From the IMG/VR virus record IMGVR_UViG_3300045988_066341: a DNA stretch of 64,000 nucleotides, one strand, 5' to 3'. The DNA comes from a virus. Positions 1 through 64,000 of this stretch are shown here, in pieces. A program made the translations under genes and the position numbers. Position 1 is the first letter of the stretch, and every line of letters begins with the position of its first letter. The notes under the pieces were generated by a model. It saw only the letters and a program-made list of their open reading frames with translations, did not search any database and was not told where the DNA came from.

Positions 1-108
1 TCCGGCAACGGTGCCCAGATAGGATCATCCGGCAACGGTGCCCAGATAGGATCATACGGCAACGGTGCCAAGATAGGATCATCCGGCAACGGTGCAAGGA
101 TAGACAGC
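1..108 (+). repeat. 27-nt tandem repeat, 4 copies, in frame inside a CDS
   Basis: Units lie at 1-27 and 28-54 (identical), 55-81 (2 mismatches) and 82-108 (degenerate). They translate to SGNGAQIGS x2, YGNGAKIGS and SGNGARIDS. Confidence 0.9.
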
Positions 109-327
109 ACAGGCGAAGGCTGTGTCATCATGTGCGCAGGTATTAACTCAGTAGCAAAAGCCTCAAAAGGATCATGGATAACACTATCCGAATGGTCTTA
201 TTCTGAGGGAAAACAAAGATATATCCCCATTTGTGTAAAAACGGAATTTGTTGATGGAGAAAAGATAAAAGCAGATACATATTACAGTCTGAAAGGGGGA
301 GTTTTTGTGGAATGGATTAATGATTAA
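1..327 (+). CDS. nonapeptide-repeat protein, C-terminal part (5' end outside window)
   Basis: Frame 1 is open from base 1 and is in frame with track ORF 130..327. Gly/Ser-rich 9-aa repeats are followed by a globular tail (GSWITLSEW...VDGEKIKADTYY). Confidence 0.6.
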   Translation, partial: SGNGAQIGSSGNGAQIGSYGNGAKIGSSGNGARIDSTGEGCVIMCAGINSVAKASKGSWITLSEWSYSEGKQRYIPICVKTEFVDGEKIKADTYYSLKGGVFVEWIND

Positions 328-342
328 GAGGAGGTGTTATAT

Positions 343-732
343 ATGAAATGGATGGTAATAAAAGGGGTTAGATATCCTAGTTCCGTGATATCAGCATTTG
401 CGGCATATAATATGGATAACCCCTTCTTGAAGGTCAGGATAAGAAACAAGTATCATATAGTGCCTTTTGATGATGTTAATAAGATGGCTAGTCAGATGGT
501 GTATTTAATGAACAACTATCCTGATTTCGTTCAGATAGGGAGATGGTGGATATCCAAGAAGGCGGTAATGTCTTGGGTTCCCAAGGGGCAGGCCGTGGAC
601 GGATCGGGCTGGGTTATATCCTTTACCCTGTCCTTTGGATTGGAGGGAGGGACGCAAATTAGGTTTGATAAAGAAGATGGATACCTAAGTGAGGTAGATA
701 GGCTGAATGAATTGTTTAATGTAATATTATGA
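343..732 (+). CDS. hypothetical protein (129 aa)
   Basis: Track ORF 334..732 starts on GTG. I moved the start to ATG 343, 8 nt after GAGGAGG (328-334). Confidence 0.6.
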   Translation: MKWMVIKGVRYPSSVISAFAAYNMDNPFLKVRIRNKYHIVPFDDVNKMASQMVYLMNNYPDFVQIGRWWISKKAVMSWVPKGQAVDGSGWVISFTLSFGLEGGTQIRFDKEDGYLSEVDRLNELFNVIL

Positions 733-733
733 T

Positions 734-913
734 ATGAAAAGCAAGAAAGATTATATAAGCATGCTTAACGCTCTTGGTAGTTCTTTGTCTAGGGAAGAAT
801 GGATGATAGGAGGCAAAGATAGATATACAGGTAGGGATAATTATGGAGTTATGTTGAAAAGATATGATCCTATAGCTTTTGAGGTAGGATATAGAGAATG
901 GAAGAAACAATGA
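734..913 (+). CDS. hypothetical small protein (59 aa, below ORF-track cutoff)
   Basis: Read by eye: ATG 734 to TGA 911-913 (MKSKKDYISMLNAL...YREWKKQ). It fills a gap that the track covers only with an antisense ORF. Confidence 0.4.
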   Translation: MKSKKDYISMLNALGSSLSREEWMIGGKDRYTGRDNYGVMLKRYDPIAFEVGYREWKKQ

Positions 914-1042
914 GTAATACTTAAATCGGGATTGTGGCGGTTCGTGAGAATAGCCACGATCATCCCTAAGCGTGAACATAAGGAGGTACGTATGTCATTC
1001 GATTGACGTTAGGGATCTAATTATATTAAAAAAGGAGGGATT

Positions 1043-1750
1043 ATGAAAAAGATTGTATTAAAACTGTATGAGTTTGATGAGCTGTCAAAAGACTCACAAG
1101 AAAGGATCATAGAGCGTGAGCACTGGAATGTAATGGAGCAATGTATGGATGCTTATGGCATAGACTATAAAAAGTCAATGAAAGCCTTTGAGGATATGAC
1201 AGATACTAGGGTTTATAATTGGGAAGTTGGATACGAGAGATATGATTTTAGTTATGAGTTTAAATACAAGGATCCTATTTACGAACATCCTACAGATTAT
1301 CATTGTGATATATATCCTGAGAATCTATGCGGTAAATTACTGTTCAGATATATCAACAACAATATTATGCCATATATTATCAAGGGCAAGTATTTCTCCA
1401 CGTCAGGTAAATATATTGATGGGAAATACAAATACAGGCACAAGTATAGTAGGGTGATGTTTGACTATGGAGATAATTGCCCATTGATAGGGATGTGTTA
1501 TGATTATTATCTCCTGAAACCTATAATTGATTATTACAATGTATGGTGTACTTATCCGGAGGATTTTTCTTTAGAGGATCTGATGAGACAATGTTATGAT
1601 AACTTCTTCAAGTCATGGCATGAGGAGTATGAGTATTGGGCTGACAATGAAGGCGCTATACGTGAAGAGCTTCATCATAATCAGTACGAAGATCAACTTT
1701 ATTATGAGAATGGGGATGTGTATGTTGGGCAATTAAATGAGATAGTATGA
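1043..1750 (+). CDS. hypothetical early protein (235 aa)
   Basis: ORF track. AGGAGGG lies 4 nt upstream. The N-terminal LYEFDELSKDSQERI and C-terminal YYENGD pattern recalls an uncharacterised phage/plasmid family. Confidence 0.7.
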   Translation: MKKIVLKLYEFDELSKDSQERIIEREHWNVMEQCMDAYGIDYKKSMKAFEDMTDTRVYNWEVGYERYDFSYEFKYKDPIYEHPTDYHCDIYPENLCGKLLFRYINNNIMPYIIKGKYFSTSGKYIDGKYKYRHKYSRVMFDYGDNCPLIGMCYDYYLLKPIIDYYNVWCTYPEDFSLEDLMRQCYDNFFKSWHEEYEYWADNEGAIREELHHNQYEDQLYYENGDVYVGQLNEIV

Positions 1751-2139
1751 AAACACAAGAAGAATATGCCCGTGAGATTGATGAGATCGTTAGCCGGGAT
1801 GTAGAAAGCCGCCAGAGTGATTGGCCCAATATTGACAAGAAAATATTTATGCTTCCAGAAAACAAGAACAAGGTATTTATTCTCGGAACCAGAAAGACCG
1901 GGTGTGATTTAATTGTACTGGATGGCACTAATTGCAATGAAGATAATATGGATCGTATTTTTGGATATCTTGGCAATAAAAACTTCTATGTATGTCAGCC
2001 GTTTGCTCTTTGGGAATCGTTTCAAGGAGTTAAGAAGGTAAATCCTTTGTATGCTTTCAAGGTGGCTACTGTTTATTTCAGAAATAAAGGGATGGTGCCA
2101 GTATTTGAAAATTCACATTGCAAATTGATGAAGTTATGA
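1747..2139 (+). CDS. hypothetical protein (130 aa)
   Basis: ORF track; ATGA overlap with the upstream gene. Confidence 0.65.
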   Translation: MKTQEEYAREIDEIVSRDVESRQSDWPNIDKKIFMLPENKNKVFILGTRKTGCDLIVLDGTNCNEDNMDRIFGYLGNKNFYVCQPFALWESFQGVKKVNPLYAFKVATVYFRNKGMVPVFENSHCKLMKL

Positions 2140-2372
2140 ATATAGAGATAATAAGATACAGGCTTCCAGTTTATTGGGCTTGCCCGTTAATCAATGATGA
2201 TTACACTGGATTAACGGATGAAGAATGTGAGGAAATCAAACACTTCTTGGAAGCAGCAGAAGGTTATCCGGTAGATGTAGATTGGGAAACACAAGGATTC
2301 TACCATTGTAATGACGTAGGAACACTCCCAGAAAAATGTGCGGATTTTATTTTTCACAAGTATAATGATTAA
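2136..2372 (+). CDS. hypothetical protein (78 aa)
   Basis: Track ORF 2118..2372 starts on TTG. I moved the start to ATG 2136, which makes an ATGA overlap with the upstream stop. Confidence 0.6.
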   Translation: MNIEIIRYRLPVYWACPLINDDYTGLTDEECEEIKHFLEAAEGYPVDVDWETQGFYHCNDVGTLPEKCADFIFHKYND

Positions 2373-2383
2373 ACTAAAATGAT

Positions 2384-3280
2384 ATGGAAACTGCAAACAA
2401 ACTAATTTATAAGCAAACAAATTATTTTAAAGAAGACGGAGAGGAATATAGAATAATAGTCACTGTATCTTTAGATGATGATTGTCATAACAATATATGT
2501 GACTGGGGCATAACGGCTGATATCAGACGAAAAAACAAATATGGACGATATGAGGAGTATATGGGAGGTTGCTGTCACGGTGAAATTGCGAAGTATGTTC
2601 CAGAATTGGCAAAATTCATACCATTACATTGCTATAACCATTATGGTGCTCCTATGTATCCGGTGGAAAATGGTACGTATTACATAAAGAATAGCGATAA
2701 GTCTGCAGCTATTGAATATTTACGTATATCAGACAAGGAATATTCCAAATTATCTGAAGCGGTAGACGATAAGATGTATTTCAAGTATCTGCTTTTCAAT
2801 CTTGGGATTGTGGATAGATGGAAAAGAGAATCAGACGAGCTTCTTGTTGAACTTGAAGACCTGTGTGGAAAGAAATGGGTTAATCCATATAAGCTGGAAG
2901 AAGAAAAGTTTACCCTAATACTAACAGACAAGGAACGATCTTTTATTGAAGAGCGCATTGAAGCTGGGTATTATTCCATAGAAAATATAGAAAAACGCCG
3001 GGAAGAGACTCATAACGCAAAGATGATGAAAGAGTGTGCCAAGATTTGTGAACTATATGACAAACAAATTAGAAAGGCAGAAGTTGGGAAGAAGATAATA
3101 CTCTGTGTGTTTGATCATGGATTATCTGTTGATAATGTAATATATTATAATCATACGAACACGTTAGTCTTTAACTGGTGTGACCATATAGAAAAAATCA
3201 CTAAAGAAAAGTTTGATGATTTCGTAAATAACGTAGATCGTTCCCGACTTCCGGAAGGAATTAAATTTGAGTTAAAGTAA
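2384..3280 (+). CDS. hypothetical protein (298 aa), Cys/His-rich N-terminal half
   Basis: ORF track; no assignable motif. Confidence 0.7.
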   Translation: METANKLIYKQTNYFKEDGEEYRIIVTVSLDDDCHNNICDWGITADIRRKNKYGRYEEYMGGCCHGEIAKYVPELAKFIPLHCYNHYGAPMYPVENGTYYIKNSDKSAAIEYLRISDKEYSKLSEAVDDKMYFKYLLFNLGIVDRWKRESDELLVELEDLCGKKWVNPYKLEEEKFTLILTDKERSFIEERIEAGYYSIENIEKRREETHNAKMMKECAKICELYDKQIRKAEVGKKIILCVFDHGLSVDNVIYYNHTNTLVFNWCDHIEKITKEKFDDFVNNVDRSRLPEGIKFELK

Positions 3281-3285
3281 TTTTT
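3278..3285 (+). promoter_or_regulatory. near-consensus Bacteroidota -7 box (TAATTTTT)
   Basis: The box is followed by AGTCTACACATAA and the 13-mer AATCACTATCAGA (3297-3309), 4 nt before ATG 3313. The extended motif resembles the boxes at 9693 and 31112. Confidence 0.35.
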
Positions 3286-3312
3286 AGTCTACACATAATC
3301 ACTATCAGAAAA

Positions 3313-3597
3313 ATGAACAAGATTATAGAAGATTACAAAAAGATAGTTGCCGGCAAAAACATCTGCTTTATGTCAAGAGGAGAATACGCTGATCCGAAAA
3401 TAGCGTACAAAGGTATCCTCATGAATTACTGGGATGTGTATGATTGTATGGATGAGGTAGAAGAACCGACAGATGATGATTGGTTAAACGCAGTAAGTAA
3501 TTTGTTTGACTCATATACATATGATGTTGAGAATACGGATGTTGATAAATTCAAGATGTCGGATGTAATGAACGTATATCGTATTATTAATCTGTAG
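3313..3597 (+). CDS. hypothetical protein (94 aa)
   Basis: ORF track; co-oriented and tightly packed with neighbours; no motif recognised. Confidence 0.6.
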   Translation: MNKIIEDYKKIVAGKNICFMSRGEYADPKIAYKGILMNYWDVYDCMDEVEEPTDDDWLNAVSNLFDSYTYDVENTDVDKFKMSDVMNVYRIINL

Positions 3598-3622
3598 TTG
3601 TATAACAAAAAAAAATATTGAT

Positions 3623-4684
3623 ATGAACAACTCTATGGTCGCTCACTTATGGGCAAATGAAAAGAAAGAATCCGGAAAAGGTAGTAATCTTTTCTTTGAA
3701 GGTAGAAGTATTTATTCTTATGGTTATCATTTTGAGGTTGGAAGAATCGTAAGAAATAAGTGTGGTGAAAAGGCGTATTTGCTTAACGATGAGTATTATT
3801 CTTCTTCTACCTGTAAACATCAACGTTGTGTTCGTAGTGCAATACCAACTGGTTCAAAGGTATTTTCTGTTGGATATAATATGTCTGATGATGGTAGCAT
3901 GGCTTTTATCACCAGTCGATTGGAGCTTATCAAAGAGGTTATCGAGAAATACAAGAAGGTCAGAACAAGCCTGTCTTATAGGGATGTTTGGGGAGTATTT
4001 AGAAGTCTAATGGATTATATTGAGTTCTTTAATATGGGTACTCCCGAGAGCCTTCTTAAAAAGAGCGCAAACAACTGGATTGGAACTAAACATGCGTTAT
4101 CTTATGAATCGGATAAGATTAAAAGTGAATATGTCCATGAGTTAAAGCGTGTGTTTGAGGTATTGCTAAATCATCAAGCGTTAGAAACTTTAGGGACGAC
4201 CAATGTGATAGTAGATGAGATTTGTGGTGAAGGAACGTGGGCTGGGTATGTGGCCAGATGTCAGAGATGGAAAGATAGTCAGGCGAAAAAAGAGGCTTTA
4301 ATTTTTGAAAAAAGAAGAAAAGAGAAAGAAGATCGCAAGAAAAAATTTGAAGAACAGATCGAGATGTGGAAGTCTGGCAAGATTCTGGAATTATATCTAC
4401 ATTATTATTTGGAGGATAACCAGCCTAACGTATGGCTTCGCATCAAGAATGGCATAATTGAGACTAGCAAGAATATCAAGATAGGACGAGCTGAGGCTGA
4501 GAGACTTTGGAAATTGATAAAGTTCTTCCATAATGGCAGTAAATTCCAACACGATATGGTATTGGATACAACCGGTCACAAATGGAAGATCAATAGCTAT
4601 AAGAATGATATATTGGTTGCTGGATGTCACAGGATCGCATATAGCGAGATGGAGGGTGTTGCGAGACAATTAGGATGGGATTAA
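3623..4684 (+). CDS. hypothetical protein (353 aa)
   Basis: ORF track. The N-terminal AHLWANE...NLFFEGRSIYSYGYHF pattern recalls an uncharacterised plasmid/phage early-gene family. Confidence 0.7.
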   Translation: MNNSMVAHLWANEKKESGKGSNLFFEGRSIYSYGYHFEVGRIVRNKCGEKAYLLNDEYYSSSTCKHQRCVRSAIPTGSKVFSVGYNMSDDGSMAFITSRLELIKEVIEKYKKVRTSLSYRDVWGVFRSLMDYIEFFNMGTPESLLKKSANNWIGTKHALSYESDKIKSEYVHELKRVFEVLLNHQALETLGTTNVIVDEICGEGTWAGYVARCQRWKDSQAKKEALIFEKRRKEKEDRKKKFEEQIEMWKSGKILELYLHYYLEDNQPNVWLRIKNGIIETSKNIKIGRAEAERLWKLIKFFHNGSKFQHDMVLDTTGHKWKINSYKNDILVAGCHRIAYSEMEGVARQLGWD

Positions 4685-4874
4685 ACAGATATCAACTAAC
4701 ATTTGAGAGCTATGACAATCACTATCAGATTTACGGGAGAAACATCCAAGATGTCATGGGTGGCGTTACCGGTGGAGCCGGCGTATATGGGTAGGCGGTC
4801 GGGGAAGACAAGGCGCAGCCCTTGCTCGTTGGCTTGGTTGAGTAATAAAATAACATATAAATACGTAAGAAAAT

Positions 4875-5207
4875 ATGAGTATTAAAGAAGGAGATATGGT
4901 ATCTATAAGACAGGATTTTATCAATCGATATAAAAATGTGCAAGAATCCATCATAAAGGCAATGGATAAGGCATTGGAGCGGGCAATAGGGAACAAGGTA
5001 ATAGATTTCGAGAAGTGTGAAGGCAATTATTTGGACGTCTATCCTCTTATTGGGGCGGTCTTACAGAAGGAGGTAAGGAGAGTACTTGGCGAAAATGTGA
5101 ATAAGAATATATGCCAGAGTATGAAAATAAAGGCGACCAAGTACAGAAATGATTACAGGGTATGGTTGGACTATGCCGGGGATTACAGAAACGAAAATAT
5201 AGAATAA
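4875..5207 (+). CDS. hypothetical protein (110 aa)
   Basis: ORF track; co-oriented; no motif recognised. Confidence 0.6.
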   Translation: MSIKEGDMVSIRQDFINRYKNVQESIIKAMDKALERAIGNKVIDFEKCEGNYLDVYPLIGAVLQKEVRRVLGENVNKNICQSMKIKATKYRNDYRVWLDYAGDYRNENIE

Positions 5208-5208
5208 C

Positions 5209-5661
5209 ATGAAATATCAAAATTTTATGTGCCCTTATGAGCTTGCGCTAAAGTTGCATGAGTTGGGTATAAATTCGGAGTCGGAATTTTATTTTGTGAA
5301 AGAGATGAAAGGAGGGGAAACCCAGATAGATTCAGTTGTGCAAAATACAATGAGGTATTCATATAGAAAAGAAGGCGACCTCATACCGGCTTATATGAGT
5401 CATGAACTTGGAGAGATACTACCAAGTATGATAAATGTCAGTAAATCAAAAATATGGGATGACTGGTTGCAGTTGACACAATATTTCCCGAATAAGGATA
5501 GCGAATATTACGAAACTGCCTATGTTCGATACGATGCTTACAATCCACAAACAGAAGTGTATAGTGGATTTGGAGATACAGAGGTAGAGTCGAGAGCGAT
5601 GCTACTTATTGATCTATTGGATAAAAAAGTATTGACATTAAGTGATTTAAACTTAAATTAG
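5209..5661 (+). CDS. hypothetical protein (150 aa)
   Basis: ORF track; starts 1 nt after the upstream stop. Confidence 0.6.
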   Translation: MKYQNFMCPYELALKLHELGINSESEFYFVKEMKGGETQIDSVVQNTMRYSYRKEGDLIPAYMSHELGEILPSMINVSKSKIWDDWLQLTQYFPNKDSEYYETAYVRYDAYNPQTEVYSGFGDTEVESRAMLLIDLLDKKVLTLSDLNLN

Positions 5662-5722
5662 ATTAGATGGGAAATCACTGAAATTAAATAGATATATAAT
5701 TACATTACCTAAATTAAATATT

Positions 5723-5929
5723 ATGAGCGATGATGAAATAATGAAAGCGGCTCAATTGATAGCCAACTCCTCAGCAGCCTTGATAGAGGCTATGGGGATG
5801 ATGAGCGAAAATATCGAGAGAGCTAATAAGGGCGAGTCTTTGGCTTATACTGAAGATCATTTCATGAAAGTGATTCAAGATAACGGGATAACGTATAACG
5901 ATGTAATACAAAGGGGTTGGAGATTATGA
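5723..5929 (+). CDS. hypothetical protein (68 aa)
   Basis: ORF track; co-oriented. Confidence 0.55.
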   Translation: MSDDEIMKAAQLIANSSAALIEAMGMMSENIERANKGESLAYTEDHFMKVIQDNGITYNDVIQRGWRL

Positions 5930-6291
5930 AAGACGTAGAAAGAGTAAACGTATTAAATAAAATGCTATTAAATGCGAACGTAGTAGCTTATGGAGCTATG
6001 GTTGATTTGATTAAAAGAACAGGGAGACTTGATCTTGATATGAATAGCGTAGGCCATATAGATGATTTTCCGGCTGAAATAAGGGTCTTTACCGATAATA
6101 GATTGATTTGTTTATCTATAACATCCGTGTATTTATCGGGAGAAGATAATTTGATGGTCGATGGATATGATGACGATAATGATAAAGTTGATGGGGTGAA
6201 TGTTTATTACGACCAGATAAGTGAGGTGGTATATCTGGCTAAAATCATATTAGAAGAAATGGAGGGAAAAGATCATGGAGAAAGCAGTTAA
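5926..6291 (+). CDS. hypothetical protein (121 aa)
   Basis: Track ORF 5917..6291 starts on TTG. I moved the start to ATG 5926 (ATGA overlap with the upstream stop). Confidence 0.55.
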   Translation: MKDVERVNVLNKMLLNANVVAYGAMVDLIKRTGRLDLDMNSVGHIDDFPAEIRVFTDNRLICLSITSVYLSGEDNLMVDGYDDDNDKVDGVNVYYDQISEVVYLAKIILEEMEGKDHGESS

Positions 6292-6457
6292 AACAGATAT
6301 GGAGTATAGGGAGATATTGGAGAAATCATTATCGGCTATTCAATATCTAAAGATACATGGATTCTCGACATACATGGAATCGGAGGGGATTGTAAATAGG
6401 ATAATGATGTTCAAGGATAAGAATGAGATGAGAGATCAAAAGATCAGATCAATTTAA
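6275..6457 (+). CDS. hypothetical protein (60 aa)
   Basis: ORF track; 17-nt overlap with the upstream gene. Confidence 0.45.
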   Translation: MEKAVKTDMEYREILEKSLSAIQYLKIHGFSTYMESEGIVNRIMMFKDKNEMRDQKIRSI

Positions 6458-6468
6458 TAGAACTAATT

Positions 6469-6780
6469 ATGACAGTAGAGTATAAGTGTATTGATGTTTA
6501 CAAGAAGCCGGAGAATCCAATGGAATGGTTGCCGTGTCCACGATGCGGCCTCCGGCCTCTGGTCTGGGAGTTCGATAACGGGAGATCCACGGCGTGCGGG
6601 TGCGGGACAAACTGCTATCATCATTGGAGCGTGCAGGCAGAAAGCATTATGTCAGTCATAAATAGGTCTGACAATGGTCATTCGGCTAAGGAGTACGACA
6701 TTGATGAGCTTAAAAATAACTGGAATCACTGGGTGAATACAGGAGAGATCCTGTTTACGCCAGGGAATGGGAAATGGTAA
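6469..6780 (+). CDS. zinc-ribbon protein, possibly Lar-like (restriction alleviation family)
   Basis: CPRCG-x16-CGCG Cys pattern near the N-terminus and a C-terminal NNWNHW motif. The family call is tentative. Confidence 0.5.
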   Translation: MTVEYKCIDVYKKPENPMEWLPCPRCGLRPLVWEFDNGRSTACGCGTNCYHHWSVQAESIMSVINRSDNGHSAKEYDIDELKNNWNHWVNTGEILFTPGNGKW

Positions 6781-6800
6781 TATAATTAATAATTTAAGAT

Positions 6801-7040
6801 ATGGATCATTATTTGGCTACAATTCAAACGATATTAGATAGATGTGAGAACGACAATACATCTCCTAGTATTAATGACATGGAGATAATAAAAATAAATC
6901 TATGTAGAATAATTCAGACTCGTTACGGAATAACTCAGTTATGGTTCATTCCGTTGATAGAAAGAATACAGAATGCTTGTTGTAAACATCACAATGACGT
7001 TGATATGTTATGGGAAGATTTTGTTAAAAAAAATGACTGA
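6801..7040 (+). CDS. hypothetical protein (79 aa)
   Basis: ORF track; co-oriented. Confidence 0.5.
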   Translation: MDHYLATIQTILDRCENDNTSPSINDMEIIKINLCRIIQTRYGITQLWFIPLIERIQNACCKHHNDVDMLWEDFVKKND

Positions 7041-7196
7041 ATAGGAGGGATAAATATGGATGTGATATAGTTGAGCCGGATTACATAAACATTGTGAGCG
7101 AAGGTATTATCAATGAGGATAATATAGTGGATGATGATATGATAGATCATGTGTTGAAATTAAAGGTTAAAATAGTAATATTAAACGAAGAATCAT

Positions 7197-7412
7197 ATGG
7201 GAGCTATAATAACCGTAATTGGATCGGGGTGGATATCATTAGATAATTCTCTACCGGAAGTACAGAAACCATGTTATTTTTTGGATAGAGAGAACATTTT
7301 TCGTGGGGTAATGGATGAGTCGGGTGATGTATATGAGATATTGGATAATGACATCAATGATGTTGTATATCATAGCAATATAGAGGATGGATATATAGTT
7401 TTTTGGAAATAG
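7197..7412 (+). CDS. hypothetical protein (71 aa), DUF551-like pattern
   Basis: ORF track. The GWISLDNSLPE...YFLD pattern resembles small phage DUF551-type proteins (tentative). Confidence 0.5.
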   Translation: MGAIITVIGSGWISLDNSLPEVQKPCYFLDRENIFRGVMDESGDVYEILDNDINDVVYHSNIEDGYIVFWK

Positions 7413-7431
7413 TAATTTAAGGAGGATATTT

Positions 7432-7710
7432 ATGGCGTATTTAGCAGTCAACAGAAACGGAGAGGAGCTTGTGTTTAATGATTGCCCTATTTATGATAGG
7501 GTAGAGGATACATGGAAAATACCTACACTTAGATGGGAACTTGTTTATGACGATCCACATGATCATAGCGCAGGTGTTCATGAGGATGAGGTAAGGGATG
7601 ATGACTATGGTGTAACATTACCCAACGGAACAATCGAGAGAATAATAGGTGATCCATTGACTTTGGCCAATGAACCAGTAGAAATTATAATATCAAAGAG
7701 TCATGAGTAA
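7432..7710 (+). CDS. hypothetical protein (92 aa), paralogue of 38254..38700 N-terminal half
   Basis: AAGGAGG lies 6 nt upstream. LAVNRNGEE...LPNGTIERIIG aligns with LAVNKNGDE...LPRGTIYKLAG. Confidence 0.6.
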   Translation: MAYLAVNRNGEELVFNDCPIYDRVEDTWKIPTLRWELVYDDPHDHSAGVHEDEVRDDDYGVTLPNGTIERIIGDPLTLANEPVEIIISKSHE

Positions 7711-7993
7711 AGAATATAAAGCGATAAAGAATTATATCCATAACGAGCTTGGTCTTACCAAGGAAGACATAATCAATGCAATTAGATCTGATATAAGACA
7801 ATATGTTGAGAGATGTATGCGTAATACTTACGGGGATGATAATAATCTAGAGCGATGGATTAAGGTTATGGTGGAGAATAAGCTTAAAGAAAGAGATTTT
7901 AATGTCATTCCAAGAATGGTAGAAAAAGTATTACAAGATAAGATGTTAAACAATATAGAGATTATTATAAGAAACAAAGACTTAAATGATTGA
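7703..7993 (+). CDS. hypothetical protein (96 aa)
   Basis: ORF track; overlap-coupled. Confidence 0.55.
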   Translation: MSKEYKAIKNYIHNELGLTKEDIINAIRSDIRQYVERCMRNTYGDDNNLERWIKVMVENKLKERDFNVIPRMVEKVLQDKMLNNIEIIIRNKDLND

Positions 7994-8492
7994 AAATATG
8001 GGAAATAAGGATATTTTAGATAAGGCAAGGATGAAGGGCATGAACCAAGGGATATGGCTGGCGGTTCAGGAGCTAGTCTATGCCGGGCGCTGGACGCAGG
8101 CCGCAGAGGAACTGGTGTCTTCTTGTGGATTGACCGAGGATGAATGTAGGAAGCTGCAAGAAGAAAGTGGATCATTCAATGATGAGATGCTTGAGTTTAT
8201 TGACATAATATTTGGGCATAAAGATATGATAAGTAAAGAAAATACTATACATATAAATATTAAGCATCATGAAGTAGGGGAAATCTTTAACTATAGAGTG
8301 GGTATGTCTGAAATGACACTGAAAGTAGTTAAGGCGAATGATGAATGTTCGGGATGTGTTTTTGAAAATAGTTTGTATAATTGTACAAGATCAAATTGCA
8401 TGGAATATGAAAGAGAGGATGGGGAAAGTATTAAATACATAATAGTTAATACAAATGAATGGAGAAAATATAATACCCAAGATAACGGATAA
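7986..8492 (+). CDS. hypothetical protein (168 aa), paralogue of 8748..9191
   Basis: Shares the GIWLAVQELV... N-domain and the C-terminal CxGCxF...C...C module with the 8748 ORF. Confidence 0.65.
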   Translation: MIENMGNKDILDKARMKGMNQGIWLAVQELVYAGRWTQAAEELVSSCGLTEDECRKLQEESGSFNDEMLEFIDIIFGHKDMISKENTIHINIKHHEVGEIFNYRVGMSEMTLKVVKANDECSGCVFENSLYNCTRSNCMEYEREDGESIKYIIVNTNEWRKYNTQDNG

Positions 8493-8499
8493 GCGTGGG

Positions 8500-8736
8500 A
8501 TGTCATGGAATCAACCTCATAGGAGGTACATAGAAATCGATGAAGAGTATGCCTTAATGACCAAACAAACCTTTGAGGGTCTTAGGGAATATTCATTGAC
8601 AATCCCATCAGGGAAATATGAAGGGAAGATGTGGAAGGCTAATAGAGGAGGTACATGGTATCTATATTGGTATGATCATGACGATAATCCGGAGATGATC
8701 AAAATAGAACGAAGAGAAATATTGTTACTTAATTAA
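8500..8736 (+). CDS. hypothetical protein (78 aa)
   Basis: The track ORF 8455..8736 overlaps the upstream gene by 38 nt. The in-frame ATG at 8500 avoids that overlap. Confidence 0.5.
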   Translation: MSWNQPHRRYIEIDEEYALMTKQTFEGLREYSLTIPSGKYEGKMWKANRGGTWYLYWYDHDDNPEMIKIERREILLLN

Positions 8737-8747
8737 TACAAAATAAT

Positions 8748-9191
8748 ATGAGAGATAGAGTGCAAGAGGCTAAGGAAGAAGGCATAAGACAAGGAATATG
8801 GTTATGCATACAAAGATTGGTACATATGGGGCAATACGATATGGCAAAATATTTTATAAAGTTATTCGGATTTGATAGAAATGAGTGTGAGATGCTATTG
8901 GACAAGAATGGTTCGGATGATAAAATGGAATCATTTATTATTCAGATGGTATTTAATAAAGACGATAAGATAATCTTGGATGATATAGGATATCATAAGA
9001 TAGGATCTATATTTAAATACAATATCGATTCGAAAGAAGTAGAACTGGAGGTGGTTGAATCCAGTGACGCTAGTTGTGAAGGATGCGCATTTAATAATAG
9101 TAAGAATTATTACTGTAAGGATACCCATTGTATTGATGTAGATAGGAAAGATGATATAGACGTTATATATAAAAAGGTAAAAAGATCATGA
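8748..9191 (+). CDS. hypothetical protein (147 aa), paralogue of 7986..8492
   Basis: See 7986..8492. Confidence 0.65.
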   Translation: MRDRVQEAKEEGIRQGIWLCIQRLVHMGQYDMAKYFIKLFGFDRNECEMLLDKNGSDDKMESFIIQMVFNKDDKIILDDIGYHKIGSIFKYNIDSKEVELEVVESSDASCEGCAFNNSKNYYCKDTHCIDVDRKDDIDVIYKKVKRS

Positions 9192-9604
9192 GTTTAATAG
9201 ATAAATTAGAGGATTTGGTGGTTAAGGTAGACACCGAATACCAAGAGAAGATGGAGGCGGTGATCCGGGAGATAGTCCCGGGGATGCCGGAAGGGAATGT
9301 ACGTCATGCCGCCGAGCTGATGTGCACGGACAGGATGGGGAATATGATGGACATAGATGTTTATATATTAAGGGAAGAAGATAGGCCTTATGAATGCCAT
9401 TATCTAAAGGATCTATTGGAAGATAGGGTAGCTAGAATAGATAAGATGCATGAGGATAAAAGTTACACATACAATATAGATGATAATTATTGGTGCGCTA
9501 CATGTGGTTCCCATTCTCATAAAAAGGATTCTGAGACAGGGTATTGCTGGCATTGCGATACGGTTAATTGGGTTAAAGAAGATGGAGCAGATGTTAGGGT
9601 ATAA
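9188..9604 (+). CDS. hypothetical protein with C-terminal zinc ribbon (138 aa)
   Basis: ATGA overlap with the upstream gene. C-terminal CATCG...CWHC. Confidence 0.6.
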   Translation: MSLIDKLEDLVVKVDTEYQEKMEAVIREIVPGMPEGNVRHAAELMCTDRMGNMMDIDVYILREEDRPYECHYLKDLLEDRVARIDKMHEDKSYTYNIDDNYWCATCGSHSHKKDSETGYCWHCDTVNWVKEDGADVRV

Positions 9605-9692
9605 TTACCAAAGAATAAATATGAATGATAGGAGAAAGGATAGTATTAACTATTAATAATGTTTATTTAATTTAATTCAAAAACAAAATGTC

Positions 9693-9700
9693 TACTTTTG
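9693..9700 (+). promoter_or_regulatory. Bacteroidota-type -7 box TACTTTTG
   Basis: Lies in a 118-nt AT-rich intergenic gap, 22 nt before ATG 9723. It is embedded in the palindrome GTCTAC-tttt-GTAGAC. The extended motif TACTTTTGTA..ACAT.AAAA is shared with 31112. Confidence 0.55.
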
Positions 9701-9722
9701 TAGACACATAAAAATTATATAT

Positions 9723-10001
9723 ATGGAAAAGAGTGAGTTTGTAAAGAAATTGGAGAAGATCATCGATATGGTTAAGACCGAAGATGATGGTTTCGAGTAT
9801 GGTGGCAAAGTCATTTTCTATAAAGAAGATGATAGTAACTATGAAGTCTCGGTAATGAACATTGAGATGAATTTGGAAGTAGAAGCCAATGTTATGGCTG
9901 GTATGGATGATATGGATTTTACCTGCCTTATGAGTGAGGTTTATAAACAAAAGGCGGCAAAGGCTATAATGATGGAGAAGGATGACGATGAAGACAATTA
10001 A
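9723..10001 (+). CDS. acidic small protein (92 aa)
   Basis: ORF track; very Asp/Glu-rich, with a C-terminal DDDEDN tail. Confidence 0.55.
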   Translation: MEKSEFVKKLEKIIDMVKTEDDGFEYGGKVIFYKEDDSNYEVSVMNIEMNLEVEANVMAGMDDMDFTCLMSEVYKQKAAKAIMMEKDDDEDN

Positions 10002-10665
10002 TGAGATGACCGATCAGGAGATATATGATCTTACTGACGAGCAGATAGATAGATTGATCATAACAAGATGCGCTAAGGAGGGTGTTAGGTTTGTGGACGA
10101 ACCTCCAGTTATGAAGACATACGACTACAAACCTATTTCTCCATCTAATTTCTTCTACCTTTTAGAAGGATTGAGCATAGCTGTTTTTAATCAGGATGAT
10201 GCTATTAAAATAGCTAAGTTCTTAAGTAAGTTTGATTTATACAAGACTACATACGATTTCACTATATCCAATGATAAGATATATAATAAGTTGGATATAA
10301 TCAATATCAAACATATTCCAATGTTTGATACGAAAGATGAGGAATCCTACAAATCTATAAAGGACAAGAATAATAAGATTGAGGAGGAGTATAAAGATCA
10401 GGTAGATAAATACAAGAAGGGTATAAAAAGAATGAGTGAAATCCATGCCGAGATCTGGTCGAAGGTAATCGATGTAAGAAATAAGATTGATCATATGAAT
10501 CATCTTAGATTCCTTTTTGTAAAGGAATATCTTCCGTTGGTGGATCACGACACGGACAAGGCTATGATATTTTTCAAGAAGGCTTATGATGTGGATGATG
10601 ATACGGAGAGATATATTCGTGAAGGAATAAAAGATTATCCTTTGTTTAACAATAATATAGATTAA
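9982..10665 (+). CDS. hypothetical protein (227 aa)
   Basis: ORF track; co-oriented. Confidence 0.6.
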   Translation: MTMKTINEMTDQEIYDLTDEQIDRLIITRCAKEGVRFVDEPPVMKTYDYKPISPSNFFYLLEGLSIAVFNQDDAIKIAKFLSKFDLYKTTYDFTISNDKIYNKLDIINIKHIPMFDTKDEESYKSIKDKNNKIEEEYKDQVDKYKKGIKRMSEIHAEIWSKVIDVRNKIDHMNHLRFLFVKEYLPLVDHDTDKAMIFFKKAYDVDDDTERYIREGIKDYPLFNNNID

Positions 10666-10666
10666 A

Positions 10667-11131
10667 ATGCACAATTGGTTTAAATGTACGGTTTCTTATG
10701 AGACCGATGCCGAGAATGGCATGAAGAAGAAGGTTAAGGAAGAATATTTAGTAGATGCTCTTTCTTATACCGAGTGTGAAGCTAGAATCATAGAGGAGAT
10801 GAAACCGTTTATCTCCGGTGAGTTTAGTGTTGATATCAAACGATTCCGGATAGCGGAATTATTCGCCATGGATGGAGACCGGTTCTATAAGGTCACGGCT
10901 GATTATATTACGATAGACGAGAAATCGGGCAATGAGAAACGCAAGGCGTTTAACTACATCGTTCGGGCCAATGACCTTGATCATGCCAAAAAGAATTTCG
11001 AGGAAGGCATGAAAGGAACCATATCAGATTTCGTTGTCACTTGTATCAAGGAAGAGAAGAAACTGATGGACTTCTACGAGTTTGATGGTAAGATCAGGAA
11101 TCCGGAGAAAAATGAGGATAGTAGGCAGTAA
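10667..11131 (+). CDS. DUF4494-like protein
   Basis: N-terminal WFKCTVSYETDAENGMKKKVKEEYLVDALSYTECEARIIEEMKPFISGEF matches my recollection of the Bacteroidota/virus DUF4494 family. Confidence 0.65.
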   Translation: MHNWFKCTVSYETDAENGMKKKVKEEYLVDALSYTECEARIIEEMKPFISGEFSVDIKRFRIAELFAMDGDRFYKVTADYITIDEKSGNEKRKAFNYIVRANDLDHAKKNFEEGMKGTISDFVVTCIKEEKKLMDFYEFDGKIRNPEKNEDSRQ

Positions 11132-11444
11132 AGCTAGCTACGAAACCACGTCGTCCATAGCCGAGAAGTTGATGGAGATAAGTAAAATGGAGGGTACGAT
11201 TTATCGTATCCTCACATTGTCTAACAAAACTTATCTAGCTTCTAAATTAGGATATAGCAGATCGGGGTTCTATAAGAAGATACAAAACAGGAGTTTTAAT
11301 ATCCGGGAACTAGCTCAGATATTCGATACGATCATCAACTTCAAGGATCAAGATTGGACTGAGGGTAAGATTAATAGGCTTAAGAGGTATAGGGCTATGA
11401 GCCTTATGGAGTTCAACAAAAGTTATAAAAAGAAAAAGGCATGA
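11112..11444 (+). CDS. hypothetical protein, possible HTH (110 aa)
   Basis: Track ORF 11082..11444, with an in-frame ATG at 11112. The segment LASKLGYSRSGFYKKIQNRSFNIRELAQIF looks like a helix-turn-helix. Confidence 0.45.
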   Translation: MRIVGSKASYETTSSIAEKLMEISKMEGTIYRILTLSNKTYLASKLGYSRSGFYKKIQNRSFNIRELAQIFDTIINFKDQDWTEGKINRLKRYRAMSLMEFNKSYKKKKA

Positions 11445-11941
11445 GAGGTAGGATGTTACCGTGTGAGAGATGCGGAAGGATGGTAACCATAAGGAGTAAG
11501 GGGTTGTGTCCCGCATGCAGAGCCAAGGAGCTACCACCAAAGGAAAGGGCGGCGATACGGGTGAAGGCCAAGCCAAAGGGGAAGAGCCTAGCCGTTTTCT
11601 TTGGCGCCCATGTGGCTAGATTGAGTATGACAAGGAGATCTGCTACCGGCGCATACATACCATGCCCGGGGGTAAGCAACATATGCCACTTATACCCTAA
11701 ACGGAAATATAAATCAGTTGCTGAGGATAATGATAACATTATCTACTTGACGGCTGATGAGCATACAAGATTCGATTATCTATTAGATACGATGGATTTC
11801 AGCCGGCTCTTGGACGAGTTTGGCAACGTATGGCTGTTGGCAGCCAGAAGGATGAGGGATCTCGCACCTAGAGTCGAGGAGGATGGTAAATTAAAAACCA
11901 GATTATTATCATGGATAGAAGAAAACAAAAATTACTTCTAG
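11441..11941 (+). CDS. zinc-ribbon protein with HNH-like motif
   Basis: N-terminal CERCG...CPAC, then CHLYPKRKY...NDNIIYLTADEH, which resembles an H-N-H arrangement. The call is tentative. Confidence 0.5.
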   Translation: MRGRMLPCERCGRMVTIRSKGLCPACRAKELPPKERAAIRVKAKPKGKSLAVFFGAHVARLSMTRRSATGAYIPCPGVSNICHLYPKRKYKSVAEDNDNIIYLTADEHTRFDYLLDTMDFSRLLDEFGNVWLLAARRMRDLAPRVEEDGKLKTRLLSWIEENKNYF

Positions 11942-13344
11942 CTCTTGGATACGAGGCTATAAGTGATACGATATATAAGAAAGGAATGGATATGGAAGTC
12001 ATAAGCGATCAAGAATCGTTTGATGATATGAGAGTCCGTTTATCCAAAAAACATCGTGTGGTTATCACGGATGATGGCATTGTAATAGAGTTTGTTCATA
12101 ATAAGCCAATGGACGAGAATGCGCCATCATATTATTGGCGATCATCATTACCAATATTAAGATCATATCATACAGATCCTAAATTTACCGCTTTCTTTGG
12201 CATATTAGACGTTTTGTCAACGATCCCAAAGAAAGATATGGTTGAGGAGGAAAAGCCTGTTGAGGAACCTAAAAACGAGCCTAATGAGGAGATGGAGGTT
12301 GAGTATGATCTGGAGACAGAGCAACAGTATTATGCCGCTGAATGGATAAAGGATATCCCGACACCTGTGTTATATAGAATGACTGTAGCCGGCAAACGTG
12401 TGTATTATGAGATGGATGTTGATGGGTATCCTATCATATACGATGGAGCCACTAACAATATCGCCAATGGGTATTGTGATACGTCCGGAGCCTTGGAGAA
12501 GTGGAAGAATGAGATGAGGCTCAAGGGTAAGGATCCTGATGAGTACGCTAACTACAGGGCTGATCTGGGTACTATCATGCATTATCTATTTGGGTTGTAT
12601 CTGACAGGGGTTAACATAAAGCTGATCCCGACATGGATCAGGAAGGTGGTCAAGGAAGCCAAGCTAAGAATAGACAAGTATAGGATGGAGCGGATATTAG
12701 TGGATAACATTGATGAACTGATAGAGGATCTGATATCATTTGCCATATTCTGCAAGGAAAGACATGTAAAACCTGTATTGATCGAAAAGATGTTGAGGTC
12801 AAGGAGATTGAAAGTAGCTTCTTCGGTGGACGCAGTGGTGGAGATGGATGGCGAGCCGGAGATGGTGGAGATAGAGGTCGAGACAGGAGAGTTCTATAAG
12901 ACGGGAGCCAAGAAAGGTCAGCCTAAGACGGAGAAAAAGAAGATAAAGAGATGCAGGAGGATATTCGCTATATTGGACTTCAAATCAAACAGGAAAGGCA
13001 ATTTCTATGACGAGTATGCTTTCCAACTTGAGTTATATAGAAGAATGATATTAGAGAACTATGGAAAGATATTGGAGATAGAGGAGATATATAACTTCGC
13101 TCCGGGTGATCCTACCGCAAAGACCAGCCAATATAAGTTGAAGAGACAGACTGACAACCCTATATTGAATATGGCTACCGTAGTATATCTTCAAGGAAAG
13201 TATAAGTTCGAGAAAACTAATTATACGGTTACATCAAGAATCGGATCCTTAGATATAGAAGGCGAGTTTGATGTTAATAAGTTGGTAAGGAAAGAGCCGC
13301 TGAGGGACTATATATATAGAGTCATGAATGAGAGGAGAGGGTGA
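11911..13344 (+). CDS. PD-(D/E)XK-family nuclease domain protein (477 aa)
   Basis: C-terminal half carries VDAVVEM ... ILDFKS ... QLELY (D / D-x-K / Q-x3-Y, as in RecB/Cas4-like nucleases). Confidence 0.6.
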   Translation: MDRRKQKLLLALGYEAISDTIYKKGMDMEVISDQESFDDMRVRLSKKHRVVITDDGIVIEFVHNKPMDENAPSYYWRSSLPILRSYHTDPKFTAFFGILDVLSTIPKKDMVEEEKPVEEPKNEPNEEMEVEYDLETEQQYYAAEWIKDIPTPVLYRMTVAGKRVYYEMDVDGYPIIYDGATNNIANGYCDTSGALEKWKNEMRLKGKDPDEYANYRADLGTIMHYLFGLYLTGVNIKLIPTWIRKVVKEAKLRIDKYRMERILVDNIDELIEDLISFAIFCKERHVKPVLIEKMLRSRRLKVASSVDAVVEMDGEPEMVEIEVETGEFYKTGAKKGQPKTEKKKIKRCRRIFAILDFKSNRKGNFYDEYAFQLELYRRMILENYGKILEIEEIYNFAPGDPTAKTSQYKLKRQTDNPILNMATVVYLQGKYKFEKTNYTVTSRIGSLDIEGEFDVNKLVRKEPLRDYIYRVMNERRG

Positions 13345-14303
13345 TGGAATTTAGGGAGTTCAATAAGAGCGTTCATCGGTATGAGCTGGATCATAGCAAA
13401 CCAAGGAGGAAGCTGACGTGCCCGCAATGCGGCAAGGATAAGTGTTTTACGCCGTACGTGGACGTAACCACCGGTCAGATCGTTGGAGAGCAGTTTGGGG
13501 TGTGTGATCATAAAAACAGGTGTGGTTATTTTAAATACCCTACAGGGAATGAGCTTAAAGACAACGACCTTTTTGTAGACTCAAATAAAGTATTAAGAAG
13601 ATACAGACCCCCGGTGGACCCGGATATAGCCAATTGTATTCCGGTGAGTAAGATGTTTGATACGCTTAATCCTTTCGAGACGTCGGATCTACAAGATTAT
13701 TTATCCAATATATTTGGGTCATATCATACCAACAAGGCGTTTAACCTCTATAAGGTAGGGATGATGAGGTTCGGGGATTGGGGTAAATGTTGCGTGTTCT
13801 GGCAACTTGACAAGAACTGGACGATCCGGACAGGTAAGATAATGGATTATGGACCTGATGGCAAGAGGGTGAAGATTCCTATGGATCATGTGTGCTGGGT
13901 TCATGTCATGAATGGTCAAGATTATTTATTGAGACAATGTTTGTTTGGTGAGTTTCTTGTCAACTTCTATCCTAAAGACGCTCCGGTGTATATAGTTGAA
14001 TCTGAGAAGACGGCGGTCATATGCAACATTGTATATCCGGATAGACTTTTCATGGCATGCGGAGGTATCCATATGCTGAAAAGAGAGATGATAGAGACAT
14101 TGGGGCGCAGGAGGATAGTGTTGTATCCTGACAAGGGATCGGCGTTTAACGAGTGGAAGAAGAAGGTGGATAGGGATATGAGGGGGATGAATATCGAGAT
14201 AAGTGATTTTCTTGAATCAAAGCCCAATATAAATGAGGGAATGGATATAGCTGATTATTTTATCATTAAACAAAACAATAATAACAATGGCAAAAGTAGT
14301 TGA
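13344..14303 (+). CDS. DNA primase-like protein (zinc finger + Toprim)
   Basis: N-terminal CPQCG-x27-CDHKNRC zinc-binding pattern. The C-terminal IVESEKTA ... LYPDKG pattern fits a Toprim Glu and acidic motif. The start was moved from GTG 13341 to ATG 13344. Confidence 0.65.
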   Translation: MEFREFNKSVHRYELDHSKPRRKLTCPQCGKDKCFTPYVDVTTGQIVGEQFGVCDHKNRCGYFKYPTGNELKDNDLFVDSNKVLRRYRPPVDPDIANCIPVSKMFDTLNPFETSDLQDYLSNIFGSYHTNKAFNLYKVGMMRFGDWGKCCVFWQLDKNWTIRTGKIMDYGPDGKRVKIPMDHVCWVHVMNGQDYLLRQCLFGEFLVNFYPKDAPVYIVESEKTAVICNIVYPDRLFMACGGIHMLKREMIETLGRRRIVLYPDKGSAFNEWKKKVDRDMRGMNIEISDFLESKPNINEGMDIADYFIIKQNNNNNGKSS

Positions 14304-14574
14304 TAATTACAAGGGATTCAAGGTGCTTGAAATAACAAGACAGGAGATGATGGATAAGTTTACCAGATATGGGTGCTTAGGTATTTGCGATATGTGTAAC
14401 AGACCTACGTCCGTGGGCTATTACGTGGCGGTAATCAATCAATGGATGTGCAAGGACTGTTACGATGATTTTATTAAATCAATTAACAGGTATGAGGAGG
14501 ATATGGAAATAGAAAGCAGGAATTTCAATAGATATTGCAGCTTATTTAATGTTGAAATAAAGGAAACAGAATGA
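14287..14574 (+). CDS. Cys-rich small protein (95 aa)
   Basis: ORF track; CDMC...CKDC pattern. Confidence 0.5.
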   Translation: MAKVVDNYKGFKVLEITRQEMMDKFTRYGCLGICDMCNRPTSVGYYVAVINQWMCKDCYDDFIKSINRYEEDMEIESRNFNRYCSLFNVEIKETE

Positions 14575-15128
14575 AAGAACTGTCTTTAGCTCAAAAAGCT
14601 ATGTTAAACGGATCTATATGCCCGTACTGTAAAACCCCATCCACTATAATAAATACGGTAGAGGGGAAGCAGGTTGGGTGCGAGAAGTGTGGAGCTTGGA
14701 TGAGATCCGATCCTTTTGGGAAGCCGATGGGGAGGCTGGCTAAGCCGGATCTTCTTAGGAGTATGGATATGGTAATGACTGAGATTAATATATTTGCGTA
14801 TAGGACAAAACGGGATGTGCAGGATATTTACAAAAGCCTATCTGGTGAATTGGATATACCAATAGAACATGTATCTCCATATAAGATGTCTTTGCCATCA
14901 CTGCTTAATACCATGAGATATATTGAAAAGTATAGCGATAATCATATACGGATATATGATAGAACCATGGTAAAGAAGGATTGCCCTAGGCACGGAGCGG
15001 TGGTGATCGGAAGCAACGCCTGCCACGGATGCCCGGAGTTCCTGTTCCATGTGGTAAACAACACGACCGATACGGTGGTGTGTGATATGGATATGAGTTA
15101 TGGAGATTGGATAAAGGAAAATAAATAA
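14571..15128 (+). CDS. zinc-ribbon protein (185 aa)
   Basis: ATGA overlap with the upstream gene. CPYC...CEKC and CPRH...CHGC patterns. Confidence 0.6.
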   Translation: MKELSLAQKAMLNGSICPYCKTPSTIINTVEGKQVGCEKCGAWMRSDPFGKPMGRLAKPDLLRSMDMVMTEINIFAYRTKRDVQDIYKSLSGELDIPIEHVSPYKMSLPSLLNTMRYIEKYSDNHIRIYDRTMVKKDCPRHGAVVIGSNACHGCPEFLFHVVNNTTDTVVCDMDMSYGDWIKENK

Positions 15129-15133
15129 ATTTG
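15126..15133 (+). promoter_or_regulatory. Bacteroidota-type -7 box TAAATTTG
   Basis: 25 nt upstream of ATG 15159, in a 30-nt gap. Confidence 0.4.
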
Positions 15134-15158
15134 ATAGATAATATTAATTGTATAAAAG

Positions 15159-15467
15159 ATGAAAGTAATTTTTATTCATAAGCCAACAGGATTTTATGTA
15201 GGAGGATCAGTATTTAACAAGACATGTGGTTTTTACAAATGTAGGGATAAGATGATAGAAAAAGGCATAAGCGAGGATAAGGCTAATATGCTGATTGATA
15301 TAATAGGTCCACACGTATGTGTGTGGGAGATAAAGGATGGAGACGATCCTTATGAGAGCATGAGAGATAGACTCGGGGATAAAGCCTCGTATCTGGATGG
15401 AGAGGATATTATCGTAGAGAATTATGATTATGATGAGGAGGACGAAGAGGATGGGGAAATCGACTGA
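15159..15467 (+). CDS. hypothetical protein with acidic tail (102 aa)
   Basis: ORF track; C-terminal YDYDEEDEEDGEID. Confidence 0.55.
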   Translation: MKVIFIHKPTGFYVGGSVFNKTCGFYKCRDKMIEKGISEDKANMLIDIIGPHVCVWEIKDGDDPYESMRDRLGDKASYLDGEDIIVENYDYDEEDEEDGEID

Positions 15468-15720
15468 ATATTATAGGACACATCCGGAAGCCAGAAAGAA
15501 GAAGGCTGAGACGGACAAGAAGATTAATGCTCGTCCTGAACAGAAAGCCAAGAGACGGGAGTTGGGTCGCAAGAACTACAAGACCGATAAGTTGAAGGGG
15601 AAGGCTTATCGGAAAGGGAAGGACCTATGCCATACGGCTAAGGGGTTAAGATATAAATCAAGATCAGCTAACAGAGGATCTAAATCCGATACGGCTGGCG
15701 ATAGAAACGCAAGAGGATGA
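15451..15720 (+). CDS. highly basic small protein (89 aa)
   Basis: Track ORF 15424..15720, with an in-frame ATG at 15451. Lys/Arg-rich throughout. Confidence 0.45.
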   Translation: MGKSTEYYRTHPEARKKKAETDKKINARPEQKAKRRELGRKNYKTDKLKGKAYRKGKDLCHTAKGLRYKSRSANRGSKSDTAGDRNARG

Positions 15721-16859
15721 GTGAGGATAGGATATGGAGGTCATCCAAGGAGATCATCATGGATGCCTATGAGAGGATAAGAAAGTATCAGTCGGGAGAG
15801 CTTCTCCCGGCTCGTACTGGATACGCTTATCTTGACAAGGCGTTACTGGGCGGGTTCTACCCACAACATGCGGTGGCTATAGGCGCTAGGCCCGGAGTTG
15901 GCAAATCTTATCTGGCGCAAAAAATCATGAGCAATGTGATGAATGTCAATATCAATCCACAGGCAGATGATTATGTATGGTTAAGATGTGAGTTTGAGAT
16001 GAACCCAGAAGATTTGATGTTACGTTCACTATCAAAAAAAATGGGGAAAGACATACAAGATATACTCCTTAACGAGATGTCAGAAGATGAGGTAAAAGAA
16101 ATGCAGAGATGCCTCAAGGAAGAGAACTCTAGCAGAATAACATACATCCCTAAACCATCAACCGTAGATGAGCTTCAAAACTTTCTATGGAATGAGTATA
16201 TGCCAATAAACAAGGATAAGAAAATGGTATTCGTGTCTATAGATCATACGGCTCTAGTACAAGGTTCAGGAGACGCCAAAAGAAATATCGACTCGTTGAT
16301 AACCATGTGTAATATCGCTAAAAGAACTTTTCCTAATATTTTCTTTCTTATAATATCCCAACTCAATCGTGATATCGAAGGACGGCGGGATCCAAAGGAT
16401 CATATGCCAAAGCAATCTGATTTTTATCAATCAGATACATTGGGACAGTTATGTACGGCTATGGTAGCGTTAAATATACCGAAAAGATACGGGTACTCCT
16501 CATACATGCAATTTCCGCAAGGATGGTATCCTAATCTGGAACGTTTTAAGAGCGAGTCAAGACGATCCTTCCGTGTGGATGGATTATTGTTCCATCATAT
16601 CGTAAAGGTCCGTCAAAGATCATTGGAGGAGATTGACGCTATACATGTAGATATCATGAAAGGATATGAGCGATATTATCCTGATGGAGGGGTGGTGCGC
16701 CAAGAAAGACCGGGAGGCTCGGATGCCCCTGTGGGTAGCGGCAAGCCGGACACGACTGTGGTGACGCTGCCGCCCCCGCCTCCCAGTATCCCGTTGGAGC
16801 AACAATATATACCGCCTAGTGATGATTTCAATATAGTACATGACGAAACACCTTATTGA
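15717..16859 (+). CDS. DnaB-like replicative helicase (RecA-type C-terminal domain) with Pro-rich tail
   Basis: Walker A GARPGVGKS, Walker B VFVSIDH, and the DnaB-type ISQLNRDIEGR motif. The tail reads LPPPPPSIP...DDFNIV. Confidence 0.8.
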   Translation: MSEDRIWRSSKEIIMDAYERIRKYQSGELLPARTGYAYLDKALLGGFYPQHAVAIGARPGVGKSYLAQKIMSNVMNVNINPQADDYVWLRCEFEMNPEDLMLRSLSKKMGKDIQDILLNEMSEDEVKEMQRCLKEENSSRITYIPKPSTVDELQNFLWNEYMPINKDKKMVFVSIDHTALVQGSGDAKRNIDSLITMCNIAKRTFPNIFFLIISQLNRDIEGRRDPKDHMPKQSDFYQSDTLGQLCTAMVALNIPKRYGYSSYMQFPQGWYPNLERFKSESRRSFRVDGLLFHHIVKVRQRSLEEIDAIHVDIMKGYERYYPDGGVVRQERPGGSDAPVGSGKPDTTVVTLPPPPPSIPLEQQYIPPSDDFNIVHDETPY

Positions 16860-17502
16860 CATGAGATTGAGACATAATTACCTGCTTGTAGTGATAAAGG
16901 TGCTGGAAATGTTCTTGAAGACCGTATTGTCGGTTGAGGATAAGATGGGGATAAAGGAAATTATATCCTCGTTGAAGGAAATGGCTAAATACAGCATCAG
17001 ATATATCATAAATCGGGAACGGGAAAAGGAGATCATGAGTATCTGTGATGAGGTATCCAATAAAGTACAGGAGTATAAAAGGATAAATGACAACTCAATG
17101 ATATTGGAATTGGAGAACCTAAAAAGGGAAGTTGTGGCGGTGGAGGATCTTCTTAGCTCATACAAGGGGGTTCTTGACGCCGAACTGGTGATAGCCGAGG
17201 ATGATATCAGAATCATACGGGACAAGATCGCTATAAGCCTGAGGGAGGACGGAACATGTAAGAGCATGACTGATGCTGATAAAAGGGCTAGGGTGGACGT
17301 AAGATACGAGAGGGCGTTAGAGGATTATCGAATCCTTCTAAGATGCGCCAATACGGTTAGGGCTAAGATGTCGGTTGTAGGGCATCTTAACCAATCTATA
17401 AATCAATCTATATCAGTTGGTAGAGTTGGTATGGCTAATGAATCTTATACAGTAAAACAGTATGAAAAAGGGAAAGAGATTATCGAAAGCAGACGCCCTT
17501 AG
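16840..17502 (+). CDS. hypothetical coiled-coil protein (220 aa)
   Basis: ORF track; the start is uncertain. Confidence 0.5.
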   Translation: MTKHLIDMRLRHNYLLVVIKVLEMFLKTVLSVEDKMGIKEIISSLKEMAKYSIRYIINREREKEIMSICDEVSNKVQEYKRINDNSMILELENLKREVVAVEDLLSSYKGVLDAELVIAEDDIRIIRDKIAISLREDGTCKSMTDADKRARVDVRYERALEDYRILLRCANTVRAKMSVVGHLNQSINQSISVGRVGMANESYTVKQYEKGKEIIESRRP

Positions 17503-17800
17503 GGTGTTGAGAAGAGCTTACGATCTAATAAAGAATGATAATTATACATTTATGTGCAGAGCAATAGAAAAGGCAGCGGTTGAATTATCACTTGCTGAAA
17601 GATCATGTGTGGCGTGTTATCTTATACCAGAACTGAAGATGTTCAAACCTGTAAACAGAAAAAATGGAGATTTTTGGTTTCATTCATCAAAGAAAAACAT
17701 AAGGTTACATATAATAGATACGCTAATAGATATATATAACGGAAATGATCATCCCGATATAGTCGAGAGGGTAGCCAGAAAGATAAGGTCAATATTTTAA
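17462..17800 (+). CDS. hypothetical protein (112 aa)
   Basis: ORF track; 41-nt overlap with the upstream gene. Confidence 0.5.
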   Translation: MKKGKRLSKADALRVLRRAYDLIKNDNYTFMCRAIEKAAVELSLAERSCVACYLIPELKMFKPVNRKNGDFWFHSSKKNIRLHIIDTLIDIYNGNDHPDIVERVARKIRSIF

Positions 17801-17811
17801 CTCATTAGTTT

Positions 17812-18510
17812 ATGTATATAAATTTTGAACAGATGATGACATCAGGGTTAACGATGTCTGATGTCGGGTATCTTTTGATGATCCGGCAGAAAGAGGAGAT
17901 GGCTAGCGTCATTCCAAAGGAGAAAATAGATAGTTATAAAGCATCTGGTTATATCGAGCTTCAGAAGAATGGGAAGTGGAAGATAACGCCAAGGGGAGGG
18001 TCGCTGCTGATGCTGATAGAGACACCCGGCCTGACACCGGAGGTCGAGGGGATCCGGGACCGTATCGTTGGGGTATATAACGATATGGGTAAGGATACAG
18101 GAGCTATCAAGGAGGTAGAGAAACGGCTCGTATGGTTCGTGGCTAATACCAACTTCAAGGAAGAACCTATAGTAAGAGCCGTAATATCCCACATAGATCT
18201 TAAACGTGAGTATACGATGAGATTGGATAACTTGATCTGGAAACCATCAAATGTGTATAGCGTGCATATGAGTTTATCGGAATCAACGTTATTCGATACG
18301 ATCATAAAAATGTATGGCATGACGTCTGACTTGTATCTTAGGGAGAACAAGGACAAGGAGCTGGCATGGTTGTTCGCCATAAGCCGGCTTCCGGATCCCC
18401 CAAAGAGAATGGATAAGGAATACGCTATCACAGGCGATGTTAAGATGGATATCGAAAGGATATCGGATATAAAAAAAGAATTAGGTAGAAGATTGAAAAT
18501 GTCAATTTAA
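17812..18510 (+). CDS. hypothetical protein (232 aa)
   Basis: ORF track; co-oriented. Confidence 0.6.
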   Translation: MYINFEQMMTSGLTMSDVGYLLMIRQKEEMASVIPKEKIDSYKASGYIELQKNGKWKITPRGGSLLMLIETPGLTPEVEGIRDRIVGVYNDMGKDTGAIKEVEKRLVWFVANTNFKEEPIVRAVISHIDLKREYTMRLDNLIWKPSNVYSVHMSLSESTLFDTIIKMYGMTSDLYLRENKDKELAWLFAISRLPDPPKRMDKEYAITGDVKMDIERISDIKKELGRRLKMSI

Positions 18511-18511
18511 C

Positions 18512-18796
18512 ATGGAAAGAAAAGAAATTGAAAAAGTAGTCAAGGAAGTGATCTTTGAGAAGATGGGTGAATTTACGGGTTTTAATCATGCTGCCGAGAT
18601 CGATAACGAGGATGGGCTAGCGACTGACATGGCTATGGATTCCTTTGACTACGCAGAGGTGGTGATGGAAATAGAGAAAAGGATGGGTATATCTATACCT
18701 GATGAGACACTAAACATCAAACCTTATACTAAACTTACGGTAGGGGAATTTATGGATATATTATATAATTATCTAAATAATCATGGAGAGAGATAA
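18512..18796 (+). CDS. acyl carrier protein-like protein (Ser retained)
   Basis: LATDMAMDSFDYAEVVMEIEKRMGISIPDE aligns with the ACP helix II region [27 protein letters not shown]. Ser44 is the codon TCC at 18641-18643. Confidence 0.75.
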   Translation: MERKEIEKVVKEVIFEKMGEFTGFNHAAEIDNEDGLATDMAMDSFDYAEVVMEIEKRMGISIPDETLNIKPYTKLTVGEFMDILYNYLNNHGER

Positions 18797-19067
18797 AATA
18801 TTGAAACTAGCCAGAAAAGAGATATTTGAAAAAATGCATAAGTTCAATTACATTAATAATATAGAGGTAATTGATGATGTAAAAGAAGATAGTAATTTAT
18901 CATCTGATCTGGCTATGGATCCATTTGATTTATTAGAGGTGTTGATGGATATTGAAGAGAAGATTGGTATAAGGATATCGGATGATGTCTTCGGTGATAA
19001 ACCTGTTGATGAACTAACTGTAGGGATTTTTGCGGATATGTTGTATGATTGGTTTAAGAGTAAGTGA
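18783..19067 (+). CDS. acyl carrier protein-like paralogue lacking the phosphopantetheine Ser
   Basis: SSDLAMDPFDLLEVLMDIEEKIGIRISDD. Pro (CCA 18921-18923) replaces the Ser. The gene overlaps the upstream ACP-like gene by 14 nt. Confidence 0.7.
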   Translation: MERDKILKLARKEIFEKMHKFNYINNIEVIDDVKEDSNLSSDLAMDPFDLLEVLMDIEEKIGIRISDDVFGDKPVDELTVGIFADMLYDWFKSK

Positions 19068-19091
19068 TGGACTTTGGATATGATGATTGGG

Positions 19092-19114
19092 AAGAGGGGT
19101 TAGAAACCCCTCTT
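19092..19114 (+). other. perfect 10-bp inverted repeat (AAGAGGGGTT aga AACCCCTCTT)
   Basis: Read directly from the sequence. It lies after the second ACP-like gene. No U-tract follows, so it is not a canonical terminator. Confidence 0.7.
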
Positions 19115-19151
19115 GTCGATGATTGTGATGACGATCATGAGGAGGAAGAAT

Positions 19152-19574
19152 ATGATTTCAGTTAAGGAGTTAAGGCCTGGCAATCTTGTAAAAGACAAAG
19201 CTGGCGATATATGGAGAGTAGGGTGCGTTACCGGTATGCGTAATGAAAGTGGATCATTAATCCTTGAACGTGAGGTTGATGATGGGATAATGAAATGGTA
19301 TTCAGGGGAAGATGATATCATGCCTATTGAGATAGACGATAACCTTCTTGACGCTATCGGTTTCAAGAGTGACAAGAATAGGGACGTATATCGTGGACAC
19401 GGGATGACCATGGAGGTTTTTGGCGACGAGTATTATCTCGGACTTAGGGATATGGAGGATGACCTGAGCGAGCTTATCCAGATAAGGTATTTGCATAACC
19501 TACAGAATATTTCGATGGATTTATATGAGCGTGACATAAATACGGAGAGGCTTTATGATCGTTCCGGAGAATAA
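19152..19574 (+). CDS. hypothetical protein (140 aa)
   Basis: The track ORF 19113..19574 starts inside the hairpin. The in-frame ATG at 19152 is preceded by AGGAGGAAGAAT. Confidence 0.55.
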   Translation: MISVKELRPGNLVKDKAGDIWRVGCVTGMRNESGSLILEREVDDGIMKWYSGEDDIMPIEIDDNLLDAIGFKSDKNRDVYRGHGMTMEVFGDEYYLGLRDMEDDLSELIQIRYLHNLQNISMDLYERDINTERLYDRSGE

Positions 19575-20580
19575 CTTGCTATGTAAGACCATAGGCGGTG
19601 AGAAGGTGCTTGCCGCATCCTACTCACAGATAGACACGTTTGTCCAATGTCCGTATAAGTGGTATAAGACTTACGTGGAGGGTCACAGATCCACGGAGAA
19701 GCACGAGGCTACGTCATATGGTACGGTTATCCACCAGACAATGGAGTATTTCTTCAAGAACGGATGTAGACCTTCTTATGAGGATATGAGTAAGGCTTTC
19801 AATTACTATGCGGATATAGAGAAGATTCCTTTTGATAGCGTAAAATCCCAGATCGAGTCTATGCAACATGCGGCTAGGTTAATAAGATGGATTGTGGGGT
19901 TGTTTGAGAAGGATGCCGCTGGCAATTATAAGAAGACGTGGTCCGATCTTACGCCAATGGAGAAGGTGATCCGGGGGTCGAGACCGGCCGGCGTGGAGGA
20001 GGGCTTCGTCCTGCCCTATAAGCTGCCCAAGCCCCTTACCTTGGATGGCGTGACGTACGATAAGGTACATATCATAGGATCGGTGGACTGGCGTGGAGAG
20101 TATAAGACAAAAGACAGGATAGCTATGTATACGATAGACTGGAAGTCCGGGAGAAAGTTATTCGATGAGGATAAGCTGCTTCACAATCTCCAGCATCCGA
20201 TATACGCCTTTTACATACTCAGAAAATATAAGGTATTGCCGGATATGTGCAGCTATTTCTTTACCCGCATGCTGGACAATCAGAACGTGAAGGTAGATAA
20301 GGAGAAAGTAGAGAGATCGGTCAAGGAACTTAACGATATTCTCCTTGACATGTATGATTTCGAGACAAATAAAATAGATAGCTATCAAGCTCACGTTTGG
20401 GACGACGCCAAACAGGGGTATAAGTACGAGAAGCGCTACCTCATGGGACGCCAGCCGGCCTGCCTTGAACCCCGCCCCAAGCCCTTGTGTTTTTGGTGCG
20501 ATTTCTCGATCCACAAACAAGGGACATGCAGGTACTCATCGGATTGGGATGATTCAAAAAGAAAGAATAAAAAAGATTAA
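19555..20580 (+). CDS. Cas4/RecB-like PD-(D/E)XK exonuclease with four-Cys pattern
   Basis: N-terminal VQCPYKWY. Core motifs are SVDW...IDWKSG...QHPIYAFY. C-terminal CFWCDFSIHKQGTC. Confidence 0.75.
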   Translation: MIVPENNLLCKTIGGEKVLAASYSQIDTFVQCPYKWYKTYVEGHRSTEKHEATSYGTVIHQTMEYFFKNGCRPSYEDMSKAFNYYADIEKIPFDSVKSQIESMQHAARLIRWIVGLFEKDAAGNYKKTWSDLTPMEKVIRGSRPAGVEEGFVLPYKLPKPLTLDGVTYDKVHIIGSVDWRGEYKTKDRIAMYTIDWKSGRKLFDEDKLLHNLQHPIYAFYILRKYKVLPDMCSYFFTRMLDNQNVKVDKEKVERSVKELNDILLDMYDFETNKIDSYQAHVWDDAKQGYKYEKRYLMGRQPACLEPRPKPLCFWCDFSIHKQGTCRYSSDWDDSKRKNKKD

Positions 20581-20590
20581 CTTTATTAAA

Positions 20591-20614
20591 AAGCCTAGGT
20601 AAATATCTAGGCTT
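20591..20614 (+). terminator. hairpin AAGCCTAG-gtaaatat-CTAGGCTT after the nuclease gene
   Basis: 8-bp stem 11 nt after the stop, followed by TAATTA. The U-tract is weak. Confidence 0.45.
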
Positions 20615-20618
20615 TAAT

Positions 20619-20626
20619 TATATTTG
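20619..20626 (+). promoter_or_regulatory. Bacteroidota-type -7 box TATATTTG
   Basis: Immediately after the hairpin and 13 nt before ATG 20640 (19 nt before ATG 20646). Confidence 0.5.
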
Positions 20627-20639
20627 TGTCAATAAATAA

Positions 20640-21236
20640 ATGATTATGGATAAAAACGAAAGAGAAAAACAGGTATTGGATCTTCTGATGTCTAGAAAGG
20701 ATATCAGGAAATTGGTAGAGAAATCAAATGAATGTTATTCTAAAATGGATTTCGTTGGCGCCATGAAATGCCGGCAGGAGATAAAGGATATCGTAGACCG
20801 GGAATCGAAGATCATGTTGACAAAAAGCGAGTCTTTGGTGAGTTTGATGAACAACGCTGATAATGAATATAAATTCAATATGCTGGTATGGCTACATTCC
20901 ATGATGTGTATGGCAGATGTGTTTAACGGGATATTGGAGGATTTCAAGGATGGGGTAAGGAAAGCCAATGGCAACTCTAAGTTCGTTAAATTCGATAATC
21001 TGGATCGGTTGATGACGGAATGCAAGAAGGAGATTGATTACCTAATGAAAGGTACAAGTAAATCGTTTCAGATATCTTTCGCCGTAAGAAGCGATGAGTT
21101 AAGGGAGATGATAGAGAATATGGTTGGAGACAATATCCGAGAAGGGTATGACATATTCAAGGAAGAGGCTAAGATGACCAAAGAGACAGACAGGAGCAAG
21201 ATAGAGGAATTTAATAAAAGGCTGGACCATGAGTAA
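20640..21236 (+). CDS. hypothetical protein (198 aa)
   Basis: ORF track. Confidence 0.6.
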   Translation: MIMDKNEREKQVLDLLMSRKDIRKLVEKSNECYSKMDFVGAMKCRQEIKDIVDRESKIMLTKSESLVSLMNNADNEYKFNMLVWLHSMMCMADVFNGILEDFKDGVRKANGNSKFVKFDNLDRLMTECKKEIDYLMKGTSKSFQISFAVRSDELREMIENMVGDNIREGYDIFKEEAKMTKETDRSKIEEFNKRLDHE

Positions 21237-21408
21237 ATTTGATGTAAAGATAGGTGATATAGTTCATACCCAGATAGGGATAGGAGAGGTGATAGCCATA
21301 AGCAAGACCAAAAAGACTTTGATGGTAAAAATGGACGATGGCCGGGAATGTGCGATAAGACTAGAGTACGTGAAAGACGTTTTTGATAACTACAGAGATG
21401 ACATATAA
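21229..21408 (+). CDS. hypothetical small protein (59 aa, below ORF-track cutoff)
   Basis: Read by eye: MSKFDVKIGDIVHTQIGIGEVIAIS... It overlaps both neighbours at stop/start and fills an otherwise empty 146-nt gap. Confidence 0.45.
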   Translation: MSKFDVKIGDIVHTQIGIGEVIAISKTKKTLMVKMDDGRECAIRLEYVKDVFDNYRDDI

Positions 21409-22858
21409 ATTAAGGCCATATCAAGAGGAGTGTGTTAAAAGTATCTCCGATTACATAAACTCTGATAGACATGATCCGGTATTGATCATAGGTCCTGTAG
21501 GTTGCGGTAAGTCACTTCTGATAGCAGAAGCGGCTAGATTGATGGGAGATAAGACGCTGATTTTACAACCATCAAAAGAATTGCTGCAACAGAACCACGA
21601 CAAGATAACGTCGTATGGCATACCGGCTACCATCTACTCCGCTTCCTGTGGCAAGAAAGAGCTATCTAACATGATATATGCCACGTTAGGATCTATCAAG
21701 AAAGTTGTTGGTCAGCTTAAGGAGATGGGAATCAGAAACGTATTGATAGATGAGGCTCATGCCGGATACAGTCCTGAGGATGGCAGTGAGTTCATGACAT
21801 TCATGAATGAGCTGAAGCCGAGAAAGGTGATAGGGTTTACAGCCACGCCATGTAGACTTAAAAACATGTCGATAGGACAGACATCATATTCCCAACTTAA
21901 TTTCATCACTCGTATGAGACCGGTGTATTTCAAGAATCTGATTCACGTGATACAGGTAGAGGAGATGATAAGGCAAGGATTTTGGACGCCTCTTAAGTAT
22001 GAGACATGGGATTTCAATGGAGATGCCCTTAAACTCAATTCTAACGGCTCCGAATATACGGCTGAGTCTATTAGTGAGGCGGTGAGAAAAAATGGCTTAA
22101 ACAACCTTATTTTGCGTCGATTGATGGTATTAAAAGACGTATGTAGATCTATACTGGTGTTTATGGATTCTGTTGAGAGCTGCAATACTGCCGCCGAATG
22201 GATGAACGCCAAGATATGTGCCGGCATGGCGGAGGTGGTTCACGGAGGCACGCCAAAGAAGCAGCGGGAGGCTATAGTTGAGAGGTTCAAGTCGGGTAAG
22301 ACGAAGGTAGTGTTCAACTATTCCGCCCTCGGTACGGGATTCGATCATCCGGGTCTGGACTGCGTGATAGTAGGAAGACCGACATTTTCGTTCTCTTCGT
22401 TTTATCAGTGGCTTGGCAGGGCGGTCAGGATAAAGGACGGTAAAGGCAGCGCATTAGTCGTTGATTGTTGCAACAACTCGTCAAGGTTCGGCGATATAAG
22501 GAAACTTAGTATAGAGAACTACAAAGGATATGGATGGGGGATGTTTATCGGCGATAGACTAATTACCAATATCCCGATGGGAGATAAGGTAACGAAAACG
22601 GATCTGGATATCAAAGCCGCCAAGAAAGACCGAAGGAGGGGGCTGGCGCAGGGCATTACCGCCTCCCCTGTACCCGGGAGGCCGGATCATCCCCTTGGCT
22701 CTACGGTAATAACATTCGGGAAATATTGTGGGTGGATGTTGCATTCGATCCCAGTATCGTACCTCAAATTCATAAACGAGACATTTGACCGGGATAATGA
22801 TAGGAACAAGGATATAAAAGAATACATAGATTTTTTAATCAAAAACAACAGATTATGA
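21398..22858 (+). CDS. SF2 DEAH-box helicase with C-terminal DUF3820-like tail
   Basis: Motifs are LRPYQ, GPVGCGKS, LIDEAH, TATP and QWLGRAVR. The tail FGKYCGWMLHSIPVSYLKFI resembles DUF3820. The start was moved from TTG 21383 to ATG 21398. Confidence 0.85.
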   Translation: MTYKLRPYQEECVKSISDYINSDRHDPVLIIGPVGCGKSLLIAEAARLMGDKTLILQPSKELLQQNHDKITSYGIPATIYSASCGKKELSNMIYATLGSIKKVVGQLKEMGIRNVLIDEAHAGYSPEDGSEFMTFMNELKPRKVIGFTATPCRLKNMSIGQTSYSQLNFITRMRPVYFKNLIHVIQVEEMIRQGFWTPLKYETWDFNGDALKLNSNGSEYTAESISEAVRKNGLNNLILRRLMVLKDVCRSILVFMDSVESCNTAAEWMNAKICAGMAEVVHGGTPKKQREAIVERFKSGKTKVVFNYSALGTGFDHPGLDCVIVGRPTFSFSSFYQWLGRAVRIKDGKGSALVVDCCNNSSRFGDIRKLSIENYKGYGWGMFIGDRLITNIPMGDKVTKTDLDIKAAKKDRRRGLAQGITASPVPGRPDHPLGSTVITFGKYCGWMLHSIPVSYLKFINETFDRDNDRNKDIKEYIDFLIKNNRL

Positions 22859-23721
22859 CAGGATGTATATATCATGAGGCTGATCTTGACGGAGTAATGT
22901 CAGCGGCTATAGTAAAAAAGTATCTCAAAGGGGACATTGATCTTCTTCCTTACAATTACGGCAAGGAAATACCTGACGTGAATAAATATGATAAGGTGTT
23001 TGTAGTTGACGTGTCATTTGGAAACAGAACAAGATTCCTTTTCGATGAGTGGAAAGAGAAAGGTATAGATGTCGTATGGATAGACCATCATAAGACCGCC
23101 ATAGACGATATGAGGGATTACGAGGTAAAGGGCAAGAGGCGTATCGGGGCGGCGGCCTGTGAGCTTACGTGGGAATATCTTTTCGATGACATCAAAACTC
23201 CTAATGTGGTAGAATTATTGAGTGCTTATGATGTATGGGATCACGACCGGTTCGAGTGGAGTGATGTCATGGCGTTCCAGTACGGGATGAGGGGATATTG
23301 CGGTCTTGATGTAAACATTGTTAAGGATGTACTAGATAAAGCCGATAACAACTTAGTGAATGATATGATAAATAACGGGGAGGCTATAATAGAGTATATA
23401 GTAGAGAAAAACAGAGGGGAGATGAATATGTTCTCATTCGAGGCAGATATATTTGGATACAAGGCGATATGTATGAATACTACGGAGTTTAACTCCACCA
23501 CATTCGAGTCCATGTACGATCCTAGAAAACATGATTTGATGATGCCATTTTGCTGGAACGGCAGATTCTTCAGATGCTCGTTCTATACCACCAAGGAGGA
23601 GGTGGATGTCTCGGCGCTGGCACGCAAGGTCAACCCCGGCGGCGGCGGTCATAAGGCGGCGGCAGGCTTCCAGCTTAGCGCAGAGGATATGATGGAGTTC
23701 CTAAAGACAAAGAAAATGTGA
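22855..23721 (+). CDS. DHH/DHHA1-family phosphoesterase (RecJ/NrnA-like)
   Basis: Motifs are YHEADLDG, VVDVS, WIDHHKT and the C-terminal GGGHKAAAGF. ATGA-coupled to the helicase gene. Confidence 0.85.
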   Translation: MTGCIYHEADLDGVMSAAIVKKYLKGDIDLLPYNYGKEIPDVNKYDKVFVVDVSFGNRTRFLFDEWKEKGIDVVWIDHHKTAIDDMRDYEVKGKRRIGAAACELTWEYLFDDIKTPNVVELLSAYDVWDHDRFEWSDVMAFQYGMRGYCGLDVNIVKDVLDKADNNLVNDMINNGEAIIEYIVEKNRGEMNMFSFEADIFGYKAICMNTTEFNSTTFESMYDPRKHDLMMPFCWNGRFFRCSFYTTKEEVDVSALARKVNPGGGGHKAAAGFQLSAEDMMEFLKTKKM

Positions 23722-23722
23722 T

Positions 23723-24091
23723 ATGATATGGGTCTTGCTTAGTATGGCAGTGATTATGTTATCCATAGCTGTAATGGTGAAAGGTTGGGATGATTTACAT
23801 GAAGGTATGTTCCACGGAGGATTAATTATGATAGCTATAGGAATAATATCAATATCTGCATCAATATTTTATATGAATGAAGGAAATATTAAAAATATGG
23901 AGAATATGAAAAACGTATATAAGTTCAAAAAACTTAGCAAAATGAAGCTAGACGATTACGGCTTCGGTTTATTCGAGTACAATGGCGTTCTTTATTTCAA
24001 GGAGGCAGATGAAGGGAGATGCTTTGATGTAAGGAGCGGGAATGAGGCTATTATCGGAAAAGATAAGATTATAATGACCTTGGAGGATTGA
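23723..24091 (+). CDS. membrane protein (two N-terminal hydrophobic helices)
   Basis: Hydrophobic segments IWVLLSMAVIMLSIAVMV and GGLIMIAIGIISISASIFY. Confidence 0.55.
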   Translation: MIWVLLSMAVIMLSIAVMVKGWDDLHEGMFHGGLIMIAIGIISISASIFYMNEGNIKNMENMKNVYKFKKLSKMKLDDYGFGLFEYNGVLYFKEADEGRCFDVRSGNEAIIGKDKIIMTLED

Positions 24092-24315
24092 TTATGAGAA
24101 AGCTTGACGACACCAATAGGACAAGAAAGAGAAGCGTGCGGCACTCGTGGGTAAAAGCAGGTCCGGGGATCCAACGCTGCGCTATTTGTGGGATCACGAA
24201 GCGAAGTGAGTATATAGACGGGAAGACCGTTCATTGCGTGCATCTATCATCTGGTGAGCTTTACTCTATGACAGGTGAGACGCCAGAATGCAGGGATCTT
24301 AGTGAATTTTATTAA
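24088..24315 (+). CDS. small zinc-ribbon-like protein (75 aa)
   Basis: ORF track; CAICG...HCVH pattern. Confidence 0.5.
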   Translation: MIMRKLDDTNRTRKRSVRHSWVKAGPGIQRCAICGITKRSEYIDGKTVHCVHLSSGELYSMTGETPECRDLSEFY

Positions 24316-24331
24316 TCTAAATTACGAAAAT

Positions 24332-24637
24332 ATGACATGGTATAATACTTACGAGGAGATAAAAGCCAAATATCCGGATACTGTTTTTGAGGAATATTGG
24401 TTGGTAGAAGAAGATGTCGCTAAATTAATGGGGCATGAACCTATTATAAAAGGATGGACTATAATCAAAAATGATCCTAATATAGATAGCAACATTATAT
24501 CTAGTAACAAATCAAATATCAATGCTATTGAAGCCGATAAAAATGAGGGCGATGAGCGCAATATATTGTTGCATATTGGGATATTATCCCCATTTAATGA
24601 TGATCCAGTAATAATAATAAAACAAAAAGGAGTTTAA
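24332..24637 (+). CDS. hypothetical protein (101 aa)
   Basis: The track ORF 24275..24637 overlaps the upstream gene. The in-frame ATG at 24332 does not. Confidence 0.5.
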   Translation: MTWYNTYEEIKAKYPDTVFEEYWLVEEDVAKLMGHEPIIKGWTIIKNDPNIDSNIISSNKSNINAIEADKNEGDERNILLHIGILSPFNDDPVIIIKQKGV

Positions 24638-24638
24638 A

Positions 24639-25271
24639 ATGAAGGAGGAATTTTATAAGTATCAAAAGGTGGTCTATGATGGCGATGTGTTTGAGGTAGT
24701 TGAGACCGCTGATAAAAGTGGAAGAATGAGAATCAGACTATGGTCGGATGAAGTAGATGAGATTATTTGGGTTGATGAGGAGATGGTCGTATCATTAGGT
24801 AGAGCTATTAAGTTAAAACTTATTAATGAGGAAAAGGTAGACAATGTAAACGCTTACGATCTTTCCCGTTTCAATAATATTAATAGTGCATCCATCATTA
24901 AAGCCCACCAAGAGGAGGTAGCCAGGGCATGTAAGACTGCCGTAGGGAAAGACGGTAGCGGGAAGGACGACCGGGCCGACGGTAAACTCCGGTGGGATCT
25001 CCTTCCTTTGGCTGAGATAGAGGACATCGTGAGGGTATATACGGAAGGTGCCAAGAAGTACGCTGATAACTCATGGCAGGATATACCTGATGGGTTCAAT
25101 CGTTATCTAGGTGCACTCATGAGACACTTGGTCGCTTATACGAAAGGGGAGAGATATGATAAGGAGGGATTCATGCATCTATCCGCCGTATGCTGGAATG
25201 CCATAGCGTTATTATATTACGATAAACATAACAAAGGGCTTATAGAATGGAAGAGTCAGGAAAAAGAGTAA
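24639..25271 (+). CDS. protein with DUF5664-like (dATP/dGTP diphosphohydrolase N-terminal-like) domain
   Basis: GKLRWDLLPLAEIEDIVRVYTEGAKKYADNSWQ...LMRHLVAY...HLSAVCWNAIALLYY matches my recollection of that phage domain. Confidence 0.6.
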   Translation: MKEEFYKYQKVVYDGDVFEVVETADKSGRMRIRLWSDEVDEIIWVDEEMVVSLGRAIKLKLINEEKVDNVNAYDLSRFNNINSASIIKAHQEEVARACKTAVGKDGSGKDDRADGKLRWDLLPLAEIEDIVRVYTEGAKKYADNSWQDIPDGFNRYLGALMRHLVAYTKGERYDKEGFMHLSAVCWNAIALLYYDKHNKGLIEWKSQEKE

Positions 25272-25582
25272 AAAGAGTAGTAGATGAGGGATTAAGAGCT
25301 ATCGACAAAAGAACGGGTAAATACGTTAATGTAATCAAGCGCACTATTGATGATAGCCTATTCCCGATAGTTAAGTATCTCAGTTACAGTTATAATGAAT
25401 TAAATTATGATTATGTAAAGAATCTGAATTTTGATGTAAACGTAAATTGGGAGCAGCGTAGATATCAGATTGTTAAGGATTTATTATCTAACAATTTCGA
25501 TGGGAGAAAGATGAGTATAGATGAGGTAGATAACGCTATATTTACAGCGGATTTAATTATTAACAGATTAAAAACTATTTAA
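25247..25582 (+). CDS. hypothetical protein (111 aa)
   Basis: ORF track. Confidence 0.5.
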   Translation: MEESGKRVKRVVDEGLRAIDKRTGKYVNVIKRTIDDSLFPIVKYLSYSYNELNYDYVKNLNFDVNVNWEQRRYQIVKDLLSNNFDGRKMSIDEVDNAIFTADLIINRLKTI

Positions 25583-25583
25583 A

Positions 25584-25859
25584 ATGGTAAGAATCGATTT
25601 CTTTACGAAGAAAGACGCTGAATACAGCGACTACATGCGATATATTATCGCCAACACATTACAGGAGTATGAGGGTGAGGTTACGTTGAACCAGATCCCG
25701 GAGAACAAGGCCACGGAGGAGGAAATATCCAAGTACGGTATAGAGGTATACCCTACTATTATCATCAGTGGAGATAATATGGATGGCTTTAACAAACTTG
25801 AGGGGATGGCCAGAAAGGCTGATCTTATTAACGTCATGTCATTATACGATAAGAAATAG
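25584..25859 (+). CDS. glutaredoxin/thioredoxin-fold-like protein without CxxC
   Basis: IDFFTKKDAEYSD occupies the position where CPxC is expected. The VYPTIIISG cis-Pro region is retained. Confidence 0.45.
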   Translation: MVRIDFFTKKDAEYSDYMRYIIANTLQEYEGEVTLNQIPENKATEEEISKYGIEVYPTIIISGDNMDGFNKLEGMARKADLINVMSLYDKK

Positions 25860-25863
25860 GCTC

Positions 25864-27009
25864 ATGACGCTAAGGGATAAATATTTTGGCTGGAAGGATA
25901 TATTCTTTAGCAGGTTCGTGCATTGCGATAATGAAGAAAACGACCAACCACAGGGGAGTAATATACCTCTAGCCAAAATAAACTTCGATAACAAGACAGG
26001 ATATGTGGAGGACGGGACTATTAATATAGCCGAGCTTCTTCAATATCTTTGGATAAATAATAAGGTCTATGGGTGTGAATATGCGCCCATAGATATATCT
26101 TCCGCCTTGCAAACATTGATCAGATTGACCGAGAACGCTAAACATATGTTTGAGGATCAACCGGGTGTATATGACATGATCCCATATAGAGGGTTTTTTC
26201 TTAGAGATGATTTTTCATCCGGGAAAGATTATTCACTTGATTTGGATAAAATAGTGAGCGGGATGGGAGGATGGTATGGGGAGGATGAGGATCCATGCTA
26301 CTCGATGTTCGTCAGCCAAGATCAGATATGGAACTTGAACCCGATATTGAAGGTATTAGCTGATGAAGGATCTATTCTAGCCAAAGAACTTGGGTATGAT
26401 ATGAACTCATATGTCAGCGACAATGGATATACGATATACAACCCCTACCTCTCGTGGATCAATCATTACTATCATTATTGCCCGACATTTAACGAGGATA
26501 AATTAAAGCCTTGGGATAGAGTAGAGGATAGGAAAAATAAGTTCAAGATGACGGATAAGGTCAAGAGAGGTGCCAATAATTGGTACTATTCAGGCGGGAC
26601 TATATCTTGCGTAGATAGCTTCTTAGGGAAGAAATACAGGAAGAATCTCCGAACCTTTATCTATCGTGGAATAGTATTCTTCCTTGACCGGATATGGCAT
26701 ACGCCTTTATTTGAGAGGATGGGCGTGAAAATGAAATACAACGCTTATTATTGTTATGCCGCTACTTCCGGGATATGGTATGATAATGGATTCAAGGAAA
26801 GACTAGCCAAGAGGTTTAACAAGTCGCTGGGCGGCGACGGGGAACTGTTCGGGGCTAACCTAGCCTGCATGGTATGTGACCGTAAGGATATCGATTGGGA
26901 AGCGCTTCGTCTTTGGCTTGACAAATACGATGATCCTACTGATAAGGGCATGGTGAATAGCCCTATTCAATTCATGTATTTATATTTATATTACACTTTT
27001 AACAAATAA
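25864..27009 (+). CDS. hypothetical protein (381 aa)
   Basis: The track ORF 25768..27009 overlaps the upstream gene. The in-frame ATG at 25864 follows the upstream stop. Confidence 0.6.
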   Translation: MTLRDKYFGWKDIFFSRFVHCDNEENDQPQGSNIPLAKINFDNKTGYVEDGTINIAELLQYLWINNKVYGCEYAPIDISSALQTLIRLTENAKHMFEDQPGVYDMIPYRGFFLRDDFSSGKDYSLDLDKIVSGMGGWYGEDEDPCYSMFVSQDQIWNLNPILKVLADEGSILAKELGYDMNSYVSDNGYTIYNPYLSWINHYYHYCPTFNEDKLKPWDRVEDRKNKFKMTDKVKRGANNWYYSGGTISCVDSFLGKKYRKNLRTFIYRGIVFFLDRIWHTPLFERMGVKMKYNAYYCYAATSGIWYDNGFKERLAKRFNKSLGGDGELFGANLACMVCDRKDIDWEALRLWLDKYDDPTDKGMVNSPIQFMYLYLYYTFNK

Positions 27010-27015
27010 TTTGAA

Positions 27016-27348
27016 ATGAAGAAGATAAATGACTGGGTTATAAAAACATTTGGGTTGAGAGGTTCATGGAGCTGGGCTAAGAAACAGATGTTAAATGGAG
27101 CTATCATTAAACGTAAGGCTACTACAGGGACATACAAAATAGCTATTGATGATGACAAGAATAGGTTACTTGTAGCCACATGGGATCATCTAGATCAAAG
27201 TCCTGTATGGGAAAGGTGCCCACATAGTTTATTAGATGAAGATGCGGTTGATTATTTTGTCACAGCTCATAAGGAATTATCATATGGAGGCATAAAGATC
27301 AGGATGAAAGATGAATTTAATTGTAACGATAAAATATCGAAAGTATGA
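27016..27348 (+). CDS. hypothetical protein (110 aa), weak DUF2829-like pattern
   Basis: SWSWAKKQMLNGAIIKR ... LLDEDAVDYFV loosely resembles the DUF2829 termini. The call is tentative. Confidence 0.5.
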   Translation: MKKINDWVIKTFGLRGSWSWAKKQMLNGAIIKRKATTGTYKIAIDDDKNRLLVATWDHLDQSPVWERCPHSLLDEDAVDYFVTAHKELSYGGIKIRMKDEFNCNDKISKV

Positions 27349-27584
27349 AAAAGATTACTGATAAAGACGTAGAGCGCCTTAAAGCCGGGAAGAAGATAAC
27401 AAAAGGATTTATCCATATGCAATTAGATGATAAGGGAAGATTGAACTTGTGGAGTGATATCAACATAACTGACAATTATAGAAGTCTTAAGATAGACGCT
27501 AACAAATTGTTTGATCATGGGATTCTTTCAGAGGGATATGATAAATTGAGAGTTATAAATATAGGACAACAGGGACGAAGGTAA
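27345..27584 (+). CDS. hypothetical protein (79 aa)
   Basis: ATGA overlap with the upstream gene. Confidence 0.5.
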   Translation: MKKITDKDVERLKAGKKITKGFIHMQLDDKGRLNLWSDINITDNYRSLKIDANKLFDHGILSEGYDKLRVINIGQQGRR

Positions 27585-27784
27585 TGAAAGTGCATATTAT
27601 TAATCATCGCTGCGGTGACGATGAAATAGAAGTTAAAAATGGCATACGAGTTTTTGATTGGGTTGGGAATGAGTTTATTATCAATCTAAATAATTTTGGG
27701 GAACTGGAAATAAATGGATTGAATGAAGGTTTATGCATTATACCTCAATACGGGAACCAAATTGTCATAAAGAAACAGATTTAA
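27584..27784 (+). CDS. hypothetical protein (66 aa)
   Basis: 1-nt overlap with the upstream stop. Confidence 0.45.
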   Translation: MKVHIINHRCGDDEIEVKNGIRVFDWVGNEFIINLNNFGELEINGLNEGLCIIPQYGNQIVIKKQI

Positions 27785-27854
27785 AGCAACGCATGACGCT
27801 ATGGACTGGGAATTTAAGATTGAAAACATTGAATCATAATTTAATTTAATAGAC

Positions 27855-28130
27855 ATGGAGACTAAAATATGCAAGAAATGTGGTAAAGAATTACCAGTAG
27901 ATAAATTCTATAAGAACAAATCACAAAAGGATGGGTTTGGATACTACTGTAAGGATTGTGTAAATGCCTACAAATCGTCCAAAAAAGCCAATGCAGATGG
28001 GGGGGGTAAATTAACGAAAGTGTTTACCAATCCAGATCTAGCAAAATTCAAACCTAGAGAACTTATCGAAGAACTAAAAGCTAGAGGTTACAAAGGCACG
28101 CTCACCTATGAGCAGGTAATAACATTATAA
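27855..28130 (+). CDS. zinc-ribbon protein (91 aa) containing a G8 tract
   Basis: CKKCG...CKDC at the N-terminus. The C-terminal FKPRELIEELKARGYKG motif is common in small phage proteins. G8 lies at 27999-28006 (DGGG). Confidence 0.6.
   Translation: METKICKKCGKELPVDKFYKNKSQKDGFGYYCKDCVNAYKSSKKANADGGGKLTKVFTNPDLAKFKPRELIEELKARGYKGTLTYEQVITL
27999..28006 (+). repeat. G8 homopolymer inside a CDS
   Basis: Counted directly: gatGGGGGGGGtaaa. Confidence 0.95.
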
Positions 28131-28143
28131 TATAATTTAAAAG

Positions 28144-28539
28144 ATGGCAAAGAAACAGTTAAAAATCCCGTTTAAAGACGGGAGACCATGTAAATGGGTT
28201 AAGGATGTTCATGATGAGGAACGCGATAATTATGAGTTCGAGGAATGTCTTGAGATACACGGATTCGTTCGTGGATGCTCTTCGGCTGTAATGATATTAA
28301 GACCGGCAAATGATCATGGAAAGGATTTCAATTATGTCAATAGTATCTATTATCAAGTGTTCTTGACGGATAGCAAGGAGATAATACAAAATATGATGCA
28401 TGGGATCATATACGGGAAATGGACTTTTGTTAAGAGGGGAGAAAATTTTGGTATAAAATTGGTTAAGGTCTTACCTAAGATACATAAAATATCCCTTGAT
28501 ATGATCGCAAAGGATATTTTTAGGTCTGAGAATAAATGA
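28144..28539 (+). CDS. hypothetical protein (131 aa)
   Basis: ORF track. Confidence 0.55.
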   Translation: MAKKQLKIPFKDGRPCKWVKDVHDEERDNYEFEECLEIHGFVRGCSSAVMILRPANDHGKDFNYVNSIYYQVFLTDSKEIIQNMMHGIIYGKWTFVKRGENFGIKLVKVLPKIHKISLDMIAKDIFRSENK

Positions 28540-29561
28540 ACAATATGAAAGTATTATCATTATTTGATGGGATATCATGTGGATATCTAGCATTACAAAG
28601 AGCCGGTATACCTATTGGGACTTACTATGCCTCAGAGATAGACAAGACATGCATAAAGGTAAGTCAAAAACATTTTCCTAATATTATTCAATTAGGGGAT
28701 GTTAATAACTGGAGAACATGGGATATCCCTTGGAAAGACATAGATCTGGTCATGGGAGGGTTCTGTTGCCAGAGCTTCTCTAGCTCAGGTAAGGGTAAAG
28801 GATTCATGGACGCTCGTGGAAGGCTTTTCTTTTGCTTCTCGGACATCGTAAAGCATTTAAGGAAGGAGACCAAAGGTAAGGTCCTGTTCTTGGGCGAGAA
28901 CGTCCGGATGCGGGATGAGCACCGCTGGGTGATTACCGAGGAGCTTGGCGTGGAGCCGGTGGAGATCGATAGCGCCTTGGTCTCGGCACAGACCCGGCAT
29001 CGTCTTTATTGGTGCAATTGGTCGGTAGAAATGCCGAAAGACAAGCATATATCATTGGATGATATTTTAGAGCATGACAAGGGATGGAATCCGGGAGCCA
29101 TAAGAGGAAGATATATAGGAGTCATTGTCGGTAGAAGGATAGGAGAGGACGGGCATCGAAAGGATTATGACAAGAACGTGAAAATAACGCAATGTTTGGA
29201 GGTAAGAAGAGATAAAAATACTGTTTCTATTAAGAAAAGTAATTGCCTGACAACAGTCATGAAAGATAACGTGATATCATCGTTGCCTCCCGAAAGATAT
29301 CCTAATGCCTTTGACATGAAAGACAAATTCAGATACCTGACCCCGGTGGAGATGTGTAGGCTACAGACATTGCCGGATGATTACCTTGACGGGATAGCCC
29401 CAAATACGGCCATGTCTTTAGCGGGTAACGGATGGACAGTGGATGTGATAGCCCATTTGCTAAGAAGCATCGAACGTAAGCAGATAAATGATATTGTAAA
29501 GGAATTTCGCAAAATTACTGATGAGCTTATGTTCGGGTCATTAGAAACGGATATAATGTGA
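28536..29561 (+). CDS. DNA (cytosine-5)-methyltransferase
   Basis: Motif I LSLFDGISCG, motif IV GGFCCQSFS, motif VI ENV, RYLTPVEMCRLQTLPDDY, and motif X GNGWTVDV. Confidence 0.9.
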   Translation: MNNMKVLSLFDGISCGYLALQRAGIPIGTYYASEIDKTCIKVSQKHFPNIIQLGDVNNWRTWDIPWKDIDLVMGGFCCQSFSSSGKGKGFMDARGRLFFCFSDIVKHLRKETKGKVLFLGENVRMRDEHRWVITEELGVEPVEIDSALVSAQTRHRLYWCNWSVEMPKDKHISLDDILEHDKGWNPGAIRGRYIGVIVGRRIGEDGHRKDYDKNVKITQCLEVRRDKNTVSIKKSNCLTTVMKDNVISSLPPERYPNAFDMKDKFRYLTPVEMCRLQTLPDDYLDGIAPNTAMSLAGNGWTVDVIAHLLRSIERKQINDIVKEFRKITDELMFGSLETDIM

Positions 29562-29585
29562 CATGTGAAGGTAAACACGAGCAAA

Positions 29586-29813
29586 ATGAGACCATACGGA
29601 AGAATCAAGACAGTTAAGGGATCTTTATGGAAAAAGGATATACATCCACCGAAAGGGCACAAGAATTGGTGGGATGACATATGCGATCCTGTACCTAGAA
29701 GTACTATGAAGCTTAAATTTAAAACAGAGTTAAGAGATGATTATAAACAAGAAATGGTCAATGCCGAACAGCGAGACATTCAGCATAAAACCGATAAGGG
29801 AACTTATAGATAA
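29586..29813 (+). CDS. possible basic small protein (75 aa)
   Basis: Track ORF 29565..29813 starts on GTG, with an in-frame ATG at 29586. It overlaps the next methyltransferase gene by 77 nt, so it is doubtful. Confidence 0.3.
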   Translation: MRPYGRIKTVKGSLWKKDIHPPKGHKNWWDDICDPVPRSTMKLKFKTELRDDYKQEMVNAEQRDIQHKTDKGTYR

Positions 29814-30249
29814 ATATCGAGAAGAGGGGATGGTTATAGTGGATCCATTCGCCAGAAACAGCGATATAGGGACGATCACCAACGATCTTGATCCTGATAC
29901 TAGGGCTATGTATCATAAGGACGCCACGGACTTCCTGCGTGGTCTTAGCGATAATATAGCTGATATGGTGTTGTATGATCCACCATATTCCCCGAGACAG
30001 GTATCCGAGTCATATAAAAAGCTTGGAGGTACTGTTGATATGCAAACAACGCAATCTAGTTATTGGGCTATGCAGAAGAAGGAGATAGCTAGGATCACCA
30101 AGAAAGGAGGGGTGGTCATTACCTGCGCGTGGAACTCCGGCGGTATAGGGGCCGGGCTTGGCTTCGAGCAGCAGGAGATTCTTCTTGTGGCCCATGGGGG
30201 ATGGCATAATGATACGATAGTTACAGTAGAAAGGAAAATGAAATTATGA
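29737..30249 (+). CDS. small DNA methyltransferase with DPPY motif (N6-adenine or N4-cytosine type)
   Basis: KWSMPNSETF N-terminus, IVDPFARNS (motif I-like) and VLYDPPYSPRQ (motif IV). Confidence 0.7.
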   Translation: MIINKKWSMPNSETFSIKPIRELIDKYREEGMVIVDPFARNSDIGTITNDLDPDTRAMYHKDATDFLRGLSDNIADMVLYDPPYSPRQVSESYKKLGGTVDMQTTQSSYWAMQKKEIARITKKGGVVITCAWNSGGIGAGLGFEQQEILLVAHGGWHNDTIVTVERKMKL

Positions 30250-30665
30250 AGGAACGGATTTTTACCACAAAAGAACAGGGGAGGGTGTTGGTCGAGGCCG
30301 GCCTTCCTATCTCCACCGCCATCGGTTTCAGAGACAAGTATCTGGATCAATTACATTCTATGGAGGATGACGCTGGTCGTATAGGACTGATCGAGGCCGT
30401 TACCCCGGATATATCCAACCCTGTTTGGGATGTAGGGACGTTACTGAATTTGCTCCCATATGAGATAGAGGGTTGTACATTAGAATGTTATAAGCTAAAA
30501 CATGCATGGTCTGTAGCGTATAGAGACATAGACGAGATCCCTATATATTGGAGTAGCGAGAGACTTCTTATAGATACATTATTTTCACTGATAATAACAT
30601 TATTAAAAAATGGATTATATGAGTATAAAACAAACAGCAAGAATAAGGTACAAAACGGAGGATAA
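30246..30665 (+). CDS. hypothetical protein (139 aa)
   Basis: ATGA overlap with the upstream gene. Confidence 0.55.
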   Translation: MKERIFTTKEQGRVLVEAGLPISTAIGFRDKYLDQLHSMEDDAGRIGLIEAVTPDISNPVWDVGTLLNLLPYEIEGCTLECYKLKHAWSVAYRDIDEIPIYWSSERLLIDTLFSLIITLLKNGLYEYKTNSKNKVQNGG

Positions 30666-30825
30666 TCCTCCTATGGAAGGTGTTCCTCTTTTAGGATACA
30701 ACAAAAAATATAGCTGTCCGTGGGAAGTAATGTACAAGAGAGGGGATAAGTACTACACCTGCATGAAGTATGATGCTGAATTTGAAACATATCCACCGGA
30801 AGAATATGAATATTTATATCCATGA
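30619..30825 (+). CDS. hypothetical protein (68 aa), tandem paralogue 1
   Basis: MSIKQTARIRYKTEDNPPMEGVPLLGY...EEYEYLYP. Start chosen by analogy with the paralogue. Confidence 0.55.
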   Translation: MSIKQTARIRYKTEDNPPMEGVPLLGYNKKYSCPWEVMYKRGDKYYTCMKYDAEFETYPPEEYEYLYP

Positions 30826-30829
30826 AAAT

Positions 30830-31030
30830 ATGAAACAAGTAACAAGAATAAGATACAAAACAGAGGATAATCCGCCTATGGCTAATGTCCCTCTTATAGG
30901 ATACAGTTTGGAATACGACTGCAAGGTAGCGTTAGTATACAGAAAGGGGGATAACTATTACACCAATATGGAGTGCGATGTTGAATATAAGACGTCTTCT
31001 CCAGATGAGTACGAATACGTATATCCGTGA
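30830..31030 (+). CDS. hypothetical protein (66 aa), tandem paralogue 2
   Basis: MKQVTRIRYKTEDNPPMANVPLIGY...DEYEYVYP. The in-frame ATG at 30830 lies just after the upstream stop. Confidence 0.55.
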   Translation: MKQVTRIRYKTEDNPPMANVPLIGYSLEYDCKVALVYRKGDNYYTNMECDVEYKTSSPDEYEYVYP

Positions 31031-31111
31031 TAACCAGAAGGAATATATTTTCATTTAAGCATGATTAATATTATTTTTATATTATTCATGCTTTTATTTT
31101 TGTTTAAATCT

Positions 31112-31119
31112 TACTTTTG
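31112..31119 (+). promoter_or_regulatory. Bacteroidota-type -7 box TACTTTTG
   Basis: 25 nt before ATG 31145. A second box, TATTTTTG, lies at 31095-31102. The downstream GTATCAACATTAAAA resembles the 9693 promoter context. Confidence 0.5.
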
Positions 31120-31144
31120 TATCAACATTAAAAACCAGATTATT

Positions 31145-31648
31145 ATGGATGAAAACAAACAAAAAGTCAATGAACTTACGATGAGGACATTGGGTTCTCA
31201 TTATGGCGGATATACCTATGTAAAGGTAAAAAATCGTGAAACTTATGTAACGATAGATTGGAAGTTGTTGAGGGCTATAGAAAAAGGAGAGGTGGAGATA
31301 GACAACGAGAAATACCATCTATCCGGAATAGAGTACGTAGCTAAAAGATGTCAGGACATGTTTTACGTTGGTCGTGATATTTATTATTTCAAGGGTATGG
31401 GAGAAAGAGGAATAACCAATCTTCTTAGAAACGCTATAGATGATTTGCTAGATACCATAAGCAGCAGGGAGACTTATCGTAGCGCAGAGCACAGGGTGTA
31501 CGCCCAAATGAATAAACTTACGGAAGCGGGAGCCATGATCAGCTTGGCTATAGAATTACTAACATCTAATATCCGTCATAGTTATGGAGAAATTAATTTT
31601 GAACGATATCCAAGACCTGTGGAGGTGGAGGGAGAAGATAAACATTGA
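31145..31648 (+). CDS. hypothetical protein (167 aa)
   Basis: The track ORF 31061..31648 begins in the AT-rich promoter region. The in-frame ATG at 31145 was chosen. Confidence 0.55.
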   Translation: MDENKQKVNELTMRTLGSHYGGYTYVKVKNRETYVTIDWKLLRAIEKGEVEIDNEKYHLSGIEYVAKRCQDMFYVGRDIYYFKGMGERGITNLLRNAIDDLLDTISSRETYRSAEHRVYAQMNKLTEAGAMISLAIELLTSNIRHSYGEINFERYPRPVEVEGEDKH

Positions 31649-31793
31649 TGACTTCAAAGAGGATCCTATGGCTGAGGATATGCCATTATATTTCCCGTGC
31701 GCCGTCGTATGGCATGTGAATTGGGGTGAGCATGACGCTGATAATTATATATGTTATGGATTTGTTTATGTAGCAGAAATATTAGGGATATGA
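31584..31793 (+). CDS. possible small protein (69 aa, or 41 aa from ATG 31668)
   Basis: ORF track; overlaps the upstream gene by 65 nt; the start is uncertain. Confidence 0.3.
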   Translation: MEKLILNDIQDLWRWREKINIDDFKEDPMAEDMPLYFPCAVVWHVNWGEHDADNYICYGFVYVAEILGI

Positions 31794-32185
31794 ACATTAA
31801 AAAACAGATAATTCTTGACGATAAAGACTATGAGCGATTAGTGCACGATGCTAATCTCAGTAATGATGAGATAAAAAGCAAAATCGCCAGCGCTCTAACC
31901 ACTGATATGGTATTTAGTTTCGATTTTGATGTAAACAAAAAAGTTACGGGGAATACGAGGATCGAAAGCGCCACCTATAATCTAGGATATAATGAATATG
32001 ATAATATCGTAAGGGCTAGAGACGAGAATATTCACCATGCTGTTTATACAGCTATATATGATTATCTTGAGAAAATAAAGAGAGATAATAATGAGCTAAG
32101 CGCAAAAGATTGGATATTATTCACATCTATAATCTTATCTATTTTCGCAATGGGATTTGCAGGTGGATGGTTGGTATTTAATTGA
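31790..32185 (+). CDS. hypothetical protein with C-terminal transmembrane helix (131 aa)
   Basis: The in-frame ATG at 31790 makes an ATGA overlap with the upstream stop. C-terminal WILFTSIILSIFAMGFAGGWLVF. Confidence 0.5.
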   Translation: MNIKKQIILDDKDYERLVHDANLSNDEIKSKIASALTTDMVFSFDFDVNKKVTGNTRIESATYNLGYNEYDNIVRARDENIHHAVYTAIYDYLEKIKRDNNELSAKDWILFTSIILSIFAMGFAGGWLVFN

Positions 32186-32192
32186 TTAAATC

Positions 32193-32564
32193 ATGGGTAA
32201 TTTAAAAGACATACAAGATATAACCGGTCTTACGTCAGAAGCTATATTCAATATACGTAAACCTGTTGATTATATGTGCAGTGATATAGATAGCCATATA
32301 AAAGATATCAGGACACAATGTGATTATATTATGGATGGGGATGAGGAGGATGTTAAATACTATTCAAAATCAATCAAATCAGACGTAGATTCTTATTTCG
32401 AGGATATACGGTCAAAGGTCGAGAATCTCCGTGATTGGGGAGAGCAGTGGAAAGTACTGGCTAAAGACCTGTTTAATAAGCTGCTGGAAATAGATAGCGA
32501 TAATACTATAGACAGCTATCTGTCTTATAAGGCATTGAATAAAATCAGGGAACATTTAAAATAA
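32193..32564 (+). CDS. hypothetical protein (123 aa)
   Basis: ORF track. Confidence 0.55.
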   Translation: MGNLKDIQDITGLTSEAIFNIRKPVDYMCSDIDSHIKDIRTQCDYIMDGDEEDVKYYSKSIKSDVDSYFEDIRSKVENLRDWGEQWKVLAKDLFNKLLEIDSDNTIDSYLSYKALNKIREHLK

Positions 32565-32574
32565 AATTATAAAC

Positions 32575-32790
32575 ATGAATAAAAGAAAAATCAAAAAAAG
32601 ACTCCATTTAAATAATAAAGAATTTCAAACCTTATTTCGTTCAGGCAAGAAATACTTTAGATATGCGATAAATAATCTATGTCTTGCTTTTGGATGTTCT
32701 TCATTAGAATATTGGATATACTTCTTTGAAGGTAAAAGAGTTGATGGGAGTATATATTATAAAAGCATTTCACGACTAGTTCTTAGATAA
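32575..32790 (+). CDS. hypothetical basic protein (71 aa)
   Basis: ORF track. Confidence 0.45.
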   Translation: MNKRKIKKRLHLNNKEFQTLFRSGKKYFRYAINNLCLAFGCSSLEYWIYFFEGKRVDGSIYYKSISRLVLR

Positions 32791-32815
32791 TGATAAATTA
32801 ACAAAATAAATAGAC

Positions 32816-33400
32816 ATGAGCAAATTACTATTTTTTGATTTAGAGACAACCGGGGTTAAGTTCTGGAGAAACGGGATACACCAAATAGGAGGGATCGTGG
32901 ATATCGACGGGCAGGAGGCCGAGAGGTTTGACATTCGCCTAGCCCCGAACCCTGCCGCCACGATAGAGCAAGAGGCGCTGGACGTGGCTGGCGTTACCTT
33001 GGAGCAGATACAGTCGTATCAACCTATGGAAGAAGGGTACAGGCAGTTAGTTGGTATATTATCCAAATACGTGAATAAGTTCGACAAGAGGGATAAAATG
33101 TATTTAGTGGGGTATAACAACGCTGGATTCGATAACAACTTCCTACGGGCTTTATTCCAGCAATGTGGGGATAAGTATTTCGGATCATGGTTCTATCCTA
33201 ACTGTATGGATGTATATGTTATGGTGACACCGTTCCTGATGGGTGTAAGAAACGATATGGAGAACTTTAAGTTGATGACCGTAGCCAGAACTATGGGTAT
33301 TGAGATCGACGAGAATAAGCTTCATGACGCCACTTACGATATTGAGCTGACTAGGGATATTTTCTATCGTATAATTGGCAAAATGGACATTAAGCTATGA
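32816..33400 (+). CDS. DEDDh 3'-5' exonuclease (DnaQ/RNase T-like)
   Basis: Exo I FFDLETTG, Exo II LVGYNNAGFDNNFL and Exo III HDATYDIELT. Confidence 0.85.
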   Translation: MSKLLFFDLETTGVKFWRNGIHQIGGIVDIDGQEAERFDIRLAPNPAATIEQEALDVAGVTLEQIQSYQPMEEGYRQLVGILSKYVNKFDKRDKMYLVGYNNAGFDNNFLRALFQQCGDKYFGSWFYPNCMDVYVMVTPFLMGVRNDMENFKLMTVARTMGIEIDENKLHDATYDIELTRDIFYRIIGKMDIKL

Positions 33401-33510
33401 GGGACATTTTAGAGGCGATGCATGATTACCCGGATGAGGCGCTTGGGTTGTGTTTCTTTTTGATAGTGATTGTCTGGTTGTTGTCAGGTATATTCGAGAA
33501 AAATGGATGA
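33397..33510 (+). CDS. possible 37-aa membrane peptide (below ORF-track cutoff)
   Basis: Read by eye: MRDILEAMHDYPDEALGLCFFLIVIVWLLSGIFEKNG. ATGA overlap upstream, and its stop overlaps the next start. Confidence 0.3.
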   Translation: MRDILEAMHDYPDEALGLCFFLIVIVWLLSGIFEKNG

Positions 33511-33733
33511 TAAGATTAATGAGATACTGGATCTCCTGAGATCTCAGAACGAGATGATTAAGGATATCCACGATTATGTGAAAGAAGTTACCAGCGAGAA
33601 ATATATAGGGGAGTATAGAATGACCAGCTTCTCTATCAACTTGGCCGCTGATATACTTACCGAAGCCATTAGCCCTAAGATAAAAGGGATGATGGTGGAT
33701 TTATTAAGGAAACAGGGATGGAAAACCGAATGA
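33503..33733 (+). CDS. hypothetical protein (76 aa)
   Basis: Track ORF 33470..33733, with an in-frame ATG at 33503. Confidence 0.45.
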   Translation: MDDKINEILDLLRSQNEMIKDIHDYVKEVTSEKYIGEYRMTSFSINLAADILTEAISPKIKGMMVDLLRKQGWKTE

Positions 33734-33736
33734 GAC

Positions 33737-34192
33737 ATGGGAACATATGAGAAGAAGGTAAATCAGTTAAAAGATTTGATGGTAAGGAAATACAAATCGG
33801 CTTACAACAAATCCAAGGAAATGGACATAGATATAAGCTCGATGACATATCTTCCAGAACCGGACGTATTCAATGTTATGTACACTGAGCATATGTCCGT
33901 TATTCTTGATCGGGTTAATAAGATCATAGATGATAACAAGGATAAGCTTAAGAATCCGACTTGTTCTACATGCGTACATCTGCATGATAATGATTGGGCG
34001 AAAAGATACGGGAAGGTATGTTGCTCTATTTGGCAAGTGTGCGACCATTATATAAACCCTAATAGAAAATATAATAGGGAGCAAAAGACTTATGCGAGAC
34101 GGCCAAGCAATAAGGCTTGTCCTAATTATGAGTATGGTGATGATAATTTTGAAAACAGAAGAAGATGTATAAAAGAAAAGAATACCCAATAA
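33737..34192 (+). CDS. Cys-rich protein (151 aa)
   Basis: ORF track; CSTC...CCSIWQVC pattern. Confidence 0.55.
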   Translation: MGTYEKKVNQLKDLMVRKYKSAYNKSKEMDIDISSMTYLPEPDVFNVMYTEHMSVILDRVNKIIDDNKDKLKNPTCSTCVHLHDNDWAKRYGKVCCSIWQVCDHYINPNRKYNREQKTYARRPSNKACPNYEYGDDNFENRRRCIKEKNTQ

Positions 34193-34677
34193 AGAGCTAT
34201 GTGCCGATGCGCACCAACAAGGATAGGACGTGTATCTGCTGTGGCGATACGATCCCAGCCGGCAGCAGCAGGATGATACCTAGACACGCTAAGGCAAATC
34301 ACGGTCTATGTTTCCCGTGCTTCAGGAAATGGAGAGATACCGGAGGAGATCTTAAGCTTATGAACAACCCAGGAGATGCGAAGAAAGAATATGTCATACA
34401 TATGTCTAATATCCTGAAAGGGAATTGTGATATAATAAAAGGTCGAAAGCTTTACGTGGCTTTTAAAAAGGCGATAAACGGCGGAAAGAAGATCGTTATC
34501 AAATTTGACACTGATCAACCGATATCTATGTCAACAAGAGTCATGAATCCTTCATTCGGGGAGATTATGGATGAGTACGGCAAGGACATATTCCAAGGTA
34601 ATCTCAAACTGGTAGATGTCCCAAAAGGAGTTAAAGACTTGATAGTTAGCTATATAGAAAAATATCGTAAATTATGA
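34165..34677 (+). CDS. zinc-ribbon protein (170 aa)
   Basis: CICCG...CFPC pattern. Confidence 0.55.
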   Translation: MYKRKEYPIKSYVPMRTNKDRTCICCGDTIPAGSSRMIPRHAKANHGLCFPCFRKWRDTGGDLKLMNNPGDAKKEYVIHMSNILKGNCDIIKGRKLYVAFKKAINGGKKIVIKFDTDQPISMSTRVMNPSFGEIMDEYGKDIFQGNLKLVDVPKGVKDLIVSYIEKYRKL

Positions 34678-34829
34678 ACTTCAAGACATTTATATTCATG
34701 ATCCTGACATTCAGGAGAGTAGATCCTATACCTAGGAATATAGGTCTTATGTTAAGTACAACGTTCTGGATATCTATAGTATGGATAATATCCAACTTTA
34801 CTATATTGATAATGAGATTAATAAAATAG
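34674..34829 (+). CDS. possible 51-aa two-helix membrane peptide (below ORF-track cutoff)
   Basis: Read by eye: MNFKTFIFMILTF...LMLSTTFWISIVWIISNFTILIM... ATGA overlap upstream; it ends 5 nt before ATG 34835. Confidence 0.3.
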   Translation: MNFKTFIFMILTFRRVDPIPRNIGLMLSTTFWISIVWIISNFTILIMRLIK

Positions 34830-34834
34830 ACAAG

Positions 34835-35275
34835 ATGAAACAAGGAGACGTGATATACAAGAATGGTGTGGAGCTGCTTGTGGTATTAAGCTACGACCAT
34901 AATGAACCATGTAAGGGTTGCTTCTTCTACGAGGATAAGGCGTGCGGATCAGAAAGACTGATAAAATGCTGGGATTGTAAAAAGGAATATATATTCACGG
35001 CTATACGTAAATATAATACGACTGAACTGTGCGGAATAGTAAAAAGATATGAGGAGACGTATAAGATAATACTTAAAACAATCAAGAAGATTGAGAAAGA
35101 ATGTCAAAAATATGTTATCTGGGATACTGTGCATGTGATGTTGAAAGATGATGGAGAGCTTATTATAAAAGCCTTATCCAAGGATAAGTCCGTGCTTTTA
35201 AATGATTTCATTATATACATCAACAATAATGGGAGTATAGACGAAGAGGACTATGATCTATTATTAACTAAATAA
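34835..35275 (+). CDS. hypothetical protein (146 aa) with CxGCxF module
   Basis: Track ORF 34781..35275, with an in-frame ATG at 34835. GDVIYKNGVELLVVL...CKGCFFYEDKAC resembles the C-domains of the 7986 and 8748 ORFs. Confidence 0.55.
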   Translation: MKQGDVIYKNGVELLVVLSYDHNEPCKGCFFYEDKACGSERLIKCWDCKKEYIFTAIRKYNTTELCGIVKRYEETYKIILKTIKKIEKECQKYVIWDTVHVMLKDDGELIIKALSKDKSVLLNDFIIYINNNGSIDEEDYDLLLTK

Positions 35276-35287
35276 TTGATAGTACAA

Positions 35288-35680
35288 ATGGACAAATCAA
35301 ACAAAATAGAGAATCTAGCAAACAAGTATGTTGAAAGGCATATAAGAGATAGACATCTAAGCGATGATACGATAAAAGAAATAAAAATAGCTTATATTAT
35401 GATTATAAAAGATTTTATAGCTATTGTCGATAAATCTACATCAATGAATGAAGATGATATAATATACGTCGTTAACAACATATCATCAATATTATATGAA
35501 CCTGTAGAAATCTCTAATACCGATAAAAAAATATTGGAGATAGGGATAGCGCTAGGCCTAAAGAGCGCCATATCATGTATATTTGGTTCATTATTAAAAG
35601 ATGATTGCAATATAAAAGATGAGATAATTGATATATCTAAACATATAAAAGAAAAATTAATATCAGATAATCATGGATAA
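35288..35680 (+). CDS. hypothetical protein (130 aa)
   Basis: Track ORF 35276..35680 starts on TTG, with an in-frame ATG at 35288. Confidence 0.5.
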   Translation: MDKSNKIENLANKYVERHIRDRHLSDDTIKEIKIAYIMIIKDFIAIVDKSTSMNEDDIIYVVNNISSILYEPVEISNTDKKILEIGIALGLKSAISCIFGSLLKDDCNIKDEIIDISKHIKEKLISDNHG

Positions 35681-36116
35681 TAAACAACTTTATAAAATAA
35701 CGTTGACAAGGGAGCAGCTAATGCTGATATCCCAATGCGTGGAAGACATCAGTAGATTCGCCGCTGGCGACATGGACCTACAACATACGACAGATACGTT
35801 GATAAATGATATGGATGGAGCGGAAACGCTGGGGATAAGAAGCTTTATAGTCAATAACTCACGAGCGATAAGAAGAAGACTGTTCCCTGATCTTGGGGAT
35901 TATGAGCATATAGGATATGATGGGGGTAGTAAGGATAAGATAAATAGGAAGAGACTTATCGGTAACACCTACCAGATATATAGGTCGATATTACATCAGT
36001 TGGCCATTGACGAGAACTGGAATAACGTGTATAGCGGTATTACGTTACCTTCAGGTGATATGGGAACAATTAAAGTGGAGAGGGTTGATGATGAACGGGA
36101 AAGTAAGGGCGTTTAA
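35673..36116 (+). CDS. hypothetical protein (147 aa)
   Basis: ORF track. Confidence 0.55.
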   Translation: MDNKQLYKITLTREQLMLISQCVEDISRFAAGDMDLQHTTDTLINDMDGAETLGIRSFIVNNSRAIRRRLFPDLGDYEHIGYDGGSKDKINRKRLIGNTYQIYRSILHQLAIDENWNNVYSGITLPSGDMGTIKVERVDDERESKGV

Positions 36117-36864
36117 CGGGGATATGGGTATGGCGATGTCCGTATTCAAGGATATGGTAGGGAAGGTAAGATTTGTTTTTGCCGACCCTCCTTATAAGAT
36201 AACCCAGGCAAGATACGACAAGGAGGGATTTGATTATAAGGCGATGTGGGAGGTAATCCAAAAAATGCTGTGTCCGTACGGGGTGGTAGCCGTCACCTGT
36301 TCCCTCACGGCGGCGGTCGAGATCATGAGGGTCGCCCCAGCGGGATGGTACCGGTACGACCTTGTTTGGCATAAGACTACCCCTACCGGTTTTCTTAACG
36401 CCAAGAAAGCTCCATTAAGAAATCATGAGTTGATACTTATCTTCTCACCTATGCCACTTGGGAAGCATACATATAACCCTCAAAAGACTTATGGTCACGC
36501 AAGGAAAGTATCCAAAGCCTCCAGCAAAGTAAGATGCAAGGAAACGGAGCTATATGGCAAAGCTGGTCTAACTACATACGATAGCACGGAGAGATATCCG
36601 CTATCGGTCATGACGTTCAAGACAGACAAGCAGAAATCGGCCATCCATCCCAACCAGAAGCCGGTGGAGTTATTAAGACACCTGATACGGACATATACGA
36701 ATCCGGGGGATACGGTAATGGATCCGGTAGCAGGAAGCGGAACGACAGGTATAGTGGCTTACGAGGAGGGAAGGGACTGCCTGCTTATGGAGATAGACCG
36801 TCAATTCTTTAATGAGATGATAAACAGATTTAATAACAATAACATTAAAACAGATAGAATATGA
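36088..36864 (+). CDS. beta-class N6-adenine/N4-cytosine DNA methyltransferase
   Basis: FADPPY (motif IV) precedes HPNQKPVELLRHLI and VMDPVAGSGTTG (motif I). The start is set at ATGATG 36088 rather than the track start 36007. Confidence 0.9.
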   Translation: MMNGKVRAFNGDMGMAMSVFKDMVGKVRFVFADPPYKITQARYDKEGFDYKAMWEVIQKMLCPYGVVAVTCSLTAAVEIMRVAPAGWYRYDLVWHKTTPTGFLNAKKAPLRNHELILIFSPMPLGKHTYNPQKTYGHARKVSKASSKVRCKETELYGKAGLTTYDSTERYPLSVMTFKTDKQKSAIHPNQKPVELLRHLIRTYTNPGDTVMDPVAGSGTTGIVAYEEGRDCLLMEIDRQFFNEMINRFNNNNIKTDRI

Positions 36865-37232
36865 ATAAGATTGAAGAACTGGAAAATAAGTTGAAGGAAG
36901 AAAGAAGCAAGATGCAGGCTAATCTAAAAGAGAACTATAAATGGGTTGTTGGGAAATACGTCAAATTCGATGAATCTTCTATAATGAGAATAGATAATCT
37001 ACGTTATATTCCTATAAATACCATAGAAGATTATTACAAAAATGAGCTGGATCCAAATGACGCTATTTACGTAGATGGCCTTCTGACTCATTATAATGTA
37101 GAGGACAATTATTATTCTTTGGCAAAACATAAAAACATACAGATAAAGATAAGAAATATAATAGAGCCTGATGATGAATTTGAGAATCTGGTAGAACGGT
37201 TGTTTAATGATGCAAAAAAGAACTTGCTATGA
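36861..37232 (+). CDS. hypothetical protein (123 aa)
   Basis: ATGA overlap with the upstream gene. Confidence 0.55.
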   Translation: MNKIEELENKLKEERSKMQANLKENYKWVVGKYVKFDESSIMRIDNLRYIPINTIEDYYKNELDPNDAIYVDGLLTHYNVEDNYYSLAKHKNIQIKIRNIIEPDDEFENLVERLFNDAKKNLL

Positions 37233-37507
37233 GCCTGTTTGTATGCGCTAAATGCGGTTGTGTCGATAATACCGCCACGTCTAGTTACTGGATGTTGACA
37301 AACGAGTATATGGTGGACAAATTCGAGTATGCCAAGGAACTACAGCCGTACAAGGGCATGGGGCTGTGCAGCGAATGCGGGAGGCTGGCTACCAGCCCTG
37401 ACGGCCGTGATGTCGTGGTGCCCGGAAAATGGCACGGGAAGTTCCCGAAGAAGAAAGCTACCGAAGAGCAGATGAAGAAAGTAGGACACAAAAATTTAAT
37501 AAGATAA
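37229..37507 (+). CDS. zinc-ribbon protein (92 aa)
   Basis: ATGA overlap with the upstream gene. CAKCG...CSECG pattern. Confidence 0.55.
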   Translation: MSLFVCAKCGCVDNTATSSYWMLTNEYMVDKFEYAKELQPYKGMGLCSECGRLATSPDGRDVVVPGKWHGKFPKKKATEEQMKKVGHKNLIR

Positions 37508-37518
37508 ATAAAGAGAAT

Positions 37519-37869
37519 ATGGCAATAATAGGAATAGATTTCGATGGGACATGCGTGACAGACTTATTCCCTTATGTAGGAGACAATATCGGAGCCGCTA
37601 GCGTATTGAGGAAACTAGCTGATAAGAATCTTCTGATATTATATACGGTAAGAGATGGTAAATATCTACAGGATGCCGTGGACTGGTTTAAATATAATCA
37701 TATCAATCTGTATTCGGTAAACTACAATCCTGAGCCAGTATCATCATCACCAAAATTGTATTGTGATTATTATATAGATGATAGGAATATCGGCACGCCA
37801 CTTACGGATAAAGGATATGTTGATTGGAATAAGATGTTGGAGCTATTAAGGCAAAAGAACTTATTATGA
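37519..37869 (+). CDS. small HAD-superfamily-like phosphatase (116 aa)
   Basis: MAIIGIDFDGTCV (DxDxT motif I) and LILYTVRDG. The in-frame ATG at 37519 was preferred over the track start 37429. Confidence 0.6.
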   Translation: MAIIGIDFDGTCVTDLFPYVGDNIGAASVLRKLADKNLLILYTVRDGKYLQDAVDWFKYNHINLYSVNYNPEPVSSSPKLYCDYYIDDRNIGTPLTDKGYVDWNKMLELLRQKNLL

Positions 37870-37972
37870 AGATAATAAAAATGAATATCAAAAGATATAA
37901 GGAGATTATAAGAAAAAAGGATATACTAACACGAGCCTTATCAGAGGCTCATAAATTAAACAAATCAATAAT

Positions 37973-38239
37973 ATGGGAATGAAATATTATACTGAAGCGG
38001 GAGTCGAATGCACCCCAGAAGAATGTAAGCTGATTGACTCATTAAATAGATTAGCGAAGAAATGGGAGAAGGACGGCAAACGTCTTTGGTTGTATTCCGC
38101 TAGTGGAGTTCTTACCGTTATGATGCATGGTGATAGGGAAGATAACCCTATACCTGAGATGCTTCCTAACGCAGGGACAAATCCAGATAATATTATAACT
38201 ACAATATTAGGAATAGGTAATGATGGAGGAGATTGGTAA
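37973..38239 (+). CDS. hypothetical protein (88 aa)
   Basis: ORF track. Confidence 0.5.
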   Translation: MGMKYYTEAGVECTPEECKLIDSLNRLAKKWEKDGKRLWLYSASGVLTVMMHGDREDNPIPEMLPNAGTNPDNIITTILGIGNDGGDW

Positions 38240-38253
38240 GCAAATTATAATTC

Positions 38254-38700
38254 ATGAAAATAGGAGAACAGACAATAGTATTTTTAGCCGTGAACAAAAA
38301 CGGTGACGAGGTTATTCTTAACAACGCCCCCGCTCGGCAAGGAGAGATATGGACGGACGAGAGGTCAGCGCACGACGAGGAATATTTCTCTGTCGAGGAT
38401 CACAATTCAGCGATCGTACTTCCAAGAGGTACAATCTATAAGTTAGCAGGTAGGCACCTGACGTGGGAGGATGACCCTATATCTCTTAAATCATTCACTG
38501 AGGAACGCCCTCATATAGATATTGAGCTTTGCAAAAAGGAATTTTTCTTATTAGATGAAGAACTGGAAAGTTTTAAAGAATTTTTGAATGATTCTACAAA
38601 AAACATCTATCATTCTATTGATGGAGTAAAAATTGTCAAATCAGAAAATGGGGGACTTTGCGGAGTAGGCAGAATACCTCATCGTCTAAGAACTTTATAA
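38254..38700 (+). CDS. hypothetical two-module protein (148 aa)
   Basis: The N-half is paralogous to 7432..7710. The C-half (EELESFKEFLNDSTKN) is similar to the N-terminus of 38711..38935 (DELAQFDEFLNDPKRT). Confidence 0.55.
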   Translation: MKIGEQTIVFLAVNKNGDEVILNNAPARQGEIWTDERSAHDEEYFSVEDHNSAIVLPRGTIYKLAGRHLTWEDDPISLKSFTEERPHIDIELCKKEFFLLDEELESFKEFLNDSTKNIYHSIDGVKIVKSENGGLCGVGRIPHRLRTL

Positions 38701-38710
38701 AATTACAAAT

Positions 38711-38935
38711 ATGAAGACAGCAAAAGATTATCAACAAGAGTTTAGATTAAAGGATGATGAGTTAGCTCAATTCGATGAGTTCTTAAATGATCCTAAACGT
38801 ACATGCTTCCATGGAAAAGAATATTTAATATATAAAGATCCTGATCCAGAAGGGAGTTTTATAATAGTTGGTGTTAATTTCAGGATATTACCAACCGGAA
38901 CTCCTATAGTTACAAAAGATGGATCTGTAATTTAA
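38711..38935 (+). CDS. hypothetical protein (74 aa)
   Basis: ORF track; see 38254..38700. Confidence 0.5.
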   Translation: MKTAKDYQQEFRLKDDELAQFDEFLNDPKRTCFHGKEYLIYKDPDPEGSFIIVGVNFRILPTGTPIVTKDGSVI

Positions 38936-38965
38936 TGATGGGTAATTATATAATAAATTATATTT

Positions 38966-39139
38966 ATGAAAAGTAATAAGAAACAAAAAGAACTGGAAGA
39001 AAGGTTAGCTTATTTAATAGATAAACCTTTCTTAACGAAAGAGGAACATGATGAGATGGTAAGAATTGGCAATGAGTTGCCAAAGTCTCCTCCTACTACG
39101 CTCTCTTTTAATATTCGCCTTGATAAAATGGCTAAATAA
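38966..39139 (+). CDS. possible small protein (57 aa, below ORF-track cutoff)
   Basis: Read by eye: MKSNKKQKELEERLAYLIDKPFLTKEEHDEMVRIG... It fills a 229-nt gap. Confidence 0.35.
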   Translation: MKSNKKQKELEERLAYLIDKPFLTKEEHDEMVRIGNELPKSPPTTLSFNIRLDKMAK

Positions 39140-39164
39140 TCACATATCATTTAAATTTTGAATC

Positions 39165-39688
39165 ATGAAAAAGTGTAAATTGTTAATAACAGATTTAGAC
39201 GGGACACTGATTGAGACAGTGTCAGGGGATACATTCCCTAAAGGTATATGGGATATGAAAATAAAACTCGACGTGTTTGAGGCTATCAAAAATTACGCTC
39301 CTGATGACATCCTAATCATATCAAATCAGGGAGGTATAGAAAAGGCTTCGTGGACAAAGAGATGTTTGAATATAAATTCGATTACATATCAAATGCCTTG
39401 GAAGATTATACAGATGTATCCGTAAGTGCTTATTACTGCGAAAGCAATAATAAACGCAACATCAATAGGAAGCCAAATATAGGGATGATAAAAGAGTATA
39501 TGGATTTCATAGAATACATGAATAACGATGAAGATGAGGAAGAAAAGATCGTATACGATACTATCTTGATGATTGGGGATGCTTCCGGGAAAGAAGGACA
39601 GTTCTCCGACTCCGATAAGAAGACGGCGGAAAACTTCGGGTGTGAGTATATGGATGTGGATGATTTTGTGGATAAATATAAAGACTGA
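39165..39688 (+). CDS. HAD-family phosphatase (GmhB / polynucleotide 3'-phosphatase-like) interrupted by a -1 frame change at 39340-39346
   Basis: Track ORFs 39165..39425 carry motif I ITDLDGTL and motif II ISNQGG. Track ORF 39350..39688 carries RKPN and MIGDASGKEGQFSDSD. The frames join as ...SNQGGIEK/GFVDKEMFEYKF... at gaAAAAGg. Confidence 0.7.
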
Positions 39689-39700
39689 TAACGAAAATAA

Positions 39701-39730
39701 GAAGGATAGGGTGATGATCTCCTATCCTTC
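39701..39730 (+). terminator. 10-bp hairpin GAAGGATAGG-n10-CCTATCCTTC closing the plus-strand block
   Basis: Lies 12 nt after the last plus-strand stop and is followed by TATTATTAT. Confidence 0.55.
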
Positions 39731-39875
39731 TATTATTATGTAAATCCATTTTTGGATTACATTAAGCATCAATAGTATAACTATTTATTTATACTCATCT
39801 TTCTTTCCTTGTTATCAAACATTCCATGCAAAATACAGTTATCATATATACAATTGTTGATCTTCCCTCAGTAGG

Positions 39876-39899
39876 GTTTTTACCATTTTGGGTAAAAAC
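39876..39899. terminator. 9-bp hairpin GTTTTTACC-attttg-GGTAAAAAC in the convergence zone
   Basis: Lies about 50 nt downstream of the minus-strand 2,414-aa gene stop. A/T-tracts inside the stem could serve either orientation. Confidence 0.4.
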
Positions 39900-39950
39900 T
39901 TTATAATCAATATCTTTAATGAACCTATTATCACCAGTAAGCGCTCTCAG

Positions 39951-42900
39951 CTATCTTCCTCTATCAAAATACCAATTAGCGTCCTCCCCAGACTCATCCT
40001 TATTCCTGCCTCCTAAGAAGAATCCCATCGTCATGCCGTTGGTCATCAACCAGTAGTCGGATGTCTGTTTAATATCCCTAGCCGTCTTGATATTATACCA
40101 TTGCTTACCAAACGAGAACTTCATGAGCTGCCTCCATAGCTTGCTCTCGCCCTTATACACGCCGGTCTGGACGGTAGCGAACGGATCCCAGTTCCGAGGA
40201 TCGGTAAGATCACCCAACTTACGGGCCGTAACCAGCGGGTCTTGTAACATGTCTATAGCGTTAAGCTCCATGAACGGGGATGCCTGGGAAGCGATCTCAT
40301 TGATCGTCCTAAACCCTATATAGGTAATGAACTGCCCGAACCAGCTATCCTCATTATCCTCCCTATATCCCATCAAAGCCCGTCCTATAGCCATCATCGT
40401 GGCGAATACCGCCATATTGATAATCGATCTCTTGATATTGATCTGCTCGTAGGGGGTAAGCTTATCATACTCTTCCTTAAGCACGTCATATGCCTCCCCC
40501 ATCCTGCCCTCGGACATCGATCCATAGACATTACCGGCCAGTCTCCATAACGTTCTCATATATCCTTCCTCAAACTGGTTGGTTTGGAAATTGAAACCGG
40601 CTTTCTTATACGCCCGCTGCACGGCCAATATAAACCATCCACGATGAGGCAGAACCATGTTAAGGATAGCGTTCCGGCTAGCCCCCACCCGGTTCTGCTC
40701 GTTCAAGGCGCCGTCGCAGATCTGCACCATGCTCCTGACCCTACTGGACAAAGTAGGTATGTATCTGTCTATAATATCCTTGTTAGCCTCATTCTTAGCC
40801 ACAATCTTTCCGTCCTTGACATCTACCATGTTCCACATAGAATAATCCCTTAAACGCTCCCAATCGCGTTTAGCCTCGTTAGCGGACATATTTCTGTCTT
40901 TCATCATCATCTCCTTGAAATTGGAGTATGACCAAAACTGACCCTCGTATAGGCGGGTATCATCCATGACCGATATAATGACCTGCGGATCCAACGGGGA
41001 GTTAAGAACCTCCATCATCTTAAACGGCAGGTCCCGGAATAAGGTTCTCCAGATTTTGTTATACGCTGCCGATCGTACACGGTTACGGACATTGAACACG
41101 CCTAGAGCCTCTCCAACGACATATAGCTTGTTGGTGCGGTTTATATCCCCGATCTCCGACACGTACGTACTTAACTGCTTCTGGGCTTCCCCATAGGCGT
41201 ATTTCATGGAGTCCTTGCTTATATACTGCCCTACCATACCCTCCAAAAGGAAGTTGGCCTGCCCGGTAAGGGCGCCGGTAGCCGCGACGAACGGGGAGAA
41301 GCCTAAGTTGGATCTGGATACGAATTTGGTAAACATAAGAGCCAGCTTATTAAGATCGACCTTATAATTACCTATATTCCATTCTGCCCGCTTATTATTT
41401 ATCCTAACATCATAGATACTGGCGTTAACCCAGTCCTGAAACATTCTATAGGCGTGAGTGGCCTCTGGGTTCTTACCGCCGTCGTATTGCGTCTCCAGCA
41501 TCATGTTCCTGTATCCCATGACATCATCCAAGGCCGCCCTCTTATACTTGTAAGAGGTCGCTTGTAAGGATAACATGGAATAGGAGTAGGCGAAGTCATG
41601 GGACACGTCATCGGCGTTCTCCAACTTACTAAGATAGTATTTGGGGATCATACGATATTTGTTATCGTTCTCATCAAGCCCTCCTAGGTCTTGTCCCTGA
41701 CCATGTATAGGGTCATCCACCCTCTCGCCAACGATATCACGTACGGCGTTGCCGATAGCCGCCTTCGGGTCAACCCCGGCCTGCACCATCCTCTCCACGC
41801 CGCCCTTGGATATTTGTGGTATCTGGTAGATATTCCTAAACCGCTCATCATAATCCTCCATAGCCTTACGGCTTATGTTAAGCAGCTCCTTCCTCATCTC
41901 CCACTTATCCTTATTGATCGTAGCTTCCTCCCCCTCGTTGGTAATACCGTATTTCTTGAAGAAAGCCTCGTTCTTGTACTTATCGAACCTAGGCGTATGA
42001 TATCCATAACCCAGATCGGGATTATAATTAGGATTACGAAAAGAACTCTCGGCGTCAGCCTCATCAAGCCACTGGTTATTGATCGTCAGATCGATCATAT
42101 TAATATCAAACCCGAAACGGGATACGCTCTCTTCCTTAGATATACCATTTTCTATGGCATCAAAGAACTCGGATACCTTATACGTACCGTTATTTATCTT
42201 CCTGACAAAGCCAGAATACCCCTTGGGAGAGTATCTCCTCATATAAGGATACAGCCGGGTCCTGGCGTACTCGACAAGGATCTTATCAGCCTTACCCATC
42301 GCTATGTCGTTAGCTAGCTTATTATTGAAGTCAGGACCGTATTTCCTTCTCAAAAACGATACCTCCACGGTCGTCCATGACGGATTCTTCCTAGATAGCT
42401 TAGCGGCCATCCTATCCACCTGACTCCGGGAGCGGGCAGACATATGTCCCTTGGCGAATTTAATCTCATCCATACCCTTGTCGTATACCATGGCATCCCT
42501 TAAAGCGTTACGGTAAGAATCCGTGACTCCACTCTCCACCGTATCAGGCATATCCATCTCAATAGCCTCAGCGGAAGCGGCGGCGTTAATAACGCTCTTA
42601 GCCTCAGCCAGACGATCATATAACTCGTTTATCTTTCTTAATGAGGCGGATCCACGTAACCTATCGAAATCATATTCCCCGTATCTCGTGCTATCCCGGT
42701 ACTGGATAAGCAAAGGCCTTAGCTGGTCATTGATCTCGTTTATTGTCGCCATCGCCTCCTCTACCTTCTCTATCCTTGATGATGATACAGATTGCTCCGT
42801 GATCTTATCAACCAGATTCTCGTAATAATCACCCTCCTCGGATCCCCACATATCCTTGGAGAAGCCAAGATGACCGCCAGCTAGCAGGAACTCAAACGCA

Positions 42901-45900
42901 GCCTTGCCGCCCTCGGACCGCTCTATCCCACGAAGTATCTCCTTGAACTCGGCGGAAGCCTTACGACCCTCGTTGGTATTCCCGAACTCCTCGGCCCACG
43001 CCTCGTCCCATGCCTTGATCTCCTCGGACATCATCAGAGCCTCGGATCCCTCTTCCTTTGGTGTCCCATCGGAATACCACTCGCTCTTGGCTATAGCCCT
43101 ATCACGAAGGATATCCAGATAAGATCTCCATGCTATAGGATCGGATTGGAATGCCGACCAATCCACTTTCCCGTCTTTCACGAATTTATCCATAGCCACA
43201 TATCTACTCCTGCGGATACGGGACATGAAATCGGATGTAGCTTGTGATACCCTGCGACCCAGCCTTTCCTCTACCTTCTTGTTCACATTCTCGATCTTAT
43301 CGTAATAAGCCTGCACCATAGGTTTCTCACGATTCTCATCCAACCACCTATTTATCGCATCGAGATATCGTTGCTGATCCTCGAATGTCATGGCCGAGAT
43401 ATCAAAATTCTGGATACTTGGCTTGAATATATGACTGACCTCCTTTGTAATAGGTTTATCACCATCATATCCTATGATATCATCACGAGTCTTGACCTTA
43501 AGCCCCTTATCAGATAAAAGCATGTCGACAAGTTGCTTCTCGGTCTTACCCGTAACCTTTTTAAGATCATATATATCAATAATAGCTTTCGCCTGCTCTG
43601 TCCGATACAGTAAATCGTATTTGGCGAAATCACGGGACGAGTCAAGGTAATCCGAGTTCTTCCCATTTATCTTCTGTATAAGATCCTCATTATCCTTTAT
43701 CCCCCATCCACGCTCTTTCATCATCTTCGTCATCTTATTGATATTAGCCACGCCCTCAACATGAGCGTCGTTATAAGCCTTGGCAAGACGTTGCCCTAAC
43801 ATGCCTAAGATAGCGTTCCCGCTATGTTCTAACGTCCCGAAAAACCGGGACATGACATTGATATCCTTATGGATGTTATCTATCAACTTCTTTATCCCAT
43901 TCCAATATCTTTCCGGGATATTAAACATCCGGAGCTGTCCATCCAGCCAATCCTCGTTACGATCGCTACGAAGGGCGTTTATATCAGACATAGATGTCTC
44001 AGCCATCCGCAATATATCATCCATATCCTCTACCATGCCAACCTTGTTGTTGCCATAATAATCCGCCGCCTGATTATTGACGAATCCACGAAGGTTCCTG
44101 ATTAACGGTACTATCTCCCCATATACGTTATCGATAACCTGTATCGTCTCATAATCCAATCCTTTTCCGCTCTTACGTAGGCTACTGGCAACCGTAACCA
44201 AATACTCCACCTCAGCCTTGGCGGTCGCTATGACACTCTTGGTGGATAACAGGTTGTTGTTTTTATTAAGCTCACCCCCGACTTGTCTCACCTTCTCGCC
44301 TATATCACGAAGAAGGGAGATACTCTCACCGATCCTCTGGCTTTGGCTTGATCTCATCCTCTGCAATCTAGTATACAGCCTTTCTAATGACCTGCCATTC
44401 TTGATCAGCTTATTAGCCACGTCAATGTCCGATAACGAGTACATGAGATGATCGCTATCCTTTAGCAGAAGCACGTCAAAGGCGCTTGGATCATCAGCTA
44501 ACGCCGACTCCTTTATCCTGTCAAGTACCTTATTCAAATCCGATCTTTGGCTGGAGAAGAAATTACGTATAGCTCGTACCATCCTGCCAAACAAGGAGAG
44601 CTGGGCGTCCTCGGACGAGGCCAGATCCTCCACCGCCTGTTCCATGCCCGGTACGAACCGCTGGGCCAACGTCTTACCTAGGATCTCCCGCTTCACCATC
44701 CGATCCAGTTCCTCCCCTTGGTATTCCTTCCCATACACCTCATAGTAACGACCGGCGAATTGATTCCATAATGGCGTGTCGACAACAGAGTCCAGAACCT
44801 CGTCAATCTCCTGCTGATTACGATAAGTATCGATCAAGAAGTGAGCCACCTCCTCATTAAGATCCTCTACCGTAGCTCCCTCAGCCAGGGCAATAACCCC
44901 ATTAGCCATATCGGATAAGGCCCTAGCCGAAGGCTCGACACCATTACGCATCTTATACTTATCCATATATTCGGACATACCCATCACACGGATACCTAAC
45001 GTGGATAAGATGTTGGTGATATCAGTCCTGTTCTGAAGATCCTCCGCCTTCTCATTCTCAATAACCCCACGGACATTACTTCCGTACAAGGCGTTATCCT
45101 CCATCATCAACGACAAGGCTAGCTCCATGAACCCATCATACTTATTATTAAGCTCCTCAAACTTACCTTGCCTTAACATGCCCTTTATCTCCGATCTGCT
45201 TACCGTAACCTTCTCCCCTGATGTCGTGATAAGATCAAGATCGTTATTTACCTCCGTATCAAAACCGATGGAGCCTAATACGTTCATCTCAGAAGACATA
45301 CTACCAAACCTGTTCCTTAGTCTAGACAAGGCGTCCATAGCGTTATAGATCTTAAGACCATCAGAGTTGCCGGCTCCGGTAAGATAATACCTATCCCCTA
45401 ACCTTATACGCTCCCCGCTCAACAGACCTTTCTTGATAAGGTAATTGACAAACCCTCCACGAGTGCTTATATTAGAGCCTGAGCTGATACCAAGGACCGG
45501 TATGAATGACTCGCTGTTGTTAAGGGTTATGGAGGACGAGCCAAAGGAGATATCAGCCGTACCGGACGGGACGTCACTCTCCTCGACACTGCCGGCCAAG
45601 AACCCGGCCTCGATCCGCCCGCCGGACGAGCCTTTTATGACGTTGGCGTAAGAGTCGTGTATCTTGCCGTCATCCGATCTAAAGAACAACCTGGGCTCCC
45701 CGCTATCATAAGCAAGGAGATTGTTTATCTGGTTCATGGGCTTACTAAGCTCCTTATCCACCTCCGATAACCTATCCCTTGACCTAGTGAGAAGCGTACG
45801 CATATCCGTATCATTCATCTTAATATCGAGACCCATGGAACGAAGGGCGTCACGGATAAACGACACTATCTTATCCCATAAGCTGGAGTCCGGATTGGAT

Positions 45901-47195
45901 TCGGCAAAGGTAGCCATAAACTCCTCGGCGGCTATAATCTGATTGCCATATCGGTCTAAATAAGACCGCTGGTCAGCCTCGTCCATCGAATCGAATATCT
46001 TCCTCATCGTATCATCAAAACGATTACCAAGAAGATCTCTAAGCCCTTTATGCGCAACTACCTCATGCAAGATAGTTCTCTCCAAATCCTGCTCATCCTC
46101 TATATTGTCAGCTACGATAGTGATGGTATCGGTATCCGTGTCATACCATCCCTTGCTCTTGGACATCATATCGGCGTAATCATGATCACTTACCTCACTT
46201 CTTATATCGTCAATCGAAACGATATTCACCGTAGTACCTAATTTAGCGAGACCAGATACTTTCTCCGACATACCGGCCTTTACCTCGCTTACGTCCCTGA
46301 ATCTCAAATCCCCAGGTCTCTTCCTTGTCACGACGACGGCCGTCATGCCAGACGCCATTCCGCTGTTGCCGGGATTCGCAGTCTCCACCTCGAACATACC
46401 CCCAAGCTCACGCTCGACATATTCTTTAAGCGACGACCTCGTGAACCCTTTTTGATAGGCCCTGATATTCCCCTTTGAATCAGTGACAAGTATCTCCGAC
46501 GGATCGTCAAGCTCTATTTTCTGCTTTTGTGCGGACACGCCCTTAGCGTCACGGACATTTATGAACAACTTGCCTCCGACCTTCAATTTGTCAGCCATTG
46601 ATTTAAGTACGTCGGATCTCCAATCATCAGGGATCACGTTCAATACAGCGTTGCTGATTATGTAATCATACTTCTTGTCTATATCCTCGTACCTCAAATA
46701 CGTGGGAGGGACCCTTTTGGATGACGGGTAAGGCTCGACATCATCGACATCCATCCCCATATCACGTAACGCCCGCGTGCCAACGCCAAGACCTGACGAG
46801 GCGTCCAATATAGATTTACCCTCCATACCTTCGTTGGATATAAAATCACCGATCCTCTTATACGTGTTCACGGTAGACGTGATCTGCGTGGAATGCTGAC
46901 CGGTAGAAGTGGTCTGGCCGCTAAGCCACGTGGGATATTCCTCGAACAGCCGTGACGACGTCCTAAACCTAAGGGATGACCTTAATCCCTCTTTCTTGGC
47001 GTTAGACACCCAATCCCCGAACCTGGACCTGAACTTATCGTTATACGTGGCCATATAAGCCTCGGCGGCCTTATCAAGGTCACTCACGGCGGCTATACCC
47101 GATATCTTATCGAACAAGGTAGATACCTCGCCGGAAGGGGTCAAGACACGGGTTATCTTACCCTCCTTATTCCTTTTAATTACGCAACTCGACAT
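39951..47195 (-). CDS. 2,414-aa multidomain (polyvalent-type) late protein with embedded class I SAM-methyltransferase fold
   Basis: Uninterrupted ORF. The start is set at ATG 47195 (MSSCVIKRNKEG), 16 nt downstream of a -7 box. The methyltransferase motifs are ILDASSGLGVG, DVDDVEP, DYIISNAVLNVI and LKVGGKLFINV. Hydrophobic helices lie near the C-terminus. Confidence 0.9.
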   Translation of the reverse strand: MSSCVIKRNKEGKITRVLTPSGEVSTLFDKISGIAAVSDLDKAAEAYMATYNDKFRSRFGDWVSNAKKEGLRSSLRFRTSSRLFEEYPTWLSGQTTSTGQHSTQITSTVNTYKRIGDFISNEGMEGKSILDASSGLGVGTRALRDMGMDVDDVEPYPSSKRVPPTYLRYEDIDKKYDYIISNAVLNVIPDDWRSDVLKSMADKLKVGGKLFINVRDAKGVSAQKQKIELDDPSEILVTDSKGNIRAYQKGFTRSSLKEYVERELGGMFEVETANPGNSGMASGMTAVVVTRKRPGDLRFRDVSEVKAGMSEKVSGLAKLGTTVNIVSIDDIRSEVSDHDYADMMSKSKGWYDTDTDTITIVADNIEDEQDLERTILHEVVAHKGLRDLLGNRFDDTMRKIFDSMDEADQRSYLDRYGNQIIAAEEFMATFAESNPDSSLWDKIVSFIRDALRSMGLDIKMNDTDMRTLLTRSRDRLSEVDKELSKPMNQINNLLAYDSGEPRLFFRSDDGKIHDSYANVIKGSSGGRIEAGFLAGSVEESDVPSGTADISFGSSSITLNNSESFIPVLGISSGSNISTRGGFVNYLIKKGLLSGERIRLGDRYYLTGAGNSDGLKIYNAMDALSRLRNRFGSMSSEMNVLGSIGFDTEVNNDLDLITTSGEKVTVSRSEIKGMLRQGKFEELNNKYDGFMELALSLMMEDNALYGSNVRGVIENEKAEDLQNRTDITNILSTLGIRVMGMSEYMDKYKMRNGVEPSARALSDMANGVIALAEGATVEDLNEEVAHFLIDTYRNQQEIDEVLDSVVDTPLWNQFAGRYYEVYGKEYQGEELDRMVKREILGKTLAQRFVPGMEQAVEDLASSEDAQLSLFGRMVRAIRNFFSSQRSDLNKVLDRIKESALADDPSAFDVLLLKDSDHLMYSLSDIDVANKLIKNGRSLERLYTRLQRMRSSQSQRIGESISLLRDIGEKVRQVGGELNKNNNLLSTKSVIATAKAEVEYLVTVASSLRKSGKGLDYETIQVIDNVYGEIVPLIRNLRGFVNNQAADYYGNNKVGMVEDMDDILRMAETSMSDINALRSDRNEDWLDGQLRMFNIPERYWNGIKKLIDNIHKDINVMSRFFGTLEHSGNAILGMLGQRLAKAYNDAHVEGVANINKMTKMMKERGWGIKDNEDLIQKINGKNSDYLDSSRDFAKYDLLYRTEQAKAIIDIYDLKKVTGKTEKQLVDMLLSDKGLKVKTRDDIIGYDGDKPITKEVSHIFKPSIQNFDISAMTFEDQQRYLDAINRWLDENREKPMVQAYYDKIENVNKKVEERLGRRVSQATSDFMSRIRRSRYVAMDKFVKDGKVDWSAFQSDPIAWRSYLDILRDRAIAKSEWYSDGTPKEEGSEALMMSEEIKAWDEAWAEEFGNTNEGRKASAEFKEILRGIERSEGGKAAFEFLLAGGHLGFSKDMWGSEEGDYYENLVDKITEQSVSSSRIEKVEEAMATINEINDQLRPLLIQYRDSTRYGEYDFDRLRGSASLRKINELYDRLAEAKSVINAAASAEAIEMDMPDTVESGVTDSYRNALRDAMVYDKGMDEIKFAKGHMSARSRSQVDRMAAKLSRKNPSWTTVEVSFLRRKYGPDFNNKLANDIAMGKADKILVEYARTRLYPYMRRYSPKGYSGFVRKINNGTYKVSEFFDAIENGISKEESVSRFGFDINMIDLTINNQWLDEADAESSFRNPNYNPDLGYGYHTPRFDKYKNEAFFKKYGITNEGEEATINKDKWEMRKELLNISRKAMEDYDERFRNIYQIPQISKGGVERMVQAGVDPKAAIGNAVRDIVGERVDDPIHGQGQDLGGLDENDNKYRMIPKYYLSKLENADDVSHDFAYSYSMLSLQATSYKYKRAALDDVMGYRNMMLETQYDGGKNPEATHAYRMFQDWVNASIYDVRINNKRAEWNIGNYKVDLNKLALMFTKFVSRSNLGFSPFVAATGALTGQANFLLEGMVGQYISKDSMKYAYGEAQKQLSTYVSEIGDINRTNKLYVVGEALGVFNVRNRVRSAAYNKIWRTLFRDLPFKMMEVLNSPLDPQVIISVMDDTRLYEGQFWSYSNFKEMMMKDRNMSANEAKRDWERLRDYSMWNMVDVKDGKIVAKNEANKDIIDRYIPTLSSRVRSMVQICDGALNEQNRVGASRNAILNMVLPHRGWFILAVQRAYKKAGFNFQTNQFEEGYMRTLWRLAGNVYGSMSEGRMGEAYDVLKEEYDKLTPYEQINIKRSIINMAVFATMMAIGRALMGYREDNEDSWFGQFITYIGFRTINEIASQASPFMELNAIDMLQDPLVTARKLGDLTDPRNWDPFATVQTGVYKGESKLWRQLMKFSFGKQWYNIKTARDIKQTSDYWLMTNGMTMGFFLGGRNKDESGEDANWYFDRGR
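46323..46865 (-). other. SAM-dependent methyltransferase-like domain inside the giant ORF (track residues ~125-305)
   Basis: Motif I LDxxxGxG with downstream acidic residues and motif II/III-like strands. No DPPY-type motif was seen, so the substrate is unknown. Confidence 0.65.
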
Positions 47196-47211
47196 AACTT
47201 CATGTTTTTGA

Positions 47212-47219
47212 CAAAGATA
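47212..47219 (-). promoter_or_regulatory. -7 box TATCTTTG for the 2,414-aa gene
   Basis: Reverse complement of caaagata. It is followed by TCAAAAAC and lies 16 nt from ATG 47195. Confidence 0.6.
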
Positions 47220-47220
47220 A

Positions 47221-47250
47221 ACAAAAAGCCCCCACAAAAGAGCGGGGGCT
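47221..47250 (-). terminator. intrinsic terminator AGCCCCC-n10-GGGGGCT + UUUUUGUUU
   Basis: 7-bp GC stem (47227-47250) followed on the minus strand by a T-run. It lies directly after the DUF2829-like gene. Confidence 0.7.
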
Positions 47251-47273
47251 AATATCCAAACGCGAGAAGATGA

Positions 47274-47597
47274 TCATAATATCATCCAATCGGTAGCCAG
47301 CATATCAGTCTGAGATGCTAACCAGCCATTTACGATAGTATCATCAGCGGCTTTCATACACAAATAAGCCGTGAACTTGATCTTGTCCGTTTCCGAGTCA
47401 CCATAATTATTAGCAACCCATTTCTTTACTGCATCAGGTAAGGATTTAACCTTATTCACGACCATGTCTGTAGACAAACAGTCTTCAGGACGCTGAAAAA
47501 TAAACATCCCTTTTCCATTCCATCCCTCACGGCAAGCCAACTCTCCTTTCTTCACAGCCTCAATAGCCTCTCCAAATGTCAATCCTTTATCATTCAT
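47274..47597 (-). CDS. DUF2829-family protein (Tad2-like candidate)
   Basis: [34 protein letters not shown] ... [18 protein letters not shown] fits the DUF2829 N- and C-terminal signatures. The start is set at ATG 47597, 22 nt after the -7 box. Confidence 0.7.
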
Positions 47598-47619
47598 GAT
47601 TGTAATTATTTTAATTAAA

Positions 47620-47627
47620 CAAATATA
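47620..47627 (-). promoter_or_regulatory. -7 box TATATTTG in the 44-nt spacer before the DUF2829-like gene
   Basis: Reverse complement of caaatata. Confidence 0.45.
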
Positions 47628-47641
47628 GGTAAAAATAATCA

Positions 47642-48415
47642 TTATTCTTCAACTTTCCCTAACACGACATCCGATATACATCTGGCACACCATCCTACCA
47701 TATAAGCTATAGGCTCTTGATTGTCAGCATGAAACTTGATCCCTAACTCGCTAAGAATATCCATAGAGACATGAAACGCCTCGTGAGAGATCATAGACGG
47801 ATCAACATCCTTGTCATCTATCCACACGACAACCAGTTCCCCGTATTTACCGGTATCCTTAAATCTCACCATAGGGAAAGTAGTCATGGATGGCTCCGAT
47901 CCCACCTCCATCTCAATCTCAATCTCAGAGTCATCCCTTGTCGTAAACCTGTCTATAACATCCTTTGGCTCGCACCCTTTCATCACGAACAAGCTCCTCG
48001 GATATATCTTAGGATCAAACTCATATACTATTTTATCCATTTTCTTTTCACCATTCTTTCTAATATTATGTTTCCCAAAAATAGGATCACGTGGATCCTT
48101 TTTTGGATTATAACTAAACACCTTATCAGTTAATTCTTTAAGTTGATTATTCATCTCCATAAGTCTTATAAAACGATCATTCGTATATGCCTTAAACTCA
48201 TAAACAGGCAACCCGGAAGAGCTGGATATCTCAGCGGAAGGGGATACGACTATAAAATCCCCATCATTAATAATTATGTGCTTATTATCACGCTCCACGG
48301 AATAATATCCATTTCTTTCTGTAACAGATATACCAAAACGTTCTATAGCCTTATTGATATTCACAATATCATATGAATGAAATTTGAATACCTCCGTATT
48401 TAAAGAATATATCAT
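47642..48415 (-). CDS. protein with C-terminal HExxH zincin-like motif (257 aa)
   Basis: HEAFH is encoded at 47771-47785 and is followed by ...IKFHADNQE. The N-terminal half is unassigned. Confidence 0.6.
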
Positions 48416-48690
48416 AACTCTCTTAATTTCCCTATAACCTCAAAACACATCTTACACTCAATCCTACGATACAACTGCCTTACGCCATCTATCGTAGTCC
48501 AATAACGACCACCCTCACGGTGTAGGAACTCGCTCATAACTTTAGTGTCAGCCACATCATGTAAATCATATGAACTGAAACATAACTTACATATATCGTC
48601 AAGATCAAAATAAGTAACCTTATTATACGATATACAACGGATTTGTCCTCCATCAGGAATCTGAACATCGAAAACATCTATCTTCTCCAT
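48412..48690 (-). CDS. hypothetical protein (92 aa), possibly Bro-N/KilA-N-like
   Basis: First gene of the cassette, ATGA-coupled to the next gene. The ...KVTYFDLDDICKL... pattern is only suggestive. Confidence 0.5.
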   Translation of the reverse strand: MEKIDVFDVQIPDGGQIRCISYNKVTYFDLDDICKLCFSSYDLHDVADTKVMSEFLHREGGRYWTTIDGVRQLYRRIECKMCFEVIGKLREL

Positions 48691-48780
48691 ATTAAAAATA
48701 GAGGGATACCGATCCCATCACAGACCTGTATCCCCTTATAATAAATTAGCGACGAAAAGCATGGTGATGGACATGCGCCA
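48691..48780 (-). promoter_or_regulatory. structured 5' leader (hairpin 1 with loop UCCAUCAC; terminator-like hairpin 2 with loop containing GUGAUGG)
   Basis: Hairpin 1 lies at 48759-48776 and hairpin 2 at 48703-48734. UCUAUUUUUAAU then runs directly into AUG 48690. Confidence 0.6.
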
Positions 48781-48811
48781 CAAATGTAATTACAAAATTC
48801 GTAAAAACAAA
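48781..48811 (-). promoter_or_regulatory. promoter: -33 TTTG (48808-48811), 19-nt spacer, -7 TACATTTG (48781-48788)
   Basis: Matches the Bacteroides consensus in both sequence and spacing. Confidence 0.65.
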
Positions 48812-48814
48812 ATA

Positions 48815-49132
48815 TCAAGGGCAATCACCCGTGCATTCGCATGGAGCATCGCTTTTCAAAACCCCATATACCCGATTGTCGCTAGTCAGCCATCGTTTGC
48901 CGTCGCTCGTGATATAAGCCTGCCGGCATCCCTCCTGATTCACCGTGAGCGTCTTCTTAACACCTTTTGGAGTTGTTATCTCCAGCTCAAGAGTCCGATC
49001 AAGACCGTTGTTCATCACCGAGCCAAAGGAAACGGGGGCGCTTCCGGCCCCGGACCCCGGACTGACGGTAAGAGGCTGGTCCGTTACCTCGCCTACCCCG
49101 TCCTTCCAATTAATATTCAAATCATTAGCCAT
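48815..49132 (-). CDS. Ig/BACON-like small protein (105 aa)
   Basis: LTVSPGSGAGSAPVSFGSVMNNGLDRTLELEITTPKGVKKTLTVNQEG resembles the distal half of BACON-type beta-sandwich domains. Confidence 0.55.
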   Translation of the reverse strand: MANDLNINWKDGVGEVTDQPLTVSPGSGAGSAPVSFGSVMNNGLDRTLELEITTPKGVKKTLTVNQEGCRQAYITSDGKRWLTSDNRVYGVLKSDAPCECTGDCP

Positions 49133-49156
49133 AGTTGTATTATTTTTGTTCTATTG

Positions 49157-49164
49157 CAAAGATA
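49157..49164 (-). promoter_or_regulatory. -7 box TATCTTTG for the 105-aa gene
   Basis: Reverse complement of caaagata, 24 nt before ATG 49132. Confidence 0.55.
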
Positions 49165-49166
49165 GC

Positions 49167-49205
49167 AAAACAAATAAACCCCAACCGGCTTTAGTCGATC
49201 GGGGT
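49167..49205 (-). terminator. hairpin ACCCC...GGGGT followed by UUAUUUGUUUUG
   Basis: Imperfect stem at 49178-49205, followed by a T-rich run on the minus strand. Confidence 0.4.
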
Positions 49206-49228
49206 CTGAGTAAGCGAAAAGAAACTGA

Positions 49229-49888
49229 TTATCGTCCCATCATTCTCAATACGGTTCTAGCCGCAGCTTGCGCCCATGTCCAGCTGTCATTAGATGTTAC
49301 GTTAACCGTCTGTTGAGTACCATTTACATCCAAGTTAATAGTCTCCTTGTCAAGCTCGATAGTAGAGTCCCCAGCGGCTTGCGTTACCGTCACGTTAGCT
49401 GTCTGGCCACCAGCGGCAGTTACTTTCAATGTAGCTGTCAGTTCCTCGATCGTGACGTTGGCCGGTACGTCCGAGATCGTGATGCTCCAAACGAACTCGC
49501 CAGCGGCTCCGGGATCGTCGGCGATAATCGCTCCGTTAGCCGTAGTCTTTCCAGCCGCCGTGTAGTTAGCAGGGAGTCGTAACGTAAGCCCGTTCTCCTC
49601 AGCCGGCGTGACCGCGAACGTAAGCTTAGTACTGTTAGACTTACCGGTGATGGTAACATTACCACCTGTCTTTTGTACGGAAGCGTTAGGGCTGTCTGAT
49701 CTTACCACCTCAGCAGCCGCTGCCTGATTAACTACCAACGCCTTCTTAGCCCCGCCGTTCGTGGTGACCGTAAGGTTGATAGTGCGTTGAAGACGACCGG
49801 TGTGTTTATCACCGGAGAAATTAACCGCCTGATCTCCTGATCCTGATACCGGGTCTACGGTTACGAAACCGAATTTTTGTGATGCCAT
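49229..49888 (-). CDS. Ig/BACON-like repeat protein (219 aa), probable virion surface or decoration protein
   Basis: N-terminal VDPVSGSGDQAVNFSGDKHTGRLQRTINLTVTTNGGAKKALVVNQ parallels the 105-aa protein. C-terminal ...VNVTSNDSWTW. Ala/Thr/Val-rich beta-type composition. Confidence 0.6.
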   Translation of the reverse strand: MASQKFGFVTVDPVSGSGDQAVNFSGDKHTGRLQRTINLTVTTNGGAKKALVVNQAAAAEVVRSDSPNASVQKTGGNVTITGKSNSTKLTFAVTPAEENGLTLRLPANYTAAGKTTANGAIIADDPGAAGEFVWSITISDVPANVTIEELTATLKVTAAGGQTANVTVTQAAGDSTIELDKETINLDVNGTQQTVNVTSNDSWTWAQAAARTVLRMMGR

Positions 49889-49923
49889 ACTTAAATATAT
49901 TTATAAATGTCCTTTTATTATGC

Positions 49924-49931
49924 CAAAAATA
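49924..49931 (-). promoter_or_regulatory. -7 box TATTTTTG for the 219-aa gene
   Basis: Reverse complement of caaaaata. A TTTA element lies 19 nt upstream, 4 nt after the C9 tract. Confidence 0.5.
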
Positions 49932-49958
49932 ACTTATATAATGTTAGCCATAAAATAT

Positions 49959-49967
49959 GGGGGGGGG
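49959..49967 (-). repeat. C9 (plus-strand G9) homopolymer just upstream of the promoter
   Basis: Counted directly: atatGGGGGGGGGatagata. Confidence 0.95.
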
Positions 49968-49983
49968 ATAGATAGCACTACGA

Positions 49984-51027
49984 CTACACCCGCTCCACGT
50001 ACAGACCTATTAAATCCTGTAGATTATGGCTGAGAGGAGTTCCGCTATCCCTAGTACACTTATACACATCAGCGTTCTGGATGTAATATTTATCCTTGAA
50101 TATCTCCATTGGAGGGAAATACGGGATAGGATCCCCTATGGTCCCGGCATGCTCCTTATCAATGACCTTGTATAAGGAAGCCGTATTTAGTCCGGGTTCC
50201 CATTCCTTTGATAATGTATGTTGTTGAATAACCTCATAAAGGATATCCGTATCGTCCTTCACCACCCTGAGACAGAATCCGGCATCCACCGACAACCCGA
50301 ACTCCGCCCCTTCTTGTCCCCATATAGGGAATAGGACCTTAACATCCAATTTATCGTTAGAGGATAAGGATAAGTCTTTATTATTAACCACCATTCTAGA
50401 AAATTTTACAGCCACCTTCTGAGGATCAGAGGCGTCCTTCTCCTTCGCCTGTTGCTGGACGTATGCTGTGGTGACACTTATCTTGTCTGGATATCCGGAT
50501 TGGACATCAATAGCCCTTACCTGCTCTACGGTAGTGGCTAGATTGATCTGCTTTTGCTTGTCCCCTAACGCCGACATAAGATCATTATCATACTTATCCA
50601 TCATCCCGATCAAGATCTTGCCTTCCGTTATATCGAATTCCAGACCCATGATCGTTATCTTGCCAGCTATAGCCCCATCAGGCAAGGCGTTACGTCTATC
50701 ATGTTCAGGAATATAGATATTCTGATCATCCAAGAAGAACTCATATAGATTTCCGGTCTCATAAGTTCTTATCTCCTCGTATTTAACTGATTTCTCCTCA
50801 TTAAGAAGCCTTGACTCATCCAGCTTAGCCTCGATAATCTCCTTGACAGTAGCTTTAGGATTAGCCTCCTTGAACGCCAGTTGCTCCTCCACAAGCTCTA
50901 TCCATGGGGCGGGAATACCTTTGGAGTAATCATCATAACTATAGCCCTTGGCGTAATTATCGTCAAGAGGCTCATCTTGAACCAACATCTTGGGATATAT
51001 CTCCCTGTTTATATATGTAAAACTCAT
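49984..51027 (-). CDS. tail-fibre-associated protein (347 aa) with C-terminal carbohydrate-binding-like motif
   Basis: Lies 6 nt downstream of the tail fibre gene. ...LYEVIQQHTLSKEWEPGLNTASLYKVI... and ...DVYKCTRDSG... resemble the motif pair seen at the C-termini of many phage fibre accessory proteins. Confidence 0.55.
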   Translation of the reverse strand: MSFTYINREIYPKMLVQDEPLDDNYAKGYSYDDYSKGIPAPWIELVEEQLAFKEANPKATVKEIIEAKLDESRLLNEEKSVKYEEIRTYETGNLYEFFLDDQNIYIPEHDRRNALPDGAIAGKITIMGLEFDITEGKILIGMMDKYDNDLMSALGDKQKQINLATTVEQVRAIDVQSGYPDKISVTTAYVQQQAKEKDASDPQKVAVKFSRMVVNNKDLSLSSNDKLDVKVLFPIWGQEGAEFGLSVDAGFCLRVVKDDTDILYEVIQQHTLSKEWEPGLNTASLYKVIDKEHAGTIGDPIPYFPPMEIFKDKYYIQNADVYKCTRDSGTPLSHNLQDLIGLYVERV

Positions 51028-51033
51028 AGCTTA

Positions 51034-53058
51034 TTAATCTTGTTCTTTAACGGCGATGCTATACTTGCCTGAAGCGTAACACCAGATATTTATCTCGAAA
51101 GGCTTGTTAGCCGTAGTGGTTATAGAAGTTCCGCTCATGCTGACATAATCCCCGGAATTAGGTATCGCTTGGGTGAAAGCCGCTGAGGGTACACACCTGA
51201 TCATCAGCTCCTCCCCTACCTGCATCCCTGACTGCACGGATAGGGTGGTAGCGGCTGATAACGTAGCCGTGATACTTCTCTTGCTAATAGGCAGGTTAGC
51301 TAATGTCGTGACCGTATTAACTCCTATAAGCCTGTTCATGGTCTTCTTGTCAGCCGCCGCCATCAACCCGTTAGTAGACTCGTTGGCTACGGCGTATGTC
51401 GTGTTAGGAGGTGTAGCCCAAGTGCCATCTCCACGCATGAAACTGGATGTGCTTCCATTAAGCTGTCTCAATAAGCCGTTAGCTGTAGTAGAGGCTAATC
51501 CGTATGTGGTATTGGTAGGCACTACCCACGTTCCATCACCACGAAGAAAAGATGCCTGCTTGCCAGCGGCTGGGGCCGGTACCAATCCCGCAGCACCAGC
51601 CGCCGAGGCCGTAGCCGCCTTCATATTGGCGTAGGTAGTATTCGTATCCTTATAATAGGGGATACCACCGACAATAGGACAAGCCGTATATCCAGAGGCG
51701 TTTGTCACGGTACTGCCGTTCTTGACCAATCCTGTGGACCCGTTAGCTCCTACAACACCATACGTTGTATTAGTATCCGTCCAAGGCACGTTAACATACA
51801 TCTTACCACTACTATCCAGCTCTACCGGATAATTCTTACCGTTCTCAGTATATCCGATCATCACCAATCCTAATGTCGTGGTATTGGCCTTGGCGTATGT
51901 GGTATTTGTCGGAACCACCCACGTACCATCGCCACGGAGGAAAGAGGTTTGCTTGCCGGCAGTCGGAGCGGGTACCAATCCCGCCGATCCTGCGGCTGAG
52001 GACGTCGCTCCACCCATGTTGCTATATGTGGTATTAGGAGGGGTTTGCCATGTCCCGTCACCACGAAGATACTTGGCTTGCGCTCCGGCGGCAGGTGCGG
52101 GGACCAAACCTGCCTTTCCCGCCGCTGAGGCAGAAGCGGCTCCCATATTGGTGTATGTCGTGTTGGTATCCGTCCACGGAACATTCACATACATCTTACC
52201 ATTTCCGTCAAGAGCTACCGGATAATTCTTCCCATTAGCTGAGTACCCGATCTTAACAAGACCCAGATTATCGCTCGTGGCCTGTGAGTATGTAGTGTTA
52301 TTGTCAGTCCAAGGGACATTGACGTACATCTTGCCATTAGCCAAGAGCACAGCGTAGTTCTTTCCATTAGAAGCATAGCCGATCTTAACCAATCCTAAGG
52401 TGTCGGCCGTGGCTTCATTATACGTTGTGTTATTATCCGTCCATGGAACGTTGACGTAAGCGTTGCCGAACGAATCCAGTTGCACCTTATAGTTCTTCCC
52501 GGAAGTCGTATATCCCACCTTAATACCGCCAAGAACGGTAGCGGAGGACGTGGGAGGTGTGAAGGTACTTGGTTTGCCCGTAACCCCTGACCAAGGCACG
52601 GAGGAAGCCTGACTGGCCGTGTAAGGCTCATACCCATCCTCACTGTTTAATTTAGACTCGTCTTTTATCAGATACATCTTACCTGTAGACGTGACCTTTA
52701 CCGTATCACCACTTTGAGCCGTAGCGGTGGTAAGGGCGAATCTAGCCGTATCATTAGCTACCACGACCAATCTCTCCAAAGCCGCCTTAGGTAACCTATC
52801 TATGCTGATGGTTCCGGACGCGATCTTAGAGGCATCAAAATTGGCCAATGTCGTGGAGATAGTTACGTTGTCTCCGAAGTCCGATGAGACACTACCGGTA
52901 ACAGCCCCGGACAGCGCTATGGTCCTAGCCGCCTGTAATTTCGTGGCGGTAGGGGCATTATCCGTCTTAAGAGCATATTTGGTAAGATCAATATCATTAG
53001 CCTTATCCAAAAGCTGCTCTATCTGCTTACCATTGTATTTACCTTGAAAATCTTCCAT
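51034..53058 (-). CDS. tail fibre protein (674 aa) with nine NTTY-terminated repeats
   Basis: Repeats of two types: GLVKIGY..NGKNY.V.LD..GKMYVNVPWTD.NTTY and AGLVPAPAAGKQ.SFLRGDGTW..P.NTTY. Confidence 0.85.
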   Translation of the reverse strand: MEDFQGKYNGKQIEQLLDKANDIDLTKYALKTDNAPTATKLQAARTIALSGAVTGSVSSDFGDNVTISTTLANFDASKIASGTISIDRLPKAALERLVVVANDTARFALTTATAQSGDTVKVTSTGKMYLIKDESKLNSEDGYEPYTASQASSVPWSGVTGKPSTFTPPTSSATVLGGIKVGYTTSGKNYKVQLDSFGNAYVNVPWTDNNTTYNEATADTLGLVKIGYASNGKNYAVLLANGKMYVNVPWTDNNTTYSQATSDNLGLVKIGYSANGKNYPVALDGNGKMYVNVPWTDTNTTYTNMGAASASAAGKAGLVPAPAAGAQAKYLRGDGTWQTPPNTTYSNMGGATSSAAGSAGLVPAPTAGKQTSFLRGDGTWVVPTNTTYAKANTTTLGLVMIGYTENGKNYPVELDSSGKMYVNVPWTDTNTTYGVVGANGSTGLVKNGSTVTNASGYTACPIVGGIPYYKDTNTTYANMKAATASAAGAAGLVPAPAAGKQASFLRGDGTWVVPTNTTYGLASTTANGLLRQLNGSTSSFMRGDGTWATPPNTTYAVANESTNGLMAAADKKTMNRLIGVNTVTTLANLPISKRSITATLSAATTLSVQSGMQVGEELMIRCVPSAAFTQAIPNSGDYVSMSGTSITTTANKPFEINIWCYASGKYSIAVKEQD
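51394..52545 (-). repeat. in-frame repeat region of the tail fibre gene (residues 172-555)
   Basis: Nine units ending in NTTY. The GC-rich repetitive DNA explains the many spurious ORFs in other frames. Confidence 0.8.
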
Positions 53059-53077
53059 ATCAAACTTATTTTTTGCT

Positions 53078-53085
53078 CAAATATA
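53078..53085 (-). promoter_or_regulatory. -7 box TATATTTG for the tail fibre gene
   Basis: Reverse complement of caaatata, 19 nt before ATG 53058. Confidence 0.55.
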
Positions 53086-53113
53086 GTTATATACATAAAT
53101 ACCAAGAAATCGA

Positions 53114-53122
53114 GGGGGGGGG
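53114..53122 (-). repeat. C9 (plus-strand G9) homopolymer just upstream of the tail fibre promoter
   Basis: Counted directly: tcgaGGGGGGGGGagatac. Confidence 0.95.
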
Positions 53123-53137
53123 AGATACGGGTAAGTG

Positions 53138-53467
53138 TCAGAAACTGCCGTCCCCGTGCAGGAATCCGCTACGGAATATAATAGCCTTGTCTTTAAGTTT
53201 CTGGACAGACTCCCATTCCCATTCACCCTCACAAGGCTTAACGACATACTTATTCCCCCATGTCTTAAACTTCCTCTCTATAACAAACATCTCTGGGTCT
53301 TTTAAGACATGGAAGATACTTCCAACAGGGAAATACTTATCAGTTCTCAATATAACTCGATGATGTCTCTCGTCATATTCAGGATCGCCTACGATACGTG
53401 CCTTATAAAACTGGAAATCATTTAACGTCTGATCCACTGGCTCTATCCAATAATACCCCTTACCCAT
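53138..53467 (-). CDS. hypothetical protein (109 aa)
   Basis: ORF track; has its own promoter and a long leader. Confidence 0.55.
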   Translation of the reverse strand: MGKGYYWIEPVDQTLNDFQFYKARIVGDPEYDERHHRVILRTDKYFPVGSIFHVLKDPEMFVIERKFKTWGNKYVVKPCEGEWEWESVQKLKDKAIIFRSGFLHGDGSF

Positions 53468-53612
53468 TGCAGTTTGTATTTAATTATCTATATTTGCGGT
53501 GTAGTAACTCATAATGTTTTAAGTGATTTTCAACCAAAGGGGAAGGGTGTCCGTGAGGATGCCTTTTTTCATTCCCGCCCACCCTTCCTATGAACAAAAG
53601 ATCTACCTCGAA

Positions 53613-53620
53613 CAAATGTA
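53613..53620 (-). promoter_or_regulatory. -7 box TACATTTG, about 145 nt upstream of ATG 53467
   Basis: Reverse complement of caaatgta. The leader contains the 9-bp inverted repeat 53541-53549 / 53580-53588. Confidence 0.4.
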
Positions 53621-53640
53621 ATCATAATAAGGCTACGATC

Positions 53641-53679
53641 AAAAAGAAACCCTATCGGTATTCTATTGCCGACAGGGTT
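53641..53679 (-). terminator. intrinsic terminator AACCCUGUCGG-n10-CCGAUAGGGUU + UCUUUUU
   Basis: 11-bp stem with one mismatch (53648-53679) followed by a T-run on the minus strand. It lies 20 nt after the stop at 53699. Confidence 0.7.
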
Positions 53680-53698
53680 CTCCAACGTTGTATCAAAC

Positions 53699-53992
53699 CT
53701 AAATCATATCACTCCATTTGATTGTGTCACCGACGAAGCACCGCACCGCCAGATACCTTACGAACGCCGTCCCTTCCGGGGCGTCAGGGTCTTCCAGATA
53801 AGCCAAGACAGCCTTGACTATTTTCTGGTCGCAATCCAATACCTTAGGAAAGTAGTCGCTATAGAACATAGCGAACAGATATTGGATATCTCCCCAAGTG
53901 GCGTTATCAGGTTTCTTAGCCCCGCATTTATCGAACATCTGCTTAGCGTCCTCCATCGTCCATCTTCTCTTGGATCCGTCGGCGTTAAGCAT
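53699..53992 (-). CDS. C-terminal part of a gene interrupted by an in-frame TGA (97 aa from ATG 53992; reading frame open back to 54085)
   Basis: Same frame as 54086..54454. The 31 codons between the TGA and ATG 53992 carry no start codon and read GADADDPDYKRYIDTHGYHFSKELAREAADK. Confidence 0.55.
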   Translation of the reverse strand: MLNADGSKRRWTMEDAKQMFDKCGAKKPDNATWGDIQYLFAMFYSDYFPKVLDCDQKIVKAVLAYLEDPDAPEGTAFVRYLAVRCFVGDTIKWSDMI

Positions 53993-54085
53993 CTTGTCAG
54001 CGGCTTCCCTAGCCAGCTCCTTGGAAAAGTGATATCCATGGGTGTCTATATACCGCTTATAATCCGGATCATCGGCGTCTGCTCC

Positions 54086-54454
54086 TCAGTAATAACGACT
54101 CCTGCGTCCCCTGCGCATATACGGTTCAGTACCTTCGTACTCGTCACGGATGCCGCGCTCACCGAACCATCCCCTGCGATACATCTCGTCCTCGCGTTCA
54201 TGGAGTCTCTCACGTTTCTCAAGCTCACGCTCGTCACGTTCCAGCTCCCTCTCGCGTCTTTCAAGATCACGCTCACGGCGTTCTAGCTCATCCATTCTGC
54301 CGTCATGCTCCTTGCCATAGTGGTCGTATATTCCACCACCATAACCCATGTAAGTCCCATCCGAACGTCTGCTACGTCCACGGCCGCCTCTACGATCGTA
54401 GATCTCATCATCGTAGTCCTCATCGTGGCCGCCGCCTAAATCTATAACTCTCAT
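54086..54454 (-). CDS. Arg/Gly/Tyr- and ER-repeat-rich protein (122 aa), probably the N-terminal part of the same gene
   Basis: RRERDLERRERELERDERELEKRER and GYGGGIYDHYG low-complexity segments. It ends at TGA 54086-54088. Confidence 0.55.
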   Translation of the reverse strand: MRVIDLGGGHDEDYDDEIYDRRGGRGRSRRSDGTYMGYGGGIYDHYGKEHDGRMDELERRERDLERRERELERDERELEKRERLHEREDEMYRRGWFGERGIRDEYEGTEPYMRRGRRSRYY

Positions 54455-54455
54455 C

Positions 54456-54989
54456 TTAACCTAATTTTTTAATTAACAACTCTTTTAGCTCATCGAAAGA
54501 GGATCCCATCCTATCGACTTTCTCCTCAAGATTCTTGATCTTCCGGTCTTGATCCTTAGTCTGCTTAAAAGCCGGATTGATTTCCTCAAGGATCGAATCA
54601 CAAGCCTCTAGCGTCCTCCTATGCTTATCGATACTATCGAGAATATCGGAGCTGGTTCTCTTAGCGGCGTTAAGCTGGTTCATGATCGGATCGACCGAGC
54701 AGGCCAAAGTTATGTTATTGGACATAGCGACATCCCTGCTCTCCGGTACGACATAGGTCATGGAAGACCCGTTTATCTCCACGGTAAGATCTATCACCCT
54801 ATCCTGTAGTTGCTGATATTGCCCCATCTGACCCATCTGGGGTTGCTGGAACCTAGGCTCGGACACGTTGACCACATTCCCCATCCTGAATACCGGAACA
54901 TCGGACGTATCCAGCGTATATACTTGAAATCCTTTCTTTAAGTCTCTAAACATATCTCGATTTTTAAGCGGGAGGGAATACCCTCCCAT
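54456..54989 (-). CDS. hypothetical protein (177 aa), C-terminal coiled coil
   Basis: ORF track; 1-nt gap to the downstream gene. Confidence 0.6.
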   Translation of the reverse strand: MGGYSLPLKNRDMFRDLKKGFQVYTLDTSDVPVFRMGNVVNVSEPRFQQPQMGQMGQYQQLQDRVIDLTVEINGSSMTYVVPESRDVAMSNNITLACSVDPIMNQLNAAKRTSSDILDSIDKHRRTLEACDSILEEINPAFKQTKDQDRKIKNLEEKVDRMGSSFDELKELLIKKLG

Positions 54990-55006
54990 TAGACATCCAA
55001 TCTAAC

Positions 55007-55423
55007 CTATTCCTCATCAACAGTCGTCTCCGACGCCGAGGCGGAAGTTGTAGGCACACAGCAATCCATGAGCCTCAATACACCCCTTACCTTGTTGAAA
55101 TAAACAAGGCGTTCGGTGTTGTTAACCATAGCCGCTCCGGTCACAGCCACGTTGATCGGATTCACCACAGCCACGCCGGTTACCGGGCAGCATGTGTCAT
55201 CACCTACCGTGGATACGGTGCTGTTCGCTGGGACAGCTATCTGTACTGGCAATGTCTCGCCTGTTGTCGGAACCACCTGCCGGATTTTCAGCAGCAGAAG
55301 GCCCTCGCATGGCAAGGACAGCCATATCCTTGGGTTGATACCGAAGATGGTGTTGGTAGTAGTCACTACCACGTTCTTCGTGACCAACTCATAAAGAGAC
55401 CCTATTTTAGAAACACAAGCCAT
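55007..55423 (-). CDS. hypothetical beta-rich protein (138 aa)
   Basis: ORF track; Val/Thr-rich with paired Cys residues (CC twice). Confidence 0.6.
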   Translation of the reverse strand: MACVSKIGSLYELVTKNVVVTTTNTIFGINPRIWLSLPCEGLLLLKIRQVVPTTGETLPVQIAVPANSTVSTVGDDTCCPVTGVAVVNPINVAVTGAAMVNNTERLVYFNKVRGVLRLMDCCVPTTSASASETTVDEE

Positions 55424-55446
55424 AATAGCCTCCTTCCTTTATAGAG

Positions 55447-56454
55447 TTAAATAGCGGCGTTTCCGTTGTTGCAGCATCCATTGTTGCACCCACATCCGTA
55501 ATTACCTCCATAAAATGCTTGACCCCATCCATAAGTCTGGTAAGGAGAGCATGAAGGATAAGCCGGCACAGGGGTAGGTCTCAACTGGTTGATCAAATTC
55601 TGAGTCTGTTGCTGAGTCAACGCGGAGGCTTGGTAAGCCGACCTTTCATCACGCAACTGATTGATCGTATTCTGCATCTCACGCATTTCCAATTGACAGA
55701 ATTTATCATTAATCAAGGTTGTTTGAGCATCAATCTTAGCGCTCAAGATATTGAACCGACTCGTGGCTTGCTCACGATTGTTCGTCAATCCTTGATTAAT
55801 AGTGTTTTGTAACGTGTTAGTCTGATTCAATGTCTCAAGACGATTCTCATAACCTTGATTGTTGATCATCTGCTGAGTCTGGCAAGTGCTTTGGTTGATC
55901 AAAGAACTCAAATTGCAGCAGCAAGAGCTAATTTGATTACCGATCTCACAACCTTGTTGCTGTACGGCGTTAATAACAGCCTGAGAGGTCATACCTACCT
56001 GACCAGCTACCTTATCGATAGCGCCTTGTACGTTACAGATAGCGCTTTGCAATTGAGTGGTAGTACAGTTCAAGGCGTTAGCGATCTGATCGATAGCGCT
56101 TCTGTTACCTTGGATAGCCTGCATCAGTAACTCACGACCATAGTCGTTATTCAATTGAGCTGGAAGACCATTAGCGCAACACTCATTACCATTGCCAAAA
56201 CCATTGCCAAAGCCACGGCCACCCCATAACCAGAACAGGACGATGATCCACAACCACCAACCGTTAGCCCCGCCGAAACCGTCTTGGTTGTTACGACCGT
56301 TCATCAAAGCCGCTACCAAGTTCGGATCCATCTTATTTCCGCCTATTAAGTTGGCGAACATCCCCGGAATCATAGATAATAAACCGTTAGTGGCGCTTCC
56401 ACTACCGGAACCCATACCGTCTAACAAAACGATTTTGTCTCCACTTGTACCCAT
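55447..56454 (-). CDS. Cys/Gln/Asn-rich protein with Trp-rich membrane helix (335 aa)
   Basis: GSGSGS, then GWWLWIIVLFWLWGG, a long Q/N-rich helical region with scattered Cys, and a C-terminal CGCNNGCCNNGNAAI. Confidence 0.65.
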   Translation of the reverse strand: MGTSGDKIVLLDGMGSGSGSATNGLLSMIPGMFANLIGGNKMDPNLVAALMNGRNNQDGFGGANGWWLWIIVLFWLWGGRGFGNGFGNGNECCANGLPAQLNNDYGRELLMQAIQGNRSAIDQIANALNCTTTQLQSAICNVQGAIDKVAGQVGMTSQAVINAVQQQGCEIGNQISSCCCNLSSLINQSTCQTQQMINNQGYENRLETLNQTNTLQNTINQGLTNNREQATSRFNILSAKIDAQTTLINDKFCQLEMREMQNTINQLRDERSAYQASALTQQQTQNLINQLRPTPVPAYPSCSPYQTYGWGQAFYGGNYGCGCNNGCCNNGNAAI

Positions 56455-56600
56455 GTCTATTTATTTTTGAATTAATAATAACCCCACCTGATGGCGGGCG
56501 TTACAAAGTTCAAAAATTAACAGCCCTAAAATCGTGATATGTGTCATCATCAAAGTACGTCATGTCTTGTAAATGGGATTAATAAGAACCGATACAAGAC

Positions 56601-56635
56601 AAAAAAATCCGGAGCGTATCACTACGACCCGGATT
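56601..56635 (-). terminator. intrinsic terminator AAUCCGG-n16-CCGGAUU + U-run
   Basis: 7-bp stem (56606-56635). The plus-strand A7 run at 56601-56607 gives the U-tract on the minus strand. Confidence 0.7.
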
Positions 56636-56670
56636 CATCACAAATCTATAAAATCCAATGTTTCAATGCT

Positions 56671-56693
56671 CGAAAGAAAACGTCTCACGACGT
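56671..56693 (-). terminator. weak hairpin ACGUC-gtga-GACGU + UUUCUUUCG right after the 745-aa gene
   Basis: 5-bp stem at 56680-56693. Confidence 0.35.
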
Positions 56694-56703
56694 CAAAGAG
56701 AGA

Positions 56704-58941
56704 TTAACTACACGAAAAATCTCGCATCAACTTATTTGTATTAGCAGTGTATTCATTAACTATCTTACTGGATGAGGGATTATCCTCTATCCTTGACAGG
56801 CGGTTATCGTCACTCCTTACCGTAACGTCACCCATCCTTCGTACCATGTTTTCTTGATATGATGATGGATCGGAGTATATAAGATCATCAACGAACCTGT
56901 ATATCGCACCATCAACCGTCTCACCTACCTTCTCATATAAGCCGGATTGGAATGACACGAAATCATCATACCTCTCACGAGCCAAGAACGAACCGTCCGG
57001 TCTCGCCTCGACGCCGCCGTTGACCTCCCGGAGCAGGCCCGGATTCCTTTGGTACAGATACCTGTAAAACCCGACATCCATCATCCTGTCCTGACTATCC
57101 AGATAGAAAAGGTTTCTCATGCTACTGTCACCGGACTCGATAGCCACGTCAAACAGAAGATCCCTTACCTGACCTTCCGGCAACGACATCTCCATGCTTT
57201 TTAACGTACCTCTGTCATGGTGGTTCAAAGATACGTTATAAAATCCATTAAAATCAAGGAAACGTAAGACATTATTATATAAATCCGATTTTTTTAACCT
57301 TTCCTTGATCTGGATCTTCCTCAACGAGGTACAGGATTTGATAAAATCCCGATCCTTTCCCTGCCTAGCCTCGTATCTCCTGAACTCCCGATCAATATCG
57401 ACATCATCCATCTCAGGAGTCACGGGATGTTGGTATATTAATCTGGTAAGGATCATGTTCTCTGTATTCGAGGATGAGATGTTGGACATAACTAGCTTCT
57501 TTATGTTATCCTTGACCACGCCAATATCGGAACGGGAAGCCCCGGCGGGGACCACGCCAGCCGGCAAGTACGAGGACCGCTCTATCCCGATATTGGCCAA
57601 CATCTCATAGGCCTGATCGGTGTCGGTTATCGGGGCTGTGTTATGGTACGTATTCCTACCCATATACAACATGCTCCTATCATACATATCGGAAGGGGAT
57701 GTATTCCCGGACCTTACATACACCATCCTATCCCCAGTAGAATAAGTATCCTGAACCTCGTATATCGGGTTCCCTTTTCCTGTTATCCTATCAAGATCGG
57801 AGATAAAGCTATCGTATACCGAATTGCCGGCCTGTATGGAAGACAACATGACATCCAGCGACGCCATAAGATCACGGATATCCTCCGGTCTGGATATAAT
57901 CATCTCATCGCTGATCGCCTCGCTTATATCCACACCCATGTCGGCAAGATCCATGGCTATGTCATGCAGACGTCCGGCAACGTCCTTGATGTCCTTAAAA
58001 TCATCCATATCGATTATCTCCCCAACCTTATCCCTTAGACCCTTCATATCCTTAGGCATACTGATATACGGTGTGGTACTATTGAAGTACGAGTCGGTAA
58101 TCGTATTTCCGTCCTGACTCCGAACCTCCATACGGGTCATATTACGATACGTGTCATACATCCGATCTGCGTAATCCTGATCCTCCTGATACCAGAGTGC
58201 CAAGGAAGGGTATGGGATGGAGGCGAAAGCCTGATCGAACTCCCGGCGGTCGCTGATACCGCCTACCGCCCTCATGATCGTATCCCTTACCTCTATTGGA
58301 TTCAAGCCCCTTCTCTTTCCTAACGAGTCATATGTATCCTCATATATCATATAATCATCACCAAGACCTGACTCGGAGGACAGGAAATACATATCCTTCT
58401 CATTAAGATTCCCCTCAGACATAAAATCGACAATCCTCCTCATCATATCCCTTACCCGCTCATACTCCGATCGGTTAGTCATGATATTATCAATCTCATC
58501 AGCGTCATACATCCCAGATCGCTCAAGATTGTACCTATTGAGGAATATATCACCGCCGGAAAGGAAGTTAGATACGATCATATCATTAAGATCATTGATA
58601 TTATCAACACCCAAGGAAGTAAGAGTATTATTAATATCCTTAACCTCATCAGCCATGAAATTGCCGGCGAAATAGTTCTTCCGCTTGATAAAGGACATGA
58701 CATCATCATACCTAGGTTCCCCATTACTATCCAGATCATATTCTGATGGCATGGACATCCAGTCGCCAAAGAAGGACACGAAGTCGGGGGAGTAGGCCGT
58801 ACCCCAGACCGATAAGGCCTGCTTCTGGTCGCCCAGCACCTCCATCGCCCTTTGGTATAATCCGGATGGTTGGTCGTTCGGGGCAAGGACATTATCTATC
58901 CCACCCTCCTTATTTTTTATAACATAACAAGATCGTCCCAT
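56704..58941 (-). CDS. 745-aa late protein sharing the N-terminal module of the 2,414-aa protein
   Basis: The start is set at ATG 58941 (MGRSCYVIKNKEGG...), 18 nt after a -7 box. About 65 aa align with the N-terminus of the giant protein (SC.IK.NKEG.I..VL.P.......L; A....TY...F.S.FGDW). Confidence 0.85.
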   Translation of the reverse strand: MGRSCYVIKNKEGGIDNVLAPNDQPSGLYQRAMEVLGDQKQALSVWGTAYSPDFVSFFGDWMSMPSEYDLDSNGEPRYDDVMSFIKRKNYFAGNFMADEVKDINNTLTSLGVDNINDLNDMIVSNFLSGGDIFLNRYNLERSGMYDADEIDNIMTNRSEYERVRDMMRRIVDFMSEGNLNEKDMYFLSSESGLGDDYMIYEDTYDSLGKRRGLNPIEVRDTIMRAVGGISDRREFDQAFASIPYPSLALWYQEDQDYADRMYDTYRNMTRMEVRSQDGNTITDSYFNSTTPYISMPKDMKGLRDKVGEIIDMDDFKDIKDVAGRLHDIAMDLADMGVDISEAISDEMIISRPEDIRDLMASLDVMLSSIQAGNSVYDSFISDLDRITGKGNPIYEVQDTYSTGDRMVYVRSGNTSPSDMYDRSMLYMGRNTYHNTAPITDTDQAYEMLANIGIERSSYLPAGVVPAGASRSDIGVVKDNIKKLVMSNISSSNTENMILTRLIYQHPVTPEMDDVDIDREFRRYEARQGKDRDFIKSCTSLRKIQIKERLKKSDLYNNVLRFLDFNGFYNVSLNHHDRGTLKSMEMSLPEGQVRDLLFDVAIESGDSSMRNLFYLDSQDRMMDVGFYRYLYQRNPGLLREVNGGVEARPDGSFLARERYDDFVSFQSGLYEKVGETVDGAIYRFVDDLIYSDPSSYQENMVRRMGDVTVRSDDNRLSRIEDNPSSSKIVNEYTANTNKLMRDFSCS

Positions 58942-58959
58942 TACTAAATCGTTTTGACA

Positions 58960-58967
58960 CAAAGATA
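58960..58967 (-). promoter_or_regulatory. -7 box TATCTTTG for the 745-aa gene
   Basis: Reverse complement of caaagata, followed by TGTCAAAAC. Confidence 0.6.
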
Positions 58968-58999
58968 GAAAATCCCGCCTACTCTCACGAGCGGACGGG
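58968..58999 (-). terminator. bulged GC hairpin CCCGUCCGC-n..-GGCGGG + AUUUUC directly upstream of the -7 box
   Basis: 6-bp stem with one bulge (58974-58999). The hairpin / T-run / TATCTTTG layout matches 47212-47250. Confidence 0.4.
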
Positions 59000-59114
59000 A
59001 CACCAAAATAACAACATAATAACAAACCTTATGTTTCTCCGAAAAGTGCAAATCTTTTTGCCGATCCTCACGAACAGGCAAAAGCTCAATCCTAAATTAC
59101 AAAAAAAATGGAAT

Positions 59115-59963
59115 TTATCGTTTAGCGAAAATATCTTTATCTGATCTATTCAGAACCCTGCCTTTCAATTCCAAGAACCTAGGCATCCATTCTTTAGATA
59201 TCTTAGACACGATCCACTGAAATCCCTTAGGAGTCACATAGACAGTATTAGTGCCGTAGAACTCGTCATCATTACGATATCTGTAACGAGCATAACCGCT
59301 GTCTATCATCCTTTGGGAAAGCAACCACCTCTTACCGGTCTTAGCGAAGAACTTCTTATCCTCAAGCAATATTCGAAGATTCTTCTCCGCTATATCATAT
59401 CCATGAGCCTCTAGCTTTTCCCGAACCTCTCTGATCAACATATCTGTCTCTTGGGCTATTTCGGCTGTCTTAGCAAACTCAACCATAGGAGCCTGTTCTT
59501 TGATGATGTTATCAGATATCCTTTTAGCCTCTAATGCAAGCTTAGCTTCTTTTTCAGCCCTTTCTCTAGCTTCCACCTCATCAGCATACATCCGTAAAGC
59601 CTCCGAATAGCTAGATGGTATTTTATTTATCACTTTATGAAAAACATCCCTGTAAACATTAAATACAGATCTAACCTTTCTAGCTATAAAATACTCCATA
59701 CAAGATATAGAAATCATATAAACATTTACAGGTCTTCCTACTGTCGTATTTTCGCCATTTGTGGCTAAAATCTCATAATCAATACCTTGCATAAACTGAT
59801 CACTACTTACTAAAGCTCTAACAGCTTTCTCCTTAGCCGAATAAACCAATGGCCATACATCATCTAAATTAACAGGGAATTTATCACCAAGTTTACTTAG
59901 ATTTAAAACCTTTTCAAAATACGATCTGATAGATAAGTCATCACTCAAAACAATATTACACAT
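59115..59963 (-). CDS. phage antirepressor (AntA/AntB-like N-domain + KilAC domain)
   Basis: The N-domain reads FPVNLDDVWPLV...FMQGIDYE...YFIARKV. The C-domain reads APMVEFAKTAE...IREVREKLEAHGY...VYVTPKGFQWI. The start is set at ATG 59963. Confidence 0.75.
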   Translation of the reverse strand: MCNIVLSDDLSIRSYFEKVLNLSKLGDKFPVNLDDVWPLVYSAKEKAVRALVSSDQFMQGIDYEILATNGENTTVGRPVNVYMISISCMEYFIARKVRSVFNVYRDVFHKVINKIPSSYSEALRMYADEVEARERAEKEAKLALEAKRISDNIIKEQAPMVEFAKTAEIAQETDMLIREVREKLEAHGYDIAEKNLRILLEDKKFFAKTGKRWLLSQRMIDSGYARYRYRNDDEFYGTNTVYVTPKGFQWIVSKISKEWMPRFLELKGRVLNRSDKDIFAKR

Positions 59964-60076
59964 AATACAAAACAACAAGGGCCGTTGGCGTCCGTTATTC
60001 CACCAATAGCCCTCATCTATCGCCTACGCCTAGGCGAGTTAATATCTTCTTATGGCCCAATAACGGATGGACACCG
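59964..60076 (-). promoter_or_regulatory. structured ~105-nt 5' leader of the antirepressor gene
   Basis: 9-bp long-range complementarity between 59991-59999 and 60059-60067. GGGCC/GGCCC at 59979-59983 / 60054-60058 is in a crossing arrangement. The palindrome CGCCTAGGCG lies at 60027-60036, and a U-rich tract precedes the AUG. Confidence 0.45.
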
Positions 60077-60107
60077 CAAATATAAGACCTTATTTTGAAA
60101 CTACAAA
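60077..60107 (-). promoter_or_regulatory. promoter: -33 TTTG (60104-60107), 19-nt spacer, -7 TATATTTG (60077-60084)
   Basis: Consensus sequence and spacing. It is followed by CGGTGTCCATC, as in the other two cassette promoters. Confidence 0.65.
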
Positions 60108-60138
60108 CAAACAGGAGATATTTTTACAAAAAATGTAA

Positions 60139-60738
60139 TCAGCCATATTCCTCTGTCATATATAAAGCGTAGCTATACCTATCCTCTATCATCTCCACCA
60201 CCTTCTTGATATCAGATAAAGTTAGTTTCTTTATCTCCATATTCCTACTATCCATCCTGACAAAAGAGTTCTTGAACTCCTGCTCGGTTATAGCATCCAA
60301 CCTAAATAGATTGTATTTTATAAGCAACTGGCTTACGTCAAATATCAGGATATTAAGATCAATATCATCCTTCAACTCATCAAGAAGATCACGCATCATG
60401 GCTTCGATAGCATCAGTATCAAGCTCCAGTTTCTCGGCTTCCTTCATCAACTTCTTGATAATACCATTGTGCTCGATTATGATGTTAGCATTATCATCAT
60501 CGGTAGGTAAAAGGATATCCATCGTACATTTTATACCAACCTTATCACTAAGTCTTTTATTGAACTCAGTCATATAATCAAAAGCCTGATCCCTACTTAA
60601 TGAGTATGTATGATCAAGCAACTGCTTTTGTCTGACCTTGACAAAATAGTTACTGGTGTATAACATCATCAAGACCTTCACTCGCTGGATGCGTAGGTCT
60701 TGCATGATCTTCCGATGTAAAAAAGAATCTAGTTGCAT
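60139..60738 (-). CDS. hypothetical protein (199 aa)
   Basis: The track ORF 60139..60786 (TTG start) begins inside the GC-rich leader hairpin. The in-frame ATG at 60738 follows the U-rich tract. Confidence 0.6.
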   Translation of the reverse strand: MQLDSFLHRKIMQDLRIQRVKVLMMLYTSNYFVKVRQKQLLDHTYSLSRDQAFDYMTEFNKRLSDKVGIKCTMDILLPTDDDNANIIIEHNGIIKKLMKEAEKLELDTDAIEAMMRDLLDELKDDIDLNILIFDVSQLLIKYNLFRLDAITEQEFKNSFVRMDSRNMEIKKLTLSDIKKVVEMIEDRYSYALYMTEEYG

Positions 60739-60826
60739 AATATAAAGAGTCCCCACCGGGGCCATCACACACCCGACAGGGACCAACTTTTAAATATCTT
60801 ACTCGTCAGGTGATGGACTGACGCCG
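60739..60826 (-). promoter_or_regulatory. structured 5' leader (hairpin 1 with loop UCCAUCAC; terminator-like hairpin 2 with loop containing GUGAUGG)
   Basis: Hairpin 1 lies at 60804-60823 and hairpin 2 at 60749-60783. UCUUUAUAUU then runs into AUG 60738. Confidence 0.6.
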
Positions 60827-60834
60827 CAAAGATA
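60827..60834 (-). promoter_or_regulatory. -7 box TATCTTTG for the 199-aa gene cassette
   Basis: Reverse complement of caaagata. A CTTG element lies 20 nt upstream. Confidence 0.55.
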
Positions 60835-60850
60835 AGTCAAGATATTTTAT

Positions 60851-63800
60851 TTAGCAAGGATTTTCCGCCTCATTTTCTCCGGATACTACGTTACCGTCGG
60901 AAACCAAAGACTTGTCCTCGGCCGCCTTCGTAGGCGAGGCGAACTCCGATGGCAGATCCGGCAGGTTAGGGAACGAGACTTCCGTCTCCTCCTTGGATAC
61001 CTTGTTCTCCTTGATACTCATCCTAAACTTAGGAGCTATGAAAGGATCGTTGTTAAGATCGATGTTGATCGTAACGTCATTCATCAAAATATCCTCCTTA
61101 GTTCTGGAATCACCTATCCATCCTCTTACGTCAGCGGTCATAGGCATCCTGCTAGCCGCTTCCTTGACAGCTTTAAGCCGGTTCTTGATAACATCCACGT
61201 CTCCCGCCAGCGGAATCATATATGTCTTATTATCCAACCCTGATCTGGCTATAGCGTTATTAAGATCCATTATATCATCAATACTTACGCCTCCGCCTAG
61301 ACCCTCCGTAATCCTATCAGCCATCGATCCGATCATGGATGAGAATGACGATATATCCTGATTTTTCAATCTTACGGGGTACAGGTAATTTCTTCCATTT
61401 CCTGTCTTTATAGCTACGACCGGGATACGTGAATCTTTATAGTCACCATACTTGTCCCTGACGATAGCCGTACAGAACGGGAATATATTATACTTAATAT
61501 CATCCCTCATCGTAACCTCCCCATTCTCTATATATCCTACGCTCTCGACTTTACCAACCGTCTCGTTGGTAAAATCATTCTCGGATACCATCAACGTACC
61601 ATTATCATCACTTACGCTAAAATTAGGTCTTCCCGGCAAAACACTGGTAACTGTACCTACGAACGGTATATCAATCTCGCCAGTAACAGATCCTATATTA
61701 TCCCTATATAACTCAAAGGCCCTACTCCTTAAATCAGCGTTACTTCCTTTTGAATCCGGGTCATTGGCTTTCAGTACCGAGACGAAATTGCCGTCGCTAT
61801 CCACGATCTTAATAACCATATTATCAACCAGCTCTCGGTAAGCCGACTTAGTCTCATCAGAATTAGGGTCAACGGCGTTAAGACTATTGTATTTATCATA
61901 CAGTCCCTTGGTGTATGGATCTGACATATCCATCTTAAACCTTACCATATCACCCTTGCGGAGGCTAGCCGCTGCTTCCTGATTCACCGACTCGTTGTTA
62001 GATCCAAACGTATCACCCGTATAATAAGGGACAATAGATCCATCCTGCCCCTTGCGATACACCATGAACCAGATGGAGGTCGACAAGGCGGTTTGCCGCC
62101 CCAATATGACACCGGTAGCGTTCTCGAAAGCCTGAGCGTCATCCTCGCTAATCATCCATCTTGAGTGGTTATCTGACTCTATAACAGTAAATATGTCGGT
62201 TCCGTTGGTGAAATCCATCACCCTTCCATTATCAGTATCAGTGGCATCAGATCTTTTAAGCCCAAGACTGTCCATAAACCTGTCAAGTCTCATTCCGCCA
62301 ACCTCATAATACATGACCCCACCGATCTCTCTCTTCTGGGCCATCAACACCACCGGGTTCTGGGCGGCGTTAACTTCCGTCCTGCCGGTGGATGTCCCGG
62401 GTTCGCTCTCTGTGAGGACATCACCCATAGGTATGGATTTATCGTAATCCTTGACAGCTATACTTCCATTATCATACAACCTCATCCATTCCACGAATTG
62501 AAGAAGAGGATCATCAGAATAGTTATTGATAATATCAATAGCCTCATTAAGCTTATCCTGATCAACCTCATTGCCATTGTCAGCCTCATTCATAAGATCG
62601 TTATAGGTCTTTATAGCCTCCTTAACCTGATCCTGATCAAGACCATTAATATTCATATCTATGATATCATCAATATTATCCTTAATATTATCTGATACAT
62701 TATCATTGATCTTTAATCTATCTATCATTGACTTAGCCCTATTTATCCTAGCTATAGGATTATCGCCAAATCCTTTTACAAGATTATTAATACGATCCTT
62801 ATTGTTATCATATATCTGCTTTTCCCTAGGAGATAAAATATCCTCATTACCGTTCCAGATCTTTATGGCTATATCATTGGCTCTATCATCTGAAGGATTT
62901 ATAATATCCTCATCATCAGGAACCCTCTCAACTATATTACTTTCATCAGCCTTAATCTCATTCTCCATAGATCTGGCTATCATATGATTATATGTCTTGA
63001 ACATAAATGCCTCATCCTCTCCTATAAGACCATCTTGGTAAGCCTTGTCTATGGCTTGATCATTAGCGTAAAGGGCGTTTGCTTCAGGATTATCAGTATT
63101 CCTGAAATCATACTTGCTATCATCCTCCTCATAAGTCTTACCCCATGCGTTCGACAATATCTTCATGAACCCGCGCTCCTGCGCCCGGATGAATCTTCTG
63201 TCACGCATACGACGAAGAGACTCGTTTATATTCTTATAAGCCACAAGATTATGACGATACTCGCTAAGCAACGCCATGGCCTCTTTATGATTATCGACCC
63301 CACGGGTAGACACGGCATTCTCAAAATCAACTATAGTCTCATAAGCCGCCATAAGATCTGAGACGCTAATCTTAGAATCATTATCATTTAAAGATAACTT
63401 AGATATATCCACATCTGAATTAATCAACGTGCTTAACTTTCTCTCCAAGGCAATTCTTTCTTCCGTCAATTTAAGAAGCCTATCATTCTCCTCAGCCAAC
63501 TTAGTCTTATCAGACTCAATTGCTTCCTTCGATGCAACCTTTTGTTGAGTATTTAAAATATTCCTCTCCATCTTCCGTATATCATTCGTCAGCTTCCGGA
63601 GTTTTTCGAGAGCCTTGCTTGAATCAGGATTAAGATGAGAGTATATATCAAGGGCATCACCTATACCCGTCTTATATATCCTGTTTAACTGATTGGTGAT
63701 ATCATTCAAATTATCCTTAGCCTCAATACCGTTATATACCATATTGGAGATATAGGCGTTAAAAGACCTGTTCGGGATACCCTCAGTAAGTGAGTCGGCG

Positions 63801-64000
63801 AATCTGTTGGCCATGGTAAAATTATCCACCTTCTTATTAAACTCGTTGACAAGATCGGCTTTATACTCATTAACCTGCTCATCCGTCATATTCATATCGG
63901 ACGCTATATCGCTATTAGGTATAGATTCGACTACCGTCCTGAAATTCTCCTTGGTATCATCCAACATCCCCATCTCCGAATCATAACGGAGACGATTGAA
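60851..64000 (-). CDS. large late protein, more than 1,049 aa (5' end outside window)
   Basis: The frame stays open from the track ATG 63973 to the window edge (FNRLRYDSE upstream). Coiled-coil and Asp/Asn-rich N-terminal part; no motif recognised. Confidence 0.85.
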   Translation of the reverse strand, partial: FNRLRYDSEMGMLDDTKENFRTVVESIPNSDIASDMNMTDEQVNEYKADLVNEFNKKVDNFTMANRFADSLTEGIPNRSFNAYISNMVYNGIEAKDNLNDITNQLNRIYKTGIGDALDIYSHLNPDSSKALEKLRKLTNDIRKMERNILNTQQKVASKEAIESDKTKLAEENDRLLKLTEERIALERKLSTLINSDVDISKLSLNDNDSKISVSDLMAAYETIVDFENAVSTRGVDNHKEAMALLSEYRHNLVAYKNINESLRRMRDRRFIRAQERGFMKILSNAWGKTYEEDDSKYDFRNTDNPEANALYANDQAIDKAYQDGLIGEDEAFMFKTYNHMIARSMENEIKADESNIVERVPDDEDIINPSDDRANDIAIKIWNGNEDILSPREKQIYDNNKDRINNLVKGFGDNPIARINRAKSMIDRLKINDNVSDNIKDNIDDIIDMNINGLDQDQVKEAIKTYNDLMNEADNGNEVDQDKLNEAIDIINNYSDDPLLQFVEWMRLYDNGSIAVKDYDKSIPMGDVLTESEPGTSTGRTEVNAAQNPVVLMAQKREIGGVMYYEVGGMRLDRFMDSLGLKRSDATDTDNGRVMDFTNGTDIFTVIESDNHSRWMISEDDAQAFENATGVILGRQTALSTSIWFMVYRKGQDGSIVPYYTGDTFGSNNESVNQEAAASLRKGDMVRFKMDMSDPYTKGLYDKYNSLNAVDPNSDETKSAYRELVDNMVIKIVDSDGNFVSVLKANDPDSKGSNADLRSRAFELYRDNIGSVTGEIDIPFVGTVTSVLPGRPNFSVSDDNGTLMVSENDFTNETVGKVESVGYIENGEVTMRDDIKYNIFPFCTAIVRDKYGDYKDSRIPVVAIKTGNGRNYLYPVRLKNQDISSFSSMIGSMADRITEGLGGGVSIDDIMDLNNAIARSGLDNKTYMIPLAGDVDVIKNRLKAVKEAASRMPMTADVRGWIGDSRTKEDILMNDVTINIDLNNDPFIAPKFRMSIKENKVSKEETEVSFPNLPDLPSEFASPTKAAEDKSLVSDGNVVSGENEAENPC

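What the first reader, a model, noticed from the sequence alone, without database searches (positions are those of the whole stretch)
18512..19067. Tandem orphan acyl-carrier-protein-like genes, the second without the phosphopantetheine serine
Two overlapping 94-aa paralogues both align with the ACP helix I-II region. The first keeps the DS motif (MDSFDY, Ser codon at 18641-18643). The second has Pro at that position (MDPFDL, 18921-18923). No phosphopantetheinyl transferase, acyl-ACP synthetase, ketosynthase or other partner enzyme is recognisable nearby. The neighbours are unknown proteins and a Cas4-like nuclease, and a perfect 10-bp hairpin follows the pair. An ACP pair in a phage early region, one of them non-modifiable, suggests two possibilities. 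It could serve a carrier role in an unrecognised modification pathway. It could also mimic or titrate host ACP partners.
Basis: partly seen in the sequence, partly recalled or inferred. Interest (0 to 1): 0.65.

Follow-up and report, generated by a model that had tools for sequence, protein, structure and literature searches.

The report
Serine-less acyl-carrier-like proteins in crAss-like phage
A widespread ~150-kb crAss-like gut phage carries one or two small proteins with the acyl-carrier-protein fold but no pathway to serve, and the commonest version has lost the serine every true carrier needs, so they probably work by binding a partner rather than carrying acyl groups.

Summary
Two overlapping 94-aa genes (18512-18796 and 18783-19067) are 43% identical paralogues. 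Both pass the Pfam PP-binding threshold and both model as four-helix ACP folds. A keeps the Asp-Ser motif; B has Pro at that position.

New findings:
- The phage is crAss-like, about 150 kb, with BACON domains that suggest a Bacteroidales host.
- The ACP gene sits in an accessory slot of the replication block. More distant relatives have one canonical Ser-bearing ACP there, an unrelated small gene, or nothing.
- The pair is a lineage-specific tandem duplication. It repeatedly collapses by recombination into a single A/B chimera.
- The commonest chimera has Pro (CCC, one step from TCC) and occurs on at least 1000 public contigs. Its Ser form occurs on 49 and its Phe form on 57.
- B-type proteins have Pro, Leu or Ile in 117 of 118 cluster representatives.
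- The acidic helix-II docking residues are invariant.
- dN/dS is 0.2-0.5, against 0.02-0.1 for neighbouring genes.
- No PPTase, ligase, ketosynthase, acyltransferase or second ACP was found in the window, or in the 102 kb read directly from a single-copy-Pro genome.

Best reading: a phosphopantetheine-independent ACP-fold binder (decoy or adaptor). It is a new variant of the known but unexplained orphan phage ACPs. The function is untested.

The parts
18512..18796 (+). ACP-A: 94-aa ACP-fold protein that keeps the Asp43-Ser44 motif (Ser codon TCC at 18641-18643)
   Evidence: ORF. PF00550 26.9 bits against a cut-off of 20.8. AF2 helices 3-22, 44-58, 64-67 and 77-91. All top PDB fold hits are ACPs. 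This exact sequence is on 790 public contigs.
18783..19067 (+). ACP-B: 94-aa paralogue with Pro47 (CCA at 18921-18923) where the phosphopantetheine Ser should be, and a 3-residue acidic insertion in loop 1
   Evidence: 43% identical to A. PF00550 23.2 bits. AF2 pLDDT 75.5 with Pro47 as the first residue of helix II. All top fold hits are carrier proteins. 117 of 118 B-type cluster representatives lack Ser.
18783..18796 (+). 14-nt overlap of A's stop with B's start, containing a (GA)4 tract at 18786-18793. One extra GA fuses A and B in frame.
   Evidence: Sequence. Locus L004 has (GA)5 and one 185-aa A-B ORF.
19092..19114 (+). Conserved intergenic hairpin after the ACP gene(s): perfect 10-bp stem, 3-nt loop, no T-tract
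   Evidence: Fold -28.9 kcal/mol for the 81-nt context, z -4.4. Present in tandem and single-copy genomes, with variation only in the loop and closing pair. Not called a terminator.
17812..18510 (+). Conserved 232-aa protein of unknown function. Its stop lies 1 nt before the ACP-A start. It forms the left border of the accessory slot.
   Evidence: No Pfam, PHROG, PDB or PADLOC hit. 96-100% identical across the clade, dN/dS 0.02-0.13. Its homologues in more distant phages are followed by a canonical ACP, an unrelated small gene, or directly by the nuclease.
19113..19574 (+). Variable 153-aa protein (phrog_10066, function unknown) between the ACP pair and the nuclease
   Evidence: PHROG hit. Only 46-100% identical among genomes that are otherwise about 95% identical. 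dN/dS 0.16-0.26 wherever dS is large enough to estimate.
19555..20580 (+). PD-(D/E)XK (Cas4/RecB-like) nuclease, the right border of the slot
   Evidence: PF12705 E 4.6e-21. PHROG exonuclease families. The same gene follows the slot in every relative examined except L082/L083.

Best explanation
ACP-A and ACP-B are real, selected proteins with the acyl-carrier-protein fold. They are accessory cargo in the replication gene block of a ~150-kb crAss-like gut phage.

Most likely they do not carry acyl groups. They probably act as phosphopantetheine-independent binders. They would dock through the conserved acidic helix-II face, plus a hydrophobic or Pro residue at the former Ser position, onto the basic ACP-binding site of a partner protein.

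The partner I favour is one or more host ACP-client enzymes or regulators. The phage protein would then behave as a permanently 'apo' ACP that competes with host ACP, as a form of host takeover. The alternative target, a phage protein, is listed as a rival.

Shown here: the fold, the paralogy, purifying selection, dispensability of the Ser, conservation of the docking residues, and absence of partner enzymes. Inferred: that binding is the function, and what the target is.
For: 1. The Ser is dispensable.
- B-type proteins have Pro, Leu or Ile in 117 of 118 cluster representatives.
- 38 of 70 IMG/VR loci have a single A/B chimeric gene. Of these, 31 have Pro, 6 Ser and 1 Phe.
- The chimera's Pro codon is CCC, one step from TCC. 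B's is CCA. So the Ser was lost independently at least twice.

2. No backup carrier exists in the sequence read. My own ACP HMMs find no other ACP-like ORF in the window. They find none in L167 or in 102 kb of a single-copy-Pro genome.

3. No partner chemistry exists. Pfam finds no ACPS/PPTase, AMP-ligase, ketosynthase, acyltransferase, reductase, dehydratase or thioesterase in any of that sequence.

4. The docking face is kept. D46, E49, I62, D64 and T76-G78 are invariant, and D43 and E55 are >=90% conserved across A, B and chimeras. By my numbering, these correspond to E. coli AcpP D38, E41, I54, D56, T63-G65, D35 and E47.

5. The genes are not decaying. ORFs are intact on hundreds of contigs, and dN/dS is 0.17-0.56.

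6. They evolve fast and as a mosaic, like host-interaction genes. dN/dS is 3-10 times that of the flanking genes (0.02-0.10). Identity is 63-78% in genomes whose neighbours are 90-100% identical.

7. The slot is accessory.

8. Precedents exist. Apo-ACP inhibits glycerol-3-phosphate acyltransferase more strongly than holo-ACP and stops E. coli growth (PMC3896788). Plasmodium mACP (Ser to Phe) works without Ppant through binding alone and keeps the Glu residues at +5 and +11 (PMC8547962). Those positions are E49 and E55 here.
Against: - A-type proteins keep Ser in 60 of 65 representatives. The ancestral single ACP in relatives L084 and L085 has a canonical DLGLDSLD motif. The Ser therefore matters in some lineages or conditions.
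- No partner was identified. No binding or toxicity data exist.
- About 12-15 kb of the genome was never read.
- Two parts of the Pro-type genome (1-15.5 kb and 35.7-54.9 kb) were judged only through their counterparts in the window.
- One search listed 25 of 40 Pfam families. The 15 not shown appear to be weaker hits (E above about 1e-3), but I did not see them.
- The AF2 models have only moderate confidence.
- Elevated dN/dS could reflect relaxed constraint rather than an arms race.
Confidence: 0.5

Rival explanations
1. ACP-A is a genuine carrier. Host AcpS would modify it, and it would feed a host pathway, or an unrecognised phage pathway, for lipid, LPS or sugar acylation. B would be a regulatory or chaperoning paralogue.
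For: A keeps Asp-Ser-[Phe/Leu]-Asp and the helix-II residues that AcpS recognises. Ser is retained in 92% of A-type representatives. The ancestral single-copy ACPs in this slot are canonical. Many cultured phages carry Ser-bearing orphan ACPs.
Against: The most abundant genotype has only a Pro version and no other ACP in the 102 kb read directly from such a genome. No acyl-handling enzyme was found anywhere examined. A and B fail every NCBIfam ACP equivalog cut-off, with best scores of 41 and 30 bits against 71.
Confidence: 0.22
2. The proteins are small structural or adaptor subunits of a phage replication or recombination complex, for example with the translationally coupled 232-aa protein or the PD-(D/E)XK nuclease. 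ACP plays a comparable role as a subunit of mitochondrial complex I, of NFS1-ISD11 and of the Ycf2-FtsHi motor.
For: The position in the replication block and the 1-nt gap to the upstream gene. The best PDB sequence hits are complex-I ACPM subunits. Fold hits include ACP subunits of non-FAS complexes.
Against: Homologues of the 232-aa protein and the nuclease occur together without any ACP in relatives L079, L081 and L086, so the module does not need it. ACP alleles do not co-vary with neighbouring alleles. No LYR-type partner was detected.
Confidence: 0.15
3. They are acidic DNA-mimic or anti-restriction decoys that merely reuse a small acidic helical fold.
For: pI 4.2-4.5 and net charge -10 to -15. 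Early-block location. Fast evolution.
Against: The conserved residues are exactly the ACP partner-docking set, not a DNA-like charge array. There is no match to any PADLOC model, though PADLOC holds defence-system proteins rather than anti-defence proteins, so this is weak evidence. Canonical ACPs are equally acidic.
Confidence: 0.05
4. They are decaying remnants of a captured host ACP and have no function.
For: dN/dS is higher than in the neighbours, the Ser has been lost, and deletions and fusions are frequent.
Against: dN/dS is well below 1 and B is highly conserved. ORFs are intact on hundreds to thousands of contigs. The gene has been kept while the flanking 232-aa protein diverged to 55% identity.
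Confidence: 0.04

Closest known systems
Orphan acyl carrier proteins of phages (PHROG 5934; annotated in Olleya phage Harreka_1, Prochlorococcus P-HM1, Ralstonia phiRSL1 and others)
   Same: A small ACP gene among early or replication genes with no acyl-pathway partner. The literature calls their function unclear (PMC5463345). Duplicated ACPs are reported in Flavobacterium jumbophages (PMC13573597).
   Different: The cultured-phage examples I read keep the Ser. Here one paralogue, and the dominant single-copy form, lack it. This clade is also divergent: 10-15 residues longer, with a loop insertion before helix IV, and only 24 relatives below E 1e-10 among 1.84 billion proteins.
Bacterial AcpP (TIGR00517), the fatty-acid-synthesis carrier
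   Same: Four-helix fold, the DSL-type motif in A, an acidic helix II, and the I-P-D and T-V-G motifs.
   Different: Scores of 33 and 28 bits against a cut-off of 70.45. B has no Ser. There is no fab, PPTase or other partner context.
Apicomplexan mitochondrial ACP (Plasmodium mACP, Ser to Phe)
   Same: An ACP fold that has lost the Ser to a hydrophobic residue yet stays under selection. The Glu residues at +5 and +11 from that position are kept (PMC8547962). It works by protein binding alone.
   Different: No LYR/Isd11-type partner is detectable here. The lineage (phage) and the residues (Pro, Leu, Ile, Phe) differ. Ser and non-Ser forms coexist and recombine.
Apo-ACP as an inhibitor of E. coli glycerol-3-phosphate acyltransferase
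   Same: An unmodified ACP that binds ACP clients non-productively and blocks growth (PMC3896788). This is the proposed mode of action.
   Different: That is an overexpression effect of the cell's own ACP, not an evolved inhibitor. Nothing here shows toxicity.

Membership tests
Carrier-protein superfamily (Pfam PP-binding, PF00550) | Sequence match above the curated gathering score | tested here: met
   A scores 26.9 bits and B 23.2 bits against 20.8.
Carrier-protein superfamily (Pfam PP-binding, PF00550) | Four-helix bundle with the motif residue at the N-terminus of helix II | tested here: met
   AF2 gives helices I-IV in both, with Ser44 or Pro47 as the first residue of helix II. pLDDT is 71 and 75.5, which is moderate. 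The top 50 Foldseek PDB hits are all carrier proteins, though their E-values are weak.
Functional holo-ACP (AcpP type, TIGR00517 and related NCBIfam equivalogs) | Conserved Ser in the Asp-Ser-Leu motif for 4'-phosphopantetheine attachment | tested here: not met
   A has Ser44, but B has Pro47. 117 of 118 B-type representatives lack Ser. The dominant single-copy form has Pro.
Functional holo-ACP (AcpP type, TIGR00517 and related NCBIfam equivalogs) | Score above an equivalog cut-off | tested here: not met
   Best scores are 41.1 (A) and 30.5 (B) bits against 71. For TIGR00517 they are 33.2 and 28.1 against 70.45.
Functional holo-ACP (AcpP type, TIGR00517 and related NCBIfam equivalogs) | Actual phosphopantetheinylation and acyl loading | not testable with these tools
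   This needs mass spectrometry of the expressed protein.
Functional holo-ACP (AcpP type, TIGR00517 and related NCBIfam equivalogs) | Genomic association with a PPTase or an ACP-using enzyme | tested here: not met
   None in the 64-kb window. None in the 10 kb to its left. None in 82 kb of a sister genome. About 12-15 kb of the genome was not read.
Orphan phage ACPs (PHROG 5934) | Match to the PHROG profile | tested here: met
   E 9.7e-10 for A and 1.1e-6 for B.
Orphan phage ACPs (PHROG 5934) | A lone ACP gene among early or replication genes without acyl-pathway genes | tested here: met
   Context. The same pattern is seen in Olleya phage Harreka_1 and Flavobacterium phage FL-1.
Ppant-independent ACP adaptors (apicomplexan mACP type) | Ser replaced by a non-modifiable residue while the protein stays under purifying selection | tested here: met
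   True for B and the single-copy chimera, with Pro, Leu, Ile or Phe at that position and dN/dS 0.17-0.5. Not true for A.
Ppant-independent ACP adaptors (apicomplexan mACP type) | Retained helix-II Glu residues at +5 and +11 | tested here: met
   E49 is invariant and E55 is >=90% conserved. In B these are E52 and E58. The criterion comes from PMC8547962.
Ppant-independent ACP adaptors (apicomplexan mACP type) | An LYR-motif (Isd11-like) binding partner | tested here: not met
   No Complex1_LYR-type Pfam hit among any ORF scanned. A non-LYR partner cannot be excluded.
Known anti-phage defence components (PADLOC) | Match to a PADLOC model | tested here: not met
   No hits for A, B or five neighbouring proteins.

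The most novel reading that the evidence does not exclude
The serine-less ACP is an evolved 'dead carrier'. It would be a phage-encoded competitive plug for host ACP-client enzymes or regulators, such as those of fatty-acid, phospholipid or lipid A synthesis. One of the most abundant human-gut phage groups would use it to reprogram Bacteroidales metabolism. The recurrent Ser-to-Pro/Leu/Phe changes would be adaptive, either by escaping host AcpS modification or by binding more tightly. If so, this would give the long-unexplained orphan phage ACPs their first mechanism.
Probability: 0.25. Interest if true: 0.75.

Novelty: new variant of a known kind. Interest (0 to 1): 0.5.

Why it matters
Orphan ACP genes are scattered through many phage genomes, and their role has never been explained. 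This clade offers a natural experiment. Ser-bearing and Ser-less versions coexist, recombine and replace each other, and the Ser-less form dominates. That argues the phage function does not need the prosthetic group, and it points to specific experiments: modification mass spectrometry, partner pull-downs and toxicity tests. The phage belongs to the crAss-like group, among the most abundant viruses of the human gut. A host-metabolism decoy in it would be relevant to Bacteroidales physiology.

Tried and rejected
- The INPHARED phage collection holds only unannotated fragments of this lineage (near-DNA and tblastn searches), so no annotated reference exists.
- The 'DUF1493' name that one source gives a homologue led to nothing useful in the literature.
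- PDB sequence searches of the flanking 232-aa and 153-aa proteins gave nothing significant. PADLOC gave nothing.
- The genome-collection scan returned a 'Vibrio olivae' contig that is simply this phage, probably a contaminant. It also returned a Bacteroidaceae ACP in what looks to me like an aryl-polyene or flexirubin-type cluster. That ACP shares the MERKEIE start but is only 34% identical, too weak to call an origin.
- I tested whether the ACP is tied to the upstream 232-aa gene. It is not: distant homologues of that gene lack the ACP.
- I looked for co-variation between ACP type and the variable neighbouring genes and found none.
- The hairpin as an intrinsic terminator is not supported, because it has no T-tract.
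- A full-genome check could not be finished.
- Literature searches for ACP in crAss-like phages, and for serine-less phage ACPs, found no report in the library searched.

Full report
**Observation.** The window has two + strand ORFs of 94 aa, at 18512-18796 (A) and 18783-19067 (B). They overlap by 14 nt. A has TCC (Ser) at 18641-18643 within MDSFDY. B has CCA (Pro) at 18921-18923 within MDPFDL. The two are 43% identical, E 7e-25.

Both exceed the Pfam PP-binding gathering score, with 26.9 and 23.2 bits against 20.8. Both match PHROG 5934 'acyl carrier protein'. Against PDB sequences they hit only ACPs, and those alignments put Ser44 of A and Pro47 of B on the Ser of the DSL motif.

AlphaFold2 models built from 120- and 96-sequence alignments have moderate confidence: pLDDT 71 and 75.5, pTM 0.58 and 0.66. 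Both show the four ACP helices, with residue 44 or 47 as the first residue of helix II. The top 50 Foldseek PDB matches of each model are all carrier proteins, TM about 0.5-0.65. Foldseek E-values are weak (>=0.03), as expected for so small a fold.

Both proteins fail every NCBIfam ACP equivalog cut-off, with best scores of 41 and 30 bits against 71. They have the ACP fold but are divergent.

The perfect 10-bp hairpin at 19092-19114 is real, z -4.4, and is conserved in the family. It lacks a T-tract.

**Context.** The pair lies in a replication and recombination block on the + strand:
- an exonuclease at 11911-13344;
- a DUF6371 plus Zn-ribbon protein at 13341-14303, which I read as primase-like;
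- a DnaB-like helicase at 15717-16859;
- three unknown proteins;
- the ACP pair;
- a variable 153-aa unknown protein;
- a PD-(D/E)XK nuclease at 19555-20580;
- a DEAD/ResIII helicase at 21383-22858.

A Pfam scan of about 100 ORFs across the 64-kb window found no PPTase, AMP-ligase, ketosynthase, acyltransferase, reductase or thioesterase. BACON domains point to a Bacteroidales host. Later scans of a sister genome found the Crassvirus major capsid and tail-ring protein families. The phage is therefore crAss-like, with a genome of about 150 kb. It is very common: 472 IMG/VR contigs carry one of its tail-end proteins.

**Evolution of the locus.** I fetched 70 IMG/VR loci carrying an A homologue:
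- 29 have the tandem A(Ser)+B(Pro) pair;
- one has an in-frame A-B fusion, made by one extra GA in the (GA)4 tract of the overlap;
- 38 have a single 91-aa gene;
- one is cut by a contig end;
- one (L070) is an unrelated, canonical phage ACP.

The single 91-aa gene is a chimera, with an A-like N-terminal part and a B-like C-terminal part. At least three different junctions occur, so unequal crossing-over has collapsed the pair repeatedly. Among these single-copy genes, 31 have Pro, 6 Ser and 1 Phe. In 30 of them the Pro codon is CCC, one step from A's TCC. It lies in the A-derived part, whereas B uses CCA. The Ser was therefore lost independently at least twice.

Exact-sequence look-ups give the scale. 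The same protein with Ser is on 49 contigs and with Phe on 57. The window's A is on 790 and its B on 254.

Among 239 cluster representatives at 90% identity:
- A-type proteins keep Ser in 60 of 65;
- B-type proteins have Pro in 102 and Leu or Ile in 15 of 118, with Ser once;
- chimeras keep Ser in 36 of 49, the rest having Leu, Pro, Thr or Phe, and this column is the 7th most variable of 91.

**What stays constant.** Across A, B and chimeras, D46, E49, I62, D64, L75, T76 and G78 are invariant. D43, V50 and E55 are at least 90% conserved. By my numbering these are the AcpP helix-II and loop residues D38, E41, I54, D56, T63-G65, D35 and E47. From established ACP structural biology, these contact partner enzymes.

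Pairwise dN/dS against the window is 0.17-0.56 for the ACP genes in nearly all comparisons. For the DnaB-like, 232-aa, nuclease and helicase genes of the same genomes it is 0.02-0.10. ACP identity falls to 63-78% where the neighbours stay at 90-100%. The genes are under purifying selection, but they evolve much faster than their surroundings and in a mosaic pattern.

**The slot.** Homologues of the upstream 232-aa protein exist in more distant phages:
- At 64% and 55% identity (L084, L085), the same slot holds one shorter, canonical ACP with DLGLDSLD.
- At 45% identity it holds an unrelated 94-aa protein that looks like a lipoprotein.
- At 42% and 38% identity it is empty.
- At 34% identity it holds an unrelated 83-aa protein.

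So the ACP is accessory cargo that was acquired once. It began as a single Ser-bearing ACP and was kept through considerable divergence. In the ~150-kb clade it was then lengthened and duplicated, and it lost the Ser.

**Is it truly orphan?** I walked along a single-copy-Pro genome, IMGVR_UViG_3300045988_063110 (152,251 bp). Seven loci with identical overlaps merged into 82,036 bp. Together with L037 this gives 102 kb read directly.

Two ACP HMMs that I built find no other ACP-like ORF at E<=1 in that sequence, in L167 or in the window. One HMM is generic and one is clade-specific. Pfam on the 65 ORFs of the 82 kb shows RecA, a PIF1 helicase, KilA-N/ANT/Bro domains, HNH, a TnpB-like protein, rubredoxin and crAss capsid and tail proteins. 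It shows no acyl or PPTase enzyme. One search listed only 25 of 40 families. The 15 not shown appear to be weaker hits (E above about 1e-3), but I did not see them.

The 10 kb left of the window has 23 small genes with no Pfam hit. About 12-15 kb of the genome remains unread. The Pro-type genome's 1-15.5 kb and 35.7-54.9 kb were judged only through their counterparts in the window.

**Wider family.** A profile search of 1.84 billion representatives gives only 24 hits below 1e-10, so this is a tight and divergent clade. Among the nearest 150 representatives the DS motif is the rule. A few ACP-like domains without Ser do occur, often as the last repeat of predicted multi-ACP lipoproteins.

Canonical orphan ACPs occur in 86 cultured-phage records, including small Bacteroidota phages of 43-53 kb. 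The literature describes phage ACPs as being of unclear function (PMC5463345). It also notes duplicated ACPs in Flavobacterium jumbophages (PMC13573597).

**Interpretation.** The Ser-less form dominates in public assemblies. The Ser has been lost repeatedly to Pro or to hydrophobic residues. The docking face is kept, and there is no partner chemistry and no backup ACP. Together these make an obligatory carrier role unlikely. They favour a phosphopantetheine-independent binding role.

Two precedents show this is feasible. Apo-ACP inhibits the E. coli glycerol-3-phosphate acyltransferase more strongly than holo-ACP and arrests growth (PMC3896788). Plasmodium mitochondrial ACP (Ser to Phe) works purely by binding Isd11-Nfs1 and keeps the Glu residues at +5 and +11 (PMC8547962), which correspond to E49 and E55 here.

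I favour a host ACP client as the target, because the locus is accessory, fast-evolving and mosaic. A phage partner is possible. A true carrier role for A, using host AcpS, remains a serious rival, because A-type proteins keep the Ser in 92% of representatives. All functional statements are inferences, since nothing here measures modification, binding or phenotype.

**Verdict.** This is a new variant of a known but unexplained kind, the orphan phage ACPs. Its main value is as a natural experiment suggesting that the phage function does not need the prosthetic group.

Noticed in passing
window 39951-63973 (- strand); L125, L168, L247, L328 and L407 of contig IMGVR_UViG_3300045988_063110: The window comes from a crAss-like phage of about 150 kb. 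A sister genome has the Crass_capsid, CrAss_Ring_1 and CrAss_Ring_2 families and BACON domains. 472 IMG/VR contigs carry the protein whose 1040-aa C-terminal part is at 60851-63973. That protein is 1623 aa in full.
   Followed up: partly
window 17462-17800 and 19113-19574: Two small unknown genes near the ACP locus are also hypervariable. The 112-aa gene is 57-100% identical across genomes, with dN/dS up to 0.9 in close comparisons. The 153-aa gene is 46-100% identical. The genes around them are 90-100% identical.
   Followed up: partly
window 18786-18793; L004 10272-10290: A (GA)4 tract sits in the A/B overlap. A (GA)5 variant in one contig fuses A and B into one 185-aa protein. Two other cluster representatives, P0001 and P0131 (158 aa; only P0001's sequence was read), appear to be A fused to a B lacking helix I. 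I could not tell whether these are real variants or assembly errors.
   Followed up: partly
window 21229-39685 (+ strand; the ORF was not localised): One ORF matches the N-terminal domain of dATP/dGTP diphosphohydrolase (PF18909, E 4e-25), which I recall as MazZ-like. The same block has a C5 and an N6/N4 DNA methylase, a polynucleotide kinase 3'-phosphatase domain and a DHH/DHHA1 protein. This hints at manipulation of the dNTP pool or DNA modification. No PurZ-like hit was seen.
   Followed up: no
window 39954-63973 (- strand; the ORF was not localised): One ORF matches the Tad2-like (Thoeris anti-defence 2) domain, PF11195, E 1.5e-22. Another has an ANT antirepressor domain.
   Followed up: no
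window 39951-47237 (-): A 2428-aa protein matches a PHROG virion structural protein over residues 1712-2374. It also has an N-terminal SAM-methyltransferase domain at residues 128-234.
   Followed up: no
L071 (NZ_JBHMEP010000024.1, 'Vibrio olivae' CECT 8064, 7057 bp): This contig, filed under a Vibrio genome assembly, encodes the same DUF6371 protein, DnaB-like helicase, 232-aa protein and the start of an ACP gene as this gut phage. Contamination of that assembly seems likely.
   Followed up: partly
P0250, P0253 and P0256: These are predicted lipoproteins or secreted proteins with two or three tandem ACP-like domains. The last domain, or in P0256 both domains, lacks the Ser (motifs DE, DD, DG). 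Their source and genomic context are unknown. They may relate to the 'duplicated ACPs with lipoproteins' island reported in Flavobacterium jumbophages (PMC13573597).
   Followed up: no
L248, L249, L253, L258, L261 and others: Many contigs of about 150 kb start or end roughly 600 bp upstream of the homologue of L168:74-1039. This suggests a fixed physical genome end, or a repeat that breaks assemblies.
   Followed up: no
merged L567/L487/L407 region of contig 063110 (about 97-137 kb): The region has OrfB_IS605 / Cas12f-like TnpB, RRXRR and HNH hits, pointing to mobile-element insertions in the phage genome. It also encodes RecA, a PIF1-like helicase and a rubredoxin. Further along the same contig, a 1507-aa protein carries 15 DUF5977 repeats (L328:12083-16603).
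   Followed up: no
L073 3585-3830 (Bacteroidaceae MAG DAIRSI010000034.1): A cellular ACP starts MERKEIEEIVKK, like the phage proteins, and is 34% identical to them. It sits among FabG-like, ketosynthase, methyltransferase, acyltransferase, dehydratase and second-ACP genes, which by eye looks like an aryl-polyene or flexirubin-type cluster. It is a possible but unproven source lineage.
   Followed up: no

Follow-up and report, generated by a model that had tools for sequence, protein, structure and literature searches.

The largest gene of the window -- the whole stretch of 64,000 nucleotides analysed here, from IMG/VR virus record IMGVR_UViG_3300045988_066341 -- encodes a 2,414-aa protein that we take, with a probability of roughly 0.7, to be an Epsilon-crAss-like member of the gp65/gp49/gp035 family of giant, mostly helical proteins, made late, packed in the capsid and expelled with the DNA, and carrying an inserted effector cassette. 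Judged by sequence comparison, the part of it from about aa 491 to 2414 is the ortholog of Cellulophaga phi4:1 gp035, crAss001 gp49 and phi14:2 gp65. The ancestral layout would have been an N-terminal module of ~70 aa and then a body of ~1,900 aa, with a zincin-derived EExxH domain and a C-terminal hydrophobic helix; the cassette would have entered in the Epsilon-crAss-like lineage, at a permissive site right behind the N-terminal module. The original prediction for this gene had left about 1,700 aa as unassignable, but that region matches the family of large virion proteins over its full length. What had been missed is that the bulk of the protein belongs to the Crassvirales gp65/gp49 cargo family, and that the methyltransferase-peptidase block is replaceable.

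Table 1. Features of the giant gene and related elements, with positions in the window
Feature	Residues	Position	Strand	Remarks
Giant CDS, complete		39951..47195	-	2,414 aa plus stop codon
N-terminal module	1-70	46986..47195	-	MxxC ... FGDW
Replaceable cassette		45710..47010	-	Bounds from DNA comparison; contig L004 differs here
Junction motif LRFR	75-78	46962..46973	-	Directly before methyltransferase module
Predicted class I SAM-dependent methyltransferase, non-DNA type	~85-296	46308..46943	-	Pfam, AF2, Foldseek
Second LRFR	297-300	46296..46307	-	Separates methyltransferase from peptidase
Predicted HEXXXH zincin-like metallopeptidase module	~320-470	45786..46238	-	HEVVAH, aa 377-382 = 46050-46067
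Conserved body	491-2414	39954..45725	-	gp65/gp49/gp035 family of large virion proteins
EExxH domain	~720-850	44646..45038	-	EEVAH, aa 781-785 = 44841-44855
Most conserved C-terminal region	~1640-2400	39996..42278	-	Common across Crassvirales
Single conserved hydrophobic helix	2257-2275	40371..40427	-	Followed by acidic patch YREDNEDSW
Intrinsic terminator		47227..47250	-	Upstream of giant gene, between it and Tad2-like gene
Bidirectional hairpin		39700..39731		Downstream of giant gene, where early and late gene blocks converge
745-aa protein with the same N-terminal module		56704..58941	-	Module aa 1-75 = 58717-58941

The gene and its flanking signals

The open frame extends from 39951 to 47237, with translation from the ATG at 47195; as had been predicted, no complete ORF of the window is larger. 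This start is backed by 64 near-identical homologs, each of 2,413 aa and with the N-terminus MSSCVIKRNKEG; an alternative TTG start farther upstream falls within the terminator hairpin. The gene sits in the late/virion block, and its upstream neighbours are small genes, one of them Tad2-like. It had been credited with a terminator-promoter unit of its own. The terminator is indeed there and is a strong one: its stem has 9 bp, of which 7 are G-C, and it includes a T-run. The promoter half of the claim comes down to a TAnnTTTG-like box (TATCTTTG), a putative promoter picked out by visual inspection of the interval that separates the terminator from the ATG. Megablast with the gene as query found no match in the phage collection, and the PDB, searched by sequence with the entire protein, yielded nothing beyond a weak match to a methyltransferase (3e23, E = 0.018). 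In comparison with a 93%-identical relative, dN/dS comes to 0.06 over the body and 0.10 over the cassette.

A body shared with Crassvirales cargo proteins

The body matches phrog_37651, annotated as "virion structural protein", with E = 2e-79. When the giant protein is used as the query, tblastn finds csAssE-Sib, phi4:1/phi17:2 and crAss001 gp49, while phmmer brings together 947 family representatives whose alignments cover query aa ~490-2400. By BLASTP the body is related to crAss001 gp49 over two collinear segments (E = 8e-24 and 5e-5) and to phi14:2 gp65 (E = 5e-8); gp65 and gp49 match one another with E = 3e-32.

Packaging in the virion, which had been proposed for the protein, is supported by this homology, full-length or body homologs having been detected by MS/MS in virions of three phages: detection is annotated for phi4:1 gp035 and phi14:2 gp65, and crAss001 gp49 has been reported as a capsid cargo protein seen by MS/MS in virions (PMC10172136). 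The orthologs of gp65 have been described as bearing a zincin, as packaged in the virion and as forming, in some cases, a polyprotein by fusion with the polymerase (bioRxiv 10.1101/2020.03.07.982082), and the cargo proteins of crAss001 are held in the capsid and tail barrel and then ejected (crAss001 structural paper; Crassvirales review). According to Yutin 2021, the Epsilon group lacks the transcription block; phages of this group do possess a gp65/gp49 ortholog all the same.

There are also differences within the family. The giant protein shares with phi14:2 gp65, crAss001 gp49 and phi4:1/phi17:2 gp035 the homologous body, the relative position of the putative zincin-type motif, and the C-terminal region with its helix; unlike them, it has a 420-aa methyltransferase-peptidase insert behind the N-terminal module. 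It is also ~800 aa longer in the middle than gp49.

The EExxH domain and the C-terminal region

Within the EExxH domain, D762, E781, E782, H785, Y817, Y821 and E837 are 99-100% invariant among 103 family members. EEVAH is aligned in register with EEFAH of gp49, MAFFT sets HEIMH of phi14:2 gp65 beneath it, and AF2 gives the helix that bears it a pLDDT of ~90. The EExxH...E signature thus placed lies at the position equivalent to the zincin motif of gp65, which reads HExxH, the first His being replaced by Glu. From orthology, relative position and the MAFFT placement, the domain is probably of the zincin-like type seen in gp65, in a variant with Glu for His. Foldseek with the model of the domain gave nothing better than E = 0.4, and no zincin, against the PDB, and against BFVD it gave only family members and non-significant polyvalent proteins. 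An HMM of the domain does not retrieve phi14:2 gp65, and when the domain was compared with the cassette peptidase by local hhalign the two motifs were out of register.

A profile search of PDB sequences with the conserved C-terminal region found no match. Possible relationship of the body to the phi14:2 polymerase at the sequence level was also considered; since neither the EExxH domain nor the last 815 aa of the protein found anything in PDB profile searches, that link was dropped. Several hydrophobic helices had been predicted near the C-terminus. One is present, the sole segment with a Kyte-Doolittle mean above 1.3 (1.56), and it lies where the prediction had put its example. This helix aligns with VAHFLAVAAAIGLIEWSDDRD of gp49 and is a possible membrane anchor.

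A replaceable cassette

The cassette, ~420 aa comprising the methyltransferase and the peptidase, lies between the N-terminal module and the body. On either side of it the DNA of contig L004 agrees with that of the window at 92-93% identity, but in between L004 has an unrelated ~500 bp where the window has 1,300 bp. Some other relatives have the peptidase only, and others LPD23 plus the peptidase. Across the 104 family representatives compared, 59 have no insert at the site behind the N-terminal module and the other 45 have one of 60-1,050 aa; among 16 inserts scanned for domains, ART-PolyVal was found in six and LPD23 in five, and Kinase-PolyVal, Radical_SAM, DUF6782 and DUF3990 also occur.

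The source of the cassette is indicated by the modules it most resembles. From aa ~75 to 476 it shows 41-65% identity (46-65% for the methyltransferase) to modules of polyvalent proteins, in seven of which the two are contiguous. By these comparisons it is a swappable insert that would have come from the pool of polyvalent proteins carried by Prevotella-type mobile elements. The polyvalent nature that had been suggested for the giant protein, as Iyer et al. 2017 use the term, is supported, the related modules being those of bona fide polyvalent proteins. The GC content of the cassette (0.478) shows no anomaly relative to the body (0.475), so that composition gives no sign of a recent transfer. 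One polyvalent locus, P0107, lies amid housekeeping genes rather than in an obvious prophage, and the donors are therefore not claimed to be prophages. The existence of natural variants with and without the cassette in near-identical genomes would allow a direct comparison of what an injected non-DNA methyltransferase does.

The N-terminal module

An N-terminal module of ~65 aa had been said to be common to the giant protein and the 745-aa protein, and BLASTP confirms it (33% identity over 72 aa, E = 1e-10); an HMM search of the window finds it in just these two ORFs. From end to end the 745-aa protein shows 30% identity to a 752-aa protein of csAssE-Sib, and BLASTP relates it to phi14:2 gp66 with E = 2e-4. 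That protein, the virion RNA polymerase of phi14:2, also begins with the module: the profile matches aa 24-55 of native gp66 with E = 2e-7 in a search of 6 proteins, and PDB entry 6VR4 with E = 0.014. Against the database the same profile gave short fragments and nothing further. The module is clear in gp035 and can be made out by eye in gp49; AF2 models it with poor confidence (pLDDT 45-65).

The module is a candidate leader for cargo loading or for ejection. A considerably bolder proposal, which we would put forward as speculation and think more apt to fail than to hold, is that the module (MxxC ... FGDW ... D/N-G-E-P) is a general Crassvirales cargo tag for capsid loading or tail exit, common to members of the gp65/gp49 family, to the 745-aa protein and to gp66, the virion RNA polymerase; that the slot behind it swaps effector cassettes (methyltransferase, ADP-ribosyltransferase, kinase, radical-SAM); that zincins release these at (L/I/V)R(F/Y)R; and that the methyltransferase is a new kind of injected effector whose target in the host is not DNA. 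The common module offers a testable candidate signal for the loading of proteins into crass-like capsids.

The peptidase module and the junction motifs

Both of the (H/E)EV(V)AH motifs to which attention had been drawn, HEVVAH and EEVAH, are conserved. The first lies in what sequence and model suggest is a HEXXXH zincin-like metallopeptidase. AF2 predicts the order beta, alpha, alpha, beta, beta, alpha (HEXXXH), alpha, alpha (Glu) with pLDDT 85-93. AAEEF, in the helix with the Glu, occupies aa ~421-425, and of 28 cassette modules at least 90% keep the HE...H together with the downstream E425. The module matches phrog_14770 with E = 2e-15 and, weakly, Pfam M76 (E = 0.04) and positions 2051-2234 of the N4-type virion RNA polymerase profile phrog_2206 (E = 0.018). 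Polyvalent proteins contain up to three copies of it. The giant protein was also considered as a virion RNA polymerase in its own right, and this was rejected, the sole DxDxD-like string, DTDTD, being situated inside the peptidase module.

The motif [LIVM]R[FY]R brackets the methyltransferase modules of polyvalent proteins, and occurs 51 times in 44 polyvalent proteins as against 6.5 +/- 2.7 times in shuffles. Given this enrichment and their positions, the LRFR junctions of the giant protein may be cleavage sites.

The methyltransferase and its likely substrates

The class I SAM-methyltransferase fold of the original prediction stands up well. Pfam Methyltransf_23 (PF13489) is recognised at aa 114-220 (E = 1.3e-6), its 28.7 bits exceeding the cut-off of 27 bits, and the AF2 model of aa 1-500, with pLDDT > 90 over the domain, has the methyltransferase fold, giving 512 PDB matches at E <= 1e-3 when run through Foldseek. 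The best 50 of these 512 are all methyltransferases, with no DNA methyltransferase among them; the nearest solved folds in these 50 belong to N-, C- and S-methyltransferases that act on small molecules and peptides, with GSMT, GNMT, PsmD, CypM, NmbA and CcbJ found at E ~ 1e-7. Motif I (ILDASSGLGVGT) is at aa 129-140, and both its glycine-rich core, LDASSGLGxGT, and DVEPY, with the acid after strand 2, are conserved. Motif IV is SNAVLNV, invariant among the homologs, and there is no (D/N/S)PP(Y/F), in agreement with the predicted absence of a DPPY-type motif; the C5 motifs (PC/ENV) are likewise absent from the sequence and its homologs. NCBIfam has sub-threshold matches only, to ArsM/TehB-type enzymes. 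Taken from motifs and model, the domain thus resembles small-molecule and peptide enzymes and not DNA methyltransferases.

RNA also has to be weighed as a substrate. The methyltransferase could work with the virion transcription machinery, on the 5' end or 2'-O of early transcripts or on host tRNA, the giant protein being a subunit of an injected polymerase complex; we consider this unlikely. In its favour, gp65 and gp49 carry annotations as RNA-polymerase-associated proteins and are discussed as such, the phi14:2 polymerase gp66 has the N-terminal module too, and class I methyltransferases of the Methyltransf_23-like general type include RNA methyltransferases. However, no RNA methyltransferase appears among the best 50 of the 512 Foldseek matches, the same methyltransferase is found in polyvalent proteins that have no polymerase, and the cassette is dispensable in near-identical phages. 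In addition, no gene with the conserved DxDxD polymerase motif was found in the window, and none adjoins the giant gene, unlike the situation in the gp65/gp49/gp035 group.

The original prediction compared the protein with DarB of phage P1. On such a reading it would be a packaged anti-restriction protein whose methyltransferase modifies the incoming phage DNA in cis against type I/III restriction. The two are alike in being large, in having a methyltransferase domain and in their place in the capsid (by homology for the giant protein, whose packaging is very probable); furthermore, the polyvalent proteins P0080, P0082, P0085 and P0090 join the same methyltransferase to DarB-type AAA_34/Helicase_C_4, and PADLOC gives a match, though only a weak one (E = 0.0011), to mad2 of the methylation-associated defence system. 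Yet DarB unites an N6-adenine DNA methyltransferase with a SF2/SNF2-type helicase, and the giant protein has neither: it lacks the N6A/N4C form of motif IV as well as the C5 motifs, its structural neighbours are non-DNA enzymes, and Pfam finds no helicase at E <= 1, as the prediction itself had noted. The phage moreover has a separate C5 DNA methyltransferase (28536-29561), and close relatives manage without the cassette, all of which makes protection by DNA methylation very improbable, and the analogy with DarB was not sustained.

Proposed course of action and relationships to other systems

The cassette domains are intact and under constraint, with conserved motifs, confident AF2 models and low dN/dS, at 0.055 over the methyltransferase and 0.098 over the peptidase module. 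The least probable explanation of all has to be weighed against these values: a purely structural protein, a tape-measure-like or ejectosome-tube component with the methyltransferase and peptidase as decaying, functionless passengers, would suit the long, predicted helical body with its one hydrophobic helix and the label "structural protein" given to family members, but not the constraint, the intact catalytic and binding motifs, the conservation of the cassette domains in other elements or the ejection of cargo from the capsid and tail barrel of crAss001, and crAss-like phages are short-tailed and, to our knowledge, have no tape-measure protein.

For the preferred reading, an ejected cargo protein with an effector cassette, the following course may be envisaged. 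The N-terminal module would send the protein to the cargo zone of the capsid, or would lead it through the tail. After ejection, the cassette peptidase, the EExxH domain of the body, or both, would cleave at the (L/I/V)R(F/Y)R junctions, thereby releasing the methyltransferase. Within minutes of the start of infection the released enzyme would methylate something other than DNA, whether a small molecule, a peptide, a protein or an RNA. The body would meanwhile act as do other members of the gp65/gp49 family, in the ejection apparatus or with the virion RNA polymerase.

Among other phage proteins, the virion RNA polymerase gp50 of phage N4 and the N4-like polyvalent proteins are also giant, are encapsidated and ejected as the giant protein would be, and have a zincin-type HExxH domain and, in relatives, ART, lysozyme or PBECR additions; a T7-like polymerase domain is missing from the giant protein, and overall no homology to gp50 is detectable. 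Among the polyvalent proteins of phages and conjugative elements, the nearest likeness for the cassette is with the Prevotella-type ones that have LPD3, LPD23, InPase, ddrB-ParB and ART-PolyVal domains, in which homologous methyltransferase and HEXXXH modules frequently stand side by side, in the order seen here. Iyer et al. 2017 (PMC5512222) described peptidases of the HEXXXH kind in polyvalent proteins; term searches of that paper's main text did not find this Methyltransf_23-type methyltransferase. In these proteins, as here, both modules are flanked by (L/I/V)R(F/Y)R, and disparate enzymes are combined in one virion-associated polypeptide -- here a predicted SAM methyltransferase, a predicted HEXXXH metallopeptidase and a virion-protein body, activities unrelated to each other. 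Typical polyvalent proteins are strings of effectors, whereas the giant protein has two effector domains grafted onto a virion protein of 1,900 aa. The locus would present a Crassvirales cargo protein as a chassis for exchangeable injected enzymes, tying the concept of the polyvalent protein to that of cargo proteins. The polyvalent proteins with homologous modules carry, besides these, LPD1/3/5/23/38, ART-PolyVal, ddrB-ParB, InPase, PBECR, MuF_C and DarA_C.

Affiliation of the giant protein

The stretch of about 1,700 aa that had been described as unassignable in the 2,414-aa protein instead gives a full-length match to a large virion-protein family, and by sequence comparison the large remainder of the protein (the "body", aa ~491-2414) is assigned to the Crassvirales gp65/gp49 cargo-protein family. 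With tblastn the best match came from csAssE-Sib, at 36% identity across aa 494-2408; next were Cellulophaga phages phi4:1 and phi17:2, and after them crAss001 gp49, matched at its C-terminus, and a large number of further crass-like phages. Residues 1698-2360 are matched by PHROG 37651 ("virion structural protein") at E=2e-79. BLASTP against gp49 gave two collinear segments, aa 1760-2369 with 710-1334 (E=8e-24) and aa 699-965 with 143-470 (E=5e-5); phi14:2 gp65 is likewise matched by the C-terminus of the giant protein (E=5e-8), and gp65 and gp49 match each other over about 1,000 aa (E=3e-32). With aa 1215-2414 as query, exhaustive searching by phmmer matched 947 cluster representatives (302 at E below 1e-30), most of the 947 being 1,850-2,150 aa long; the alignments span query aa ~490-2400. 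The presence of this family in Epsilon-group phages is new, and goes against the general statement of Yutin 2021.

The annotations of phi4:1 gp035 (1,914 aa) and phi14:2 gp65 are based on MS/MS virion proteomics; crAss001 gp49, one of three polymerase-associated proteins, has been found in virions by mass spectrometry and was placed in the cargo zone of the capsid (PMC10172136). Orthologs of gp65 have been described as carrying a zincin-like protease and as being packaged together with the polymerase, to which they are fused in a polyprotein in some phages (Drobysheva et al., bioRxiv 10.1101/2020.03.07.982082). By homology with these relatives, the giant protein is very probably packaged. The possibility that it is the polymerase itself was rejected, its sole DxDxD-like string being a DTDTD within the peptidase module; DFDxD motifs were located in crAss001 gp50 and phi14:2 gp66. 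In csAssE-Sib two overlapping ORFs are annotated for the ortholog, one of 1,885 aa and one of 281 aa that includes the N-terminal module; the gene may truly be split, or the break may come from a frameshift or an error in sequencing.

Of the two predicted (H/E)EV(V)AH motifs, the second was found as EEVAH at aa 781. Across 103 diverse family members there is no variation at E781, E782, H785, Y817, Y821 or E837, and D762 reaches 99% conservation. In gp49 an EEFAH lies in register with EEVAH; at the matching relative position gp65 reads HEIMH, which MAFFT sets below EEVAH, as it sets ELYEYY below RYYEVY and HEF below REI. The AlphaFold2 model of this domain has a mean pLDDT of 73, about 90 at the motif helix; searches with it gave no significant match in PDB and, in BFVD, matches limited to family members. 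Profile comparison with the peptidase of the methyltransferase-peptidase cassette left the motifs out of register. On indirect evidence, the EEVAH region is probably the zincin-like domain of the family, a Glu having taken the place of the first metal-binding His. The C-terminal hydrophobic helices that had been predicted come down to one clearly hydrophobic segment, aa 2257-2275.

Positions of the features discussed (in the window unless another sequence is named)
Feature	Position	Strand	Remark
Replication/early block	1-39700	plus	GC 35-43%, mostly 35-41%
Virion/late block	39951-64000	minus	GC 41-48%; about 45-48% between 40 and 58 kb
Giant ORF from TTG	47237-39951	minus	
ATG of giant gene	47195	minus	gives 2,414 aa
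Strong terminator	47250-47227	minus	parts giant gene from upstream neighbour
Bidirectional hairpin	39700-39731		downstream of giant gene
N-module, giant gene	46986-47195		
N-module, 745-aa gene	58717-58941		
N-module, phi14:2 g066	L006 12932-13140		
745-aa gene	56704-58941	minus	
Its csAssE-Sib ortholog	L003 32651-34909		
Giant-gene ortholog, csAssE-Sib	L001 11401-17803		
LRFR, aa 75-78	46962-46973		
LRFR, aa 297-300	46296-46307		
Segment replaced in L004	47010-45710		
Divergence downstream of giant gene	L004 10558-12137; L008 8988-9935		close relatives
P0107 locus	L007 6106-17686		Prevotella-type polyvalent
C5 cytosine DNA methyltransferase	28536-29561	plus	PF00145, E=1.5e-30
Tad2-like gene	47274-47642	minus	PF11195, E=1.5e-22
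BACON-domain protein, 219 aa	49229-49888	minus	
ORF at window end	60851-64000	minus	continues beyond the end

Gene and start site

The ATG is the real start of the giant gene: the same MSSCVIKRNKEG opens the 2,413-aa homologs of 64 clusters, and the TTG extension lies within the terminator hairpin. As to the terminator-promoter unit that had been proposed for the gene, the terminator was recovered; the promoter amounts to a TATCTTTG box read by eye. GC skew changes sign where the two blocks converge, near 39.8 kb.

The N-terminal module

The N-terminal ~70 aa are, as predicted, held in common with the 745-aa protein (33% identity, E=1e-10), and these are the only two ORFs in the window that carry the module. 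Its pattern is MxxC...FGDW...DGEP, with Cys4 invariant in the alignment. Among 177,635 sequences, a profile of the module matched the N-terminus of PDB 6VR4, the phi14:2 virion RNA polymerase gp66, with E=0.014; native gp66 begins MACKIENIKYKGKEVESKLGSQLIDIFNDLDRAKEEYDKLSSPEFIAKFGDWINDEVERNVNEDGEPLL, which agrees with the module in its MxC start, in FGDW and at the DGEP junction. Direct BLASTP of the 745-aa protein against gp66 matched aa 26-76, in the module (E=2e-4), with a weaker second match of aa 28-124 to gp66 aa 271-375 (E=0.015). By eye, the N-terminus of gp49 also resembles the module, and an M-x-(x)-(x)-C start is seen in several other cargo proteins. That several different packaged proteins have the module in common is new, and suggests that it may be a loading or ejection signal.

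For the csAssE-Sib ortholog of the 745-aa protein, Table S1 of PMC11054128 gives "DNA-dependent RNA polymerase"; in GenBank it is a hypothetical protein. The 745-aa protein has DVDID at aa 514; a conserved DxDxD is not evident, since csAssE-Sib has Tyr for the first Asp.

The methyltransferase-peptidase cassette

Following the module are a methyltransferase (aa ~75-300) and a HEXXXH module (aa ~320-480), both of which database searches found, at 41-65% identity, in giant Prevotella-type polyvalent proteins bearing LPD1/3/5/23/38, ART-PolyVal, ddrB-ParB, InPase, PBECR, MuF_C and DarA_C. The two are contiguous and in the same order in seven polyvalent proteins and apart in others, with up to three copies of the HEXXXH module per protein. 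HEXXXH variants of the zincin-like metallopeptidase are typical of polyvalent proteins and have been proposed to function in polypeptide processing (Iyer et al. 2017, PMC5512222). The first predicted motif was found as HEVVAH at aa 377; over 28 modules, conservation is 90% or higher at H377, E378, H382 and, further on, the Glu E425 of AAEEF. The AlphaFold2 model of aa 1-500 is confident for both domains (pLDDT 85-93 in the peptidase, above 90 in the methyltransferase); in the peptidase it has three strands leading to the HEXXXH helix and then the Glu helix, and the peptidase looks intact. The P0107 locus, encoding a polyvalent protein with the same methyltransferase, has LPD3, LPD13 and ddrB-ParB neighbours and is flanked by the housekeeping genes dnaE, thioredoxin, enolase and maf; no phage structural genes were found within 10 kb of it.

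The predicted methyltransferase fold is borne out by Pfam Methyltransf_23, above its curated cut-off at aa 114-220, as is the lack of a DPPY-type motif: (D/N/S)PP(Y/F) is missing, and motif IV is an invariant SNAVLNVIPD. The best structural matches are small-molecule or peptide enzymes -- glycine/sarcosine N-methyltransferases, PsmD, CypM, NmbA and CcbJ (E~1e-7, 13-16% identity) -- with no DNA methyltransferase among the top 50; NCBIfam gave nothing above threshold, only sub-threshold ArsM/TehB-type matches. Pfam found no helicase in the giant protein, as had been noted. Since the early block holds a separate C5 gene, the phage has a dedicated DNA-modification enzyme outside the giant protein. 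Because of motif IV, the fold matches, the NCBIfam result, the lack of a helicase and this C5 gene, the analogy with P1 DarB fails: the defining features of DarB have no counterpart here, and the giant protein is not a DNA methylase. The original reading, a possible injected polyvalent anti-restriction protein, is half right. What survives of it is the general notion of an injected polyvalent protein: by its domain kinship the giant protein is classed as polyvalent, in addition to its very probable packaging.

The methyltransferase has LRFR on either side, and (L/I/V)R(F/Y)R likewise flanks it in polyvalent proteins, where copies usually lie in acidic linkers. This motif is about eightfold enriched in 44 polyvalent proteins (P0076-P0120; 51 observed against 6.5 +/- 2.7 in shuffles) and may serve for processing or docking.

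An insertion hot spot

Comparison within the family identifies the cassette as an insert at a hot spot directly after the N-terminal module. At this site an unrelated segment of ~170 aa is present in homologs P0065, P0066 and P0067, which are 84-97% identical over what they share; P0070 has the peptidase alone, in P0071 and P0073-P0075 the peptidase is accompanied by LPD23-type HExxH domains, and in P0088 and phi4:1 gp035 the module is directly joined to the body. In contig L004 an unrelated 500 bp replaces the cassette region, with 92-93% DNA identity over module and body. Of 104 family representatives in which both landmarks were detectable, 59 have inserts under 60 aa, 18 of 60-150 aa, 10 of 150-300 aa, 8 of 300-600 aa and 9 of 600-1,200 aa; a few family members reach a total of 3,000-5,000 aa. 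In 16 expanded members Pfam detected ART-PolyVal (6/16), LPD23 (5/16), and Kinase-PolyVal, Radical_SAM, DUF6782 and DUF3990 once each. Such an exchangeable effector slot is new for the gp65/gp49 cargo family. Purifying selection acts on the window's cassette (dN/dS in comparison with a 93%-identical relative: methyltransferase 0.055, peptidase 0.098, body 0.06), and the cassette has the same GC content as the body.

Neighbouring genes

Close relatives also differ downstream of the giant gene, where a T5orf172/MUG113 homing-endonuclease-like gene and a Cas12f/TnpB-like fragment occur in one contig and an anti-repressor (Phage_pRha/ANT) gene in another. Immediately upstream is a Tad2-like gene (Thoeris anti-defence 2 / DUF2829); DNA similarity to L004 is lost across it and L004 has a different small gene there, so the gene seems to be accessory and variable. 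In crAss-like phages of Bacteroidota, BACON domains are a typical feature; the window encodes a protein with such domains, and csAssE-Sib likewise has a Bacteroidetes-associated carbohydrate-binding (BACON-type) tail protein. The ORF at the window end is 31% identical to aa 586-1604 of a 2,208-aa csAssE-Sib "structural protein", which has HEPYIH near its C-terminus (compare crAss001 gp47, with HEAFH at aa 2157), and probably encodes another giant cargo protein.

Follow-up and report, generated by a model that had tools for sequence, protein, structure and literature searches.

A transcription unit conserved upstream of a giant virion gene in a gut Bacteroidales phage carries an accessory gene for a predicted Tad2/AcrIIA7-family sponge

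The stretch of DNA analysed here, a 64-kb window (64,000 nucleotides) from a gut Bacteroidales phage of roughly 155 kb, contains a conserved transcription unit upstream of a giant virion gene. As an accessory gene, this unit carries ORF-C, whose product is very probably a sponge of the Tad2/AcrIIA7 family, as predicted by homology with proteins of solved structure. ORF-C is a further example of a known counter-defence gene, and not a new kind of system. The locus is ordinary overall and leaves one modest thread, the family of HExxH proteins to which the second gene of the unit belongs.

Organization of the unit

The unit is located on the minus strand and consists of a promoter, a structured leader, ORF-A (48412-48690, 92 aa), ORF-B (47642-48415, 257 aa), ORF-C (47274-47597, 107 aa) and a terminator, in this order. 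The first-pass annotation had described a three-gene unit with its own promoter, leader and strong terminator, and this unit is real, all its elements being found at the coordinates given here. The interpretation then put forward, namely a counter-defence cassette acquired as a whole as a moron, stands in part: the unit comes with a promoter and a terminator of its own and includes a Tad2 gene, but the entire cassette is not a moron.

The giant virion gene begins (ATG at 47195) directly after the terminator of the unit, and the upstream gene, which encodes an Ig-like protein, ends with a stop codon at 48815. A neighbouring 674-aa protein shows only partial domain matches, to crAss-like and Lak phages. 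The source phage belongs to a lineage of Bacteroidales phages of roughly 150-160 kb. A megablast search with the cassette against 50,697 phage records gave no match, and this phage is not near any deposited genome.

ORF-C belongs to the Tad2/AcrIIA7 family

ORF-C is clearly a member of the Tad2/DUF2829 family, in a head-less form with a long insertion. It matches the Pfam profile PF11195 (Tad2-like) with an E-value of 8.8e-23 and a score of 81.1 bits for a cut-off of 25, over positions 2-73 of the 73 positions of the profile. Furthermore, its matches in the PDB include AcrIIA7 (9KZR, E = 5e-54), HgmTad2 (8KBI, 4.5e-53) and SptTad2 (8WJD, 4e-33), followed by 9EIB, 8V3E and 8SME at about 1e-14 (7e-14 for SPO1 Tad2). 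The assignment of the third gene to DUF2829/Tad2, initially made by reading the sequence, is thus confirmed by both the profile and the homology with solved structures. Identity with the crystallised AcrIIA7/HgmTad2 reaches 75% over 101 residues, gap-free across the insertion, and the closest named relative is a protein from Parabacteroides distasonis (WP_220445616.1, 91% identical).

In HgmTad2, gcADPR is contacted by W21, N22, G23, M76, A78, T82, V84, W87, L88, S90, T92 and D93, and cyclic dinucleotides (CDN) are contacted by R31, P32, D34, L36, K46, S47, F70, T71 and N85; among these contacts, W21/N22, S90/T92/D93, R31/N85, S47 and F70 were mutated (Li et al., 10.1101/2023.11.15.567273). 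Conservation of the ligand pockets had been proposed as a check of the assignment, and all 21 published contact residues, including the mutated ones, are identical in ORF-C: 12 out of 12 in the gcADPR pocket and 9 out of 9 in the CDN (cGG/cGAMP) pocket, the beta2-beta5 insertion being present. A longer reading of ORF-C (122 aa), starting from an ATG that overlaps the stop codon of ORF-B (TAATG), is also open. It is less likely than the 107-aa reading since none of the solved homologues has its 15 extra residues, which are hydrophobic, and since the Parabacteroides homologue begins at the position of M16.

Judging from these similarities, ORF-C is most likely a tetrameric sponge directed against Thoeris and cGG-CBASS. 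As does HgmTad2, it would assemble as a homotetramer whose inter-dimer pockets take up the Thoeris signal, 1''-2'/1''-3' gcADPR, two molecules per tetramer. Independently of gcADPR, two cyclic dinucleotides would be held in pockets formed by the beta2-beta5 insertion, cGG being probably the most tightly bound, and 3',3'-cGAMP, cUG and 3',2'-cGAMP being putative additional ligands. With these molecules sequestered, the Bacteroidales host would be left with inactive effectors of the ThsA and TIR-/TM-STING types. HgmTad2 reportedly originates from phages of Bacteroides, hosts in which cGG-CBASS works through STING effectors (Li et al., 10.1101/2023.11.15.567273). Ligand range varies across the Tad2 family, in which other proteins reportedly bind His-ADPR, cUMP/cCMP or N7-cADPR, and ORF-C may have an additional or shifted specificity, although the identity of its pockets argues against it. 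The location of the gene weighs against a sponge, as ORF-C lies in the structural (late) arm whereas the Tad2 homologues of other phages are found among early or DNA-metabolism genes.

Transcription signals

The unit is preceded by a Bacteroides-type promoter (48781-48811, minus strand), with a -33 element TTTG (48808-48811), a 19-nt spacer and a -7 element TACATTTG (48781-48788). This arrangement, TTTG-N19-TACATTTG, matches the Bacteroides -33/-7 consensus exactly. The window contains three such matches for 1.0 expected, a count that is not significant by itself since at least three are reached in 9 out of 100 shuffles. The promoter is kept in 35 of the 37 distinct upstream sequences of related phages, and the homology to these relatives starts at the -33 element, the block shared with locus L004 beginning at 48811. 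The consensus promoter initially attributed to the unit is therefore borne out by the exact match and by its conservation in relatives. Its host-type consensus suggests that the unit is transcribed by the unmodified host RNA polymerase, despite its location in the structural-gene arm.

The leader (48698-48776, minus strand) is indeed structured, as had been claimed: it includes a weak hairpin (48759-48776) and a strong hairpin of 12-13 bp (48698-48739); the U-run behind the latter stops 5 nt short of the ATG of ORF-A. Folding of the 91-nt leader yields -24.4 kcal/mol (z = -2.25), and the hairpin is retained in relatives, with a T-run whose length varies from 5 to 9 T. Because this terminator-like hairpin and its U-run are located between the promoter and ORF-A, the timing and level of expression of the unit are uncertain. 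At the other end, the strong terminator proposed earlier corresponds to an intrinsic terminator (47227-47250, minus strand) with a 9-bp stem, including 7 G-C pairs, and a T-run, and is preserved in nearly all related loci. Moreover, a lone -7-like box TATATTTG (47620-47627, minus strand) lies 23 nt upstream of the ATG of ORF-C. This box, considered in the first-pass annotation as an extra -7 box of the DUF2829 gene, is present, but the frequency of the motif is by itself at chance level: the window contains 58 -7 motifs for 46 expected, and direct reading finds no -33 TTTG at the proper spacing from the box.

Conserved backbone and accessory segment

The question of whether the unit belongs to the backbone or is a moron was addressed using 82 related phage loci. 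Essentially all of them harbor, immediately upstream of the giant virion gene, a conserved backbone made up of the promoter, ORF-A, a small HExxH gene of the phrog_1365 type and the terminator. The phrog_1365 gene is found at this position in 78 of the 82 loci, with or without Tad2. In 63 loci, a 133-aa distant phrog_1365 homologue replaces both ORF-B and Tad2, and 15 loci carry the ORF-B type. For instance, relative to locus L060, exactly the segment 48411-47256 (ORF-B and Tad2) is exchanged for this distant homologue. Among the 82 loci, Tad2 is intact in L004 only, and 13 loci keep just its last 45-49 nt. Other intact copies are carried by locus L262 and by 80-150 public contigs. Within the lineage, the gene is seen in intact form, removed by 327-bp deletions or replaced.

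Variation is limited to the segment that includes ORF-B and Tad2. Since only a minority of the loci have an intact Tad2 and 13 others keep a remnant, it has been deleted repeatedly, and this frequent loss indicates that it is dispensable in many hosts. The proposal that the whole cassette is a moron fails the presence/absence test, as the backbone genes (ORF-A and the phrog_1365 gene) are found in 78-82 of the 82 loci. The unit does have a promoter and a terminator of its own, as a moron would, but presence/absence polymorphism is observed only for ORF-C and for the ORF-B allele versus the distant allele.

The product of ORF-A is small and conserved and contains two CK(L/M)CF motifs. More than 413 homologues were found, and their 45 C-terminal amino acids are nearly invariant. 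Its AF2 model (pLDDT 82) predicts a beta3-alpha-alpha-beta2-alpha2 fold, whose best Foldseek matches are the DHD domain of Ski/Dachshund and the N-terminal domains of Bqt4 and Swi6, with weak scores (E-values of 0.2-1, which are not significant, probability up to 0.96 and TM of 0.39-0.58). ORF-A has no match in Pfam, PHROG, NCBIfam or PADLOC, and in particular none at E <= 1 with KilA-N or Bro-N (PF04383, PF02498). The weak Bro-N/KilA-N flavour previously noticed is therefore loosely compatible with the APSES/Ski-Dachshund-like predicted fold but lacks a Pfam match. Our best guess is that ORF-A is a small DNA-binding or Zn-binding protein.

A check at the DNA level indicates that ORF-A is intact in about 93% of the IMG/VR copies. 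This rules out a hypervariable hotspot, which had been considered because of the many in-frame deletions among homologues. The apparent richness in variants is largely a clustering effect since each rare variant forms its own cluster. In about 7% of the IMG/VR genomes, ORF-A is frameshifted or deleted and is therefore dispensable. Most of these disrupted copies carry 1-nt frameshifts or deletions of 13-86 nt that are not multiples of three.

ORF-B and the phrog_1365 family

ORF-B is a fusion of two domains. The N-domain (residues 1-125; 48041-48415, minus strand) is lineage-specific: it is found in close relatives only, often as a separate gene encoding 97-127 aa, and its predicted structure has a low pLDDT (30-68). 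It shows a weak match (27% identity, E = 3e-4) with a 121-aa protein encoded at the equivalent position in locus L001. The C-domain (residues 126-257; 47642-48040, minus strand) is a small zincin-like domain of the phrog_1365 family (E = 1e-14, 109 of the 127 profile positions covered), for which 495 representative clusters were found.

The canonical HExxH motif reported earlier at the C-terminus of ORF-B (HEAFH, residues 211-215, 47771-47785) is real and is nearly invariant in more than 100 homologues. Residues H211, E212, H215, E234 (47714-47716) and Y238 are at least 90% conserved (101-117 homologues). The family signature, HExxH-x18-21-ExxAY across more than 100 homologues, takes the form HExxH-x18-ExxAY in the C-domain of ORF-B. 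A degenerate scan for this signature was used to locate the loci of the family, and the signature is carried by crAss-like, LoVEphage, Porphyromonas, Erwinia, Serratia and P22-like phages. In the model, the C-domain has a pLDDT above 90, with HExxH on helix 206-222 and E234 on helix 234-251.

A Foldseek search of the PDB with the full two-domain model, a query with which a distant resemblance could be missed, returned no zincin among the top matches (best E = 0.2), and a search of BFVD returned only uncharacterised phage proteins. Searches of PDB sequences with the single sequence, a 101-sequence profile or a 117-sequence profile of the C-domain gave only noise. Moreover, ORF-B has no match in Pfam, NCBIfam or PADLOC, and weak matches to DUF5700, SprT-like or Tox-MPTase2 were obtained for only 2-3 of its 101 relatives. 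The best guess is that ORF-B is a small Zn-dependent hydrolase. The HEVVAH region of the giant protein was also considered as kin to its zincin-like domain, and was ruled out (hhalign probability of 0.1%). With hundreds of clusters, the phrog_1365 family extends over crAss-like, P22-like, jumbo and other phages, and has no relative of solved fold.

Alternative interpretations

ORF-C could act mainly, or also, as an anti-CRISPR protein of the AcrIIA7 type, i.e., a head-less tetramer whose basic groove binds tracrRNA and blocks the assembly of the Cas9 RNP. AcrIIA7 (9KZR) is indeed its best match in the PDB and, like ORF-C, the active form of AcrIIA7, which acts by binding tracrRNA, is devoid of the N-terminal head domain (Lee and Park 2026, PMC13133391). 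Furthermore, four of the five residues that form the basic groove of pdAcrIIA7 (K58, K66, K71, K93 and R101; Lee and Park 2026, PMC13133391) are retained in ORF-C, as K16, K29, K51 and K59. However, K66 of pdAcrIIA7 is replaced by a glutamate (E24) in ORF-C and in its Parabacteroides homologues, a charge reversal at a position where the K66W mutation of pdAcrIIA7 leads to the loss of sgRNA binding (Lee and Park 2026, PMC13133391). In addition, the anti-Cas9 activity of the family is disputed since that of HgmTad2 was not reproduced, either in vitro or in vivo (Li et al., 10.1101/2023.11.15.567273). We consider such an activity unlikely and favor a signal sponge.

The upstream region lends itself to another doubtful reading, in which the promoter, the hairpin and the U-run would produce a small RNA of roughly 80 nt or form a regulated attenuator, ORF-A to ORF-C being late genes expressed by read-through. 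The order of the elements (promoter, strong hairpin with U5-9, ATG) fits this scheme, as do the resemblance of the leader hairpin to an intrinsic terminator, the lack of a terminator between the upstream Ig-like gene and the promoter, and two related loci (L022 and L065) in which ORF-A is found without this promoter and leader. However, a search of Rfam with the leader matched no family, no compensatory covariation supporting a functional RNA was found in the hairpin among relatives, and the block from promoter to terminator is inherited as a single unit. Moreover, translation-initiation regions of Bacteroidetes also look U-rich just upstream of the ATG.

The relationship of ORF-B to the sponge has to be considered separately. 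The three genes might form one coordinated counter-defence operon, in which ORF-B would be a second effector, for instance a protease or hydrolase with a defence protein or signal as its target, alongside Tad2. ORF-B and Tad2 lie between a common promoter and a common terminator and are swapped as one block. Elsewhere, a Tad2 homologue lies 43 nt upstream of a phrog_1365-family member in a P22/Sf6-like phage (L264), a PF21825 "Sequestin" anti-Thoeris sponge lies 310 nt upstream of another member (L209), and Tad2-like proteins are among the few recurrent neighbour families (23 family lineages, IMG/VR). However, these co-localisations are a handful of raw counts, noticed post hoc. The phrog_1365 gene is maintained in 78 of the 82 loci regardless of Tad2. 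Conversely, variant P0389 has Tad2 but neither ORF-A nor ORF-B, and no such gene accompanies Tad2 in Parabacteroides prophages, PV4-TP1 and csAssE-Sib; the gene beside Tad2 in the Parabacteroides prophages was checked and is not a phrog_1365 member. Among the 50,697 phage records, 35 have a gene similar to the C-domain of ORF-B and 87 a Tad2-like gene, but only one has both, 11 kb apart. The other neighbours of the family are ordinary (lysis, packaging, primase and methylase genes), and PADLOC and Pfam give no link. A coordinated operon is thus quite unlikely, and the sponge genes that adjoin family members in two unrelated phages, Tad2 and Sequestin, are a weak lead to an anti-defence role of ORF-B. 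It is even harder to credit that phrog_1365 is a new class of phage counter-defence proteins functionally coupled to nucleotide-signal sponges, for example hydrolases that would destroy a defence protein or signal that the sponge cannot hold, although such coupling would account for the genes found next to family members, Tad2 in two unrelated phage groups and Sequestin in a third one. Finally, ORF-A and the HExxH protein could be a backbone pair of regulator and protease, as ImmR/ImmA, that would control the expression of the giant virion protein or process it, Tad2 being a hitch-hiker. The invariant order of ORF-A, the HExxH gene, the terminator and the giant gene in about 80 loci, the DNA-binding-like predicted fold of ORF-A and the recurrence of KilA-N proteins beside family members elsewhere are in line with such a pair. 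However, it is highly improbable: ORF-B falls outside Peptidase_M78/ImmA and every other zincin family of Pfam by sequence, family members of other phages do not adjoin structural genes, and ORF-A can be lost. The preferred reading is a conserved unit in which ORF-C, the predicted sponge, is the accessory gene.

Significance and comparison with known systems

If the sponge assignment is true, an abundant lineage of large phages of gut Bacteroidales has at its disposal a ready inhibitor of Thoeris and of cGG-STING CBASS, the latter being typical of Bacteroidales. The frequent gain and loss of the gene would then provide a natural series for asking under which conditions a sponge is worth having in the gut. 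ORF-C adds little beyond HgmTad2/AcrIIA7, whose structure has been solved and which has been characterised. A more open question is posed by the widespread family of phage HExxH proteins found next to Tad2, which has neither structural nor functional precedent. As its members sit next to sponge genes in a few cases, this family is a cheap candidate for anti-defence screening.

Compared with KilA-N, APSES and Ski-Dachshund DHD domains, the predicted alpha/beta fold of ORF-A gives weak matches with non-significant E-values (TM of 0.5-0.58 for the best ones), and these domains lack the two CK(L/M)CF motifs. ORF-B shares with minimal gluzincins, SprT-like and ImmA-type zincins an HExxH helix followed by a helix that starts with a conserved Glu, as well as a beta-sheet ahead of these helices. 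However, it matches none of the curated zincin families of Pfam, and Foldseek found no solved zincin. Nearly all phrog_1365 members are stand-alone proteins of 120-150 aa, and a few carry a DUF1599 fusion, whereas ORF-B has an additional fused N-domain of 125 aa.

The likeness of ORF-C to HgmTad2, a metagenomic AcrIIA7 (PDB 8KBI-8KBM, 8WJC), includes the long beta2-beta5 insertion and the niche, i.e., phages of human-gut Bacteroidales. They differ at 25% of the residues, for instance K19 of HgmTad2, which corresponds to E24 of ORF-C. Furthermore, the ORF-C gene is located behind two others in the structural arm of a ~155-kb phage. The pdAcrIIA7 protein of Phocaeicola dorei (PDB 9KZR) aligns end to end with ORF-C over its core and extended domains but has in addition a 47-residue N-terminal head domain that is missing in ORF-C. 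SPO1 Tad2 (PDB 8SME/8WJE) and MoTad2 (9EIB) have in common with ORF-C the DUF2829 fold and the region of the gcADPR pocket. However, their insertion is short and devoid of CDN pocket, MoTad2 binding His-ADPR and cUMP instead, whereas ORF-C has the long insertion.

Cassette organization and expression signals

The cassette (47227-48811, minus strand) comprises ORF-A (48412-48690, 92 aa), ORF-B (47642-48415, 257 aa) and the Tad2/DUF2829 gene ORF-C (47274-47597, 107 aa). ORF-A and ORF-B overlap by ATGA, and a 122-aa reading of ORF-C is possible from an upstream ATG overlapping the ORF-B stop. A Bacteroides-type promoter, TTTG-N19-TACATTTG (48781-48811, minus strand), matches the consensus exactly 5' of ORF-A, and no terminator was found between the upstream Ig-like gene and this promoter. 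The leader that separates this promoter from the ORF-A ATG forms a strong hairpin of 12-13 bp (48698-48739, minus strand) followed by a T-run to 48691, and a terminator-type hairpin (47250-47227, minus strand; 9 bp including 7 G-C, then a T-run) lies downstream of ORF-C. ORF, promoter and hairpin analyses thus recovered all the genes and signals of the first-pass annotation. The extra -7 box that it had assigned to ORF-C is indeed present (47620-47627, minus strand), but a motif search found 58 such boxes in the window for 46 expected, i.e. a chance frequency.

Three exact promoter matches occur in the 64-kb window, all on the minus strand, versus 1.0 expected, a count that is not significant alone. 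In related phages, the promoter is kept in 35 of 37 distinct upstream sequences, and its -33 TTTG is the exact start of homology between otherwise divergent contexts. The leader folds with a dG of -24.4 kcal/mol (z = -2.25), the U5 behind the strong hairpin ending 5 nt before the ATG; among relatives (L004-L083, at about 4950-5000), this T-run varies from 5 to 9 T. The leader has no match in Rfam. Its hairpin and U-run could serve as an attenuator or mark where a small RNA of roughly 80 nt ends.

The only other exact TTTG-N18-21-TAnnTTTG promoters of the window (53613-53643 and 60077-60107, both minus strand) precede small, non-structural-looking genes, one of which encodes an ANT/KilAC anti-repressor-like protein (59115-59978). 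They may mark further units driven by the host polymerase within the structural arm.

ORF-C, a predicted cyclic nucleotide sponge

The assignment of the 107-aa protein to DUF2829/Tad2 holds, with a match to Pfam PF11195 (Tad2-like) at E = 8.8e-23 and to solved structures: AcrIIA7 from Phocaeicola dorei (9KZR, 5e-54), HgmTad2, a metagenomic AcrIIA7 (8KBI series, 4.5e-53), SptTad2 (4e-33) and SPO1 Tad2 (about 1e-14). Li et al. (10.1101/2023.11.15.567273) listed the HgmTad2 residues contacting gcADPR and cGG/3',3'-cGAMP, together with loss-of-binding mutants. When the pockets were checked, all 12 gcADPR contacts and all 9 cGG/3',3'-cGAMP contacts proved identical in ORF-C, which also carries the long beta2-beta5 insertion that makes the dinucleotide pocket. 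From its sequence, ORF-C is predicted with high confidence to act as a tetrameric sponge of the Tad2 type that takes up the Thoeris signal as well as cGG-type CBASS signals, both of which are relevant in Bacteroidales (10.1101/2023.11.15.567273).

Whether ORF-C could also be an AcrIIA7-type anti-CRISPR is uncertain. According to Lee and Park (PMC13133391), head-less AcrIIA7 binds tracrRNA via five basic residues; ORF-C likewise lacks the head and has retained four of these residues, with Glu in place of the fifth, K66. Moreover, the anti-Cas9 activity was not reproducible in the hands of Li et al. (10.1101/2023.11.15.567273).

Public contigs with the exact ORF-C sequence number 80-150 and reach 168 kb. 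Among named proteins, the one closest to ORF-C is a DUF2829 protein from Parabacteroides distasonis (91% identical, same 90% cluster), whose N-terminus coincides with the start of the 107-aa ORF-C and whose gene adjoins a holin gene in a prophage-like region. An RVT_1 reverse transcriptase gene, which may belong to a diversity-generating retroelement, lies about 1.3 kb upstream of this Tad2 gene (L297-L299, 2647-3687).

Backbone and variable segment

We compared 82 related loci retrieved with ORF-A and ORF-B homologues. The cassette as a whole is not the moron that it had been taken for: its promoter and leader, ORF-A, one gene of the uncharacterized phage protein family phrog_1365 and the terminator form a conserved order, between the BACON/Ig-like genes and the giant virion-protein gene, and only the ORF-B allele and Tad2 vary. 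Sixty-three loci encode a 133-aa homologue, 26-29% identical to the ORF-B C-domain and also matching phrog_1365, and 15 carry the window-type ORF-B. For instance, the window differs from L060 by a precise replacement of 48411-47256. Tad2 is intact in L262 and in L004, whose cassette is 98.6% identical to that of the window (flanks 94-97%). Seven ORF-B-type loci share an identical 327-bp deletion from the ORF-B end to Tad2 codon 91; in six others, unrelated sequence of about 190 bp replaces this stretch. The final 45-49 nt of Tad2 persist in all 13. Furthermore, among public protein variants, P0036 has Tad2 fused to a truncated ORF-B and P0389 keeps Tad2 with ORF-A and ORF-B deleted. These deletions, replacements and fusions indicate that Tad2 came in with the ORF-B allele as a block and has been lost repeatedly, the rest being backbone.

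In 16-18 of the 82 loci, the interval from ORF-A to the giant gene has received IS insertions with TnpB-type genes (OrfB_IS605 plus a Cas12f1-like TNB domain, 371-407 aa; e.g. L081 6889-8112; L013, L033 and L036 at about 5290-6570; L045 5367-6554).

ORF-A has more than 413 homologues, on contigs of up to 157 kb, and two CK(L/M)CF motifs; its C-terminal 45 residues are nearly invariant. The KilA-N/Bro-N flavour attributed to it finds no sequence match; its model (pLDDT 82) has only a weak likeness to Ski/Dachshund DHD and APSES-type domains (E about 0.2, TM 0.5-0.58). About 93% of the copies in IMG/VR genomes are intact and about 7% are disrupted, mostly by 1-nt deletions at nt 81-130 or by 13-86-nt deletions. 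Public homologues (P0119-P0238) show dozens of different in-frame deletions, which remove 4-19 codons from the region between residues of about 10 and 58, as well as many frameshift variants beginning in the +1 frame (MFSMFRFLM...). Given the disrupted copies, ORF-A seems dispensable and often inactivated.

ORF-B and the phrog_1365 family

The HEAFH motif reported in ORF-B is present (residues 211-215, 47771-47785), within a region (residues 126-257) that matches phrog_1365 (E = 1e-14). An exhaustive search gave 495 representative clusters; almost all of these are stand-alone proteins, 120-150 aa long, that align to residues of about 125-257. Residues 1-125 have close relatives only, often encoded as a separate gene; the 257-aa ORF-B is therefore a fusion, a form found in about 345 sequences alongside split versions. 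In L003 (3063-5185), the N-domain (99% identical over 132 aa) runs into an unrelated, partly hydrophobic C-terminus and an alpha-L-fucosidase gene follows in place of the giant gene, reflecting either chimeric assembly or recombination with bacterial DNA.

Y138, P139, F157, H211, E212, H215, E234 and Y238 are near-invariant across 101-117 homologues, which yield the signature HE[AS]xH-x18-21-[QDN]E[PH]xAY. In the AF2 model of the C-domain (pLDDT above 90), a beta-sheet precedes two consecutive helices that bear HExxH and the Glu, respectively, a predicted arrangement that is gluzincin-like. Nevertheless, ORF-B could not be placed in any known zincin family: it has no match in Pfam or NCBIfam, profile searches and Foldseek against PDB returned nothing, Foldseek against BFVD gave only uncharacterized proteins from very diverse phages, and only 2-3 relatives weakly match DUF5700, SprT-like or Tox-MPTase2. 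ORF-B has the look of a minimal Zn hydrolase but cannot be classed as one.

The proposal that this zincin-type protein is a second anti-defence effector is unsupported, and a tie between the HExxH gene and counter-defence is only a lead. A signature scan of IMG/VR identified 81 true members of the family, spread over 23 lineages. In the P22/Sf6-like L264 (5143-5904), the family gene has, between Rz and terS, a Tad2 homologue 43 nt upstream (2.4 kb away in two sister loci), and on an unrelated 123-kb contig (L209, 3283-4486) the gene for a PF21825 "Sequestin" anti-Thoeris sponge is its neighbour on the upstream side. However, these adjacencies are few, post hoc and located in known accessory-gene hotspots. 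Moreover, the HExxH gene occurs whether or not Tad2 is present, and in other phages the Tad2 homologues are situated among early genes and have no phrog_1365 neighbour. In INPHARED, 35 records carry a gene like the ORF-B C-domain and 87 a Tad2-like gene; a single record has both, 11 kb apart.

Neighbouring structural genes

Directly downstream of the terminator, the giant virion-protein gene (2,414-aa product) encodes an N-terminal module (45711-47009, residues of about 62-495) that is missing from most relatives. Besides a Methyltransf_23 domain and a region with HEVVAH, the module has matches to phrog_5475 and phrog_14770. The window, L060 and L063 carry it, and L012 and L057 carry part of it. 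It has the appearance of an exchangeable part of a polyvalent or DarB-like protein packaged in the virion. When the gene of a 674-aa protein (51500-52460) is compared with relatives, internal repeats are seen that are tandem-like, about 100-175 nt long and 70-88% identical, which would fit repeated Ig-like or head-fibre domains; the gene partially matches crAss-like "head fiber protein" genes and Lak phage genes.

Comparison with known systems

The observation as first described is confirmed, and the novelty that remains lies in the phrog_1365 family. ORF-C itself belongs to the already well-characterized Tad2 family, with HgmTad2 as a solved homologue, 75% identical over a gap-free alignment and from the same ecological setting.
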